From Anthoceros angustus (Eukaryota > Plantae > Anthocerotophyta): a stretch of DNA of 64,000 bases. A program made the translations under genes and the position numbers. Below the pieces are notes generated by a model. It did no database searches, was not told the origin of the DNA, and worked only from the letters and a program-made list of their open reading frames with translations. The stretch is from assembly GCA_010909165.1 (NCBI GenBank), contig MU008190.1, forward strand, positions 1 through 64,000, written 5' to 3'. Below, piece after piece: positions 1 through 64,000 of this stretch (the stretch's first letter is position 1; each line of letters starts with the position of its first letter).

Positions 1-2620
1 AATGCGTTTGAAGGCATTCGAAGTGGCTCGAAAAAGGGTGTCACCGGAAAAATTACTACTTTCCATCTAGCAATGTTTGTGGCCAATGGTGGTAAACTCC
101 AACCTAGGAAATAATGCAAAAGTAGGAGCGGTGAGGAAGGCCGTCACGGGCAAACATTGTAAACTCATGTTTGGGAGGAAAATGTGGTTTTGTTATGACA
201 TCACATAAGCCCGCAGACGAGGTATTTCCTCGCCTGAAACATCACCATGGACTTACAGCGTTAACTCGGGACCCGGAAAAAGCAAGATTTGATTTCCACT
301 CATCCCGGAGTTCAATCGCCGTCGTCACTTGGTCCGGCCTCCTGCATTGTCGCCGCTATCTTGGTAGCACTTTGACTCATGCAGTTGTATGGCCACGCCT
401 TTCATGAGCTTATCTCTTATCGCTTTTTGTCCACCGTCTCAGATGTTTAAATCGTTCCAGGATGCTTTAACGTTAAGCGTAGTTCTGAAATGCCATATCT
501 GGGGGATGCGCAAGGAGGCCACAATGGTGGGTGGTGCGGAGGGAGGCGCGGCGCGCCTCACGCCACCATTGGGTCTCATGAGGTGGTGCGGGGAGGGAGG
601 CGGCCGGCGGCGCCTCTCACCAGGTGGCGCGTGGAGGAGGCACGCGGGCGCCCTCCGCACCACCCATTGGCTTGATGGGTGGTGCGGGGAGGCGGCCGCC
701 GGCGCCGCCCTCCGCACCACCCATCGTCGACCCTGTGGTGCTCGCGGGGAGGCGGCCGCCGGCGCCCGTCCTCCGCACCACCCGAGGGGGTCTGGGTGGT
801 GCACGGAGGGCGCGGCCGGCGGCCCGCCCTCCATGGGCGGCCGGCGGCCGCCGGCGCGGCCGGCCGGCGCCCTCCCTCCGCCGTCCTCGGGTGGCACGTA
901 AAGGCGGCGGCCGGCGCCCTCCCCGGGCGGAAAGGTGACACATGGAGGGCGCGGCCGGCCAGCGCCACCCGTCGCCGAGGGAGGTATGCAGGCGGCGGCG
1001 GCGCCGGCGGCGCCCGTCCTCACGCGCCACCACGAGGCAGGCGGCGGGTGGTGCGCGGAGGCGGCCGGCGGCGCCCGCCCTCCCTGCGCACACCCGTTGC
1101 CTGGCCAGGTGGCGGGCGCGGCGGCGCCGCGGCGCGCCCGCCCATCACTTCTCGGGCGCCACAGTGTGGTGCTCGAAGGAGGCCGGCGCGGCGCCCTCCT
1201 CCCATGCGCTACCACCTCGGAATACAAATGGCGAGATGGGCGAGTGAGCCACAAATGGTAGGCGAGATGAGGCGTCGGCCGGCGCGCCCTGAGTGTGGTG
1301 TCTGAGAGGATGTCGCCGGCGCATTGTTGCGATACTTGCTTCCTTGCAAAAGTAGGATAGTCTTGACCATTGGATTGCGTGCGCAATTGAAAGATGTGGA
1401 GGTCTTGTCCAAACTTCACGAGGAGTTTCACCATTTCATATTTGAGATCAATAATTGGAAGGGCACGGAGAATGGCGGCGGGCTTTAGCACGAGGACTTG
1501 GAAGAGGACTCCACGTTTTCAACGTTCCATCGGTAGCGGTCGATGCGGATCCAAGGCCGTAATGTTCTTGACTTGCGTGGCTACTGCGGAAGGATACACT
1601 TTGCTTGTCATGGGCGTCCCGTGGGTTTGACGCCAGTCCCATGGACAAGCGCATGGATTCGGCCATGATGGAGTACGTGTTTGAGTTTTGAAGAGAAGAC
1701 CACCGGCGAGGAGTTCGGGCTTATCGTCTGCGCATGGAGTTGAAGAAGCCCACCATCGAGTCTATGCGAAATTGTGTGGCAAGGAGGCATGGTGTCCTTC
1801 ATCCGGGACAAGACAAACATGAATAACGGCGGATTTGAGGCTCAGTGCGTGGCGATGGTGTCTAAAAGCAAGTTGTGCGAGAATGGGTTCCTAAAAGCAA
1901 GTTGTGCGAGAATGGGTTCCTATGATGCCTAACGCCATGCATGGGACTTTCAACAATGGAAGGGCGTTATTGGGCACTAGTGAAGAAGCTGGTCCACCTA
2001 TCACACGACAAAATTTGGTAGTATGCCCTTACCAACGCGCTAGGCCTTATGACAAAACTTGTCAAAACATTCTCCGAGGAAGGAGATTGGGTTGTGGATG
2101 CTTGTCACGAGGCGCGACAACATTGGCGACATTGTTGAGTGGCGGGCGTATGCGATTGAAGCCGATTTGAGGTGCGGGTACATTGAACAACGCATACATG
2201 GTGTACAAGTCCTACCAGGAGGAAGAGCTAACGTTCGAGCCGCATCGGGTCCATCTCGATTGGGCAAAGGAGGTTTGCATAAGTGAGAAGGATTGCCTTA
2301 AAGCCCAAGTGGTTGCATTAAGTGCGGAAGGTTGAAGACCACGGTGGCGACCTTTTGGATGAGGTCGAAACCCTAGATGCTCTGCGACCGGTCGAACCCA
2401 GCTAGGCCGAATGATCTTGTTGAAGGCGAGCAAGCAATGGAGGAGAAGCGACAACTTTGAGGCGGACGATGTGGACCGCCTCGGAATATGGCGGTGGTTC
2501 TTGACTCGATGTCGGTGCAAGGCATGGATGAGTCGCCAGGCCGCACTCTTCAATGACTTTTGTCGATGCCGATGACCACTCCCTTCTTTAGCAGATGTTT
2601 GTTGCAATGTTCTCACGACC
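1..2620 (-). mobile_element. Degenerate non-LTR (LINE-like) retroelement remnant, tentative
   Basis: Broken minus-strand ORFs. A Pro/Arg-rich low-complexity stretch runs into FRTTLNVKASW...VAIQLHESK (~490-370), which resembles the start of an AP-endonuclease domain (T/SLNVRG...LQETK). No intact RT seen. Confidence 0.35.
527..1200. repeat. Very GC-rich array of alternating inverted motifs GGTGGTGCG / CGCACCACC
   Basis: Units of ~60 nt, e.g. 678-722 ggtggtgcggggaggcggccgccggcgccgccctccgcaccacc; similar units near 527, 581, 735, 795 and 1047. Confidence 0.7.
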
Positions 2621-2639
2621 ATTGAACTGAGACTCCCGC

Positions 2640-5600
2640 TAGTACAGGATTGTCTTCATTGTGTTCCACCACTTCAAGTAAAAGTTTTCGGTTGTGAAAA
2701 ACATATGAAAATGGCAGCCCTCTAAACATTCTACAGAAACGCACACTGACCCACACCCTACTGTGCTCCAGGTCTAGGGTGTTGACTTGAAAACGCATCT
2801 TTTATCACAGGAATGACCTCAGAAAGGGTGTGTGCATTATCAAAGTAGGGCACATATGCTGTTTTAGGTAAGGTGTTCTTCGTGACAAGGGTGTCAAGGG
2901 GCCGTGATATCCCCCTTCAAAATTATCGTGTTTTTATGCCTCCATGTAGGCACTTCCTACTCGTCATCGTATGCACCTCACGAAACTTAGCCCTCCAGAT
3001 TCGATTCCCAATTTTCTTCTTCCCCGCCCGCTTGCGTTCGGCTGAGGCAAGCTTTGCCACTTCCACCGCTTCCCTCCCTGCCTTCTGCAGGCACACGTTG
3101 CACATACAAACCAGCATGGCCATCATGAGTTATTCAGCGTTAATGGGTCTCCACAACAAAGCGGACCATTTGCCTTACCTTCCCTCCAGTCCCTCCTCGT
3201 TTCTTCTGCCCTTCTTGCTGGACATTTTCCTCTTCCGTCCTCCTTCTTCCGGCTGTCGCAGCCCGTGCCCTTGTCACTCGCCCACCGCCGGGTGCCGCCT
3301 CTACTCCTCCTCCCATTTTCCTCTTTCGCCCTCCACCCTTTATCGCTGGTGGCGTTGCCTCAACTGGGGCTCCACTATGCAGGTCCATGCTCTCAGCATC
3401 CGAGGTTGCAAGATATGTGTCTGGCACGAAATTAGGCACATCCTCCTCTTCAGCACCTGCCTCCCCTGCTGCGTCCATGTTATCTGCAGCGTCCCCCCCA
3501 CGACCTGTCCCCCCCTGGCCTCCATCTGTGCACTAGCCTTTGCCGATATCAAAGGCACCTGCATGATGCCCTCTTAGTCCTCCTTCATTCTCTCCCCCTC
3601 GACATCTGCCTCATGCTAGTTACGCGCCTTTTTGCCCCTGCCCCGACCATAGCTGCTGCTGGGTGCTCCACTGCTGTCCGTCCTCCGCCACCCGCTCCTC
3701 CTAGTCCCCCTGCGTTTTTTTGTTTGTCCATAGTGCCCACAAGTGTGTTCCTTCCTCGTGACGGTTCAGTTGCCCCCCTCCGTGCTCCACCACCTTACTC
3801 CTGCCCTCCACACTCCTTGTTCCTACCCTCCATTGGCGTCGTCAGTCCATCTCCTCCCAACGGCCTCCACCCTCCGCATACATGGCCGTCACCTTGCGGT
3901 GTCGGCCACTCCTCCACCTCTTTTCAGTATTTGCTTGCTTCTCACGGCCGTCGTCGTGCCTTCATTGACACCATTCCCGGGCATGCAACTTCCACCAACC
4001 ATGCGCGGCCGGTGGTGTCGAGCACCTGATCGTCCCAGCTGTCACTCGCCCACCGGTGCCTCTACTCCTCCTCCCATTTTCCTCTTTCGCCCTCCACCTT
4101 ATATCGGTGGCGTTGCCTCAACTGGGCTCCACTATGTGTCCATGCTCTCGGCATCCGAGGTTGCAAGATATGTATATGTGGCAATTAGGCACATCCTCCT
4201 CTTGACTGCCTCCCTGCGCGTCCATGTTATCTATCTCCCCGACTGTCCCCCCGGCCTCCATCATGCACTAGCCTTTGCCGATATCAAAGGCACCGCATGA
4301 TGCCCTCTTAGTCCTCCTTCATTCTCTCCCCTCGACATCGCCTCATGCTAGTTACGCGCCTTTTGCCCACACCATAGGCTGCTGGGTGCTCCCTTGTCCG
4401 TCCTCCTTCTTCCGGCCGTTGCAGCCCTTGTCACTCGCCCACCGGTGCCGCCTCTCCTCCTCCCATTTTCCTCTTTCGCCCTCCACCCCTTTATCGTGGT
4501 GGCGTTGCCTCAACTGGGCTCCACTATGTCCATGCTCTCAAGATCCGAGGTTGCAAGATATGTGTCCGCACGAAATTAGGCATCCTCCTCTTCAAGACCG
4601 CCTCCCTCCGGCCCATGTTATCTGCGTCCCCCACGACTGTCCCCTCGGCCTCCATCTGCACTAGCCTTTGCCGATATCAAAGGCACTCGCATGATGCCCT
4701 CTTAGTCCTCCTTCATTCTCTCCCCCTCGACATCTGCCTCATGCTAGTTACGCGCCTTTTTGCCCCTGCCCCGACCATGGCTGCTGCTAGGTGCTCCACT
4801 GCTGTCCGTCCTCCGCCACCCGCTCCTCCTAGTCCCCCTGCGTTTTTTTGTTTGTCCATAGTGCCCACAAGTGTGTTCCTTCCTGGTGACGGTTCAGTCG
4901 CCCCTCTCCGTGCTCCACCACCAGACTCCTGCCCTCCACACTCCTTGTTCCTGCCCTCCATTGGCGTCGTCAGTCCATCTCCTCCCAACGGCCTCCACCC
5001 TCCGCATACATGGCCGTCACCTTGCGGTGTCAGCCACTCCTCCACCTCTTTTCCAGTATTTGCTTGCTTCTCACCTGACGCAGCCGTCGTCGCCCTGCCT
5101 TCATTGACACCATTCCCAGGCATGCAACTTCCACCAACCATGCGCGACCGTGGTGTCGCGGGCACCACAATTACGTCCACGCTGTCACTCGTTTCCCCAC
5201 TCCGCTGCCTCCCTCCTGCATGCCTCCTCATGACCGCGCTTCCCCGTCTCCACTTCACCGCTACTTGTTCATCGTCGCCTTTCCCCCCCTTCCAAGTCTC
5301 GTTGTGCATCGCCTCCTCTGGCCTCCTCCCTCCCAAGCCCCCTTCCGCCCCATCTGCATTCCTTGCTAGCATCTGGACGTCCACGTCGCCACCACGTGCA
5401 CCACTGTTGCCTCCCACCCCTTCCTTCCGTCGCCTCAAAAAGGTCACCATATCAGGATCCATCTCCAATTCAATATCATTAAGAAAAATGGTCATTTCCC
5501 TTGTTCTCCTTGCAATGGCTTGAACCTCTGGTGTCTTCTCATACACTCCCTGCCTTACCCGCTGTAGGAACTCAGGCACAGAACCCCCACTGTCGCGGAC

Positions 5601-6347
5601 CGCCCACAGAGGTTGCATGGAAATTGTCCTCTTCAACCTCCCATACTCTGCCTCTTCTTCCGTTGGGAACCGCCCATGCTGATTCTCAAACCTCACCACC
5701 AGCCCGGCCGCCTCCCTTTCCCCACGGGTTTGGACCCATCCCCCCGTTTTTGGCTAGCCTCTCTTTTGCTGCAATTTCGTACTTCGATGGCTCAAACTTC
5801 CCGTTCCTCTTCAGCTCCATCCGAGCTGTAATACGCGTAATATACAAACTTATCTATATGAAATTGAATACGCCCATATAGCACTTAGAATAATATAGTA
5901 CATTTATCACCGTAGACTACATGCGTATAGTACAAGGATGTATTGATACAGGTATTTGTATATGGACGTATTGAAGGGCGTATTGGTGGTAAATACCAAG
6001 TAAAACGTGGTATTTCAAAGGGCAAAAGTAAAAGGGCAATGGTGGATGGGGAGGAGGTTCGGTACCAAGCCTCCAAAAGTGTTACAAGACCTCTCTTGTA
6101 ACACTTTAGATGTTACAATCATGTTGCAATTTTGAGAGAGGGCAAAACCACCTCTCACTTGATCTTAACATAATTGCAACACCATTGCAACATGATTGCA
6201 ACAACAGCCGTGGTATGGTTTCCAAGCCAAAGTGTAACAAGGGGCCCACAAAGTGTTACATGACCCCAAAATTGCAATATGAGTGTTACATCCAGGGGTC
6301 CAAATCTTAACATAAAGTGTAACATAGGGTGCCCATTTCTAGTAGGG
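2640..6347 (-). mobile_element. Putative CACTA-like DNA transposon fragment carrying unknown minus-strand ORFs (e.g. 4713..5699)
   Basis: The end at 6336-6347 (tttctagtaggg) reads CCCTACTAGAAA on the minus strand, one mismatch from a CACTACTAGAAA terminus. Clustered subterminal motifs gtgttaca/tgtaacac/ttgcaac at 6075-6325. Other end not found; left boundary approximate. Confidence 0.4.
3236..5165. repeat. Tandem triplication of a 0.4-0.8 kb unit (copies ~3236-4025, ~4028-4395, ~4398-5165)
   Basis: tgtcactcgcccacc...tcccattttcctctttcgccctccacc...gccgatatcaaaggcac recurs three times; the middle copy has many 1-3 nt deletions. Confidence 0.85.
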
Positions 6348-6442
6348 CAGATTCCCAAATTGGGCTGTTCCCATGCCCATTCCCTTCCACAACAACTCCC
6401 GCACGCGGGCTGCGTCACTCGTCCCCACTTCAGCTGGACGGG

Positions 6443-8044
6443 TCAAGGAGTTATCCCCAAAAATGTCCTTGAGCTCCGTTGCGGGCTTTCTGCCGAAACT
6501 AACCCTTCCTCCCCTAGGGGTTGGTCTGCAGCTGCTCCCTCATTCGTACCAATCTCTCCAAGTAGTTGTGATTCGTCCTCCGCACCAAAAAGGGGAACAA
6601 CCTGCCGTTTCCCTTTTGCTTTCCCCTCCTTCACCCGCGGCCCTGCTGCCGTCTTCGACCTGGTAATCCTAGGTGTGGTTGTGGGCTCCTCCTCCGCTGC
6701 GGCTGTTCTCCCCTTTTTGGCCGACCCCCGTTCAGTCGTCGCCGCCCTCCTCTTCTTACCCTTGGAAACCTCCCCACCTTCATCCGAATCTTCTGGAGAG
6801 GCGCATTCCCAACTGCTGGAATCCTTTGCTGAGTCCTCCTTAGACTCCTCCTCCTCTACCTTGAGTTCCCTGACCGGTTTCCAGCTATGAAGGGCAGACA
6901 CAACCTGCAACTCCGTTAGGCATTCGGAATGCGCAAACACATGAATCAAAAGGGTGAGATCAAAGAGGGGAGAGGAGAGGGGGAGAGCAAATTCGCTCTC
7001 TCTTCACAGGCCCTCTCGAAAATCATCCTCCCCCAATCAATCCGTGTGCCTTTAACTACTTCATGAAGGAAGACCAGGAAGTGATCCGCCATGTGATCCA
7101 ACTTCCGGTTCTGCAGAAAACACAAAACCCACTTGGCCAATCCCACAAGTTGCACAGACACGAGTTGGCGAGTCACCCATCCATTGTTAACCCTCACTTC
7201 CCCAGGCTTCATGAGTGCGGCTGCAGCCTCGTGGTCTTCTTCCTCCTTAGACTCCTCCTCCTCCGATTCCTCTCGCCCATACACGGCTCGGAAGAGCCCC
7301 AAGTCCCAATTTTGCGGCCTCTTCCTCGCGTCGCCCTCTTGCGACCTGGTTCTCAGTTGGCGGGCGCATTCCTGCACCAATGCTGGACTATCGTAGCACC
7401 ATTTCTTCTCCATGAAGTCCAGGCCCAGTTCCTGCACAAGGCCGCTAGCTCTAACCTTCCAGTGGTCCATATTGGGCCACCGCAGTGGGGATTTCTGCGG
7501 CTCGAGGCGCCATCCCTTTTCCTCCTTCGTTCTCTTGTCAAATCGCCTACGGTTCTCCTCCGGACCTTGGTTCAGAGGGGAAGAAATCTTTCTCCCGCGA
7601 TCCTCCCGCTCCGCTCCGCCCCGGACTTCCTGCCTCAGCGCCTACCCCGATCGCCCCAAAGCGTCTTGGCCTTTCTGTCGCCGCCGCCCTCCTCTCGCCC
7701 ATACACGGCTCGGAAGAGCCCCAAGTCCCAATTTTGCGGCCTCTTCCTCCTCCTCTCGCCCGGCTACTGAAGTCCCATCGCTCCTCCTTGAAATTTACGG
7801 CCTCGCGATGCCGGGTGTGGTCTTCTTCCAGTTGCGCTCCGACTGACTGTCAGCCCCGCTCCGCCACTAGGGTTGTGATCTCCCCCTGGTCTGTACGTCC
7901 CATTTCCGGCCACCGTGGTGGAGCTAGCCACCTCCCCACTTCACTGCCCAACTGTTGCCTAATGTAGGGCATTCCTAGCATATATAGACACTCTTTATTT
8001 CTAAAATCACCAAGACCCAAGGACTCTATATCTGACCTACACAC
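6443..8044 (-). mobile_element. Retrotransposon-associated accessory ORF remnant, frameshifted
   Basis: ORFs 6946..7470 and 6443..6949 join across a T-run (ISPF/LIHVFAHSECLT). The motif IDWGRMIFER...SPLPSLISPF resembles accessory proteins of bryophyte LTR elements. Internal ~57-nt direct repeat at 7270-7327 and 7693-7750. Confidence 0.4.
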
Positions 8045-9155
8045 CCAGGGTCAAAACCTAAGGACCAATTAAAAATATTATTATTGTCATGGGCCAAGGA
8101 CCATTTCCGTATAAAAAGGCCTTACCCGGACAATTCCGAAGCATCCCGTTACACTAACACACAAAAAAACAAAAAAAATTCATTCAACCCGACAGTTCGG
8201 AGAAGGGTTAGTGTACATGTGGTCCTCCACACCCCACAAGCCAGGAAGAGTCAGAGACTGGGGAGGAGCCAGCAGCAAAAAGGGGATGAGAATACCAAGC
8301 AGAAGGGAACTCGTCACCACCCCAGCAAGACAAGAATCCAATTGGTTAGTGACCATAAATGTGCTTTGGGAAATGGAAAGGATGAGGGGTATAGCCTAAG
8401 GTTATTTAAAGATTGACATGGGTGAAATTGCTAGAATAGAATTTACCTAGGATCAGACTGTAGACTTAGATGCCAGGACTTAAATACTTGCGGTAGGAAA
8501 TAATAAAATATTGGGAAAGGTGGCCTGCACGTGATACTTTACTTTGTGAAATCCCCCTCCTCTTATAGGAGAACCTCCACATACAACCTCCCTTGGGTGT
8601 GCCTGTTGCACTTCCATACTAGTGAGTCCTTTGCTCCTTGTAAAGGAATTTCGTGCCGGCTGCAAGCTAACGCAGTGTCTGGTAGAAAAGAAGTTCGCAG
8701 TGGTCGGAGTGCTTGGTAGAGGGCTCGCTCCCTGCAGGCGCCTCGACGAGTTGCTCCCCTTATGAATGGTTGTTGTGAAATTGCTTTGCTTTGGGTGTGT
8801 GGCGATGCCCAAGGAACTCTCGTCTTGAGGGTAGACTACAGGGAAAGACTCCCTGGAGGTTCTCGCTGTCTGGTGTCAAACTCATAGCAACCGGCCCAAG
8901 GAAGAACTTGCTGGCTTGTAGGCGGACCCCAGGCAGTGGTGCCGTAAGGGCGAGCCGGGGCCAATGAGCTTGAAGTGAAGTTAGATTAGGAGGAGGATAA
9001 TGAGTTGAGTTGAGCGTTGAGGAAGATGATGAGTGGAATGATGAGTAGAGGATTAGAGTGTAGACAATAGTGGAAGGCCACAAGCAAAGCCTAAGGGACG
9101 AATCCCAAATCTGTAACAAGAGGGTGCTCAAATTGTTGGAGGAGTTAGTCTTAGA

Positions 9156-9345
9156 GGTGGGAACGAAATCGCGTGGGTCGGGGTCCACAGGCGCCGTGGT
9201 GGACTCCTTTCCACGAGGCATGGCCTCTGATTGTGTGGTGTCGTTGTAGGTGGGAACGAAATCGCGTGGGTCGGGGTCCACAGGCGCCGTGGTGGACTCC
9301 TTTCCGCTGAGGCATGGCCTACAGTTGTGTGGTGTCGTTGTAGGT
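9156..9345. repeat. Tandem duplication, ~93-nt unit x2
   Basis: ggtgggaacgaaatcgcgtgggtcggggtccacaggcgccgtggtggactcctttcc occurs twice; encodes DPDPRDFVPT on the minus strand. Confidence 0.85.
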
Positions 9346-9499
9346 CGGGAATAGGTGAAGTAGTGCAGCTGCTGTAGAGGGAGAGTTAGAGGGCGCCTTG
9401 CTTGTTGAGGGGGCTGAGGTTGTGAATGGGTACAGGTAACGATTGATCCCTCAGAATCCTGTCATGGGATGAAACCCAACGTACTGAGCGACAATGGGA

Positions 9500-11225
9500 C
9501 AGTAATTCCATCGGACTTGAGTTTGGTCTTAAAGACCATTTGCAGCTAATCGGCTTACGACCTTCTGGTAGGTCTACTAACTCCCATGTGTGATTCGACG
9601 AGGGAGTTATATTCATCATCGATGGAGACCCGCAAGTGCTTGCCATCACGGCCATTCAGGGCTTCAGAGTACGACGGTGGATCTGGCCTAACATCCGAAA
9701 CATGTAAGTCTGAAACATTAGCAGCCTGTCTTCTGAAGTCAACTGCCTAATATGGGGGCTCAACCCATTCCTCACGTGATCGCCTTTCTCTTGTTGGGTA
9801 TCGAGGAGGAGGAGCAACTCCCACTTCAGCAATGGGCTCAACCTCAACCGAAACATCAAGGTCAGCAGCATCAGAAACATGATCTTCTGAATCGGATCTC
9901 GAAGATTGTAATGACTATTCATCATCTCCGGAGTCATGTGCATCAGCAGCAAGAGGAACAGCCTCACCCTCATCAACACATGGTTCCTGAGATTGTGGGA
10001 CCACGTCATCCAGACCAGCAAAATCGTCTTGAGAAGGAACCTCTCCGTCCGACACTGGATACTCATAAGGTACCTGAGGTTGTTGAATGTCCATGTCTGG
10101 GAAGAGCTCTGATGAAGATGATCTAGCACTGTCTGGATAATACAAATTCTGTACATGAGTATCAGACCTTGGTGTTGTCAGTTCTGTGAAGCATGCACTT
10201 CTAAACAAGGTAATCTTCGAAGTGACCGGGTCAAACAGTTTGTAAGCCTTAGACTCTTCAGAATCGTCTAGAAAAATTAATGGCTGTGACTTGTCATCTA
10301 ACTTCTTGCGTTTGGCTTCAAGTACATAGGCAAACGCTGGTGACCCGAAGACTCTGAGGTGTAAAAGACTTACCTTTCTCCCCCATAATGCTTCATATGG
10401 AGTTCTACCAGGTAGTGCCATAGTTACTACTATGTTGAGAATATAAGTAGCAATAATTATAGCCTCTGCCCAGAACGACTTTGGTAAAGCTGCCCAAGAC
10501 ACCATGCTTCTGACCATTCCCATCAACGTCTGATTTTTCCGTTCTGCAACTCCATTTTGTTGTTGTGTGCAAGGAACAGAAAGCCGACGTATGATCCCAT
10601 GTCTCTTAAACAGTTTGTCAAATCTGTGACCAGTGAATTCGCCACCGTTATCAGTTCGGAAACACTTCACCAAGTGACCAGTTTGGCGCTGCACCATAGG
10701 GATCCACGCAGAGATAGTTTCAAACACATCACTCTTCAGATGCAGCGGAAAAGTCCAAGTGTAACGAGAATAGTCATATGTCATTGTTAAGTAATACTCT
10801 GCTCCACCGAGAAACTTAACATGTAACTTCCCAGCAATATCAGCGTGAATTAGCTCTAGCACATGCTTGGCTCGAGTTGGATTCCTGTTTTTGAATGGTA
10901 ACTCTTCCTGTTTTGAGAGTATACAGGAACTACACGCTGCCAAATGCTTAAAACAGGAAGGTAACCGCTCACGATAGCAGGAGGAGTTAGCCATCAAATC
11001 AAGTTTGGAGCGGTTTACATGACCAAGACGAGCATGCCACAGGTTTGCTTGAGCACTAGACACAGCAAGCAAAGTCCTGAACCTTGATTTATGCACCGTC
11101 ACTAATTGATACAGGTCATTAACTAACACAGCCTTAGCAATGTATCCTGCAGGGTCTGACAGTAAGTAGATGTAACAAATGTCATCTTCGAACTTGAAAC
11201 CAAACTTTCGACTTTGTGTGGTCAC
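9500..11225 (-). mobile_element. Ty1/Copia pol fragment: GAG-pre-integrase, integrase core, SH3-like region, start of RT
   Basis: LWHARLGH...CSSC, LELIHADI, FRTDNGGEF, QQNGVAERKN, FWAEA, LRVFGS; then NHTWELVDLPEGRKPISCKW in ORF 9386..9655. Confidence 0.93.
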
Positions 11226-11229
11226 AACC

Positions 11230-13650
11230 TGAGCTAGTGTTCAAGTGTCTGCTTAGTTGAAACATAATTGACTGTTGTGTGTTGTCAGCAGGGTGATCAT
11301 TTCTACAGTGCTAGAAGGTAATAGACATCTCATGATCATAAGCCATAGAAAATGTCCACTAACAGCCAAAAGATCACAAAAGAAAAAGCAAAAAGAAATA
11401 ACCTAAAAAAAAAAAGACACTAGAACCAAAACAGCCAAAGACCCTCACAAAAATCCAAAAAGAGACTGGAACCTTCAGCTACAATCCAACCCAAAGGAAA
11501 ACAAAAATAACCTCCCAAAAAAAGAAGCTAGAAACAAAGCAATAAAAAAACCCTCACAAAATTCTGAAGAGCGATTGGAGCCTTAAGCTACAACCCAACC
11601 CAAAAATAAAAATAACAAAGATAACCTCCATTTCTAGCAATAAAAAAATCCTCACAAAACTCTGAAGAGCGATTGGAGCCTTAAGCTACAACCCAAACCA
11701 AAAATAAAAAATAACAAAGATGTCCTCCAAAAAAAAGAATAATCTCCATTTCTAGCAATCAAAAAACCCTCACAAAATTCTGAAGAGCAATTGGAGCCTT
11801 AAGCTATAACCCAACCCAAAAATAAAAAAATAACAAAGATAACCTCCAAAAAAAAGAAGCTAGAAACAAAACAACCATATAGCCCTCACAAAAATTAGAA
11901 TCTTGCAGGTATATTGTCCCCAAATCCATAGGAAGGCTCTCCAGCTTAACTGTTGCAGCTTAAAGCTCATGGCGACGACGAATTCATAGTCCGGAGCTTA
12001 AGGGAGGGCATGAAAGTACCGTGGTCGCAAAAGTCACAGATCCCTCGGGATATCTTCATATACAAATCTTGGTGAAAGTTGGCTTTTTCAAGTCCTTCGA
12101 GGTCGAGCAAGTTAGTCCTTCCGAGGGGGTCCGAAGGATCTGTAACTTTTTGAGACCATGGTACTTTGGTGGTGCCCTGTCTCAAGCTTCGGCCTATGAA
12201 TTCATCATCGGCATGAGCTTTATTAAAAGCTTCAATGCGTTAAGCTGGAGAGCCTTCCTTATGCTTGCGAGGAGTGCCTTGTACTCTACCTTACTAGATG
12301 AGACCTGTCGGAGGCTTTGGCTCTGCAAGAATGCGATTTCCCCGATAGGTTGTTTCAACAATAAACCAAATCCAGCCCTCTTCTTGTTGGATGCCCCAGA
12401 GCACCATAGCTCCCACATATCAGTCTCTGTCCTAGGGATTCACTCCTGGATTTCATAGTGTAGCTTCATCCTTTGAGAGTACGACACATCTTTCCGAGCA
12501 AGCTTTCCCCATAAAAACCATGGAGATCCCCTCCATATATATAGTGCCCAAGTCAGATCAGGGTCCCCCGAAACGCCAACCTCCCAACCACCCTCAGTGC
12601 GCACTACATCACTTCTTGCTTGTCGGCGATAACCACAGAGCTTCCGTCCATGAGGATAGGCCTCAACTAAAGTTGGGGCCCCCCCAAAACGCCAACCTCT
12701 CCACCACTCTCAGTGCGCACTACCTCACTTCTTGCCTGTCGGCGATAACCATAGAGCTTCCCTCCATAAGAAGGCCTCAATTAAAGTTGGGGCCCCCCCC
12801 AGAACGCCAACCTCGCACCCCTGGTGCCCCACCACCCCCAGCGTAAACTTTTACTCCACTTTCTTTTAGGTCGCCAACCTTGCACTCATGGGGTATCTAG
12901 CTTCTTTTTTTCGGAGGGCCCCCCCAGAACGCCAACCTCGCACCCCTGGTGCCCCACCACCCCCAGCGTAAACTTTTACTCCACTTTCTTTTAGGTCGCC
13001 AACCTCGCACTCATGGGGTATCTAGCTTCTTTTTTTAGGAGGTTATTTTTGTTATTATTTTTTCCTTTTGGGTTCGATTGTAGCTGAAGTCTTAGACTCA
13101 AGCAGCATTCAAGTGTCTGCTTGGTTTAAAACAGACTTGATTGGAGTTTTAGACTGAAGCAGCATTCAAGTGTCTGCTTAGTTTTAAATAGAATTGATTG
13201 GAGTCTTAGACTCAAGCAGCATTCAAGTGTCTGCTTAGTTTAAAACAGAATTGATTGCTCACGTTGGCAAAAGAAAGCTTTCTTTTGGGTTTATAGAAAC
13301 CTTTCTAAAGTTATGCTAGGGATGGTGGGGCACCAGGGGTGCAAGGTTGGCGGTATTTAAAGGCAAAAGAAAGCTCGCTGGGGGTGGTGGGGCACCAGGG
13401 TTGCGAGATTGGCAGTATTTTCGAGGCAAAAGAAAGCTTGCTGGAGGTGGTGGGGCACCAGGGGTGCAAGGTTGGCGGGTATTTAGAGCTTTCTTTTGGG
13501 TATAGTAGGGTTTTGGGGTTTATAGGAACCCTTCTAAAGTTCACGCTGGGGGTGGTGGGGCACCAGGGGTGCGAGGTTGGCGGTATTTAGATCTTTCTTT
13601 TGGGTTTATAGAAACCCTTCTAAAGTTCACGCTGGGGGTGGTGAGACCTT
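11230..13650. mobile_element. Composite minisatellite-rich element with a central RNase H-like ORF
   Basis: Four repeat families: ~120-nt units at 11420-11900, inverted at ~13015-13090; ~115-nt x2 at 12565-12800; cgccaacctcgcacccctggtgccccacc at 12805-12980, inverted several times at 13310-13640; ~60-nt x3 at 13090-13260, also at 11236-11275. Confidence 0.6.
12194..12418 (-). pseudogene. RNase H-like (RVT_3 / Tat aRH-type) domain fragment
   Basis: WELWCSGASNKKRAGFGLLLKQPIGE...SSSKVEYKALLASIRKALQL matches the WxLxFDGAS...GAG...NNxAEYxALLxGL pattern; the first catalytic Asp is replaced by Ser. Confidence 0.65.
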
Positions 13651-13699
13651 GAAGTTCTAAGCAATTTTGCTGATTGTGTGTTTCCTTCGTGGTGACAAG

Positions 13700-14388
13700 G
13701 CGTGATTTACAGACTCCTAGCGAGCGCAAAATGGGCTGGCCACGAGATTTCGACCGCATTGAGGATCCCTGCTTGTGGCGCAGCACATCTTGTCATTTCG
13801 AAGACTGCCGCATCTGCCCTTACCCATAGGTAATGCAATCATATCCTGCTTCTCGTGTGAAGTTTGTGGAGATAGTGTTGTAGTTAGTTTCTCCCCCATT
13901 GCTGAGGGTGTAGCTACGGAGTGAGCACCATCAAGGTTAAACTTTTTCATAATCTCCTTGATGTATTTTGTCTGATGGAGAGTAATTGTGCCCAGATCCC
14001 TGTTTCGCAAAATCTGAATACCAAGGCAAAATTGAAGGTCTCCTTAATCAGTCATCTCGAATTCCTGACGGAGCATGTCCTTGACCTGAGCTAGCTGACT
14101 AGTGATGTTGCTCAACAACACACAGTCATCAACATAGAGTGCAAGGACAACGAAGAGACCGCCATCAGCCATGTAGAAGACATTACTGTCAGCAGGTGAC
14201 TATTGAAACCCCAGCTTGCGTAGATATTTCATTATGCGTTTGTACCAGGCACGAGGGCTTTGCTTTAGCCCATAAATAGTCTTCAAGAGCTTGCACACCT
14301 TACGAGGCCACTTCTTGCTAACAAACCCCTCCGGTTGATCCATGTACATAACCTCCTCAAGTTCACCATGTAGAAAGGCAGTGCACAC
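13700..14388 (-). mobile_element. Ty1/Copia reverse transcriptase fragment (a second element)
   Basis: AFLHGELEEVMYMDQPEGF...KTIYGLKQSPRAWY, LYVDD at ~14125-14140, FEMTD, TLHQTKYIKEIMKKF. Contains stops. It lies upstream of the 9.5-11.2 kb integrase, so it is not collinear with that element. Confidence 0.9.
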
Positions 14389-14965
14389 ATAGAGTAATCT
14401 AGGGAGGGTGGCACCTCATCCCGATAGTGATGCGATCTAAGAGTCATTTAACGAGGGAGTTCTGATGAACTTATAGCTACCATGTCACTCCTCAAGGGAG
14501 GACCTCTTAGTAAAATTTATGATCACATATTTTATTTTATGAAAAATATCAAATAATCTCATTAGATATATATACATTTCTAAGATCCAAAGAAGGATTC
14601 TTCATGAAAGAAATATGGTTAGATGAGATTATTTGATAATTTTTATATCACTTCAAAAGAAGAAAAGACCTTGAAATATCATGTGGATAGTTATACTTCA
14701 TACTAACTAAGATTACATCTAAGTAATTAATTTTATATAACTAGCAACTAAATAAAAATATATTTAAGATATTACTCTACCAACTTTGCTAAGGTTGTAG
14801 AGTCGCTAAAAACAAAAGTCGAAACCCTAAGATTGAGGAGTGTAATGAGAGTAAGACTCACACTCCTTCCCGTGTGGGCACGCGAATGACGTGAATGCTA
14901 CATGACGCGGGGCGAGGGGAAGGATTCGTAGTGTTCATGATTTTGTAACTCGGCGCTGGAGCGCT

Positions 14966-17900
14966 ATGGCGGATGCTGGGGGCGCGTTTGTGACCCGTGC
15001 CTTCGAGCGCATGCTGAAGGAGGCCAGCGGGAGGAAGCAAAGCAATCTGCGGGAGGCTCTCAAGGCTTATTTGGAGAGGTCGCAGACTCCAGATCCGAGT
15101 GATCTGCAGCATGCATCTGCCAATGAGGTGGACGTTGGGTCTCAGGCGTCGGAGAATGCTTCGGAAGGGGAGCCGGCAGCTCCGGCTGCTGCTGTGGAAG
15201 CTGCAGCAGTGCCTGCTCCTGTCCGGCCCGCAAGCACCGGCCAGTCTGCTGCTGCAAGTTTGGCGGAAGCAGGTCACAATTTGGACGGCTCTGAGGCAGA
15301 TCTGGTAGTTCTTCCACTGCGTCTCGCTATCGAGACCAAGCAGGCTAGGCTTGTCGAGACAGCCCTCGATTGCTTGCATAAGCTTATAGCATACGGGCAT
15401 TTGGGAGGGGAGGCTGGTGTTGAGGGTGGTAAGAATGGAGTTATGGCCACGCAATTGTTCACTCTGGTCTGCGGTTGTGCCGACAACAATGCATCCGATT
15501 CTGTAATTTTGCAGGTGATCAAGGTCCTCCTCACTGCTGTGGCTTCCAGTGCTTTCCAAGTGCATGGGGAGTGCCTCTTGACTGCGATCAAGACGTGTTA
15601 CAATATTGTCCTTAGCAGTAAGAATCCGGTCAATCAGGCCACCGCGAAGGCAACCTTGACGCAGATGATCAGCCTTGTATGCAAGAGGATGGAATCGGAG
15701 GCACAGAACGTCTCCGATCCGGGACGGGTGCAGGCAGCACCTGTTGAAGTAACCTCCAGCGGTAGTTTCGGGGAAGGTGACGGGAAATCTGATGCTGCCG
15801 AGAGCAGCCATCTTGGAGCTCCTGAAATAGGAGAAGCGGATTCTGCTTTGGAAAGCAGCTCGCCGAGTGCGTCGTACCCCGCACCTGTGACGCTTGAAGT
15901 TCTCCAAACTCTTGCTGTGCATGATGACATCAAGGGTCTTGAGGATGCGCTTGGGAAGGCAGTTCTGTCAGAGGGTGAAATGAAGACGGGGGGAGGTGCG
16001 GATCTAGAAAATCTGGCTGTGCATCAACGAGATGCACAGCTCGTGTTTCGCACTGTCTGTAAAATGTCCATGAAAGATGGCAATGATGACTTGGTCAACA
16101 GGAGCAGGATTCTCTCCCTTGAGCTTCTGCTGGGTTTACTGGAGAGTATGGGCAATTCCAACTCCCTGTTCCTGGACTCTGTGAAAGCGTACTTGTGCTA
16201 CGCGTTGCTCCGGGCTTGCGTGTCTGCCAATTCATCCATCTTTGAGCTCTCATGTGCCATCTTTAATGTGTTGTTACTCCGCTTCCGAGAGAGTCTGAAG
16301 GGAGAGATCGGAGTTTTCTACCCACTTATCATCTTGCGATCACTTGAAAGTCCCGAGAGTCCACTTCACCAACGGACGGTGGTCTTGAAGCAGTTGGAGA
16401 AGCTCTGCTTGAACCCTCAGCTCCTGGCAGATGTATTCATCAACTATGATTGTGATCTGAAAGCCACCAACCTGTTTGAACGGATGGTCAATTCTCTATC
16501 GAAAATGGCACAGGGGACTTTGAATCTGGAATCAAGTGGTGGTCAGGTAGCACAGGTCAACCCTCTAAAATTTTCGTCACTCCAGTGCCTTGTCAATGTT
16601 CTCAAGTCTCTCGTGCAGTGGACCGCCAAGCATCAGGAAGCCAGTGCAAGTTGGGATACTGTAGCTGCTGAAACTAGTGCAGGAGTTAGTGCTGCTGATT
16701 CTTCCAGGGGCTGGGCCAATTTCGATGGAATTGAGGCTGAGATCAAGGAAGAGACACAAGCCGACTTTGGCAGAGCCAAAGCACATAAGTCCACTTTGGA
16801 GGCCGCAGTGGCTGAGTTCAACCGCAAACCAGAGAAAGGGGTCAAATATCTGGTGGAGTACAAGCTGGCTGAAAAGGATCCGAAAGCTGTGGCACATTTT
16901 CTCAGATCAACTCAAGGGTTGAGCAAGGCAATGATTGGTGACTATCTGGGACAGCATGAGGAGTTTCCACTGTCTGTCATGCATGCTTATGTGGACGACT
17001 TCAACTTCACTGGCCTGAAGTTTGACCAAGCCATTCGCGAATTTCTCAATGGATTTCGTTTGCCCGGTGAAGCTCAGAAGATCGATCGCATAATGGAAAA
17101 ATTTGCAGAGCGTTTCTGCCGCAACAATCCAGGTCTTTTTAGGAATGCTGACACTGCTTATGTGTTGGCTTATGCCGTCATCATGCTCAACACAGATGCA
17201 CACAACCCCCTCGTGTCATCAAAGATGTCTAAAGCTGATTTTGTGAAGATCAATTCGGGCCAGCCTGGTGATCAAGAGGAAGAACATGCACCAAGAGAAC
17301 TCTTAGAGGAGATCTATGAGTCCATTGTGAGAGATGAGATCAGGATGAAGGATGATGGCACCAATGCCATCAGGAAGGATCCGAGGAGGAGAGATGCTGA
17401 AGAGAAGAGCAGATTGGTGGATGTTCTAAATCTTGGTCTGCCAAGGAGGAAGGCAGCTGTTGACACAAAAAAGGAAAGCGAGGAGATTGTGCAACGGACA
17501 CAGGATTTGTTCAAGAAGGGAGGGGTACAGAGTGGTGTCTTTCACGTCGCTAAGCAGATTGAGCTCGCTCGCCCAATGCTAGAAGCTGTTGGTTGGCCTC
17601 TGCTTGCTGCGTTTTCTGTCACCATGGAGGATAGTGACAATAGACCACGGGTTCTGTTGTGCATGGAAGGGTTCCGGATGGGTGTGCATTTGACCAAGGT
17701 TCTTGGCATGGAAACAATGCGCTATGCTTTTCTGACCTCCTTGGTGAGATTTACGTACACACATTCTCCCAGGGAGATGCGTACAAAGAACGTGGAAGCT
17801 CTGAAAACCCTACTTGGGATGGCGGAAAATGAACCTGATGCTTTGCAAGACACCTGGAATGCTTTACTGGAATGTGTTTCAAGGTTGGAGTACATCACCT

Positions 17901-20404
17901 CCTCGTCAAGTGTTGCAATAACACTCATGCAGGGTTCCAACCAGGTTTCCAGGGAGGCCCTCCTGCACTCCCTTGTTGAGCTCACGGGGAAGCCAACTGA
18001 ACAGGTATTTGTAAATAGTGTCAAGCTACCCAGTGATGTGATTGTGGAGTTTTTCACTGCTCTGTGCTCAATATCAGCAGAGGAGTTGAAGCAGTCTCCT
18101 CCTCGTGTGTTCAGTTTGCAAAAACTCGTTGAGATCAGCTACTACAACATCACTCGTATCCGTATGGTGTGGGCTAGGATATGGGCAGTTCTCTCTGTTC
18201 ACTTTGTAGCAGCTGGAAGTCACCCTGATGAGAAGATTTCCATGTATGCTATTGATTCACTGAGGCAGCTCGCCATCAAATACCTTGAAAGGGCGGAGCT
18301 AGCAAATTTCAGTTTTCAGAATGATATTCTCAAGCCTTTTGTGATCCTGATGCGAAACAGCAGGAGTCGAACCATACGAGCCCTCATTGTAGACTGCATT
18401 GTGCAGATGATAAAGTCCAAAATTGCTAGCATCAAGTCAGGTTGGCGGAGTGTCTTTATGGTATTCACAACTGCTGCAACTGATGAGAATGAAGCGATTG
18501 CAGATGTGGCATTTGAGAATGTTGAGCAGGTTATCCTGGAACATTTTGATCAGGTTGTTGGGGACTGCCTTATGGACTGTGTAAACTGCCTCATCGCGTT
18601 TGCCACCAACAAAGCCAGCTCTCGCACAAGTCTAAAAGCTATTGCTCTTCTCAGGATTTGTGAAGATCGACTTGCTGAAGGCCGTATACCAGGGGGTGCA
18701 TTTAGGGTAATTGAAGACACAGGGAAGGGTGCAGATCTGGAGGTGGCTGAATACTATTGGTTTCCTATGCTGGCAGGCCTTTCAGATCTCACCTCGGATC
18801 CTCGTGTTGATGTGAGGAACTGTGCACTGGAGGTGTTGTTTGACCTGCTGAAAGAAAGAGGTCACAAGTTCTCAAGTGCGTTTTGGGAGAGCGTCTTTCA
18901 TAGAGTGTTGTTTCCCATCTTTGATTATGTCAGGCATGCGGGAAAGGATGGTGAAAAGCCACCCTCTGCAGATCAGTGGCTTAGGGAGACATGCATCCAC
19001 TCCCTCCGCCTACTTTGTGATTTGTTCAGCACTTTCTACAAGGAAGTTTCATATTTGCTGCCGTCCTTGTTGGGATTGTTGATTGACTGTGCGACAAGAC
19101 CAGACCAAGCTTTGGCTTCAATTTCAGTTGCAGCTCTTGTCCACCTCGCAGAAGTTGGAGGGCATCAATTCAGCAGCAAGGACTGGACTACTCTGTTGGA
19201 CAGCATCCGAGAGGCATGTCAAACCACACAGCCGATTGAGCTTCTCAGTTCTAGTAATGGTGCCAGTCTTCGGACAGACAGTTGGTCAAGAATGAGAAAG
19301 CCGGGAACGTTGACCCCTCTTCACAGTTTCAGTGGAGACGTCACCCCTGGTAGTCATTCTGATCTAGGAACAACCTCGGATGCTGAGAGTTCTGAGCATT
19401 ATGAAAACGGACAAACCTATGCAGGGACACCCCACAGTAATGGAGGGCCACACTTTCGACAGTCTTTTCATGTACAGGAACGGCATGGTTCAGAAGCAGA
19501 AGAACTGTCAGCCTCAGAGAACAGGCAGTCGGGCGGCAGCCCTGTAGCTGGGCAGACCAGTGGACGAAGGTTTATGGGAAGTGTAATGGACACGCTTCTG
19601 CTGAAGAATTTCAAGGCGAGAGGTCGTCTAGCTGACTCTGCAGGTCTGTCAGCTGCTGCTCAGGTCGTTGATGCAGGAGAACAGATCCCTGAGGATGTTG
19701 AAGAGGATCCTGCCGTTCCTGTTGTAAGGACGAAATGTGTTGTCCAGCTATTACTCCTGGCTGTCATTGACAGCTTCCAGAAAAATCACTGGAGCAGATT
19801 TGAGCAGTCACACAAGATACTCATAATGGATACTCTCCTGTCTCTGGTTAATTTTGCGGCGTCCTATAACTCCAATGCCAATCTGCGAGCGCGTATGCAG
19901 CAACATTCTGGGGACAGGCCTCCACAGAACTTGTTGCGATTGGAGGTTGAGGCTACTCGGGTGTATCTCACCGTTCTCAATAAGGCTGCTGCTGTTGGTT
20001 CGAAGTATGAAGCTGTCGCCAACGGGACAAGGAGTCTTCCGCTGGTGGAATTGGAGAATGACATCGAGGATGAGGAGGTTGACAGGGAAGGGGACGAAAA
20101 GCTGAGAGAAGAATCGGAAAGGCGGCTGGTTGCCTTCTTTGGGCATATTCTGAAGGAGGCTGCGACTCTCCAGCCGACTCCTGGACATCCTGTCCAAGCT
20201 GACACGCGCAGATGCTTGGCTTTGCGGTCACCAGTTACAGTGAAGGTGCTAACTGCCATGTCTCAGATGGACAGGGGATTGTTCAAGAAGTACCTTCCCG
20301 AATTCTATCCATACTTCACGAAGCTCATCTGCAGTGAGCAGTTGGATGTCCGAAGGGCACTGGGCGACGTCTTCAAAGTACAACTTGTAGCTCTTTTGCC
20401 GTGA
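14966..20404 (+). CDS. BIG5: Brefeldin A-inhibited ARF guanine-nucleotide exchange factor 5 (BIG5/MIN7/BEN1-like), 1812 aa, intronless
   Basis: N-terminus GGAFVTRAFERMLKEASG; DCB and HUS (INYDCD) regions; Sec7 catalytic motifs FRLPGEAQKIDRIMEKFAERFC and YVLAYAVIMLNTDAHN; HDS domains; C-terminus TKLICSEQLDVRRALGDVF. Confidence 0.95.
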   Translation: MADAGGAFVTRAFERMLKEASGRKQSNLREALKAYLERSQTPDPSDLQHASANEVDVGSQASENASEGEPAAPAAAVEAAAVPAPVRPASTGQSAAASLAEAGHNLDGSEADLVVLPLRLAIETKQARLVETALDCLHKLIAYGHLGGEAGVEGGKNGVMATQLFTLVCGCADNNASDSVILQVIKVLLTAVASSAFQVHGECLLTAIKTCYNIVLSSKNPVNQATAKATLTQMISLVCKRMESEAQNVSDPGRVQAAPVEVTSSGSFGEGDGKSDAAESSHLGAPEIGEADSALESSSPSASYPAPVTLEVLQTLAVHDDIKGLEDALGKAVLSEGEMKTGGGADLENLAVHQRDAQLVFRTVCKMSMKDGNDDLVNRSRILSLELLLGLLESMGNSNSLFLDSVKAYLCYALLRACVSANSSIFELSCAIFNVLLLRFRESLKGEIGVFYPLIILRSLESPESPLHQRTVVLKQLEKLCLNPQLLADVFINYDCDLKATNLFERMVNSLSKMAQGTLNLESSGGQVAQVNPLKFSSLQCLVNVLKSLVQWTAKHQEASASWDTVAAETSAGVSAADSSRGWANFDGIEAEIKEETQADFGRAKAHKSTLEAAVAEFNRKPEKGVKYLVEYKLAEKDPKAVAHFLRSTQGLSKAMIGDYLGQHEEFPLSVMHAYVDDFNFTGLKFDQAIREFLNGFRLPGEAQKIDRIMEKFAERFCRNNPGLFRNADTAYVLAYAVIMLNTDAHNPLVSSKMSKADFVKINSGQPGDQEEEHAPRELLEEIYESIVRDEIRMKDDGTNAIRKDPRRRDAEEKSRLVDVLNLGLPRRKAAVDTKKESEEIVQRTQDLFKKGGVQSGVFHVAKQIELARPMLEAVGWPLLAAFSVTMEDSDNRPRVLLCMEGFRMGVHLTKVLGMETMRYAFLTSLVRFTYTHSPREMRTKNVEALKTLLGMAENEPDALQDTWNALLECVSRLEYITSSSSVAITLMQGSNQVSREALLHSLVELTGKPTEQVFVNSVKLPSDVIVEFFTALCSISAEELKQSPPRVFSLQKLVEISYYNITRIRMVWARIWAVLSVHFVAAGSHPDEKISMYAIDSLRQLAIKYLERAELANFSFQNDILKPFVILMRNSRSRTIRALIVDCIVQMIKSKIASIKSGWRSVFMVFTTAATDENEAIADVAFENVEQVILEHFDQVVGDCLMDCVNCLIAFATNKASSRTSLKAIALLRICEDRLAEGRIPGGAFRVIEDTGKGADLEVAEYYWFPMLAGLSDLTSDPRVDVRNCALEVLFDLLKERGHKFSSAFWESVFHRVLFPIFDYVRHAGKDGEKPPSADQWLRETCIHSLRLLCDLFSTFYKEVSYLLPSLLGLLIDCATRPDQALASISVAALVHLAEVGGHQFSSKDWTTLLDSIREACQTTQPIELLSSSNGASLRTDSWSRMRKPGTLTPLHSFSGDVTPGSHSDLGTTSDAESSEHYENGQTYAGTPHSNGGPHFRQSFHVQERHGSEAEELSASENRQSGGSPVAGQTSGRRFMGSVMDTLLLKNFKARGRLADSAGLSAAAQVVDAGEQIPEDVEEDPAVPVVRTKCVVQLLLLAVIDSFQKNHWSRFEQSHKILIMDTLLSLVNFAASYNSNANLRARMQQHSGDRPPQNLLRLEVEATRVYLTVLNKAAAVGSKYEAVANGTRSLPLVELENDIEDEEVDREGDEKLREESERRLVAFFGHILKEAATLQPTPGHPVQADTRRCLALRSPVTVKVLTAMSQMDRGLFKKYLPEFYPYFTKLICSEQLDVRRALGDVFKVQLVALLP

Positions 20405-20682
20405 GCATAGGATCTTCTTGTTTGAGAGAAGCAGGGGTGAGGCAATTAGAACACTGGAGCTCTGCTTCTAGTGGAGTTCACGCCATTTTTGTACACAGCA
20501 TCCGTAATCTGGAACAAGCTGTATCTCCGTATTTTCCTTCTGGAGTTTCGGAGTTTCGGAGTTTCAGCCACACCCATTGCGTATGCCCATGTCTTCCACT
20601 TGTTTATTTAAATCTTCACTTGGAGGGAGCGACTTCCAGCAGAGGCCAAGTAGTTGAAGACCTTGAGCAGCCTGGGCTAGCT

Positions 20683-21606
20683 ATGGCCGCCTTGCCTCTG
20701 CTTTTTGCGTTGCTGACGGGATTGGCAATGTTCGAATCAGGAGACGCTTTGCCGTTCATTGTGTTACATGGAATCGGCGACCAATGCAAGAATTCAGGCC
20801 TCGCCGGACTCACCGAGTTCCTGAGCACTGCAACAGGCACCCAAGGCTTTTGTATCGAGATCGGCAATGGAGCAAGTGACTCCTTCTTCATGCCCATGGA
20901 GAAGCAGGCGGAGGCGGCGTGCAGCTCGGTGAAGGCGATCCCCGAGCTCAAGGAGGGTTACAACATAGTGGGATTGTCGCAAGGGAATCTGGTAGGGCGA
21001 GGATTGATCGAGTGGTGCGATGGCGGACCTGCTGTTCACAACTTCATCTCCATCGGCGGGCCGCATGGTGGCACGGCCTCCGTCCCCGCCTGCACCACCC
21101 TCACCATTTGCATTCTGGTTGACGCCGTGATCAAGCTCGGGGTGTACACGGCTTACGTGCAGAACCACTTGGCTCCGGCAGGCTATGTGAAGATCCCCAA
21201 CGACTTGGAGCATTACTACAAAGGTTGTCTGTTTTTGCCCAAGCTCAATAACGAGCTTCCAGCCAGCCGCAACGCCACCTACAGGGAGCGCATGGCCAGC
21301 ATCGACCATCTCGTGCTGATCATGTTTGAGATGGACACCATAATCTTGCCCCCCGAGACTGCCTGGTTTGGCTTCTTCGCTGACAATAACTTCAACACCA
21401 TCTTGCAGCCGCAGCAGACCGCCCTTTACGTCGAGGATTGGATTGGGCTGCAGGTGCTGGACAAGTCTGGGCGTGTCAGCTTCGTCGCTTTGCCGGGTAA
21501 TCACCTCGACATATCTCAGGCTCAACTCTTGCAGCATGTTGTTCCATACCTCAAGATAACTTCAGTGCCACGCACCTTCGTCTCGAAACTTGCCATGGCT
21601 CTTTAG
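20683..21606 (+). CDS. Palmitoyl-protein thioesterase (PPT1-like), intronless, with signal peptide
   Basis: ATG at 20683 followed by a hydrophobic leader MAALPLLFALLTGLA; LPFIVLHGIGDQC; nucleophile GLSQG; FISIGGPHGG; DTII; LYVEDWIGLQVLD; GNHL. Confidence 0.92.
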   Translation: MAALPLLFALLTGLAMFESGDALPFIVLHGIGDQCKNSGLAGLTEFLSTATGTQGFCIEIGNGASDSFFMPMEKQAEAACSSVKAIPELKEGYNIVGLSQGNLVGRGLIEWCDGGPAVHNFISIGGPHGGTASVPACTTLTICILVDAVIKLGVYTAYVQNHLAPAGYVKIPNDLEHYYKGCLFLPKLNNELPASRNATYRERMASIDHLVLIMFEMDTIILPPETAWFGFFADNNFNTILQPQQTALYVEDWIGLQVLDKSGRVSFVALPGNHLDISQAQLLQHVVPYLKITSVPRTFVSKLAMAL

Positions 21607-21726
21607 TTCTGCCAAGTTTGAAAGAAAGATTCAATTTGTCGTAGTGGTGTAATCCTCTCTCCAAGCAGTAGCACAAGGTGCCATTTGCGGCATAGATACT
21701 CCACTGCTGGCGACGTGGATTAAGAG

Positions 21727-24700
21727 TTAGGATCCAGACGGCCTAGCCACTGAAGCAAGTGATAACTCCTTTAACTGTCGGGCGTCAACTGACGATGGAG
21801 TGTTCGTCAGGAGACACTGTGCTTTGGTAGTCTTGGGAAATGCTATGACGTCCCTAATTGATTTCTCCTCCGCTAGAAGCATTACGAGACGATCTATCCC
21901 AAAAGCAATGCCACCTACGAGGAAACCACGACATGTTAGTGAGATGATCCATGATCAGTACGTCACAGTGACAGGAAGCAGGAGATCCTAGCCTCAGACT
22001 CTCACCATGTGGGGGGGCACCTAAATCCAAAGCCTCAAGGAGGTAACCGAATTTTTCTTCGGCCTGACACAGCACACAGAATGGTAAGACTGTGGGTTAT
22101 GAAGATGCAAAGACGTCAACAAATCCATTGAGCAGGAAATGACCTCAGACATGGTGAGCCCTACGGCCTCCAGCACCTTCTCCTGAATTTCCCGCCTGTA
22201 AATTCTCAAACTTCCGCCTCCAATCTGGGAGATGAAAGGTAAACAGGTTCCAAATCCGTAACCGAGGGTGCAGACTGATGTACATCTGAACACTTGACAG
22301 TCGATATTGGTAAAGACGCTCAAGAGCAAAAATAAATACCTCAACACCGTTGTAGACCATATCATAAGCCAGAGCTCTAGCAGTTTTCAAATTGCTCATG
22401 TCGTCTGGATTCGGTGCAGTAAATGGATGGTGAAGAGCCTGGCAGATACCATGTCAGCCATCCCGCGATAGACAGCCAAAACACTAGAATATGGCCTCCC
22501 GGAGGTTAACCTACCTCAAGGCGCTGCTCAGATTCATTCCATTCGAACATAGGAAAGTCTGTGACCCAGAGGATAGCATGGGCTGACTGCATTGCAACAA
22601 CGGAATGTTAGTAAAAAACTCTTCTCCGAAGACAGCATACACAGAAGAGAGACATCAAAAAGTGGAGGCTATGGTAAGCTGGGCATTCCAGGGCTTTTGA
22701 AGATCCGAAAGCCCTCAGTCCGGACCTGATCAATTAAATCCAAGTTCCCAGCAAGATAACTTCGAAGCCTTCCCAGTGTCTTATTAACTGCAGCATTTGG
22801 GCCTGCAGCGAACAATATAAGGTCGCCAGCCTGAGCTTGTGACCTAGATAACAAGATCTCTGTTTGTTCTGTGCTCAAACTTGATGTGATAGCTGCCAGG
22901 CCCTCAAGTTTTCCTGAAAACAAGGAGACCTTGTAATAATTTAGAATACGAGCAAAGTAGCGGAACCAATTCTTAGTACGCATGTCCCTCTTAAGCAGAA
23001 TGCATCAACATTTCGAGTGGCTAAGTGATAACACCTGAGTCTACCACTTTGAGGAATGGAAGTCCCTTCGCTCCTGACTGCAGCGCCTCTCCTAGAACAT
23101 CTCCCTTCTTCAGCCGAGTAGCTGATATCTTGTTGGATCCACCAGGTACTGAGATAGCCTTCACAACTCCACCATTCGCAATCGCATTTGCAAAAACCAG
23201 GAAAGTAGAATTCGCAAATATATCTGACAACTGTCGTATGGAAACGTTTACAAGGTCATAAAAAGTACAGATATGCTTCCTATCTTACAACCGTTGGAAA
23301 TAACAATGGCGGACGGTACCTCCAGGAGCTCCATCCCGAAACGTAAGTCTGGCTTGTCAGATCCAAACCGTCCCATAGCCTGGGCATAGGTCAACCTTGG
23401 AAATGGATCAGGAAGCTCGACTTGCCTGACTTCTCGAAACACCTGGAAACAGCCGCAGGACATGTTGTCAGACTGCTTGGTCTGAGAGCCATCAGAAATA
23501 CACAGGCCAGTTTACTCACAATTCTTATCAAGTCCTCATTCAGTTTCAGCATATCCTCCAAGGGTGTGAAAGCTAACTCCATATCCAGCTGTGTAAACTC
23601 CGGTTGTCTATCAGCTCTCAGATCTTCGTCCCGGAAACACCTGAATGAACATGGACATCGTATCAACAGCTCAAGGTTGAAGATGCAAGCACATACTGAA
23701 TGCAATCCCATTGACAGTAGTCATGCATGTTCCCACCTTGCTAACTGATAGTATCTGTCAAACCCAGAAACCATCAGCATCTGCTTGAACAATTGAGGAC
23801 TCTGCGGCAAGGCGTAGAATTCTCCAGGCTACACAAGAGGCATAATACTTTGGTGAATTGCCTACCACAGTAAAATGCAAATGGAAGCAAAGGCTCAAAT
23901 ATCTGGTGACCTACCTGAACACGTGATGGGACGAGATAATCACGGGCTCCTTCAGGTGTCGATCTTGAAAGTATAGGAGTCTCAATCTGAAACGGTGGAG
24001 CTCACAATGAGGCTCACAGACGATTGAACAAAAGGAGCTTCACAGAACCTGAGGGATGAGTGAACAGCTACAGCTCACACTGACCTCAACAAAATCGTGC
24101 ACGTCCTCCAAGAACCTTCTCATGATCTTTATCACCCTGTGCCGGTTTCTAAGGTTTCTGTTCATTTGCAACCGCCGTAGATCCAGATGCCTATACCTGT
24201 AGCATCCAGGGCACTTGTGAAGAGCTGAAACTTTGGTTGCCCCCAGCTTACCACTAATGAGATTATACCAAGCATCTGATACAAGGAGCGATATTCACCT
24301 AAGGCGTGTTTCCTCTGTAATAACATCCTCCGCATCCTCTGCAGTCGTGACCAGGAAGGGTAGAGCTACTCTCACCGGATTCAGCAATTGAATTCTGTCA
24401 GCCACAACCTGCAAGCTCCAAGGACTGATGCTTCAAATCAATCACCGTCTACAAAGACACTTTCCATGACCCGTGCAAAAGGGTGTTGGAGATACCTCAA
24501 CTACACCTGTGGCCATTCGTTTGTTCACAACCTCATCAGGTCGTCGGTGCACTACTCCTTCAATCGCGAGCACATACTCAATCCGGACACGCTCGGCTGC
24601 CAAATGCACCTCCGGAAATCTATCAGAGTCACTTTTCACCTGCCATCTTGCGCACAGATTATACGTTCAGTGGGAGCGCCCGTCAGACCAATGCAACACT

Positions 24701-25136
24701 GAAAAGCCTGCGAGCTGAATTAACGAGAGTTCCACGTGACAGTCACCTGCACAATTCCGGTGTGGTCCCGGAGATTGACAAACGCAATAGTCCCATGGTT
24801 GCGCTGCGATGCAACCCAGCCGCAGAGACGCACCCTCTCCCCCACGTTCTCCTCGCACAAGCTGCCACAGAAATGGGTGCGGCTGGTCCACTCCAGCACC
24901 TCGGACAGCGGTAGCGCATTGGCGGCGTGCGGTTTGGCAGGAGCAGCAGTGGCCTCCACAGGCAGAGCTTGGGATCGGCAGCTGTGATGCCGCATGCCCA
25001 GAGACGGTGGGAGTCCGGTCACTCGCCATGGCCGGATGCGCTGAAGCTGGCTGCACCTGCGGAGTTGGCGAGCTTGCAGCACTGCCATGGCAGCTGCTGC
25101 CGTGGCCTGCGCACGGGGACAGACTTTGGCCGCCAT
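21727..25136 (-). CDS. Organellar (bacterial-type) aspartyl-tRNA synthetase, multi-exon
   Basis: Transit-like N-terminus; RTHFCGSL...[25 protein letters not shown]; [25 protein letters not shown]; [21 protein letters not shown]; [14 protein letters not shown]; [19 protein letters not shown]...DVIAFPKT. Many ~80-110 nt GT-AG introns; stop at 21727-21729. Confidence 0.93.
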
Positions 25137-25345
25137 CGCTCTCAGGACCGATAACCACAACCACAGAAGAAGAAAGCTTGAGCTTCTGCTTCGTTCATCT
25201 CAAAATAAATAAACTACAGCTCCAAGCCACACGACAATTGGATTTGCAGCAGGCAGCTGAACTAGCCTAAAATTTTGAGATCCTGGCACACTGCAATGTT
25301 CCTAATGGTTCTGTGCTCCGCCCAATTCAGTCTGATGATGAGAGC

Positions 25346-27490
25346 TCAGAAAATGATTAGGACATTGTTCTCGAAGCCTTGGTCGTAGACGATGGGTCGT
25401 TGGGGGTCTACCCTCCACGATCCGTCCACCACAAACTTGATCTGGAATTTCATCAAACAAGTGAAACAAGCTTAGGGGGTAGTCAAGTCAGTGTGAGGAT
25501 CCTGGAAGTGACGGTTTGCTGATGGATGCTGACTTCCTACCTCGTAACGCCCAGGGTAAAGCTCCAGTTTGGCTACAAAAACGCCTGCGTTGCTTTTTTT
25601 CATTTTCACCTGGAAGGTTACACAGAGATGTCATCTTCTCCCTGCTACAACTACAGGGTTGTCAACCAAAAGCTTCCGCCGGTCATTTCCGGACAGGTGC
25701 TGGACGACAGAATTACCTGAGAACTCCAACCATTGAACGACCCTGCAACAGCCACCTCCCTACCGGCATTCGGCCACACAACTTTTGCTGTTCGCTTTAA
25801 CGCAGGTAGCCCCGTTCCAATAGTCTCTCGGCCTTCTTGCAACTTGCTCAAGTCATCGTCTTCGTTCCTGCATGATGAACTCCAATTGGTTGTATGAGCA
25901 CCATTATGTCTACTGCTCAACCACAATGTACTAACATATAATATGGGTCAGTGTGCCTTGTGGCCCTACATGACCTCCATGGACAATGCCTGTGATCTAG
26001 CCTTAGCATGGGAACCCCGCAGTGCAGATATCGTCTGCAACAGTTTGTCCTCCTTGAACTCCAGTGCATCTGAAGCTCTTTCAAGCTCGTCTGATGTTTT
26101 GGAATGGATCTGTTAAGAGAAGAACAGGAGACACACTTATCATACTTCACACAGTATAGGATCCAGAATGCCCCTGAAAGGCAGCTTGTGAACAGGATCA
26201 CTCTGGGGACACACCTCTCTACATGGGAGCAGCAAGAACCTTAGAAATTGCGTACCTCATTCAAATAATCTTCCGATTGAGATAGAGACGGTCTTCCAGA
26301 TAGCAACGCAGACTGGGTAGCCACAAGCTTAGACTGCAGCGTGCGTAGACGTGATGCAACAGAAAGCGGAGCCTCTGCTCCTGCAGCACTGTCCTTCATA
26401 GGTCCGGCACCGTCATTTGCCACAGTCTCTTCAGCCTGTTTCGATGCCAACTGTGACTCCACTATCCATCTCTCCCTTTCATTGGCCATGGCCCTTATCC
26501 AGTCTGGCATTGTATCACTACTCTGGGTACTACTTTCGCTACTACTGTCAGGCGCTGCATTCAGTGTTTGGCGAATCTTGTTGAGTGTTGCCATGGCTCT
26601 AGCAAGTCTGGTCTGGGATGCTTGTTTGCCACCACTGCTTCCTGTACCGTTTGTGGACTCGGGTGTCTTCACGACATTCTCAGCAGCAACCCCAGCTGAA
26701 GTTGTAGCTGCAGCTGGACTAGCATTCGTGGGCACTGTGCCCATATCATTGCTGTAGCTCGGGAAAGCCCTCCCATCCACTTTAGCCCCTTCTTTCCTTG
26801 TTGTGGAAGGAACTTCCTCCGCAATATCACCAACTTGGCTAGGTACTGCTCTGCTTCTGCCAAAATCACTCGAGCGATTAGCTCCCCCATTCCAAGACCT
26901 GCTTTCTCGGAATTCTTGCCCCTCGGACACCCTGGAGCCCGAAGTCTGGCTTTCCATGGAAACAGATGCTCCAAGTTCTGCCTGGCTTTCCGCAGAAGCC
27001 GGTGGATCAGCAGGAGCCTGACGTTGCATGGGACTCGATGGCTGAGCACTTTCCGGTCGGCTCCCGGAAAAACCACTAACTTTCTGCACTGATGGCTTTT
27101 CTTTCTTCCTTCTCTTGTCTGTTTTTTCTTTCCTCTTCTTACGTGCTGCGGCCGACTCTCCAGAGTTTCCTGCATCCAATTATGTGTCAAGCATGAGAGA
27201 TTTCCAGTAGACCTTAATGTGCCTTGAAAGAAACCATCCGCGCCCTTCCAAAGTGCCACGTACAATAAGATCAAGACTCAATGACCATGCTGTATATGCG
27301 GACAAGCAGAGATAGAACCTCTTGCTTGAAGCAGAAAGCTGTTTCCCTTTACATTGCCTTGCGGACTGTCCAAGTTCCAATGAGGCATTCCAAAAGAACT
27401 CATCCCAAGCGCATCCAAAGTGACAGCCCGCTTGTAATCCTCTGCCGCTGCAGAGGACAGGGTTCTAGCCTCCCCTTTCCTCACCCTGTG
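25346..27490 (-). CDS. PTST2: PROTEIN TARGETING TO STARCH 2 / FLO6-like (coiled coil plus CBM48), multi-exon; 5' end uncertain
   Basis: Exons encode DELERASDALEFKEDKLLQTISALR, RTAKVVWPNAGREVAVAGSFNGWSSQ, VKMKKSNAGVFVAKLELYPGRYE and IKFVVDGSWRVDPQRPIVYDQGFENNVLIIF*. A large low-complexity exon spans 26241-27170. Confidence 0.8.
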
Positions 27491-28020
27491 TAGATAGCTC
27501 ATGTGCTTCCCGTTCTTCCTCTGCCACTTCAAAACACACGCAACAGACAGCAATATCAGGAACTGTCCAAAGCTGCGAAGACTCGAACAAGAAAAGAACC
27601 ATCGCAAACCACGCAAGTGCTGACCTTAAATCTAAAGTCAAGAGCGACGGGACTCCAGGGCACAGAAGGAACCACCGAACAGTACCGCCTGCCCTGAGAC
27701 TGGATCGCCAGCTCCTCCTGACCTGCTGCCCCCGTCCCTAGCATTATCCCTTGCCTGCTATCTCCCATCCACCGCAGCTGATCCCTATAACAAGAAATAA
27801 CAAACACGACCGCGGACCCCAACACTCGCGCCAGAAGCAGGCCAGCTGCCACACGAATCCACGCTAACTCCTGCCGCTGCTGCCCTGCCTCCATTCTCCT
27901 ACGAGCCGAAACCGAAGCCAAACTCAAATGCAAGTCCAGCGTCGGCGTCCTCCTCCCCGGATCCTCCCGTGCCTCGCACTCCTCACTCCCAAGAAATTCC
28001 TCACAACCCAAGCCTGCTCC

Positions 28021-28572
28021 TCACCGCCGCCACAGCCGGCCCCACCACCCGCGCCCATGCTGCACCCGCCCCGCGTCCAGCGGCACCTCCTTTTTCCAAA
28101 TCCCGGCCAGCCCGGGATACGCCTGCAGCATCGCCAGAACCTCCTCCACGCCCTCCTCCGCGCCGCAAATGCTGCCATTGATCCCGTCCGCCCCGACCAC
28201 AATATCTCCAACCACGTCCCTGGCATCGCAGAGCTCCCGGAGCGGCCGCCGCAATGCCTCGTACCCCGGCAGCTCCACAACCTTGTAGAAGGAGACGGCC
28301 TTGAGCTTGCCCCGGCCTTGCGCCAGGCATCGGGGCCACCAATTGGCCTCCCCAGGCCCGGCCCAGCTGCTGCCCCCGCCTAGCCCTGCATTGGCCAACC
28401 CCAGGCCCGCAGATGCAACGCCACAATGGAGCCTGGAGCTGGACCCCCAGCCGGAGCCGGAGCCGGAGCCGGAGCTGGAGCAGGGGGAAGAACAGCAAGG
28501 AAGACAAGGCCTCTGTTGCAGCAGCAGCCGGGAGTCGGTTCCCCCAGCGAGCCTGGCTAAGCTGGCATCCAT
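28021..28572 (-). CDS. Stand-alone UPF0176 acylphosphatase-like N-terminal domain (STR7/TrhO-like) with a transit-like leader; no rhodanese domain
   Basis: AVSFYKVVELPGYEALRRPLRELCDARDVVGDIVVGADGINGSICGAEEGVEEVLAML matches the N-domain of TrhO/STR7 (VSFYKF...LRKPLK.LC...GGIILAPEGINGSICG...VEKVL). Confidence 0.65.
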   Translation of the reverse strand: MDASLARLAGGTDSRLLLQQRPCLPCCSSPCSSSGSGSGSGWGSSSRLHCGVASAGLGLANAGLGGGSSWAGPGEANWWPRCLAQGRGKLKAVSFYKVVELPGYEALRRPLRELCDARDVVGDIVVGADGINGSICGAEEGVEEVLAMLQAYPGLAGIWKKEVPLDAGRVQHGRGWWGRLWRR

Positions 28573-28954
28573 GGCATGACTCTCTCAGGCGGCGCCGCTG
28601 CAGCTCCTGGATTTCCTCCTCGCCCTCCTCCAAATCAAGACCCGGCCGGGCCGGCGAGCCTGGCGATTAAACAACTGTACACTTTTTCCGCCTCCTCTCA
28701 CCGCCTCCACAAACAGATAGACGCAGGGCGGCCGATCGTGGGCTGCACGCTCGCAAGCCGTGTTTCGCCTTTCTCATTTGAACTGTCGCTCGGAATTGGC
28801 GCGACCACATAGAAAGACACATTGGGCCGGTACTCGAGCTATGTACATACGCTGTTCATATTACAACACATAGATACATATGAAGATGCAATATCGGCAC
28901 AAATATCTGTGATCCAGATTCCAAGAGTAGCTACATACATTCCCATCTCTTCTT

Positions 28955-29005
28955 CTGGCTGCTGGCTGCTGGCTGCTGGCTGCTGGCTGCTGCCTGCTGC
29001 CTGCT
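28955..29005. repeat. (GGCTGCT)n minisatellite
   Basis: tggctgctggctgctggctgctggctgctggctgctgcctgctgcctgc. Confidence 0.85.
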
Positions 29006-29779
29006 TGTGTGTGTTCGTTGCTGTAATTCTTTTTCGCGTATTTTAATGTTAGATACGTGGTGGGGACTGGACTGGGCTGGGCTGGTTGTGTGCCATCCTT
29101 GTCTTCAGAAGTCTGCAGATGACGCTGTGGGGACTACCAAACTTGACAGCAACACGCGGATGGGTTTGCTTGGAGAACATGGACACGTGGAGAAAATGAG
29201 CAGAGCTATGGCGCCCATTTTGGAGCCAGCCAATCTGGTGCTGCTGCTGGAGCGGCTGTTCGCAGGTGGATCACCATGGGTGCCGTGCTACACATGTCAT
29301 GGTGCTGCTTTTTGTGACATAAAGAGAGTCCAGTCTCTTCGGTATTACCCAAATTGCCTCTGCACAGAAACTGCTGACAGGCCGTCTCGAAGGGTATATT
29401 CAGTTGAATTCCGTCACACATAACGAATGCACAGGAACAAGTGCACATGCTGAGACAAACAGGGACAGGCAAGCTTCGGAGCTTGCCTCTTTAAGAAACC
29501 CTGTCTGACCAGGTTACCCGGGACACGAGTAACTTTACCGGAGCAAGCCTAGCTCCCAATCTGCTGTGAAGCCCTTACAGTGTTATCCTCATGTACACGC
29601 TGATCTGCGAACAGTCGATAGAAAAGGTTGATAGGAACAGGACCTGAATGGCCGGCTGATGCCACGAGTTGTGTACATATGCTGCACGGCAGGTAACCCC
29701 AAGCGGTCCCATGGTAGGTGAGCTTCTGTATTCTGTAAAGGCCCTTTGGTAGCCTCCAACGTACTGTGGCTAGGGGCTG

Positions 29780-30156
29780 CAGCTTCCCTTGCACAAATCA
29801 TCCAACTTGGAAAATGTCACAAGCTTCCGCTTCGCATCCCCAAGTTTAAATGTCTGTCCACCAACTGACCTGGTAGGTAGCTTCCATGCCCAGATTCATA
29901 TTGTCCTCGCCTGGAGGCTGGATCTCCTGTGCCTGCTCTCACATGTATCGCATCCGTGGCATATGTTCCACAACAGATAAGCTGCGGCATCCCTCCCGTC
30001 CAGCTTCACTGCCTCCCCAAAGGCATGCCGTCCCACCTCCACGCTGCTCCACTTTCGACAGGCACCCAAAAGAGTGCTTGCCACACTGTAGCACCCACCA
30101 GTGCAGGCATTGCCCTTACCAACGCTAGGGCCTCCTCCTGACCACGCTGACACCAC
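29780..30156 (-). pseudogene. PPR E/E+ domain relic
   Basis: TLLGACRKWSSVEVGRHAFGEAVKLDGRDAAAYLL followed by AWKLPTRSVGGQTFKLGD; broken by frameshifts and stops. Confidence 0.65.
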
Positions 30157-30164
30157 CCAGCACG

Positions 30165-30240
30165 TGGGGTTCGCATTCGGAGGACAGCATAGGGTCCTTA
30201 CGGCCGTGGAGGAAGGACAAGCTTCTCCACTCTTGTATGG
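30165..30240 (+). repeat. Inverted fragment of the CHAT gene 5' coding region
   Basis: The + strand reads GFAFGGQHRVLTAVEEGQASPLLY, versus VFAFGGRHRVLTAVEELREVPLLLY in the minus-strand CHAT ORF. Confidence 0.8.
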
Positions 30241-30269
30241 GCCCGGACGCAGGGGAAGGTAAGATACGT

Positions 30270-32045
30270 AGGCCCTTCAAAATTTTCAACAGCCTCCGTT
30301 TCTCGGCCGCAAGAGAGCAGTGCTACTCGCCGGAGCTTGTCTAGAGCCTGGTTCGTCCGTTTCAACATGCCACCAGGAACGCACGGTTTCCGACCTGTCG
30401 CTGATGGTCCGCATCGCCTCTGAGTAAGAGCTATGAGTCACCAGGGCCATGCATACGGGGGCCAAAAGGATGGGCACATGCGCCTGCCCGCTACAATCCC
30501 GAAGCATGGCATGTTTCCGCAGCAGGGTTTCCACCCACGTGATGCCCTACTCAACTTTCATCGTGATGGAAGACGTGATAATCGCCCCTGCCACCTCCGA
30601 GCCTGTAGAACCTACGGCGAGGTTGACGGCCTGGTGCAGTATTACTAGCAGGTCACGCATCTCCAGGCACACAACCAAAATCGACTCCTCTTCGTCTCCA
30701 CACGCGATGAGCTCGTCAGCTAGCACATGGGGACGAAGCCTCACCCACCCATCAAGTGCCGGTGACAATGCTTCCAACATAAGCTTGAGCTTCGCTGCCA
30801 GTGGCCGCACAATCACACGTTTCCCAAACTTGTCCCCAACACCGTCACGCTCCCAAAACTCCTCCTCTGTAGTGCAGTGCTCCTTGCAGAAAGAGATATA
30901 CGAGAGTCGAGGAACTTCTGCCGGAAGAACCCCATGGTGTCCGCCCTTACCCTTGCCCCTGCCATGATTGACTTGTACTGCAGTTGGAAACTCCATGGCA
31001 ACCTGTCTGTAGACTGAAGGCCAGTAGCTGAATGTAGAGCTCGAAGATGGTTCCACGAACCGGAAGATCAACCTTGGAAGCTTCCTAGCATCCTAATACT
31101 CAGGACTGCCTTGCAAGTCCTGGCACCTACATGTATTGCTGAACCCCGTTGCCCACCCTGTTGACGTGGACCATGCGCTTCTCGGCTGGCCGGCAGATGC
31201 CTTTACACACGCTACCCGGCTGGCTGTCGCCGACAAGAGACTGTGGAGTTGCTAAGCAATACCGGAGACGGAACCAGCCAAGCCGCCGTGAGTTGGCAGA
31301 ACCTCAGTAATTCCATCAGATTGGGTTCTTGCAAGGCTGTCCGGCTATTCCCCGATGAGGATGGAGCTTTACTGAAAGGGCGTCCTGACATGGACGACTC
31401 TGTCCCAACCCTGGGCCAGCACGAAGCGGACACAACACGAGCAATCATGAATAGTACCTGGATTTAAGACTTGGGAGCCTTCTTTAATGTTAATCCACCA
31501 CCCACGCACACTACCAAGACTGACGTATGTCTCACTGGAACTGTTACACATCCAGACCTTAGCCACGGAAAGGTCAAGTCCCATCTCACGAGCTTGGGAC
31601 ATACAGTGAGTTAGTGGAGTTCCACCTCTGTAACAGCTGGTTGTAGGAGTATGCCCATGGCACTCCAGCCACATTCATTCTTTCCATCGTGCAGTCATTC
31701 AGCAATACTAAGAATCAAACTCTTCAAACTGTCGCATGTTATCCAGTCACGTTCTATGTCATGTTATGCATACGTACACAGGAGGTGGAGCCTATGCCCT
31801 GATGGGTCCAGTTGGGCGTGCAAGGCCTCTGCAAGGCCTGGGGTGTCAGGTGACCATGCTGGAGGCTCAGCTGCAGGTTGGGATGACGATGCCGTGGGCT
31901 TCTATGTTTCTGGGGATTCCTGGAAAAAGGTGGGTTTCGCTCTTCTTATTCACCTTGGTATCTGACAGATCAAAGGAATTGGAAATAAAACTGTGAATCT
32001 GTTTGTAACCTGCATCTTGGGTTGTGTTGGTGGCGGATTACTTCT
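30270..32045 (-). pseudogene. Truncated paralogue of the CHAT gene (N-terminal ~240 codons plus ~1 kb upstream)
   Basis: Collinear with 35117-36960. ATG at 30996 (MEFPTAVQVN); premature TAG at 30547-30549 (MKVE* versus MKVLW); similarity ends near 30270, before the CHAT domain. Confidence 0.88.
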
Positions 32046-32141
32046 GGAGAAATTGAATCATGGGACATCAAAAATTTAGGCAAGGAGGGGAAACTGGAGA
32101 AGGCACTGTTGCATGGATGAGCAGGGTAGTGTGAGGCCAAA

Positions 32142-32300
32142 GTGGTACATGTTCATTTAGAAATATGTGGGCTGGAATTGAACAGACTTTTGGATGTCGT
32201 GGTAACCACGTTGGTGAACTGTGGAGGCCTCGAGGATGGGCTGGAAGTGTTCCAGAGGTTGTCACAGAGACCTGTTGTCTCGTGGACTTTTTCCCGCCTA
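32142..32300 (+). pseudogene. PLS-class PPR repeat relic
   Basis: VHVHLEICGLELNRLL...VTTLVNCGGLEDGLEVFQRLSQRPVVSWT. Confidence 0.6.
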
Positions 32301-32560
32301 TTGTACACTTTACCAGGCAATGAATTCGCCGCTTGAACATTCTGTGCTACCTGTGTATTACGGCTGCTCCAAAATCGGGGTTCCCATTCGTGAACCTCCA
32401 TGAATGCAAATCCAAATCAAACGAAACCAAGCTTCATGCAGAGTAGCTGTCCGAAATCCTTTGTCGCTTTTGTGTGCGCACCCAACCTCTGCTAACCGAA
32501 GCTTGTGATCTGCCAATGGCAAGTACTTGGAGACAAGGCTTTCACACTTTGATCAAAATT

Positions 32561-35500
32561 TCATATTTGGAGTTTGGAGATGGACGAAGCAGGCTCCAAT
32601 GCAGGGCCTCTCCGCATCTGAGGTGGTAAGCAGACTGTGGGCAAGCCAGTTACTACAAACGGAGCTATTTGATGGAGGGTGTACTTCCCAGCCTGGTGCA
32701 TCTTGATCATGGCAGATTGCAAGGCCGAGCAGGCGTCCTCACCTTGGCTTAGTGCCTCGTAAAACAGAACCATGAGATGCACAGCGGCACTATCATCTAC
32801 ACGCCATTGAGCCAGAACAGAACAGGGAACTCCTGCGTTCATGAATGCCCGACTGAAGCTCAGGACATCGAGCTCGTTGAAGTCAGGGGTTACTCCAACA
32901 GCCGTGTCACAGGCGCTAAGGACTACCATGTAAGCACACCACTCCGAACCTGACAACATAATATCATCGCAGTGCAAGCTGCCTCCGACATCTGAGCTGT
33001 GTAATCCGCGAAGAAGTCGAGGACGAAAGCTGTCCAAGCCTTCCGCTGCGGTATCCGACTCAAAAGCCTTTTGCCGCAACATGTGGTGCCAAAAAGGTAG
33101 GGCATCTGAGGAGACCCAAGCCTCAGGTTCATAGCTCTCTTCATCCGAGGACGTAGATCCCTCGTCATCCCTCATTACCTGAAGCTTGCCCTGTGCTGCT
33201 CGGCGTCTCCTTTTGCTACGGGTGGCAGCTGAGGCCAAGCGGAGAGTCCCGTGATCAGATTCCTTGCCACCGGAGCCGTGTGCTGCGATATGGATGAAGG
33301 CTTGGCTGCATTGGGTGCCACTTCCCACACCTGAGGGCTTCTTCGCCCACTCCAACAGCCTTTCTACCGTAGCATCATCATCCAACAGCTTCACAATCTC
33401 ATGGTCAGGGCTACAAAAATCGAACAGCTCGCATATGGCGTCCACTTCCTTCCGACTTCCCGGCAACGAACTTTCTTGGTAAGGCAAGTATTGAGGATCT
33501 CCCAAGGCCACTGCAGCCCCTGCACCGGCAAGCAAGGTCCTCCCTTGGAGTGACTCATACCGCAACTGACACAAGTCGAGGACCAGGAAAGATGGTGTGA
33601 AGGTCAGTTTCGCCTCTTGGAAAAGGTAGCAGCCAGAGTCTTTGTTCCTGAGAATGCTGAAAGGCACGTCCTGGAAACAGCCAACCGCGGAGATAACCAA
33701 CTTGCGATGCGGGTTCCAATTCCAGTCCCGAATGAAGCTGCGGAAGAGTGGCCTGATGAGCAGGTCGTACAACGTCTCCAGGGCATTTCTGCAGCAGTCA
33801 CTCTCAAGCTTCCTCTCAAGACAAGCATCAAAAATTTCCCGGACATTTTGTAGAACACTGTCCCTGTCAATCCGCTCCAATCTGTGGCACGAGGCCACAC
33901 CTGCATCCTGCACCACAATGCACACGTCCGACATCCCTAAACCCTTGGCCGGGTCCAGCAGCTGAAAACCTCCTGCGAACTGCACAAACACTGCACCAGG
34001 CCCGCACGCCCGGTGGGCTCGTTCCATCCATTTCCAGTCGATGTTGGGCCAGAATTCCTTTCGTTTGTGATTCCTAGCACTCTCGAGAGACAGTAAAGCT
34101 TGGCGGGCAACCGCACCAAGTGCCGCTTCTGCGTTTGGCGCCAAAAGCTTCAAGACGGTGTCCGCCACGGCATGAATGGTAAATAGCAGGGAGTATGGAA
34201 GCCACGGACCGCTAAAATTCATCTTGTTGTCATGACTCAACAGTGACAATGAGGCACAAGACTGCTTGTAGCATTCCCAGAATGCCTCCAGCACAGCCTT
34301 GCTGGGGCTCAATGCAGGCACAACAGAGGGGATGAACGTAGCAGGACCCGAGAATCCACAAACAGCCCAAACTGTCCGAATGAAGGAATTGGCAAGAGAC
34401 GTAGGTGACAGGAACCCCCCGTGCGCAACAGCAAATGCGTGGAGCCTATCAACCCTGTCGAGGTCAACAACCATGTTGTCCATATCTCTCCCGCTTAGAC
34501 CAATACAACTGCCCCTAATCCTTTCCTCCAACAGCCTCACCGCGTCGTGACCATAAGGGGTAGCAGCGGCAAGACATGTCTCAAATGCTTCCAGCCCCTC
34601 CTCGACCTGACCGAAGTGGACTATTAATTGCACTGCTCGTAGCAGAAGGCAAGCAAGCGCATACCGGGCTTGCTCTGGCCCAATCTGAGGTACTAGGACC
34701 TCTGGCTTAATCTCAGGTACTAATTCCTTGAGCTGCCAACCTGTCCTGCGTCTTTCTGCCAAATATTCCAGTATCTCCAACTTCAGGTATAGCATGAACC
34801 GGAGCTGAAGATCAATCTGTTGAACCTCGTTCAATACTTTGTCAGACACCTGGTTACTCAACTCGGCCCGACCGAACCATGTTAAGTACTCCGCCTGGAC
34901 AGTGAGGACCTTCAGTCTGACAAGTAGCCAGTGCTCATGGTCCCGCGGAACAGCTCTTTCAGCGCGTTGAAGCCAATACAGACACCTGTTTCCAACCTGG
35001 CTCATGTCAGCAATGCCATAGCTAACGTTTCCTGTCCCCCCATAGCTAAGACGGGGGGTATAAATGTCGCAGGTGGCAACACGCAGAAAACAAGCTTCAA
35101 AACCTCTCCAGTAATCTGGCCCTTCAAAATTTTCAACAGCCTCCGTTTCTCGGCCGCAGGAGAGGAGTGATATTCGACGGAGCATGTCGAGTGCCTGTTT
35201 CGTCCGCTTCAACATTGGAGGCCACGAGGAATGCACGCTTTCCCACCTGTCGCTGATGGTCCGCATCGCCTCTGAGTCTGAGCCATGACCCACCTGGGAC
35301 ATGGGGGCCCAAAGGATGGGCGCATATGCCTCCTGGCTACAATCCCGAAGCATGGCATGCTGCAGCAGTAGGGTTTCAACCCAAGTGAAGGCCCACAAAA
35401 CTTTCATCGTAACGAAAGACCTGACCATCGCCTCGGCCAGCTCCGAGCTTGCAGAACATATGACGAGGTCGACGGCCCGCTCCACTAGCAGTAATAGGTC

Positions 35501-35881
35501 ACGCAAATTCTGGCACACATCCAAAAATGAGTCCTCTTCGTCTCCACACGCGATGAGCTCGTCAGCTAGCACATGGAGACGATGCATCACCCACCCTTCA
35601 AGTCCCGGTGACAATGCTTCCAACATAGGCTTGAGCTCCGCTGCCGGTGGCCGCACAATCCACAGGCCCTCACCATGGTCCCAAAACTTGTCCCAAACAC
35701 CATCAAGGTCCCAAAACTTCTCTTCTGAAGGGTAGTCCTCGATGCAGAGAGAGACATACAAGAGTAGAGGAACTTCCCTCAGTTCCTCGACGGCCGTAAG
35801 AACCCTATGGCGCCCTCCGAATGCGAACACCTTACCCGGGCCCCTGCCAAGATTCACCTCTACTCCAGTTGGAAACTCCAT
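32561..35881 (-). CDS. CHAT-domain (caspase/HetF-like, clan CD) cysteine protease with a long helical N-terminal region, ~1106 aa, intronless
   Basis: ATG at 35881 in a gccATGG context. CHAT motifs LYDLLIRPL, VPFSIL, TFTPS, ALGDP, LPGSRKEVDAI, DATVE, FIHIAAHG (His), MVVLSACDTAVG (Cys), SRAFMNAGV, QWRVDD, FYEAL, ALQSAM, APFVVTG. Confidence 0.9.
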   Translation of the reverse strand: MEFPTGVEVNLGRGPGKVFAFGGRHRVLTAVEELREVPLLLYVSLCIEDYPSEEKFWDLDGVWDKFWDHGEGLWIVRPPAAELKPMLEALSPGLEGWVMHRLHVLADELIACGDEEDSFLDVCQNLRDLLLLVERAVDLVICSASSELAEAMVRSFVTMKVLWAFTWVETLLLQHAMLRDCSQEAYAPILWAPMSQVGHGSDSEAMRTISDRWESVHSSWPPMLKRTKQALDMLRRISLLSCGRETEAVENFEGPDYWRGFEACFLRVATCDIYTPRLSYGGTGNVSYGIADMSQVGNRCLYWLQRAERAVPRDHEHWLLVRLKVLTVQAEYLTWFGRAELSNQVSDKVLNEVQQIDLQLRFMLYLKLEILEYLAERRRTGWQLKELVPEIKPEVLVPQIGPEQARYALACLLLRAVQLIVHFGQVEEGLEAFETCLAAATPYGHDAVRLLEERIRGSCIGLSGRDMDNMVVDLDRVDRLHAFAVAHGGFLSPTSLANSFIRTVWAVCGFSGPATFIPSVVPALSPSKAVLEAFWECYKQSCASLSLLSHDNKMNFSGPWLPYSLLFTIHAVADTVLKLLAPNAEAALGAVARQALLSLESARNHKRKEFWPNIDWKWMERAHRACGPGAVFVQFAGGFQLLDPAKGLGMSDVCIVVQDAGVASCHRLERIDRDSVLQNVREIFDACLERKLESDCCRNALETLYDLLIRPLFRSFIRDWNWNPHRKLVISAVGCFQDVPFSILRNKDSGCYLFQEAKLTFTPSFLVLDLCQLRYESLQGRTLLAGAGAAVALGDPQYLPYQESSLPGSRKEVDAICELFDFCSPDHEIVKLLDDDATVERLLEWAKKPSGVGSGTQCSQAFIHIAAHGSGGKESDHGTLRLASAATRSKRRRRAAQGKLQVMRDDEGSTSSDEESYEPEAWVSSDALPFWHHMLRQKAFESDTAAEGLDSFRPRLLRGLHSSDVGGSLHCDDIMLSGSEWCAYMVVLSACDTAVGVTPDFNELDVLSFSRAFMNAGVPCSVLAQWRVDDSAAVHLMVLFYEALSQGEDACSALQSAMIKMHQAGKYTLHQIAPFVVTGLPTVCLPPQMRRGPALEPASSISKLQI

Positions 35882-36170
35882 GGCAACCCGTCTGTAGACG
35901 TAAGGCCAGTAGCTGAAGGTGGAGCTCGTAGACGGTACCACGAACCAGAGAATGGAGGTCTTTCTTGCATCCTAAAACTGAGGACTGCCTTGCAAGTCCA
36001 GGCACCGACCTGTATTTCTGAACCCAGTTGCTCCCCCTGTTGACGTGGGCCACGCGCTTCTGCCCTGGCCGGCAGATGCTTCTATACACGCTACCCCTCT
36101 GGCTGACGCTGACAAGAAAATGTATAGTTGCCGTACATTAGCGGCACCAAGTCCATCTAGGCAGTAGGTT

Positions 36171-36283
36171 TAAAGCTCCATCCTCATTGTAGAACAGCCA
36201 GACAGCCTCGAAGGCTGTCCCTCAGTTTCCATCACCTTGGGCTCAAGGCTGTCCGACTGTTCTACAATGAGGATGGAGCTTTA
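36171..36283 (-). ncRNA. Long hairpin (candidate miRNA/siRNA precursor or 5'UTR structure)
   Basis: 27-bp perfect inverted repeat (36171-36197 / 36257-36283) extended by gacagcct/aggctgtc; the intervening mismatches become G-U pairs on the minus strand. Confidence 0.45.
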
Positions 36284-39200
36284 CTGAAATGGCGTCCGAC
36301 ATGGGCGACCACGATGCGGACAACCCTAGCTACCATGGACATCACCAGGAGTTTCACCTGGGAGCCTTCTTTGCTGTTGAGCCACCACCCACGCACTCTA
36401 CCAAGCCTGACATTTCTAATGTCTCACTGGAACTGTAAGACATCCAGACCTTGGCCACGGAAAGCTGAAGGCCCACCTCACGAGCTTGGAACATGTAGTG
36501 ACAAGACTCTGATCAGTAGAGTTCCACCTATGCAACAGCTGGTCGTTGGAGTATGCCCGTGGCACTCCAGCCACATTGATTCTTTCATTCGTGAATATTC
36601 AGCAGCACTGAGAATCAAACTCTTGGAAATGTCGCAAGTTATCCAGTGACTTTTAATGTCATGGTATGCATACGTATTGAGGAGGTGGAGTCTATGGCCC
36701 GATTGGTCCAGTTGTGCGTGGAATTGTGCCCTCTGCAAGGCAGACGAACAATGAGTGGGCATGGAGTGTCAGGTGACCATGCCGGACGCTCAGCTGTAGG
36801 TTGGGATGACTGATGCTTCATGCTTCTATTTTTCTGAAGACTCATAGAAGGTGGGTTTTGTGTGTTTTTTCACCTTGGTATCCGCATATCAAAGGAACCG
36901 GAAGTCAAACTGTAAATCTGTTTGTAACCTGCATCTTGGGCTTTGTAGGTGGCGGATTACGGAAATCAGTGGAGGTAATTACCTATATAATAATTTGAAT
37001 ATTAAATAATTTTAGATATTACAAGTATTTTCTAGATAAGATACGTTCTTATTGAGATAGAAGTTAATATGCAATCATTGAGCTCTAGTACCAAGTGGGC
37101 AGTTTCTTTCCTCTTTCCTCACATGTAGTCTGTGGTAACATTACAATATTATTGTTTCATACTAGATGACCTTGGTAGTCATTTTAGAGCATAAATATGT
37201 AGACCTTCTCCAAAGGTAACATATTTTACTTTAACATGTTTCGTTTGTGGTACATTACAACATAATCGTTTCATACTAGACAATCTTTGTAGTCCTTTCA
37301 AACCATAAACCAGCTAAGCCTTCTTGAAACTAATAACATCAAGCACTTAGACCTTCTTGAAAATGACTAAGATCATGTTCATAAACCATCTTGAAAAACG
37401 ACTCACATCATGAAGTTATTAGTGTATATGGATTGTATCTCCTAGTATTTATTTGTGCATATTATTATTTTGTATATAGCAAGTAATCATGGTGTTGAAT
37501 TGTGCATGTTGTTAGGGATATCAAAAAATGATCAATTATCATTATGTTACAATTGCTTTGCTGTTATCAATCTTCCTTGCTTTCCTTATCAACCATCCAA
37601 AACCTTCAAATAAATATGAATAGGAAAGTAACAAACTTGTACTTTTGGAACGTTTCTCATAGAAACAAAAATTGAATTTGGAAGTAGCAAACTTATAGTT
37701 CCAAACCTTCCTCTCTCTACTCTTATTCTTACAATCCAAAATCCAAATTAACGATGTAGGGTTTAGGGTTCGTAAGACCCAAAAAGATAAACCCTAAATG
37801 CTCTATTATCATTAAATTCACCCCTTTTATATTAGGTACCGCAGGGCCTTCCTATTTTCGATGGAAAAATAATTATTTTTAAATTTAATCATTTTATTTT
37901 GTTAATTAATTATTAAAATTTTAAAATATTAATTTCATATAAACTCAAAATGCTTCCAGCCAGGGTATCCAAAAGCCATCCCTGATCTCACGAGCTCTGG
38001 CTATAGCTGCCAGATCTGCACCAACTACCTATGTGGCTATGTGGTGCTCTCCCTTTGGAAATAGCAAATAGTCGAGGGTAAAAAAGAGCACCCTCGTTGC
38101 ACAGCATGTTGGTGTTGTGTTAGGATCTTTGTTGGGTCTCCCGGTTGTGCTTCACCTACACCAGCTATCCCTGCCTACCATGTAATTTTACATCTGGAGC
38201 AATTGCAGTTGGTGTGTGGCTGACATCAAAATTATAGAAGTAGGGTCCTCTCTTCAAGGAGTGATATGGGTTCTTTGGAACTCCAGAGTCCAGCGTCCTT
38301 GGGAGGGATTAATACTCAGATGGGGTGCTACGCATTCCCCAGTCCTCAGCTACAAATCATGCCCTTAGTCTCCGCAGCCCTCCATATTGCAAACTCCAGT
38401 TGTTAGAGACCTTCGGAGTTACTCTGGGCCAAAAAAACTCCCAGTGCCGTACATCAATGTATATTTTGTAATCTCCATATAAAGTCTCCAAATTCTCTAA
38501 ATAAAAATATATATGTAGGTATTTCTAAACTCCCCATTTGAGTAACTTAGGGTGGGTTAGCATGCTCACATAACTTGCCCAAACTTGCCCAAAACCCAGG
38601 CATACGACAGAACGTATTCAATGTCATTTGCCATTCTATTTGCCTGAGCCAGCCAAAACCACCGAGTGTATTTTTAGTGGGTCGTCAAACAACCAAGCTA
38701 CAAGGTTGTTGGGTGACCGGTGCCGAATAGGTACATTTCCGTTAACGGAAGCCGTGCATCATATTAAGGATGGGTGGGATTCGGATTATATAACAAGACC
38801 AAAGACCAACCCTTTAGTTGTGGCCTCACTATTTCGTAGGCGCCCTCATCCCGTGTTCATGCGCTCCACAAGGCGCACTTCACACTTCATATCGTCAGGA
38901 GTCCTCAAGCTTGTCCGCATCTCCAGTGAAGGATGTTCAATATATTGGCCACAGTCGGGCGACCCACTGCACAAGCTACTCAGGACAAAAGAACTGCTTG
39001 TGCTGGAGAGGAGCCACAAGGTGGTGAGCATGAAGAATAACACCCTAAGCTCGTCTGAGGTGAGTGACTTCTTCAACCGTTTCATAGATTAGGACTGATG
39101 GCCATCCTTCCCTTCCACATTGCAGACCATCCCATTGTGTATGGCACCCAGGACCTCAACAATGTCACAGTGGAAGAGAATGATTACCATGGAGGAGCGG

Positions 39201-39619
39201 TTCAAGCAAGAAATCATCTCAATCACGGTAGATTGGATTACTTCATCTGGCTTTGCAACCAAGAGCAAGGTGAGTAGGTCATGTAACTCATTATTTGCCA
39301 TACCACCCATCATGGGCGTCTCATCGAAGCATTACCTGCTGTAATTGAAGAGCGACCGAGATTAAACTGTCATGATGAGCAGCAACACTCCACTAGCTTG
39401 CCCTCTTCACCAAGTGTGGCACAAGGTGGAGAGTATCAAGCGTGGTGGCATCACAATAGTGGTACTCACGGGAGAGACTGAAAATCTCTCCATGACTATT
39501 CTGAGGTGCCAAATACACAACCAAATGTTGAAGAGCCCAGCCAAGGGGCAACCAAGAGACAAAAATCTACAAAAACTACAATTTGTAAGACCAAAGAGGA
39601 GACTCAAAGGTCTGCACCA

Positions 39620-41215
39620 CGTACGAGCAACGAGTCTTTTCTAGGAGGTGACCAGCATCCTGATGCGAAAAAAATGGGATGAAACCCAATTGTTGGTGTT
39701 GGTGGCCATATGTATGCGCAGAGACAATGTCATGAAGTATAGGGGAGAAGAAATTAAAGAGAAAACCACCACTGCAGAAGCGAGATGGCAAGGTGTTGCT
39801 GCAGCTTGTGCTGCACGAGCAATGAGTCTTTCCTAGGAGGTAGCCAACATCCTGATGAGCGAAAAAAATGGGATGAAACCCAATTGTTGGTGTTGGTGGC
39901 CATGCACAGAGACAATATTATGAAGCACAAGGAAGGAGAAACTAAACAGAAAACCACCATTGCAGAAGCGAGATGGCAAGGTGCTGTTGCAACTTGTGCT
40001 GCTTTGAGCGTTTATTGCACCCCAAATCAGTGTAAGGATAAGTGGGAATCGTGCATGACTGACTTGAATGAGATTGCTGATTGGGAAAGGCCTGGTGCTC
40101 ATTCAGGCAAGAGTTCGTTTTGAAGTATGGATAAGACACAACGAGAAGCCCACAGGTTACCAACATCATTCTTCCAGAGTGTGTATGATGCCATCGCAAC
40201 ATTCATGACTACAAAGCCCTGGATGGATGTGGGACCATGGACTCTAGCAAGCCTCCTTCTAGCAATTCTGGCGATGTGTCTGAAGACTTTGAGTTGTTTG
40301 GGAACAGTGGGGTGGCTTTAGGGATACATCAACAACAACGGCATCTGCCAAAGCTAGAATCAAAAGAACAACAAGGAACGGTAACGCCATGATAGCTTTA
40401 TTGTCAAAATTAGAGAGGAATAATGTTTAGGTTGTGTCTATTGCAAAACGGCCGAAGATCAACGGCATGTCCGACATGTTGGCAAGATGGTCATTGAGCG
40501 TGAGAAGATGGCAGCATATGCGAAAATTATAGATGAATAAAAAATGTTACATCAAATTGAGGCAGGAAAGGGAGAAGTCACAGCATTCACTGAGATCTCG
40601 GCTTCCATCAGAAGCTTAGGGGTCTCAATAGTGGAAGCCGCATGTATAAGAAGGGCTGAAGCATTGCATCACACAGCTCACATAACATCCGTCTCAATTC
40701 AATGGTTTTCTTCCTCCCATAAGTGTTGCATCAAAAGAGCTTGTAAACGGTGACTTTTGGGGCTGGCAAGTGGCACTGCTCATAGTCCTGGCCCATTCCG
40801 AGAGATGAGGTTGTCATCATTAGGATGAAGCAACCGGGGGTTCAACTAGTCACCTTGGGTAATCCGTATGTTGTGTAGCATACAACATATGTAGACGCTT
40901 AACTGAAGTGTTCGACATTGCCGTTCCAAAATTTTTGTCCTAAAATGTGCCAAACATTCTTCAAAGTACCAAATGCACCTTCACCAACCATTCTTGTAAT
41001 AGAGTGTTTAAAGTTGAATGAGTCCAGCTCTCGTGAGTGACCATGTCCTGAGTATGGTATGATTAGCCAAGTGAGAAGAGGGTACCCAACATAACCAATG
41101 ATATACTCTCGAATATCATGACCACTATTGTCAACTATTGCTACCCCACATAAACCTGTGTCCAGCATTGGCCAAGTGAGAGAATCCACTATTGCACAAA
41201 ATGCGCATGTCATTC
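39620..41215. mobile_element. Degenerate PIF/Harbinger element: Myb/SANT (trihelix-like) ORF on + and DDE transposase fragment on -
   Basis: + strand: RKKWDETQLLVLV...ARWQGAVATC...PNQCKDKWES...LPTSFFQSVYDAI, with a stop and a ~190-nt tandem duplication at 39622-40002. - strand: YIIGYVGYPLLTWLIIPY...FNFKHSITRMVGEGAFGTLKNVWHIL. Confidence 0.85.
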
Positions 41216-43209
41216 GCAGCTCTAGGCCTGATGAAATACTATAATTATTAGGGCACTATTCATTTGGGCTCATATAAATATCTAGAATTAATAATTAATT
41301 AATTTCTAGGGCTAGAAGTAGTTACATTAGTTGATAATTAAGTTATAACAACTAATAACCAACTTTGAACAAGGTATCCTAAGACCTGGAGACAAACCCC
41401 TCTTTTTAGAGACAGAGGTCAAAATTTTACCTTTGAAATGAAATCAAAACATGATTTTGAGGGTATTCTAGAAACAAGGGTCCAAAGACACACATCGCGC
41501 CCGACCCAGGGTTCTTCGAAGCACCATTTCTAGCTTCATCATGCCATTTGATCTTGCAAATAATGGTCTTTGGTTGGATCAAGTTTGATAATACCTGCGT
41601 TTTTAGCACTTTTAAGGACATTTTTCCAAAATCGGGTAGTCTTTTAGAATATGCAAGTTTGTGACAATTTTTGAATATATGTACTAAGTAACAAAGTACA
41701 AACGTGACTAACGTTGTGGATACAATACCTTTGCTTCACATTCTCCTTATTTGCCTGACATCCCCAAACGGTGTTCATAAGTTTGTGGCAACATGAAAGT
41801 TCAACTTCAATATGTCATTCGGTGTCCAAGTGGGAAATTAGATGTATAATTTACCAAAATGTAAACAAATTAATTGCCCTTCTACACATTCGCATTCCGG
41901 AATACATGAAACAATTTGTATTTAAAAACAAAACACTGGCGGACCACCAGGCACCCGACGCCGGGCTGCTTTACTTCAATTATTAAAAGGGTATAGCTTA
42001 ACCATTGGCAAGTGCCGCCACGAAGCGAAAGTCAGAACGGGGGCTATGTGAACGAAAGCCGTTGGCCAAAAACCGGATGTCCGGTGAGCACCAGCCACCC
42101 CGATGCTAAAACTGAAACAATTGAAAACTATGTGCCTCAGGTCGAAGTCCAAAGTGTGTGTAAAGGATTCAACAAAGCCACTGTTATCGATTCTGTGAGC
42201 ATTTGTGGCGCTAAACCAAAACCAGATGTGCGGATCCTAGGCTAGTCTCCTAAGCTGTACATCCTCTATGCTTGAATACGCCACCCAAACAAGGAAACAA
42301 CACTAACAGCATAAATCAGCAGCATCAATAGTGCCAACAACATTACATTTTCTGTAACAGCACCATCAAATACTCGTAATAGAATAGATTTTCAGCAACA
42401 GCAATGACAGCAATATCAGTAGGGACAGCAACATCATTAGGCCAGAAAACCAACTTACCATCATCACTCTGGCTCAGCCTTCACGGTCACTCCCTTCGCT
42501 GTTGCCAATGCCTTCGCAGCAGTTTCTACTGCTGCCATCACCAGGGCAAGTTCCCAATGCCTCTTTTTCGTGGCCCAGACAACGTCTTCAGCATCCAACT
42601 CCTCTTTGAACAACTCCCACATCTCCGGCTTCACTACCAAATACAGTTTAAATATCCGTAGCTCGCTATGAGCTGTCTTCACCTCCTTCCCAGCCAATCT
42701 CAGGCACCTTTAATGTTTATATGAAATTCATATAAACATTATGTACTTTCTATTATGTTCAGTCAATGAATAAGATCCTTTGAGCAAGTCCTTGATTCTC
42801 TTCATGGTATCAGAGTATACTTGCTCTCAACTTGCTCATGCAACTACAAGCATCTAAGGAGCTACTTTAAGAGGCAACACCTAATCTAGGATTTTATAGA
42901 ATGGAGTTTGACTATGCTCGAAATGCTCCCTTTGAATGTATTTCATTTATATACATATTTCTTCTCTGACAATGCAACATTTCCCTTGTCTAATTTCCAT
43001 GGATTTTTTTTATCCCTACGAGAAATAGGCAATGGATTAGCAGAAGACATAGACCTGAAAAACAAGAAGCACAGAGTAGAAGCCATGAGGTTAGAAGCAA
43101 TAAGAAATTTGATGTAATTGATAGAGAAATCAAAAGAACCTCTTATTACATTTTTAGCTTCATTGCCTCTATTCTCATTTCGACGACCTATCTCTATTAG
43201 AGGACCCTT

Positions 43210-44565
43210 AAGTGGCATTTGACATCCTTTCATCCTTGTGGCGTCATCAGGCCACGGTGTGACTCCTCCCTAGCTTTTCTATTAAGCCTGCGGAATGTTG
43301 ATCTGTACATTATGCAGGCATTTGGAGACATTATCGGGCCAGGGATCTTCGAGTGTGCCGCAGCCTTTGCGCAGCTGCAGGCGTCCTTTCCTATCGCTTT
43401 TGGGGACACAGCTCTGCTGGCCATGGAGCCCTCGACGCCGGCGATCTTCCTTGGGAGCTGGGCCCTCTCTGCCCCCGACTTCACCGCTCGTTTTTTAATA
43501 TGAGATGTTCCCATCTTGGAGGCCTTCGTCTCCAGCATTGAGGAGGGGGCCTTCCCTTTGCAAGCTTCCCTTAAGTTGGCCAGGGACTCCCTTTCTTCTG
43601 AGGCTAGGACGGCCATGCCTCCCTTTTCCTCGTTTTCCGTGGAAGGGCTACGTGGCCTTCAGGCCTCTCTCCAAGAGATGCATGTAGTATGGGCAGGCGT
43701 AGCGGGCAATCCTTATGGACTCTACTATTCCCAAGCTCGCTCGTGTCCGCATCCGCCTTTGTGGGGGGGGGAGGCGGGCAAGAGGGGGAAGGTGGCGGCT
43801 GTGCCCTGGCTTCTAGCTCGGCCTTGCATCCGAGCGTTCTGAATCGCACCAACTTCTTTCTCTACTGCGATAAGGTTGTACCTGGGTTTAGTCTAGCCTC
43901 TAGGTTGTTCTCTCTCAACCTGCAGCTATGGGGCCCCCCTCGACGACTCAGGGTCCCACCTGGCTTGCTGTCCAATTGGAGGGCAATGTATCACTACGCA
44001 TGATGCTGTTCGCGATGTCATGTTCTCAATGGCCAAGGAGAGCGGTTATTTTCCATACAGGGAGCGTCCATAAATCCTGCGCAATGGGATGTCGTTCAGG
44101 GCGGATTTATTTCTGATCCGGGGGGACCAAATCTCTGTTGCAGATGTCGTCGTAATGGACCTTACCCGAAACTCCATTTATGAGCACGTCGTTATCAACC
44201 CTCCAGGCTGGGCGGTGGAGGGATCTGCGATTGCCAAGGTACACAAGTACACACCTTTGTAGGATGGCCACGCCTTCATCCCCTCGCCATTGAGACTCAC
44301 GGGGCTATGCGCAAGGATTTTCCCCGGCTCATAAAGGATTGTGCTAAAAACTACCACAGTTGTCGTAGTGGGGTGGGTCTCCCTCTTTCCTCGGTGGTGA
44401 CTTTTTTTTGACAGCAGTATCCATCACCTTGCAGAGGGCGCTGATTAACACTATTTACAGGACGACAACGAGAGCAGGACACGTGGCATCATCAGCACCA
44501 GTTATAGGTAGGCCTTTCTTCATCTTGGACCACGACATAATCGGGTTTCCATCTCTTCTTTTTAA
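43210..44565 (+). mobile_element. CRE-like non-LTR retrotransposon 3' remnant (Zn knuckle plus restriction-like endonuclease)
   Basis: Reading through stops gives PWLLARP...FSTAIRLYLG...TCSYGAPLDDSGSHLACCPIGGQCITTHDAVRDV...FRADL...VADVVV...AKVHKY...FIP. The in-frame stops TGA/TAG/TAA fit C>T decay of CGA/CAG/CAA. Confidence 0.7.
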
Positions 44566-44936
44566 TAAAGTCTGCATTGTTTCATTGTTTTGCAATATGG
44601 AATACACAATATCGTTCATTGTCAGCTGGGAAGTGTGCGGAAACTATACGTAGCACCGTCCACGCCACAGTTGGTCCCGTGAAGGAGTCGAAATCGTATC
44701 GAGGGGTCACGAAAAGCGGCAGGGGTTCTTGCACAGTAGGTGAGTTCTCCTCTCACCAGCTCCTGGAATTGCTGTTTTCATGCGGCGAGCATCACGGTGG
44801 CTTTTTGTGGCAGATAGGATTGATTGTTTCCCGTGTCTGTGAGCGGGAAATCGCTCTTGGCTTCCTCCCTTTTGTTCCGCTGCCTCGTCCTTTTGGTTCC
44901 TTTTCCCCTTCACAGGCAGGCACCTTCTCTTCCACA

Positions 44937-46218
44937 ATGTTGGCGGCCAGGAGAGCGGGAGCCAGGCTCGGCAAGTCGGAGCTGCTGCGATCTATTACCA
45001 GTGTTCCGGCGGCGGAAGTAGCTGCCACCAGCGCACAGACCTCTCCCTCGGCCTCTCCATCTTCCAGCAGCAGCACGGAGAAGGCACCGAACTTGAAGAA
45101 GTTTGCAATCTACCGATGGATCCCGGAGCAGAATGCCAAGCCGTTCATGCAGACCTACACGGTGGACACGAACCAGTGCGGGCCCATGGTGCTGGATGCG
45201 CTCATCAAAATCAAGAACGAGATCGACCCCACCCTCTCCTTCCGCCGTTCCTGCCGGGAGGGCATCTGCGGCTCCTGCGCCATGAACATCGAAGGGAGCA
45301 ACGGGCTGGCATGCCTCACCCAGGTGAACAAGGATGCGTCCAAGGAGACCTACATCACTCCTCTGCCGCACATGTATGTGATCAAGGATCTGGTGACGGA
45401 TATGACTCAGTTCTATGCCCAGTATAAGAGTATCGAGCCGTGGTTGAAGACCAAGAAGCCAGCTCCCGAAGGGAAAGAGCATCTGCAGAGCAAGAAGGAC
45501 CGAGCTAAGCTGGATGGGATGTACGAGTGTATTCTCTGCGCCTGCTGCAGCACCTCATGCCCTAGTTATTGGTGGAACCCGGATAAGTACCTGGGTCCGG
45601 CAGCCCTCCTTCATGCTAATAGGTAAGTTAGGGTTTTAAGTTTTTTGCAGCCTGCTGGCTTGAGTCTTGTATAGACTGTGTGAAAGTCGGTGATGCTCTT
45701 TGCTGTTCTTTTGGAAACGTGTAGCATGGTAGGGTTTGGGGGAGAGGACAGTACAGGGGGTTACAAGATCCTGTCTGTTTGGGGCTGAGGCACCAAAGCA
45801 AAGATGCCCTGTATGTTAGGGTTTGGGGGAGATGACAGTAGAGGGGGTTACAAGATCCTGTCTGTTGGGGGCTTAGGCACCAAAGCAAAGATGCCCTGCA
45901 TGTCAGGGTTTGGGAGAGATGACAGTAGGGGGAAGGGGGTTACGACATCCTTTCTGTTTGGGGCTGAGTTACCAAAGCAAAGATGCCCTGTATGATCACA
46001 AATGCTAACTGCTGTTGCGCCCCTGGAATGTTTACAGGTGGATATCAGATAGCAGAGATGACTACACGAAGGAGCGTCTGGATGCCATCAACGACGAGTT
46101 CAAACTGTATCGCTGTCACACCATCATGAACTGTGCCAAGGCGTGTCCAAAGGGACTGAATCCAGGGTTGCAGATTTCCAAGCTCAAGAAATCTCAAGTC
46201 ACTAGCCTGTTCTCATGA
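44937..46218 (+). CDS. SDH2: Succinate dehydrogenase iron-sulfur subunit, mitochondrial (exons 44937-45622 and 46038-46218)
   Basis: Presequence [11 protein letters not shown]; [14 protein letters not shown]; [16 protein letters not shown]; [18 protein letters not shown]; intron gtaagt...tttacag; [21 protein letters not shown]. Probable 5'UTR intron at ~44740-44915. Confidence 0.97.
45728..45993. repeat. Intronic tandem repeat, ~87 nt x3
   Basis: agggtttggg..gacagta..gggttac..atcct..ctgtt.ggggct....accaaagcaaagatgccctg at 45728, 45815 and 45902. Confidence 0.9.
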
Positions 46219-48069
46219 GGGCACGGAAGAGAGTTTCACTGCCTGACCGAAAGCGTGAGTGTATCGATCAGTAGACCCACCAGCCTATGGGTGTCCTGTG
46301 CTGCATGTAACTCAAGATTTCCATGGGCACCTAGCCAGCTTTGGTAAGCCGCAAATTGTAAACAGATTTACTCAGTGCTTCTCAGGCATCTTTGGTAAGC
46401 CGCAAACTGTAAACAGATTTACTCATCATCGTAACCGGAGGAATGTACCCATCTCCTACGTTGGAAGATGATGGGTACGGTCAGCGTTTTCGCGGTCAAG
46501 ACACGATGTCCTGTGTCCCCACCCCCTTCAGCCAGTAATCTTGCAGCGTGTGTAGGACAGAGGGTGATGAGACCATGGGCCCTACACACAACCTCGCGAA
46601 GCAAATATCTTGTAAAACCTACGTGGTTACTGCTTACGTTCTCACCCACTCGCTTTGCTTTGGATATGTTGCAGCAACATTGACACCCAAAAGAGTAAAA
46701 CTGTTCAACTGCTTCCGATATCCTGATACCTAGGCAACTGCAGGGCGTGTCCCAGGCCCTCCTCTCATCAGAAGCAAGAGGTTTCCAAACTGTACTGATA
46801 ACCGGACAAAAGTGTCACAGGAGCGCACTCTGGGAGCTCTTCTTATCTCCGGGAGGATCCCCAAAAGCCTGATACGGGAGTACCAAAGACTGCCCCTGAG
46901 CCCCAACATGTCCAACCGTTGCTGGCCAGCCAGCCACCATTTCTCCCCAATCCATCATTGAGCGGTACATACTACATTGCCAACAGTTACAAAATATATG
47001 ATCTAACACTGCATGTGGTTGTGGGTGTGTAGGTAGCCTGGCCGGCGGGTAAATTTTACTCATAGACAAAGGCCCCCGTCTGGCGTCGTCAGCCTGGCGT
47101 CGGACGGTCAGGTGGGGAGTTCTGCACGTAAATGCAGGTCCTGGACTCCTGGCAGCAGCAGCAGCGGTGGAGCGTGATCCCTCCGACAGAGCTGGGTGTG
47201 CCCTTTCCGCCCACCTTTCCCCTTTCCCCTCTCCTTTCCCTTTCCCATTCCCATTCCCATTCCCATTCCCTTTCCCTTTCCGTTTCCCCTTTACATCACC
47301 TCACGGTTGGTGACACCGATGTGTATGTACACACGTACATACTGTACATACAATACAGGCTGTGTGGACATGTATGGCATGTACATTCCAGTGCTCTGCC
47401 CCCTCTGCAGCAGAGCAGAGAGGAGAGAAGAGGAGAGGGCTGGCCCATCCATATCCAGACACTCTCTGGAGTTCTGAACACTGGGCCCGGGAAGCTGTAC
47501 TATGTTCCCGCAGGCAAGAACGATCTTACCACAGATATACAGCATGTGCCTGGTACCTGCATATGTACCTGCATACCAGTGTCTTGCATGGGGTATGTAC
47601 AGTACATTCTGCCCTATGTACATATGTACATATGTAAACACATAACACATACACATACACATACACATGCATTTGTTTAGGGTTTGAGTGACTCGTGTTG
47701 GGTGCAGGGCAAACGGTCAAAGGGGGGCTGGTGACGGTCAAAGGTAGCAGGCGCACGGTCCCCTCGTCCCGTTCGCGGAAGCAGAGTAGTAGTGGTCAGC
47801 ACAAGGTTTGTGGAACAGAGGAACAAGCCTCGGCAGCTTCATCCAGACGCCCTGCCCCGCACAGGCAAGGTTCATTTGCTTGGTTCCCGCTTGGCACCTT
47901 GGCAGCTTGGCTGCTTGGCAGCGTGCTTGTGGCGGCTGGGACCCGGGCGGGCCCCACGGTCCCTGGCGGCGGGCCCCGCCTCGGCACTGCCACGTTGCCG
48001 TGGTTCCACGGCCCAGACCCAGCAGTAATGCCATCACGGCCCGCGGGAAGGAAAATTGAAAAATGTTGC

Positions 48070-48091
48070 TTTGACCGGATATCCGGTCAAA
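48070..48091. promoter_or_regulatory. Perfect 22-bp palindrome containing two inverted W-boxes
   Basis: TTTGACCGGATATCCGGTCAAA, plus further GGTCAA sites at 47715 and 47736, upstream of the VQ gene. Confidence 0.55.
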
Positions 48092-48907
48092 CTTGTTGGA
48101 GGCGGCGACGCTGAGCGGGCGGGCGTTAACTCGGAGTGACCCGGGGTTGGAGTCGCAGTTAACTCGGGTTGAGGCGTTATACTATCTTCCTGCTCGCTCG
48201 CCTCGTTCTCCACACTTCTTCGTTTCCTTTCCTTTCTATTCCTTTCCTTTCCTCACCATTCCTCGGCTGCCACTTGCTTGGCCTTCTGGTGGCTTCGCGT
48301 GCGCCTGCCTTGTAGATGCTTCGCGGAGGGCTTGGCGTAGCTCGGGGGTAGTGCGTGTGGTGCAGGAGTCGTGGTGCTGCCTTTTGGCCCCAATCGGCTG
48401 CTCCAAGGCGCAATTGTGGGCGGTCGAGTCCGAGCCCGGCTGGGCCAGGCGCGGGAGCAGCAGGAGGCACGGCAGGAGGTGGCTGAAGGAGGGAGAGAGG
48501 GAGCGAGCGAGTGGGCGAGCGGGCGAGCGAGCCAGCCAGCCTTCCCCGCCGGCTGGACATGTGCGTGCCCAGTTGCGGTAGGTGGGTTGTTGTTATTGTT
48601 GGTTTGTTGAGCTGTGCTGGGAGGTTTGTGGGTTTTGCAATTGCCGTGCTGCAGTGCGAATTGCTGATTGTGGGCGCTGCGGTGCTGGCAGAGCGAGGTG
48701 GAGGATGTCCGCTAGGCTATCGCGCATTCTCTTGGACGACGAGGGCGGGCTCTTGGCGTCGCGGAATCCGGTGGTGAGATTGGCGGAGCAGCAGCGGGAG
48801 CGGGAGCAGGAGCAGGAGCAGGAGCGGGAGCGGGAGCGGAGCAGGAGCAGGCGCAGGAGCAGGAGCAGGAGCAGGGGGCTGCGCAGGCGGAAGGGGGTGC
48901 AGGTGCC

Positions 48908-49675
48908 ATGGCGACGCCCATGGACGTGTCGGACTTAGGCGGCGGCGGGGGAGAGGAACCGGGGCGGCGGGGCGGTGAACAGCAGGGCCGGCAAGATGGC
49001 GAAGAACGCGCGGGGCGGCCCGTGGCCGCGCCCGCCCGGAGGCCAAGGTGTTCTTCATCGAGCCCACGGAGTTCCGCAGGACGGTGCAGGAGCTGACGGC
49101 GCAGGAGCCCGCGCCGCCACCCAGGCTCAACACCCGGCTGTCGAGGATCGCGCCGCCGCCTCTCCCGGTGCGCCCCTCCGTGAGCTACCCCAAGCTCCCG
49201 CCGCAGCCCCCGCACCTGCCGGCTCTCTTATCACCCCCGCAGGCCGGGCAGCGGCCGGGCAACCCGTTCCAGGGGTTTGGGGGCCTCGCCTTCCAGGGAA
49301 TGCAGCATCACCACAGGCTGTCCCCCAGGGGGATGGGGGTGGCGGGGCCGGCGGGAGCCCCCGTCCCGGTCTCGCCCTTCCCGCTCCTCACGCCCGGCAC
49401 CTTCGCCCAGCTCCTGCCCTCTCCCAGCGACCGGTGGGCGGATCTGGAGTCGCCCGGCACCTCCTTCCTCATGCAGCACGCGCAGGCCATGGTGGCCGGG
49501 GCCATCAACGCCGCCGCCGCCACCTCCTGCCTCCCCCTCCTCCCCAGGTGCCTTCCAGGATGGAGTCTGCGAATGCGCCCCTCCCCAGTTTCGCCCAAGA
49601 TTTTGCTGCCTTGTACCAGCAGCTGCAGCAGCAACAACAGCAGCAGGAGCAGCAGCAGCAGCAACAGCAGCAACA

Positions 49676-49716
<41 letters not shown>

Positions 49717-50213
49717 TGCTTCCGCAGTCTTCCACTGGGTTGCCCACGATGGACGGAGCACCCTTCTTGCACTTCGGGAATGCAAATGGGTATGGCAGCA
49801 GCAACGGGAATGGCAATGGGCTGCAGCTTCCTCTGCACTTCCCGCCCAGAATGGAGACGGGCGGTGGCTTCCCCCACTTTCCCAGCGCAATGCAGTCCGG
49901 GGGCACATTCATGCAGTTCCCGTCCAGGATGGACACCGGGTTCAGCAACTTCGGGCCGCTGTCCCCGAGGATGGATGGCCAGGCTATGTCTCAGCCCTTG
50001 TCGCCCTTGTCTCCGTCCTTCGGGCTGCCACCTCTGTCCCCATCCATCATGTCGTTGCCCCCGCTGTCGCCCACCTTCCCCTTTTCTCCCCTGGGGCTGG
50101 GGAGCCAGGACTTCGGGCTCACCAACGTGTATGCAGGGTTCACCAACAACCTGTCGCCCACGGCGGGGCTGACCGGCGACGCCTTCTCCTTCCCCGACCG
50201 TGTTTTCTCCTGA
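48908..50213 (+). CDS. VQ-motif protein (IKU1/VQ9-like), reading frame broken about three times
   Basis: VNSRAGKMAK (frame of ORF 48975); KVFFIEPTEFRRTVQELT...RLSRIAPPPL (frame of ORF 49048); poly-Q and PLSP-rich C-terminus PPLSPTFPFSPLG (frame of ORF 48975). Confidence 0.75.
49620..49715. repeat. CAG/CAA repeat (poly-Gln)
   Basis: About 30 codons of cag/caa/gag inside the VQ gene. Confidence 0.95.
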
Positions 50214-51399
50214 TGCTGCTGCTGTTGGAGAGGGAGGAAGGACGGACATGGCTTTGCTTACACCGGAGCAGTTGTGTAGTGGGAGAGAAGGATGTGGGAG
50301 CATGTACTTTGTCATGTCATCCCAAATGACGAGAGAAGGAAGGACATGGCTGCACTGCTTTTCACTAACCACCTGCGAGCAGCTAACTGTTTTTTTCTGG
50401 GGGACAGTTTGTGCTTCTTTGCCATGCCAAATGTGGAAAGTGTAGGAGGAAGAAGAAGCCCGGCCAGAAGCTCCCTCTGCTTCGGATGTACACTAGCACC
50501 ACTTCAAGGTCACTCGCTTTCGCTCCTCCGAGTCTGTGGCCTTTTGTGCAACTGGTGCAGCAATGGAGGGCAGTAATAGGGCAGAGGATCAAACGTAGAT
50601 ATAGTTTGCTCATTCTTTCTGGAGTACTGTAGGTGGCATCCCTGCAAGCCTCTTGAGAACAATGTGAACTGGGGATGATGCTGCCTCAGGATATGTTCTG
50701 CTTCCAAATGTTTCCAACAGGAGACATGTAAGTAGTGAACTATGTACAGACATTCAGTTGTGCTCGCTGCTGAAGCTGATGAGCGCCCACCTAGCATTGA
50801 GCTTTGCCCAAGTCTCTAAAAGAGAGATTCCGTGGTTGAAAGCGGGCATGTAGACACGGACCTGGAGGCATCGTTGCGCTTGGTTCCATCCATTACTTTG
50901 GCTTATGCTTTTGCCATGTGGCCTGGAGCCAAAAATAGAAAGTTGCGCGTGCACTGTAATAATGCCACCGACTGTGTGCGGGTGCGCACGGAAAGCCAGC
51001 AATAACATCACGATCGATGTGAAAACGTGAAAAAAGGCAGGTCACAAAAATCATAAATGTGAAATCCCGTATGAACATAGAGGGCGGTGAATCCCAAGAC
51101 CTCTGCTAATAAATCTGTCGGGTGTTGGGGAGAATGACTGACATGATGTACGTTCATGAGCCTCCGCTGCCACAGGCCTGCCCACGCCATCCAGCTCCCC
51201 TTCCAGAAGATCATCTTCCATGTCGCTGAGATTGCAGCGACGGATGCAGGGTTTCATCCGGGTAGAAACACGCCCGCCGGAGTCTGAAAGGAGAAGCAGC
51301 AGAAGATGAGACGGCAAGGAGAACATCGCCTTGCAGCAGGGAAGCAGGAAGCAAGCAAAGGCGATTGGTCTTGAAGGTGAGTGTTGCTGTCCTGCCCTG

Positions 51400-52783
51400 T
51401 CGAGGCAGGGGCTTAGGTTGTTGTGTGTAGCGAGCGTGTCCTCTGAAACCCATTGAAAGCAGCTTAGTAGAGCCAAATTGGTGAAGGAGGGTCACTGATC
51501 TGCCGTAAAATTGGTTGCAGGAGGGACCCGACTCGTCTTGAGGCCATGGCTGATGGTACGCTGCTAAGTGCATACCCTCAGCGATGTGCTCCTCCAGCTC
51601 GTGCAAACTGGCTCGGAGCAGATATGGATGTTGCGGTGGAAGGAAACACGGATGCCCCGAGCTGGTCCACAGCCGCACCCAAGGTCATGCAGTACTGCGC
51701 AACTGCTGCACTGGCGTTGGCAGGGATGTTGGTGGCCTTGTCAGGAACCGCATGCGCCGCCTGCCTGAGCACTAGGATTAAGGAGTCCATTTCTCAGACT
51801 GGCGTCCAGCCACGCTCCATTTCTGTGTCTTGCTGCGATAAGTCTGCGTCCTGGCTCCCAATGCCTGGTGTCCCGTCATCCCAACACGGCTCCAAGATCC
51901 CAGCCTCGAGCCCCGTGTCCGGTGTGTCATTCTGCATGATCATGGCCCGTCCGATAACAGCTCGGTTGACAGCACGAACCCTTTGCAGCGCAAAGCAAGC
52001 TCCCCAAAGCTTACCCAGCAGGCTTGGGAGAGGGTCCTCTCCATCCCTTTCACCATGTTCTGAAGGCGAAGAATCCAGGACCGGTCAGGACTCCCTGCAA
52101 ATGGCACTTCGGTGAACCGCGACACCACCTCATGGAAACAAGTAGTCTTACCTCCTGAAGCTCCAAGCATGAGAGCATCCAGCAGGCTGATGCCGTTTTT
52201 CACCACTTCAGCCGTACGCTCACATAGGGCAGCAGCAACAGCGGGACCAGCTCCGACTGTGCTCCCATGTGCAACTATAATTACACCGTGGAGTGTGTAC
52301 GCATATGACTTCACCACTTCTTCCATTGGCCCTTCAAAGGCAGGTTCCAACATTCCAACTGCAGCTTGCACACATACAACGCCACTTGGAGCCTGTCCAT
52401 CCTAGCGCATTTCCACAGCGCATTGGCATATGGCTAACATTTCTCCAAACCAACTCTACAGCTACCTACCTGTTATGGCAAGCTCGACTACTTGATCCGC
52501 CGCTCTCTTCAGATGATCCCAACTTTCTCTCCCAAGTACACTGGCAGGCACGTCACTGGCAGGGACGTCCAGCAGCTGCTGCACACAGAATTCCATCAGC
52601 AAGGGCAACCCTAAGCTCATTCGTGGCATCCTACACCAGGCATGCTCTACCTAAAGTCTCGGCACACTTTCCCAGCAAAAACATGAGAAACAAACATGGG
52701 GAACAAGGGAATGGAGTACCGAAAGACATCCATGCAGAGCCCTTCTGGCGACGAGATAATCCCAGAACTGCTTTCTCATTTTC
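51400..52783 (-). pseudogene. Cyclin-D1-binding protein 1 (CCNDBP1/GCIP family) homologue, 3' half damaged
   Basis: Exons encode SWDHLKRAADQVVELAIT, AVGML...SYAYTLHGVIIVAHGSTVGAGP, LPSLLGKLWGACFALQRV...VIGRAM and VDQLGASVF/PPQ. An in-frame stop at ~51794 and a frameshift at ~51640 occur unless removed by unrecognised introns. Confidence 0.65.
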
Positions 52784-53082
52784 TCGCTCCCTTCCTCATC
52801 AAACGAGAGAATCCCAGCCTATCCTCTAACAGGCTGTTGAATCCCAGCACTGTTTTCTCATGTTCTCGCTCCCTTCATCATCAAACGAGTGAAAGCCAGC
52901 CTATCCTCTAACAGGCTGCTGAATCCCAGCACTCTTTTCTCATGTTCTCGCTCCCTTCATCAAACGAGTGAATGCCAGCCTATCCTCTAACAGGCTGCTG
53001 AATCCCAGCACTGTTTTCTCATTTTCTCGCTCCCTTCATCATCAAACGAGTGAATCCCAGCCTATCCTCTAACAAGCTGTTG
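52758..53082. repeat. Tandem repeat, ~82 nt x4
   Basis: aatcccagcactgttttctcat.ttctcgctcccttcatcatcaaacgagtgaa..ccagcctatcctctaacaggctg.tg. Confidence 0.92.
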
Positions 53083-53542
53083 ATCGTCAATCCGATTATA
53101 GCTCATATGCACTCACTCACCTCAAGGAATGTTGCGCTTGATTTCAAAAGTTGATTTCATTCTTGCAATTCGCAACAGCTGAACTGAGTACTTTCGGAAG
53201 GCTCACAGCGTCCTCTCGTATTATGCTCAGAAGATGGCAACACTCCCTCACGCTGATGTCTGAATTTTCAGTACTGGCCTCTTCTTACGTTTCGATTCGG
53301 GTTCTGCGTCTCGTTTGTGCCTTAAGTTGTGTGGCTTGCAACACCGGAACGATCGTGACGAGTCAGGATCGTTGCAATGAGTACAGGACGCGTCCGATGC
53401 CAAATGATTCACGACTGGAATGATTTGATCGTGAGCGTCTATCAACGCTGCGAAGCCCTATCTCCAGTCTGTCCGGCGCATTCTTCGTCTCTGTAGACGC
53501 GCGAGAGAGTGTGCAGACCGGATCAAGGTTGTCGGAGAGACG

Positions 53543-54196
53543 ATGGCAGCTTCAAGCTCGTGGATGGCTGCTCCAAGCTCGGTGAAGGTGCCACAGCGAA
53601 AAGACGCAGTACGTGCATGGCCTCTCTCTGCTGCCTTCTTCAAGAATTACCGATTGTTGTGAGCTCGTGACTCAGAGCTCGTGTTTTGATGTCGGCGTTA
53701 ATGTTGTCAGGCGGAAGAAGATTGGAGCGCAGGGCCCCTATCCTTGCTTGCGAGATGCGTGAAGGAAAACAAGACGGTGCGTGGCATCTGTCTAGTATTG
53801 TTCGGAAGCCGTTGTTAGTCTCACGCGTGCAGTGTGTCATGTGGACCGAGTTCTGATGCATTGCCGGCTTTGCAGATTCTGATCTACTGCCGAAATGGTA
53901 AGAAAATGCTTGGAAGAGTGAAAGCATTCGACCGATACGTTAATGTGGTGCTCGTGGATGTTATGGAGAAGTGGAGCGATGTAATTTCTCGGAACCGTTC
54001 TTACGTGTAGGTTCTTCGAAGTTCCCGCTGATTATGCTGCTAGACCTGGTCTGATGAAAACGTTGCACAATCGTTGCAGAAGCCGAAGAGTGGAGCGGGG
54101 AAGAAGAAGAGGAATCCTCCGCAGAGAGAGAGGCGGATCCCCAAGCTGTTCCTCCGAGGCGACAGTGTGATTCTCGTGGTGGCGATTAAGGAGTAA
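53543..54196 (+). CDS. Divergent Sm D2-like snRNP core protein, 4 exons (53543-53608, 53711-53776, 53876-53980, 54080-54196), ~117 aa
   Basis: Spliced translation [117 protein letters not shown]. All introns are phase 0, GT-AG, ~100 nt. Not in the ORF track; exon 1 is less certain. Confidence 0.85.
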
Positions 54197-54327
54197 CAAC
54201 TAACGTCGACCGGCTGTCGAGATGGCAACTCTGGAGTAACCTTCTTGAGTTTTCCGGCAACACGAGCCCTTGACATCACAGGTGGCAAGGGGGACTTCAC
54301 CAGCACAGCAGCTTTCTATGACATGGT

Positions 54328-57300
54328 TTATAACATCTCGAATAGGCTCTCAAGAGTCTCATAAACCGTCTTTCTTTCGGAGTGAAGGCTATCTTCTGCC
54401 AGAAATGCGTGCATCTGGTTGTCCAATTCCACCCATGTCCGGCCAGGTTCCTTGTGGACACCGGATCTGAACATTAGTCTTCTTATTTCTGATCGTTCTT
54501 CGAGCCTGCCAGCTGCTGCATAAATGTTTGACATGATGATATATGCACCAGCGGTGGTTGGATCCAACCCGATTATGGCATTGAATGCTCGTCTCCCTAA
54601 ATCAGTGTTGCCGTGACGGTTGCAGGACCCAAGGATAGACATCCAGACCTTGAGGCCAGGTTGTGAAGGCATCCTCCTGATGAAGTCCTCTGCCTCATCC
54701 AGGTGCCCAGCTCGGCCGAGAAGGCTCACCATGCAAGCATAGTGGTCCTTGTCTGGGGTGATGTCAAAGGTTTCAGACATAGACTGAAACAGAACTCTCC
54801 CCTCATCCAGCAAGCCAGCGCTGCTGCAGGCCGCAAGAAGGCAGAGGAAAGTGATGGAGTCTGGACGAATGCCCTCACTTTGCATTTGAGCAAGGAGCTG
54901 GAGGGCCTTATAGAAGAGTCCATGTTGGGCATAGCCCGCTATCATGACATTCCATGTCACCAGATCTCTTGTCGAGAATCGATCGAACACTGTCTCTGCA
55001 TCCTCGATGCTCCCACATTTCGCATACATGTCGATCAATGCACTCCCCACTACCACATCTGATTCCAGGCCAGCTTCTACTGCTTGAGCATGAATTCGCT
55101 TTCCTTGATGCAGAGCCACCAGGTCCGAACATGCTTTGAGAATGCTGGCAAGTATCACCTTGTCTGGACGCAGGCCCTCCATTTGCATCTGCTCAAAGAG
55201 GTGGAAGGCATCTCGAAGCTCCCCTTTCTGGACATAGCCTGCTATCATCGCAGTCCATGAGACCAAATGCTTGTGAGCCAGTCTGTCAAACAATTTGCGT
55301 GCATCATCCAGGCTTCCGCATCTAGAATACATGTCAACTAGCAAGCTGGCTAGATGCAAATCCGAACCGAGTCCGCATTTCATGATGTCAGCCTGGATTA
55401 GATTGCCCTGTGTCACATCTGAGATGGAGGAGCAGGCCTTGAGGATGATGAGGAACGTGACCTTGTTAGCACACACTCCCTCCAATTGCATACGATGGTA
55501 CAGTGCCAGGGCCTCAGTAGGATCTCCTTGCTGAGAGTACCCTGCAATAACTGCATTCCATAATGAAATATCTTTCCTAGGCAACTTGTCAAAGACTCTA
55601 CGAGCATCCTCCAGGTTGCCACATTTCACATACAAGTCTAGCAGGTTGCGGCCAATGTAATAATCTGTATCAAAGCCAGATTGGACTAATTGGACATGGA
55701 TGAGCCTGCCGTAGTCAAAAGCTGCTATGGCCGAACAAGCTCTCACAACACTATTGTAGGTTACTGTATCTGGGAGCATACCCACTTCTTGCATCTGCTG
55801 GAAAAGCCGGAGAGCCTCAGTACTCGAACCATTCTGCACATATCCTGTGACCATCGCATTCCACGACAGCTGATCACACTCTTCATACCCGTTAAAAAGT
55901 GTCCGTGCATCACCCAGACTGCCACACTTTGAATACATCTCAATCAGTGTACAACGAACAATATCGTCTGAATCGAAGCCTCCTTTCACGATGTGATTGT
56001 GGATGAGCTGGCCCTGTTCAAGAGCTTCTAGGGTGGAGCAAGCTTTCACCATGCTAACCAGTGTGAACTCATTTGGCTGCAAACCCTCCTCTTGCATCTG
56101 CTGATACAACTGGATGGCCTTGTTTAAATCACCTTCTTGAGAATATCCTGTGATCATTGCTGTCCATGACACCACATGTTTCATAGGAATCTTGTCAAAC
56201 ACTGTGCGAGCTTCCTCCAGGCTTCCACATTTTGCAAACATATCGATAGCACTGCTTTCTACATGACTGTCCGATTCAAAACCACTTCTGAGGCTGTCAC
56301 AATAGATCAACTTGCCCAGCTCCAGGGCTGCCATGCAGGAACATGCTTTTAGAACATTCATGTAGGTGATTCTATCTGGATTTATGCCCTCCTGACGCAT
56401 TTCTTCGTAATGAACAATTGCCTCTTGACCAAGGCCTTGCTGTGCATATCCTGCAATCAGTACATTCCATGACACCAGATCTTTGGCTGGCAGTCTGTCA
56501 AAGATGTCCTGAGCATCTCCCAGACTCCCACACTTTGAATACAAGTCAATGAGGATGCTGCTAACAAATACATCATCATGAAAGCCATACTCAGCTGCAT
56601 AGGCATGAATCTTCCTTCCCTCTGCAACGTTTCCTGACATACAACATAGTTTGAGAATACTCACAAAGGTGAACTGGTCAGGGTTCACGCCTTTTGCCCG
56701 CATCTCCTGAAAGAGCTCCAGAGCTTCTTGCCAAAGCCCTTGCTGCGAATATCCTCCAATCATTGTGTTCCATGACACAGCGTCCCGTGCCACCATCGTA
56801 TCAAATACACTACGGGCATCCTCCAGGATTCCACACTTGCAATACATGTCCATAAGAGCATTGCAAACAAATACGTTGGACTGGTAGCCAGCTTCCAAGA
56901 CCTGACCATGAATCAGCTTCCCCCTTCCTCCTGCTCCTATGCTCCCACACGCTTTCAGAATGGCAACATAAACATACTCATCAGCAGTGACATGAGATCC
57001 TTGCATTCGATCATAAAGTCTGACAGCGACTTCAGCCTGGCCATTTTTCACACACATTGTTATGACTGCAGTCCATGCAAACACATCTGGTGCAGGCAAT
57101 GTCTCGAACACCTGGCTTGCTTCGTTAGGTTCCCCACAAATAGCATACATCCGTATCAAATGATTCACCAGAAAAGGATCAGATCCAAGTCCAACCTCCA
57201 CCATCTTACAGTGAATCTGCCTCCCAGCCACCGAGTCTCGCTGCCGTATGCAACATTGCAGAAGACGGTAGAACATAGTCTGGGAGCATTCGTGGATCTG

Positions 57301-57766
57301 TTGGTGCACCAATGATTCCATGACTATAACAGCTTCCCGAAGACGTCCCTCCTCACATAGTTTCCTCAAATCTCCTACGGTGCCTCCACTTCCTGCCACG
57401 CTGCTGAGTGGTAAGTGATCCACAACCTCCCAGACCCTGACCACGAACGTCGTGCGACTCTCTCGTACGTCTCACACAACAGTCTATATCTGCAACTGGA
57501 AACTCGTACCTCAAGCCTTCAGAGTTCTGGGATTGCTTAGATGTTCCTTGTCCTCTATGTATTTCGGGCGAGCCAGCGGAACCGGAAATTGACCGGGCTT
57601 CCTCTCCTCCCCCTCCTCCAGGCCAGGTTCTGTTGCTGTTGGCTGAAAAAGCCATCCACGGGCTCATCCGGTGCAAGTCACCTGCAAAACGCAGCCTTCG
57701 AGCTACCGCTTCGATTGAAAGATTTCTCCAGACAGCCATCCTCGCCCCATGGCGGACATCCGCCAT
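54328..57766 (-). CDS. PLS-class pentatricopeptide repeat protein with E/E+ tail, no DYW; exons 57766-57510 and 57436-54328
   Basis: Repeated P-L-S triplets (SWNxMIxGY, TFxSILKAC, LIDMYxKCG); E domain HYACMVSLLGRAG...AYIIMSNIYAAAG; KEPGRTWVE then a stop before DYW. A 73-nt intron joins an Arg-rich targeting-like exon in frame. Confidence 0.93.
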
Positions 57767-58154
57767 TGTAGGCGCATATCAACGGCAGAGCAATGCCGTT
57801 GCAAATTTCCGGACACCCTCGTAGCTCGAACGTTCAACCCACTCACTTGGCAACAATATCTTGGCAGGGCTGTGCAGCTGGAGGCTACCTATGTTGAGCA
57901 TGGGCTCAGACCTGCTCCAGTGCTGGAATCCATGTCTGGATGTGCAAGATGGTATGACCGGCAATATTCTCAAATCCACGAATTCATACTTATATTTTTT
58001 TGACCCGCAGATTCATCCTTTCCGCATGAAGGCTAGGTTTGAAGTGTAATGCATACGAGCCATTTCCGTGATTGGTGCTGGAGAGTGCAGAATTTTCTGC
58101 ATATTGAGTTGAAATTTCAATGCTGCACAAATTTGTGGGATGGGAGTGAGAAGG

Positions 58155-60733
58155 TCACATACTAATGCAATGACTATCAGACATTGTCATGATCATTTGT
58201 AAGCTTGTGCGGAGGACTTGGATGCTGTGACTAAGCCCCTTGCGTTTGTCTGCCAAAGCAGTATCTTCCCCCATGACGGCTTCCATGTCGACGTTTGGTG
58301 AAGAGATTTGAGATAGTTTGTCTTGAACCCCTTGCACCATGGTTTGCTGCAGAGCATATTTTATCTCGTGAGGAAGTGCATCTGCAATCCTTTTTTTGAC
58401 CACTGCCCAGTAAGCTGCCAGAGACACCTTGATGTCCAGTGCTGTCTGCAAAGCGGAAACTGTGCCATTAGATGTGACGCACAGGCACACACTAATGTTG
58501 CAGGCGTATCTCTCCAGATAGCATAACGTCAACACATCTCAAGTACCTGATGCTCTGCGTCCGTCTTTGAGTGGCTTGCTTCCGTTGGATCGATTTGTCC
58601 AAGGACTTCGTCATTGAGTATGCTGGTGCCACACTGACATTGTGAATATCCTCGAACTCCTGTCTTGGTAGATTCAAACTTCGATTGTGCTGCTCGAACA
58701 ATTTCCATGTAGAGCTTGTTCCGGGTGTAGGTTACTTCCCTCTCCTTGGAGAGCATGTTTTCCATAAATTTCTCGCACCTTTCGCGGCACTCCTGAATCA
58801 CGTTACGCGCCAGCGGTTGGCTCATCTGACGCAAACGAGGATATGCTTCTGTGCACTTCCCGATCACCTGAGCAACCAGACATGCAGAAGACAGTCAAAT
58901 ACAAGTCCCTAAACCCATCACTGATCACTCATCCATAATTTTCAGGGCTGTGAAATTAGGAACAGATCATCGAAACAATTTACCTGCATCTGCACAGTTT
59001 CTGCGTAGTCGTGAGCCTCCTTCACGAGTGTTGCACACTTTTCGGATATCCCATCAAGCTCCTTGCGGAAGAGGGTTCTGAAAAGGTGAGCTGGAAGAAA
59101 ATTCGCTAGATTAACTCCTTTGCTCTCCGACATGAGCGCCACGATCGCTTTTGTGTTCGCTTTCTCCATCAGCTTCGACCCGGAATTCTCCATGAAGCGA
59201 GTGAATCCTGGCACATTACGACAGGGTCACATCTAACACATCAATGGACCGATGTCTGACGTTAATGAACTCGGCAGCACCAACCTGCAAACAAGTCATC
59301 CAGCCTTGCAGTGTAATGCAACTCGTGTTCAGGATGGTCTTCGAAATTGCCACGGATAACAAGCTGCTTCAAAATATCGGTCCTGCCCATTATGAACGCC
59401 ATAAAAGCCTGGGAGGCATTTTCCATCCTGGGAGGCAATGCGGCCAGCTCTTGCTCTTTCGACTTGACTTCTGTTAGTAAATACATCCAAGTTGAACACG
59501 AGATTGCAAAGTGTGAAAACGATAACCATGTTTGCAAGCAGCCCGCGATAGGACGATTTGTACTAGTGTAAAACACAACGGAATTTACTTTTCTCGATCT
59601 GTTCGATGATGGTTGGTAGGCATCGTGCGATGCTGTTGGCCTGGATCTTGGTCAGACGGTCAGAAAGGGCAGGAATGCCCACGATAGATCTGTCCAGCTT
59701 GGACAAGAGCTCATGAGACTTGAAAAGCTTTTTCTCAGCCTGTCTGGCTTCTTCGTGGGTCTCAGCATCTGCAACCCTGTTGCGCACACAAATGTAACCA
59801 AGGCCAATTTTGACTGCGTTGGTTGTGACTTTCTCCAAGAGACCCTCAGGAGTCTGGTCGACCTGGCCACACGCACGAAAAGTTTCATGAGACTCACTGG
59901 AAACAAGTCAGGAGGAGTCCACAAGAGTTACGATTTCAAGCAAGAAGCGGGTGACGGATTACCTTAGTCACCACAGCCAGTGTCCTTTGGCCAGCTTTAT
60001 CCGCCAGCTGAGACATTCTGATGGACTCGCAAGTCGGAAAGTCGACGTTTGCTGAGAGCACATTCAAGATGATCGTATCATCGGGAGTGATATATTTTCG
60101 GATGATGGCGGCGATCTGCTGGTAGATGTCCTCCGGCTGTCCGAAGACAGGGACCCTTGTTATGCCCGGCAGATCCACCATAGTCAAATCCGGAGCATTC
60201 GCTTTCCGGATGTGCAGAGAGATCGGCTTGGAGGAGATCCTTTTGCCGGTTCCAGCCACCTTATTTTGTGCTTCAACGACGGCCATTTCGATCTCAGATT
60301 CTGTAATTTTTTTCTTGTGGCCGCCGTATTCAATTGTGATGCTTTCCTCTCCGCTGCAGTCCGAAGAACCCAAGTCAGCGGAAGTGCGATGCAAAGGGTA
60401 ATTGAAGCTAAGATTTCGAAGCTACCTTGCTTGGAGTCTGAGAACCAGCGGGGCCCTGGTCGCAATGCCCTGTCCCCGGGGCAAGCTGATACCAGCCAAG
60501 GACTCCAGGACACTGGATTTTCCGCTGGACTGATCGCCAATAACGACAATGGTTGGCAGGCTGACGCCTTCCTCCACGACCCCCAAATTGCGCAGTTTGT
60601 CGATGGTGTCCAGAATGGGCCGGATTTTGTCCTTGAACTTGGACTCCAGAGCGGTTGCATGCTGTCCTGAGCCGCCCTCAGGGACATCCCCAGGTGCAGG
60701 GGCGGCGCGCTTAGTCTCAGCAAAGGAAGTCAT
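58155..60733 (-). CDS. DRP4: Dynamin-related protein 4 (Mx-like GTPase), multi-exon
   Basis: [35 protein letters not shown]; [10 protein letters not shown]; [20 protein letters not shown]; RTLAVVTK; [11 protein letters not shown]; GED region [15 protein letters not shown]; ends SHCISM*. Confidence 0.93.
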
Positions 60734-61046
60734 TGGCAGGAGCGCACGGTTGCCTGACAGTGCAAGAAGTGGGTTGGGCGAGATTAGCAAGAATTATGTA
60801 AGAACTAGTGAGTCTGCGGGCCGAATTAATTCCCGCTGCTGCTGCCTAATCTCATCATCTCATCGAGGCCGGTGGGTCGTTGCTGCCGAGCAACAACCTA
60901 CCCGCCTCGATACCTGCTCACAGCCCTCAAGCACAGCATGATGGCAGTACTTAGCGGGTTGGTGTCTTTCAATAGCAACTTCACTTTGAGCCTGATGGAA
61001 TATGCCAGGAACTCAGCAAGAGCTTTATAGAAGAAGAAGAAGAAGA

Positions 61047-61231
61047 TGTATATTAAAGTCCATTATACATAGATGTGTAACAACAACATACAAATACACA
61101 GCAAAGTGCACTCAATCATATTTCTAGAACATAGTCTTAGGACCCTTATGTAGGGTGGAGAGCCATATCATAGTACTTATATGGCCTGAAGCATAGTTAT
61201 CAGTGAACCCTAAAACCTATTTATTCTAACA
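61047..61231 (-). repeat. Putative 3' LTR of the Copia element, preceded by a polypurine tract
   Basis: The minus strand reads aagaggaagaga|TGttagaataa...ctttaatataCA. The PPT/LTR-start segment is duplicated in tandem (~61220-61325). Confidence 0.5.
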
Positions 61232-61439
61232 TCTCTTCCTCTTAAAATTAGTTGTACTTTTTTTATCATTCTTTATTCTAACATCTCTTCCTCTTAAAAT
61301 TAGTTGTACTTTTTTTTATCATTCTTCCCTCTTCAATCTGGTCAGACACCTTGGCCTTCAATCTGGTCATACCGGAGGAACTCTTAAGTGGCATTAAAAA
61401 ACTTTAATGATAGTCAAGAACTCATTAGGGGAAAACCTG

Positions 61440-64000
61440 CCAAAAGGAAAACGCCATGCTTAGGAGTCTTCATGACACAAGTAAGCCTACTCTAGTCCTA
61501 AGACTCATTTGTTGAGATATCTTTTGTGGCTGTGGAAGTAGAAAATTGTTCAAACAAGGAATTGTGCGCAAATGTTGTACAAACTCATCGAACTTTGTTA
61601 AGGAAAGAACTTTGGTGAAACTATACGCCTTCATAGAATTGGCAGGTGTGTTCTGAAAATCGATCACGCCTTCTTTTGTCTTCTTGCGAACATAATGGTG
61701 TTGAATATCAATATGCTTCATGCGTTGATGAAACTCAGCATTATACGTAACTTTGAGACTACTCTGCCTATGTGTATACAAAATTGTAGATTGTGGCCAA
61801 GTTCTTATTAACAAAGTTCCTATTAAAGAAGTCACAACTAAACCACCTCCTTAGTAGCATGTGTGGTTGCCATATATCATGCCTTTGTAGAATAGAGAGC
61901 ATCAGTAGGTTGTGACTTAGTACTCCAACGAACAAGAGAATTGAAAACATAAAAAGCATATTCTGAAGTAGAACGACGAATCTCTTAATTGCTCCCAAAG
62001 CTTTCATATCAAAAACCCTAGAGAAAAAACGTTGAACCCAAAGAAAAACTTCACGTCAAGAGAAATTAAAATAAGATCATCAACATATACACCAATATAG
62101 ATATAAGAAGTCCCGTGTCACATGATATGAAACAGTATCAACACCGTTCTTGACAAAACCATTTGTAATATATTATATTGAACATAATGTGACTTTAAAT
62201 TCCAAGCTCGTGAAGCTTGTTTTAAACCATGTATAGACCTTTTCAATTTGCAAACCAAATCGGGTCGAAGTAAATGTTTCATATCATCATTAAACGCTTG
62301 GGGTTGTTCCATGTAAATTTCTTCATCCAGATCACCATTCAATGCATAACTTTCACATCCATCTGACATGTTCCAAGATTGAAGAAAGCATCCAAAGCAA
62401 GTAGAATACGAACAGAAGGAAATTTCACAACGGATGAAAAAGTTTGCTTATAATCAACATCTTTAACATGTGAATACCAATTAGCAAACCAATTGGACTT
62501 TATAACGCTCAAAGGACCAATCAGCATTATCAACAAAGTGAGTTCCACTCAATCTTGCAAAGCCTGCTCCCACAAAGACCACGGCGGTGAAGTCTGCATT
62601 TGATTGAGGCTAAGGAACAGTAGCTGAAATAAGACCAACAAGAGCATGATCATTATGAACATCATTTTGAGCATCATTATGAGAATTAGGGTCCAAAATT
62701 TCATTAAAAAAGTATTGATCATCATGATCCAAGAAGAAGAAGAAGAATTTTATTTAAGTCCACTAAGGACGGATTTCCGTCATGGGACTTGGTACTTAAC
62801 AACTTGTACCATGGTGTGCCTAAGCTACTTGCACCAAGGGCATCCACTCCCTTTAGGCACCCCATCTAAGTACCGATCCAAGCTCATGATGCTTAATCAC
62901 GGCGTAACAAAGATAACAAAGAAAGAAATGATCACGTGGCTGAGAAGAACAAACCGAGTCCTTCCAAGATAATTCAAAAAAATAACATCTCGACTTGAAA
63001 TAATTTATCGAGTATTTGGATCAAACAAACGATAACTCATGCGATTCTCATAATATCCGACAAAATTGCACTTAATGCTCCACTTTTCTTTTCTTCTGGA
63101 ATATGAGCAAACGCTACACATCCAAAAACACATAAATATGAAGAAGAAATAACCACCCCAGTCCACATTGCCTCTGGAGTTTGACCCATAAGAACATCAG
63201 AAACAACCATGTTCATAATGTAAACAGCTATTTGAACTGCTTGAACCCAAAAATCGGAGCCAAACTCTTATGAAATAACATACAACCAGCAGCACCAATA
63301 AGAATTTTATTTTTTATTTTTGCACGACCATTTTATTGTGGTGAGTAAGGAATAGTGGTCCGATGTTGAATACCAAAAGGAGATAAATAATTTCAAAATT
63401 CTGTTGAAGTATATTCACCACCATTAACATACATACAACCAGAACCACCAATTGATGTAGGTACATGAAAACCATAATATCAAGCCATTTGAAGAACCTT
63501 CCGTGGATGCACATGTATCAAATGCAGCGCAATAATTGCTACAAAGGAAACCCTAAATGATAACCAGCTTCATGTTCTCGAACTTCTGTGCAACTCAACT
63601 TATAAAGTCGTCCAAAACGTTGTTTGGAAACAACAATGTCTTGAGTAGAAACCAAAACATGATGCAAATACGTAATAGAACCATCAAACTGCACAACACC
63701 AATAGGTCCAACCTTCTCAATAAGGAAGGAGTAATCATCCTAAAGACATACTGCTGCCTATCAGAACAAGGTTTGAAACTTGAAAACCAATTTCGTCTTC
63801 CAGTCATATGCTGAGATGCACCAGAATCAATATTTTAATTCACCATCTGCACCACCGGCAGCACTCAACAAGGCAAGTAAAGAAAGGTATATAGACGACG
63901 GAGATATTGGAGCACCAGTAGGCTCCGGCTCCATAGTAACCAAATTAATTTGTGACTAACCAGAAACTCGAGGAAACTGACAGAACCGAACCATATGTCC
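61440..64000 (-). mobile_element. Degenerate Ty1/Copia retrotransposon (integrase, RT and RNase H relics)
   Basis: YNAEFHQRMKHIDIQHHYVR; LNGDLDEEIYMEQP...VCKLKRSIHGLKQASRAWN; DYKQTFSSVVKFPSVRILLA; integrase and SH3-like relics at 63000-63450. Many stops and frameshifts. Confidence 0.9.

Follow-up and report, generated by a model that had tools for sequence, protein, structure and literature searches.

In Csx29, the catalytic dyad is described as mispositioned until a change in the TPR region realigns it (PMC10028731), and for a fungal TPR-CHAT the isolated CHAT domain is reported to drive gasdermin processing (PMC8851545). Coral TPR-CHATs are described as expanding in tandem, in regions that are also enriched for NACHT genes (PMC12314368). 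CHAT proteins with non-immune jobs are also known, namely HetF, separase and TTC28.

A CHAT gene was examined in a 64000 nt stretch of the genome of the hornwort Anthoceros angustus (GenBank accession number MU008190.1; positions 1 to 64000), referred to here as the window. The gene was found to be a single ORF running from ATG to TGA without an internal stop, as the preliminary description of this DNA had claimed, and was assigned to a strand, which that description had not given (Table 1). CHAT (PF12770; 132 bits, cut-off 24, E 3.7e-38) was the only Pfam family to match the 1106 aa protein at E≤0.1. When mutated copies were simulated, 0 of 2000 remained open with 8% of sites changed and 5 of 2000 with 4%, thus the open frame of 1106 codons is not a product of chance. 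The CHAT gene is a real, intact gene of a plant.

Table 1. Features of the CHAT locus (window coordinates)
Feature	Coordinates	Strand	Basis or remarks
CHAT protease gene, full-length, one exon	32561–35881	minus	1106 aa, ATG to TGA
N-terminal region, residues ~1–607	34061–35881	minus	predicted all-helical, low confidence; no homologue found
Pseudo-caspase half (predicted), residues ~608–780	33542–34060	minus	boundary inferred from alignment starts: Csx29/separase versus caspase
Active caspase-fold half (predicted), residues ~781–1090	32612–33541	minus	Pfam, structure model and fold comparison
Catalytic His868 codon, HIAAH motif	33278–33280	minus	motif, alignments
Charged His-Cys insert, ~85 residues	32987–33241	minus	alignments, composition, pLDDT
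Catalytic Cys991 codon, VVLSAC motif	32909–32911	minus	unchanged across alignments A1 (15 rows) and A3 (27 rows)
Long hairpin, ~290–400 nt upstream of ATG	36171–36283	minus	folding and comparison with duplicate
Truncated pseudogene copy of residues 1–257	30264–30996	minus	one stop, one frameshift
Co-duplicated upstream DNA of truncated copy	30997–32041	minus	matches 35882–36960
Inverted fragment of gene start	30166–30239	plus	80% nt identity to 35755–35831, residues 19–40; adjoins truncation point

The motifs IHIAAHG (from residue 863) and VLSACDT (from residue 987), on which the earlier claim of an intact CHAT protease was based, were both recovered and supply His868 and Cys991, which with the Pfam match upholds that claim. 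The dyad fits the H-x-x-x-H and V-L-S-A-C motifs of CHAT peptidases (clan CD). Residues ~610–1090 are predicted to form a pseudo-caspase plus active-caspase unit like those of Csx29 and separase, as the predicted model of residues 613–1083 aligned with Csx29 (7y9x_B; VIA Z 29.3, rmsd 3.2, 321 residues aligned) and separase (5fby_A; Z 28.2, rmsd 3.2, 326 aligned), whereas caspases reached a Z of only ~12. Csx29 and DdvA also formed the top Foldseek rows for the model. A sequence search of the PDB with the protein gave no real match, and Pfam (E≤0.1) detected no Peptidase_C50 (separase) profile, no C14 (metacaspase/caspase) profile and no NTPase domain (NB-ARC, NACHT or AAA) in it. The charged insert contains 15 S/T, 14 D/E and 14 K/R residues with a run of basic residues, and was modelled mostly at pLDDT <50; in the plant CHAT clade, the stretch separating His from Cys typically carries a variable insert.

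The protease module had been described as lying behind ~700 aa of unrecognised helical sequence. The sequence is indeed predicted to be helical and is unrecognised, but its length is ~600 aa because the protease module begins near residue 610. The proposed layout of a sensor joined to a protease is supported, with a helical front half predicted to precede the CHAT unit. Structure prediction of the front part gave an all-helical model, at low confidence (pLDDT mostly <60), and a single-sequence model of residues 71–610 had a pLDDT of 41.9. No Pfam TPR was detected in the protein, and the Atlas matches for the N-terminus (0.87–0.91) are TPR-leaning leads only. N-terminal homologues were found neither among 7999 shorter candidates nor in the best 150 of 1.84 billion representatives, where the best stretches all began at residue 616 or later. 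A profile built from 18 plant N-terminal pieces also gave no N-terminal homologue, its score (−1.5 bits) lying below several of 200 shuffles. The N-terminus may be a degenerate TPR-like solenoid, though 'TPR-like sensor' is a weak label because this profile did no better than several shuffled sequences and both models are of low confidence. Of the 11 other full-length members of the plant clade examined, 7 contain the junction motif 'W-A-E-R-x-R', which was unmatched in this protein.

The truncated paralogue and the inverted fragment noted earlier were both located (Table 1). The duplicated block (30271–32041 against 35118–36960; 76% nt identity) takes in ~1 kb of upstream DNA. The truncated copy shares 58% aa identity with residues 1–220, then matches residues 223–257 in a different frame, and carries an in-frame TAG at codon 163 and a 5 nt deletion. 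This dead sister copy is 1.5 kb from the CHAT gene. Between the two N-termini, dN/dS was 1.12 (95% bootstrap 0.72–1.93, 234 codons) and four of five indels were in frame, suggesting that the dead copy spent a long period under protein-coding evolution before its decay; a dN/dS near 1 fits relaxed constraint equally well. Related contigs with 82–95% identity were found in all four public runs examined (15 were listed). Within the ORF, and mostly in the protease half, 13 of 28 differences from related contigs were synonymous (~24% expected, p 0.008), the 28 being drawn from 40 tool-chosen rows among 1427. The N-terminus is fast-changing, and the locus has undergone local duplication and decay; the birth-and-death evolution proposed earlier is supported by the dN/dS value, the in-frame indels and the many related contigs.

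The hairpin upstream of the CHAT gene has 41 nt arms that are 93% complementary (−84.6 kcal/mol, z −11.7), and the upstream DNA of the truncated copy has a single arm only. There are 12 ATGs within 627 nt upstream of the gene, and neither codon periodicity nor a common long ORF was seen in the upstream 1 kb. The sole Rfam match of the hairpin, MIR1094, was rejected at 29 bits (threshold 80). The locus is flanked by plant housekeeping genes and transposon remnants. No gasdermin or pore-former was identified in 110 (23 + 87) translated window ORFs, a set from which diverged or spliced genes could escape, no Cas7-11, Csx30 or sigma-factor partner was found in the window, and PADLOC returned no matches for four proteins.

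Exact contigs in run X1 cover positions 33977–34825, 34799–35147, 35547–36508 and 30701–31404. Runs X1 and X6 were taken as RNA by guess only, and none of the runs listed for the sequence is on record as RNA. One related contig had a depth of 1279 in X1 versus 19 in X2, from the same sample, a contrast such as RNA would give and a weak hint of expression. At several positions in the protease half the window's own letter was absent from the listed contigs, and such holes prove nothing. A run from another organism included a 2679 nt contig along 33515–36144, which differs from the window in 246 letters and has 38 gap letters.

In the phylogeny, the protein was found in a clade of 22 rows (the query, five named and 16 unnamed) that includes proteins from Riccia, Ceratodon, Sphagnum and Adiantum (support 99/90), with Chara as its sister (95/86). 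The corresponding supports in the first careful tree were 88/51 and 97/89, the group having been drawn after an earlier tree. Placement with a Symploca-containing cluster, a group picked once the tree was known, was rejected by the AU test (p 7.7e-9). Because a liverwort, mosses, a fern and the alga Chara are among the closest relatives, the gene was likely inherited, not recently borrowed from microbes, and the recent or lineage-specific horizontal acquisition suggested in the preliminary description was not sustained. The clade is apparently at least as old as the split between Chara and land plants, and an ancient transfer may have predated that split. The lack of introns does not point to transfer, as the adjacent Sec7/BIG (1812 aa) and palmitoyl-thioesterase genes are each a single ORF, and moss-like homologues carry GT-AG introns inside the protease region. 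The relatives share 29–41% identity in the protease region only and, being divergent and often multi-copy, do not form the conserved single-copy orthologue that would speak against novelty and horizontal transfer. Extra domains in clade relatives are PP2 (P0012; above cut-off), a weak ZZ (P0015) and a weak UIM/TPR (P0016). Seed-plant names were absent from the 30 proteins looked up, most tree rows being nameless, and no fungal sequences were identified among the tree rows. One homologue search returned only four distant CHATs and failed to recover members of the clade already known; it was therefore lossy and uninformative on range.

The best explanation, tentatively held and drawn by analogy, is that the gene encodes a self-inhibited, trigger-gated protease that cuts one specific protein in defence or cell-death signalling. 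The helical region would hold His868 and Cys991 misaligned at rest, binding of a ligand or partner would realign them, and the charged insert would add control through phosphorylation, localisation or self-cleavage. The substrate would be encoded elsewhere, as none is adjacent to the CHAT gene, and new N-terminal variants would arise by duplication and then be lost. It is favoured by the fold match to Csx29 and separase, the behaviour described for Csx29 and the fungal TPR-CHAT, the supported clade, the selection pattern, the extra domains of relatives, the related contigs and the coral expansions. Points against this explanation are the absence of a Pfam TPR, the poor N-terminal profile score, the unmatched junction motif, the lack of an NTPase and of a nearby gasdermin, the non-immune jobs of known CHATs, and a dN/dS that relaxed constraint would explain as well. 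If this explanation holds, seed-free plants would have a means of defence or cell death that has escaped study. On a broader and more doubtful reading, seed-free plants and Chara might share an overlooked family of single-chain sensor proteases in which microbial or damage cues are sensed by fast-evolving helical and accessory domains and the caspase-fold CHAT unit executes defence or cell death, a branch parallel to NLRs and apparently lost in flowering plants. The plant CHAT clade bears on the identity of the proteases behind plant cell death and on the nature of early land-plant immunity.

It is rather unlikely that this is a regulated protease with a role in development (formation of sperm or gametangia, division of cells or their programmed clearance) and not in immunity. 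The named members are from Chara, Riccia, Ceratodon, Sphagnum and Adiantum, all plants with flagellated sperm and none a seed plant, and ciliary central-pair chains were among the fold matches at lower Z (17.2 and 16.4), consistent with such a role. HetF, described as coordinating division and differentiation (PMC9457339), and TTC28, described as acting in cytokinesis (PMC12314368), offer precedents. However, an N-terminus unrecognisable between lineages, dN/dS near 1, decay of a tandem copy and a mixture of extra domains would be unusual for core developmental machinery.

A functional family of which this copy is a dispensable or attenuated duplicate, drifting or silenced (e.g. by the upstream hairpin) and heading for loss, is a distinctly unlikely reading. 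The N-terminal dN/dS, the unmatched junction motif, the strong hairpin with the upstream ATGs and the dead sister copy fit it, but the frame, which stayed open in none of the neutral simulations at 8%, the intact dyad and the 2679 nt contig in another organism's run argue against it. It is very improbable that the protein is a non-catalytic scaffold that keeps the dyad and works by binding, its cutting abolished by an altered pocket or by the length of the insert: the His-Cys spacing is 123 here versus a median of 47 (105 of 126 outgroup rows parsed), but every row of A1 and A3 has the Cys, the His is kept in most alignment rows covering that position, and the protease core flanking the insert is confidently modelled. 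That the gene arrived recently from a bacterium or a fungus, or reflects contamination or misassembly, is suggested by the single exon and by most CHAT matches by number, which resemble prokaryotic TPR-CHATs, but is largely refuted, and extremely unlikely, given the supported plant clade, in a tree without identified fungal rows, the AU test, the introns in relatives, a GC3 of 0.58 (neighbours 0.50–0.75), the housekeeping flanks and near-exact contigs over 30701–32263, 34201–34825, 35248–35561 and 35731–37000 in a public DNA run that may be the source sample.

Among known systems, separase (ESP1, peptidase C50) shares the two-part protease fold, likewise preceded by an alpha-solenoid. It is a conserved and essential protein, whereas the hornwort protein matches CHAT and not Peptidase_C50 in Pfam, is shorter, and is multi-copy and fast-evolving. 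Csx29 (Craspase, type III-E CRISPR) and DdvA share the predicted order of a helical N-terminus, then pseudo- and active-caspase halves with a His-Cys dyad, and Csx29 is the best structural match of the predicted model. However, identity is ~14%, a recognisable TPR and the partners sought in the window are missing, and the His-Cys spacing in Csx29 is described as 43 (H615/C658; PMC10028731). The fungal TPR-CHAT Q2L-6, associated with gasdermin Q1-6, is, as far as that account goes (PMC8851545), likewise eukaryotic, of the ~1000 aa class, with a repeat-type N-terminus and C-terminal CHAT and presumed repressed at rest, but no gasdermin was found beside the hornwort gene and common ancestry is not claimed. 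Proteins of the coral TPR-CHAT/TTC28 type were the top Atlas feature matches (0.97); the coral expansions are described as sharing tandem birth-and-death and variable N-termini (PMC12314368), but in the tree the coral row is not part of the plant clade, and coral and TTC28 proteins are described as having canonical TPRs. The auto-annotated 'CHAT domain-containing' proteins of Riccia, Ceratodon, Sphagnum, Adiantum and Chara share with the hornwort protein the clade, the His-Cys insert and a C-terminal 'APF-V-G-P...LP' tail. Their N-termini, however, partially match one another (moss-like versus liverwort, E down to 1e-19) and not that of the hornwort, and the moss-like genes are not single-exon. 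No description of the plant CHAT clade was found in the titles and abstracts searched, in agreement with the earlier claim of an undescribed system; subscription journals and genome-paper supplements, outside that scope, may mention the family. Lists of land-plant clan CD proteases usually name metacaspases, legumains, separase and GPI transamidase, and the plant CHAT clade adds a further, apparently unstudied branch with a distinctive catalytic-domain insert.

The window proved to be plant nuclear DNA by Pfam annotation of its translated ORFs, and the features identified are listed in the table. The CHAT gene is, as proposed in the preliminary description, an intact single-exon frame, in which CHAT was the sole Pfam family (E 3.7e-38) and the His-Cys dyad was located by motifs at His868 and Cys991. 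When mutated copies were simulated, the frame was still open in none of 2000 with changes at 8% of sites and in 5 of 2000 at 4%, and selection is therefore required for a frame of this length.

Features of the window surrounding the CHAT gene
Feature	Coordinates	Strand	Description
Direct repeats	3234-5211		0.4-0.85 kb, 85-89% identity, low-complexity ORFs
Copia-type integrase fragment	9915-10994	-	nested repeats, both tandem and inverted, follow at 11385-13643
Sec7/BIG gene	14966-20404	+	all domains in one 1812-aa ORF, without introns
Palmitoyl thioesterase gene	20683-21606	+	one 307-aa ORF, without introns
Class II tRNA synthetase			fragmented (spliced), GAD domain, intron-rich; adjoins Sec7 and thioesterase genes
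Inverted piece of CHAT gene start	30166-30239		adjoins end of duplicated copy
Duplicated block	30271-32041		1.8 kb: ~1 kb upstream DNA and first 257 codons, 76% nt
CHAT gene	32561-35881	-	stop-free ORF, 1106 aa
Hairpin	36171-36283	-	near-perfect, 41 bp, upstream of CHAT gene; z -11.7
Myb/SANT and DDE_Tnp_4 remnants	39758-41255	+ and -	PIF/Harbinger-type transposon, ~4 kb upstream of CHAT gene
PPR protein	54328-57321	-	997 aa, C-terminal E motif
AMPK1_CBM gene			
UPF0176 gene			
Succinate dehydrogenase iron-sulfur-type gene			

The truncated paralogue and inverted fragment reported beside the gene were both recovered, and birth-and-death evolution was supported by this adjoining copy, whose decay shows in a premature stop (codon 163) and the loss of 5 nt. 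As the N-terminal dN/dS between the two copies was 1.12 (0.72-1.93, 234 codons) and four of five indels (12, 15, 12 and 6 nt) kept the frame, the dead copy must have spent most of its divergence as a coding gene under little amino-acid constraint. In four public runs from three coded organisms, each with several related contigs, single protease-half positions were covered by up to 3, 6, 9 and 12 contigs, which points to a multi-copy family, though these contigs do not give its copy number. Among 28 differences to such contigs, a set selected by the tool rather than a full listing and lying mostly in the protease half, 13 were synonymous (p 0.008 against 24%). The nearby PIF/Harbinger-type transposon may have helped local rearrangements.

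The 3' arm of the upstream hairpin is absent from the duplicated block, and the hairpin is thus likely to stem from a local inverted duplication. Since two of its 21-mers pair with the upstream arm of the truncated copy (penalty 3.5-4), the hairpin might be a recently formed source of small RNAs that target members of the family. The upstream region (36344-36577 and 31332-31413) also has a third, unlinked relative, in a contig with a depth of 1279 in run X1, guessed to be RNA, versus 19 in X2, a DNA run of the same sample; this difference points to a strongly expressed transcript that shares upstream sequence. For the CHAT gene itself, runs only guessed to be RNA give a weak hint of expression.

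An AlphaFold2 model built from a 27-row alignment was confident across most of residues 615-1090, with residues 1-610 weak and all helix. No homologue of this N-terminus was detected in the searches, and in the best 150 of 12,269 matches (E<=0.001) among 1.84 billion representatives no best stretch started before residue 616. The N-termini of moss-like and liverwort members do match one another, and a junction motif of 7 of 11 other full-length members of the plant clade was not matched in the query. The His-Cys insert also varies, with a spacing of 123 in the query and 60-184 across 19 parsed clade rows (three others, two mis-parsed and one unparsed, were set aside); ~535 in Chara braunii (P0073) is the extreme. 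The outgroup median was 47 in 105 of 126 rows, and five rows exceeded 70. Relatives carry extra domains (PP2, weak ZZ or weak UIM/TPR). In the P0012 cluster, a PP2 lectin-like domain is fused ahead of the helical and CHAT regions; among full-length relatives in the tree, this cluster lies closest to the query.

A surveillance role, put forward by analogy, is tentatively favoured over four rivals because a variable front contrasts with a conserved catalytic back and the locus shows duplication and decay. A developmental role for the protease is rather unlikely. That the gene is a drifting copy is improbable, given the selection needed to keep its frame open, and a scaffold role, for a protein with both dyad residues in place, is more doubtful again. 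The query protease would be self-inhibited at rest, by analogy with Csx29, the TPR-CHAT protein of type III-E CRISPR, and fungal TPR-CHAT; binding of a ligand by the helical region would activate it, and the activated enzyme would cut a specific substrate encoded elsewhere. PMC10028731 describes realignment of the Csx29 dyad through the TPR region, and PMC8851545 a freed fungal TPR-CHAT protease domain driving gasdermin processing.

Recent transfer or contamination is scarcely credible, and the suggested horizontal acquisition was not upheld as a recent or lineage-specific event. Looked-up relatives (30 proteins, most without an organism name) included Riccia sorocarpa (2), Ceratodon purpureus, Sphagnum jensenii, Adiantum capillus-veneris, Chara braunii and a Physcomitrium patens cluster, and no seed-plant name. 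A CHAT region of at least 200 aa was present in 158 of 178 proteins, giving 149 FastTree rows after nine near-duplicates were dropped. IQ-TREE was run on 72 rows with half of the Chara domain, and on 71 after the Chara region had been completed and one metagenome ORF, together with six named bacteria, had been added. In the second tree, where the bootstrap was not fully settled, the query fell inside a 22-row clade (99/90) of five named land plants and 16 unnamed rows, with Chara as sister (95/86); the corresponding values in the first were 88/51 and 97/89. Placement inside the cluster holding Symploca and a coral row, a group picked after the tree was seen, was rejected by the AU test (p 7.7e-9). 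No fungal rows were identified in the trees, and the sister of the plant clade stayed without support. The Physcomitrium cluster (P0144/P0179, P0075; 2112 aa, two CHAT stretches) forms a second, separate plant CHAT lineage. Contaminant origin or misassembly is further opposed by the plant nuclear flanks, by a GC3 of 0.58 within the range of five neighbours (0.50-0.75), and by near-exact contigs over much of the locus in a public DNA run, possibly the source sample.

The relatives are also spliced. In the 10 of 80 metagenome loci examined for introns, the gene was frame-split in L001, L002, L004 and L006 and partly in L040, and L003 held a single ORF of 1173 aa; best segments were 61-84% identical to the Sphagnum protein (L001, 54%). 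Compared with L003, the protease region of L002 is interrupted by three GT-AG introns (~170, 580 and 270 nt), with gaps at shared places in L004 (two) and L006 (one), indicating an ordinary spliced eukaryotic family. Intron loss, or an origin as a retrocopy, is thus likely for the query copy. Sec7/BIG and palmitoyl thioesterase genes have many introns in Arabidopsis and are single ORFs here, so missing introns are a local habit. Their position next to the intron-rich tRNA synthetase indicates patchy, gene-wide intron loss or retroposition. Elsewhere, the PPR protein is likely an organellar RNA-editing factor, with no Pfam match to DYW, and low-complexity ORFs of the direct repeats gave no Pfam match.

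The claim of novelty held in part: no published work on plant CHAT proteins was found in titles and abstract starts, but clade members already exist in databases through auto-annotation. The plant clade is an old and seemingly unstudied branch of TPR-CHAT-like proteases. Csx29, DdvA and separase ranked top in Foldseek. By VIA, the query model shares its fold with Csx29 (Z 29.3, rmsd 3.2, 321 aligned), but Csx29 carries TPR whereas the query N-terminus has no detectable homologue. The two-half protease fold is likewise shared with separase (Z 28.2, rmsd 3.2, 326 aligned). Likeness to caspases and metacaspase was weaker (Z ~12), with alignment mainly from residue ~775; as Csx29 and separase cover both halves, this sets off, in the model, a putative pseudo-caspase half at ~608-780 from a putative active one at ~781-1090.
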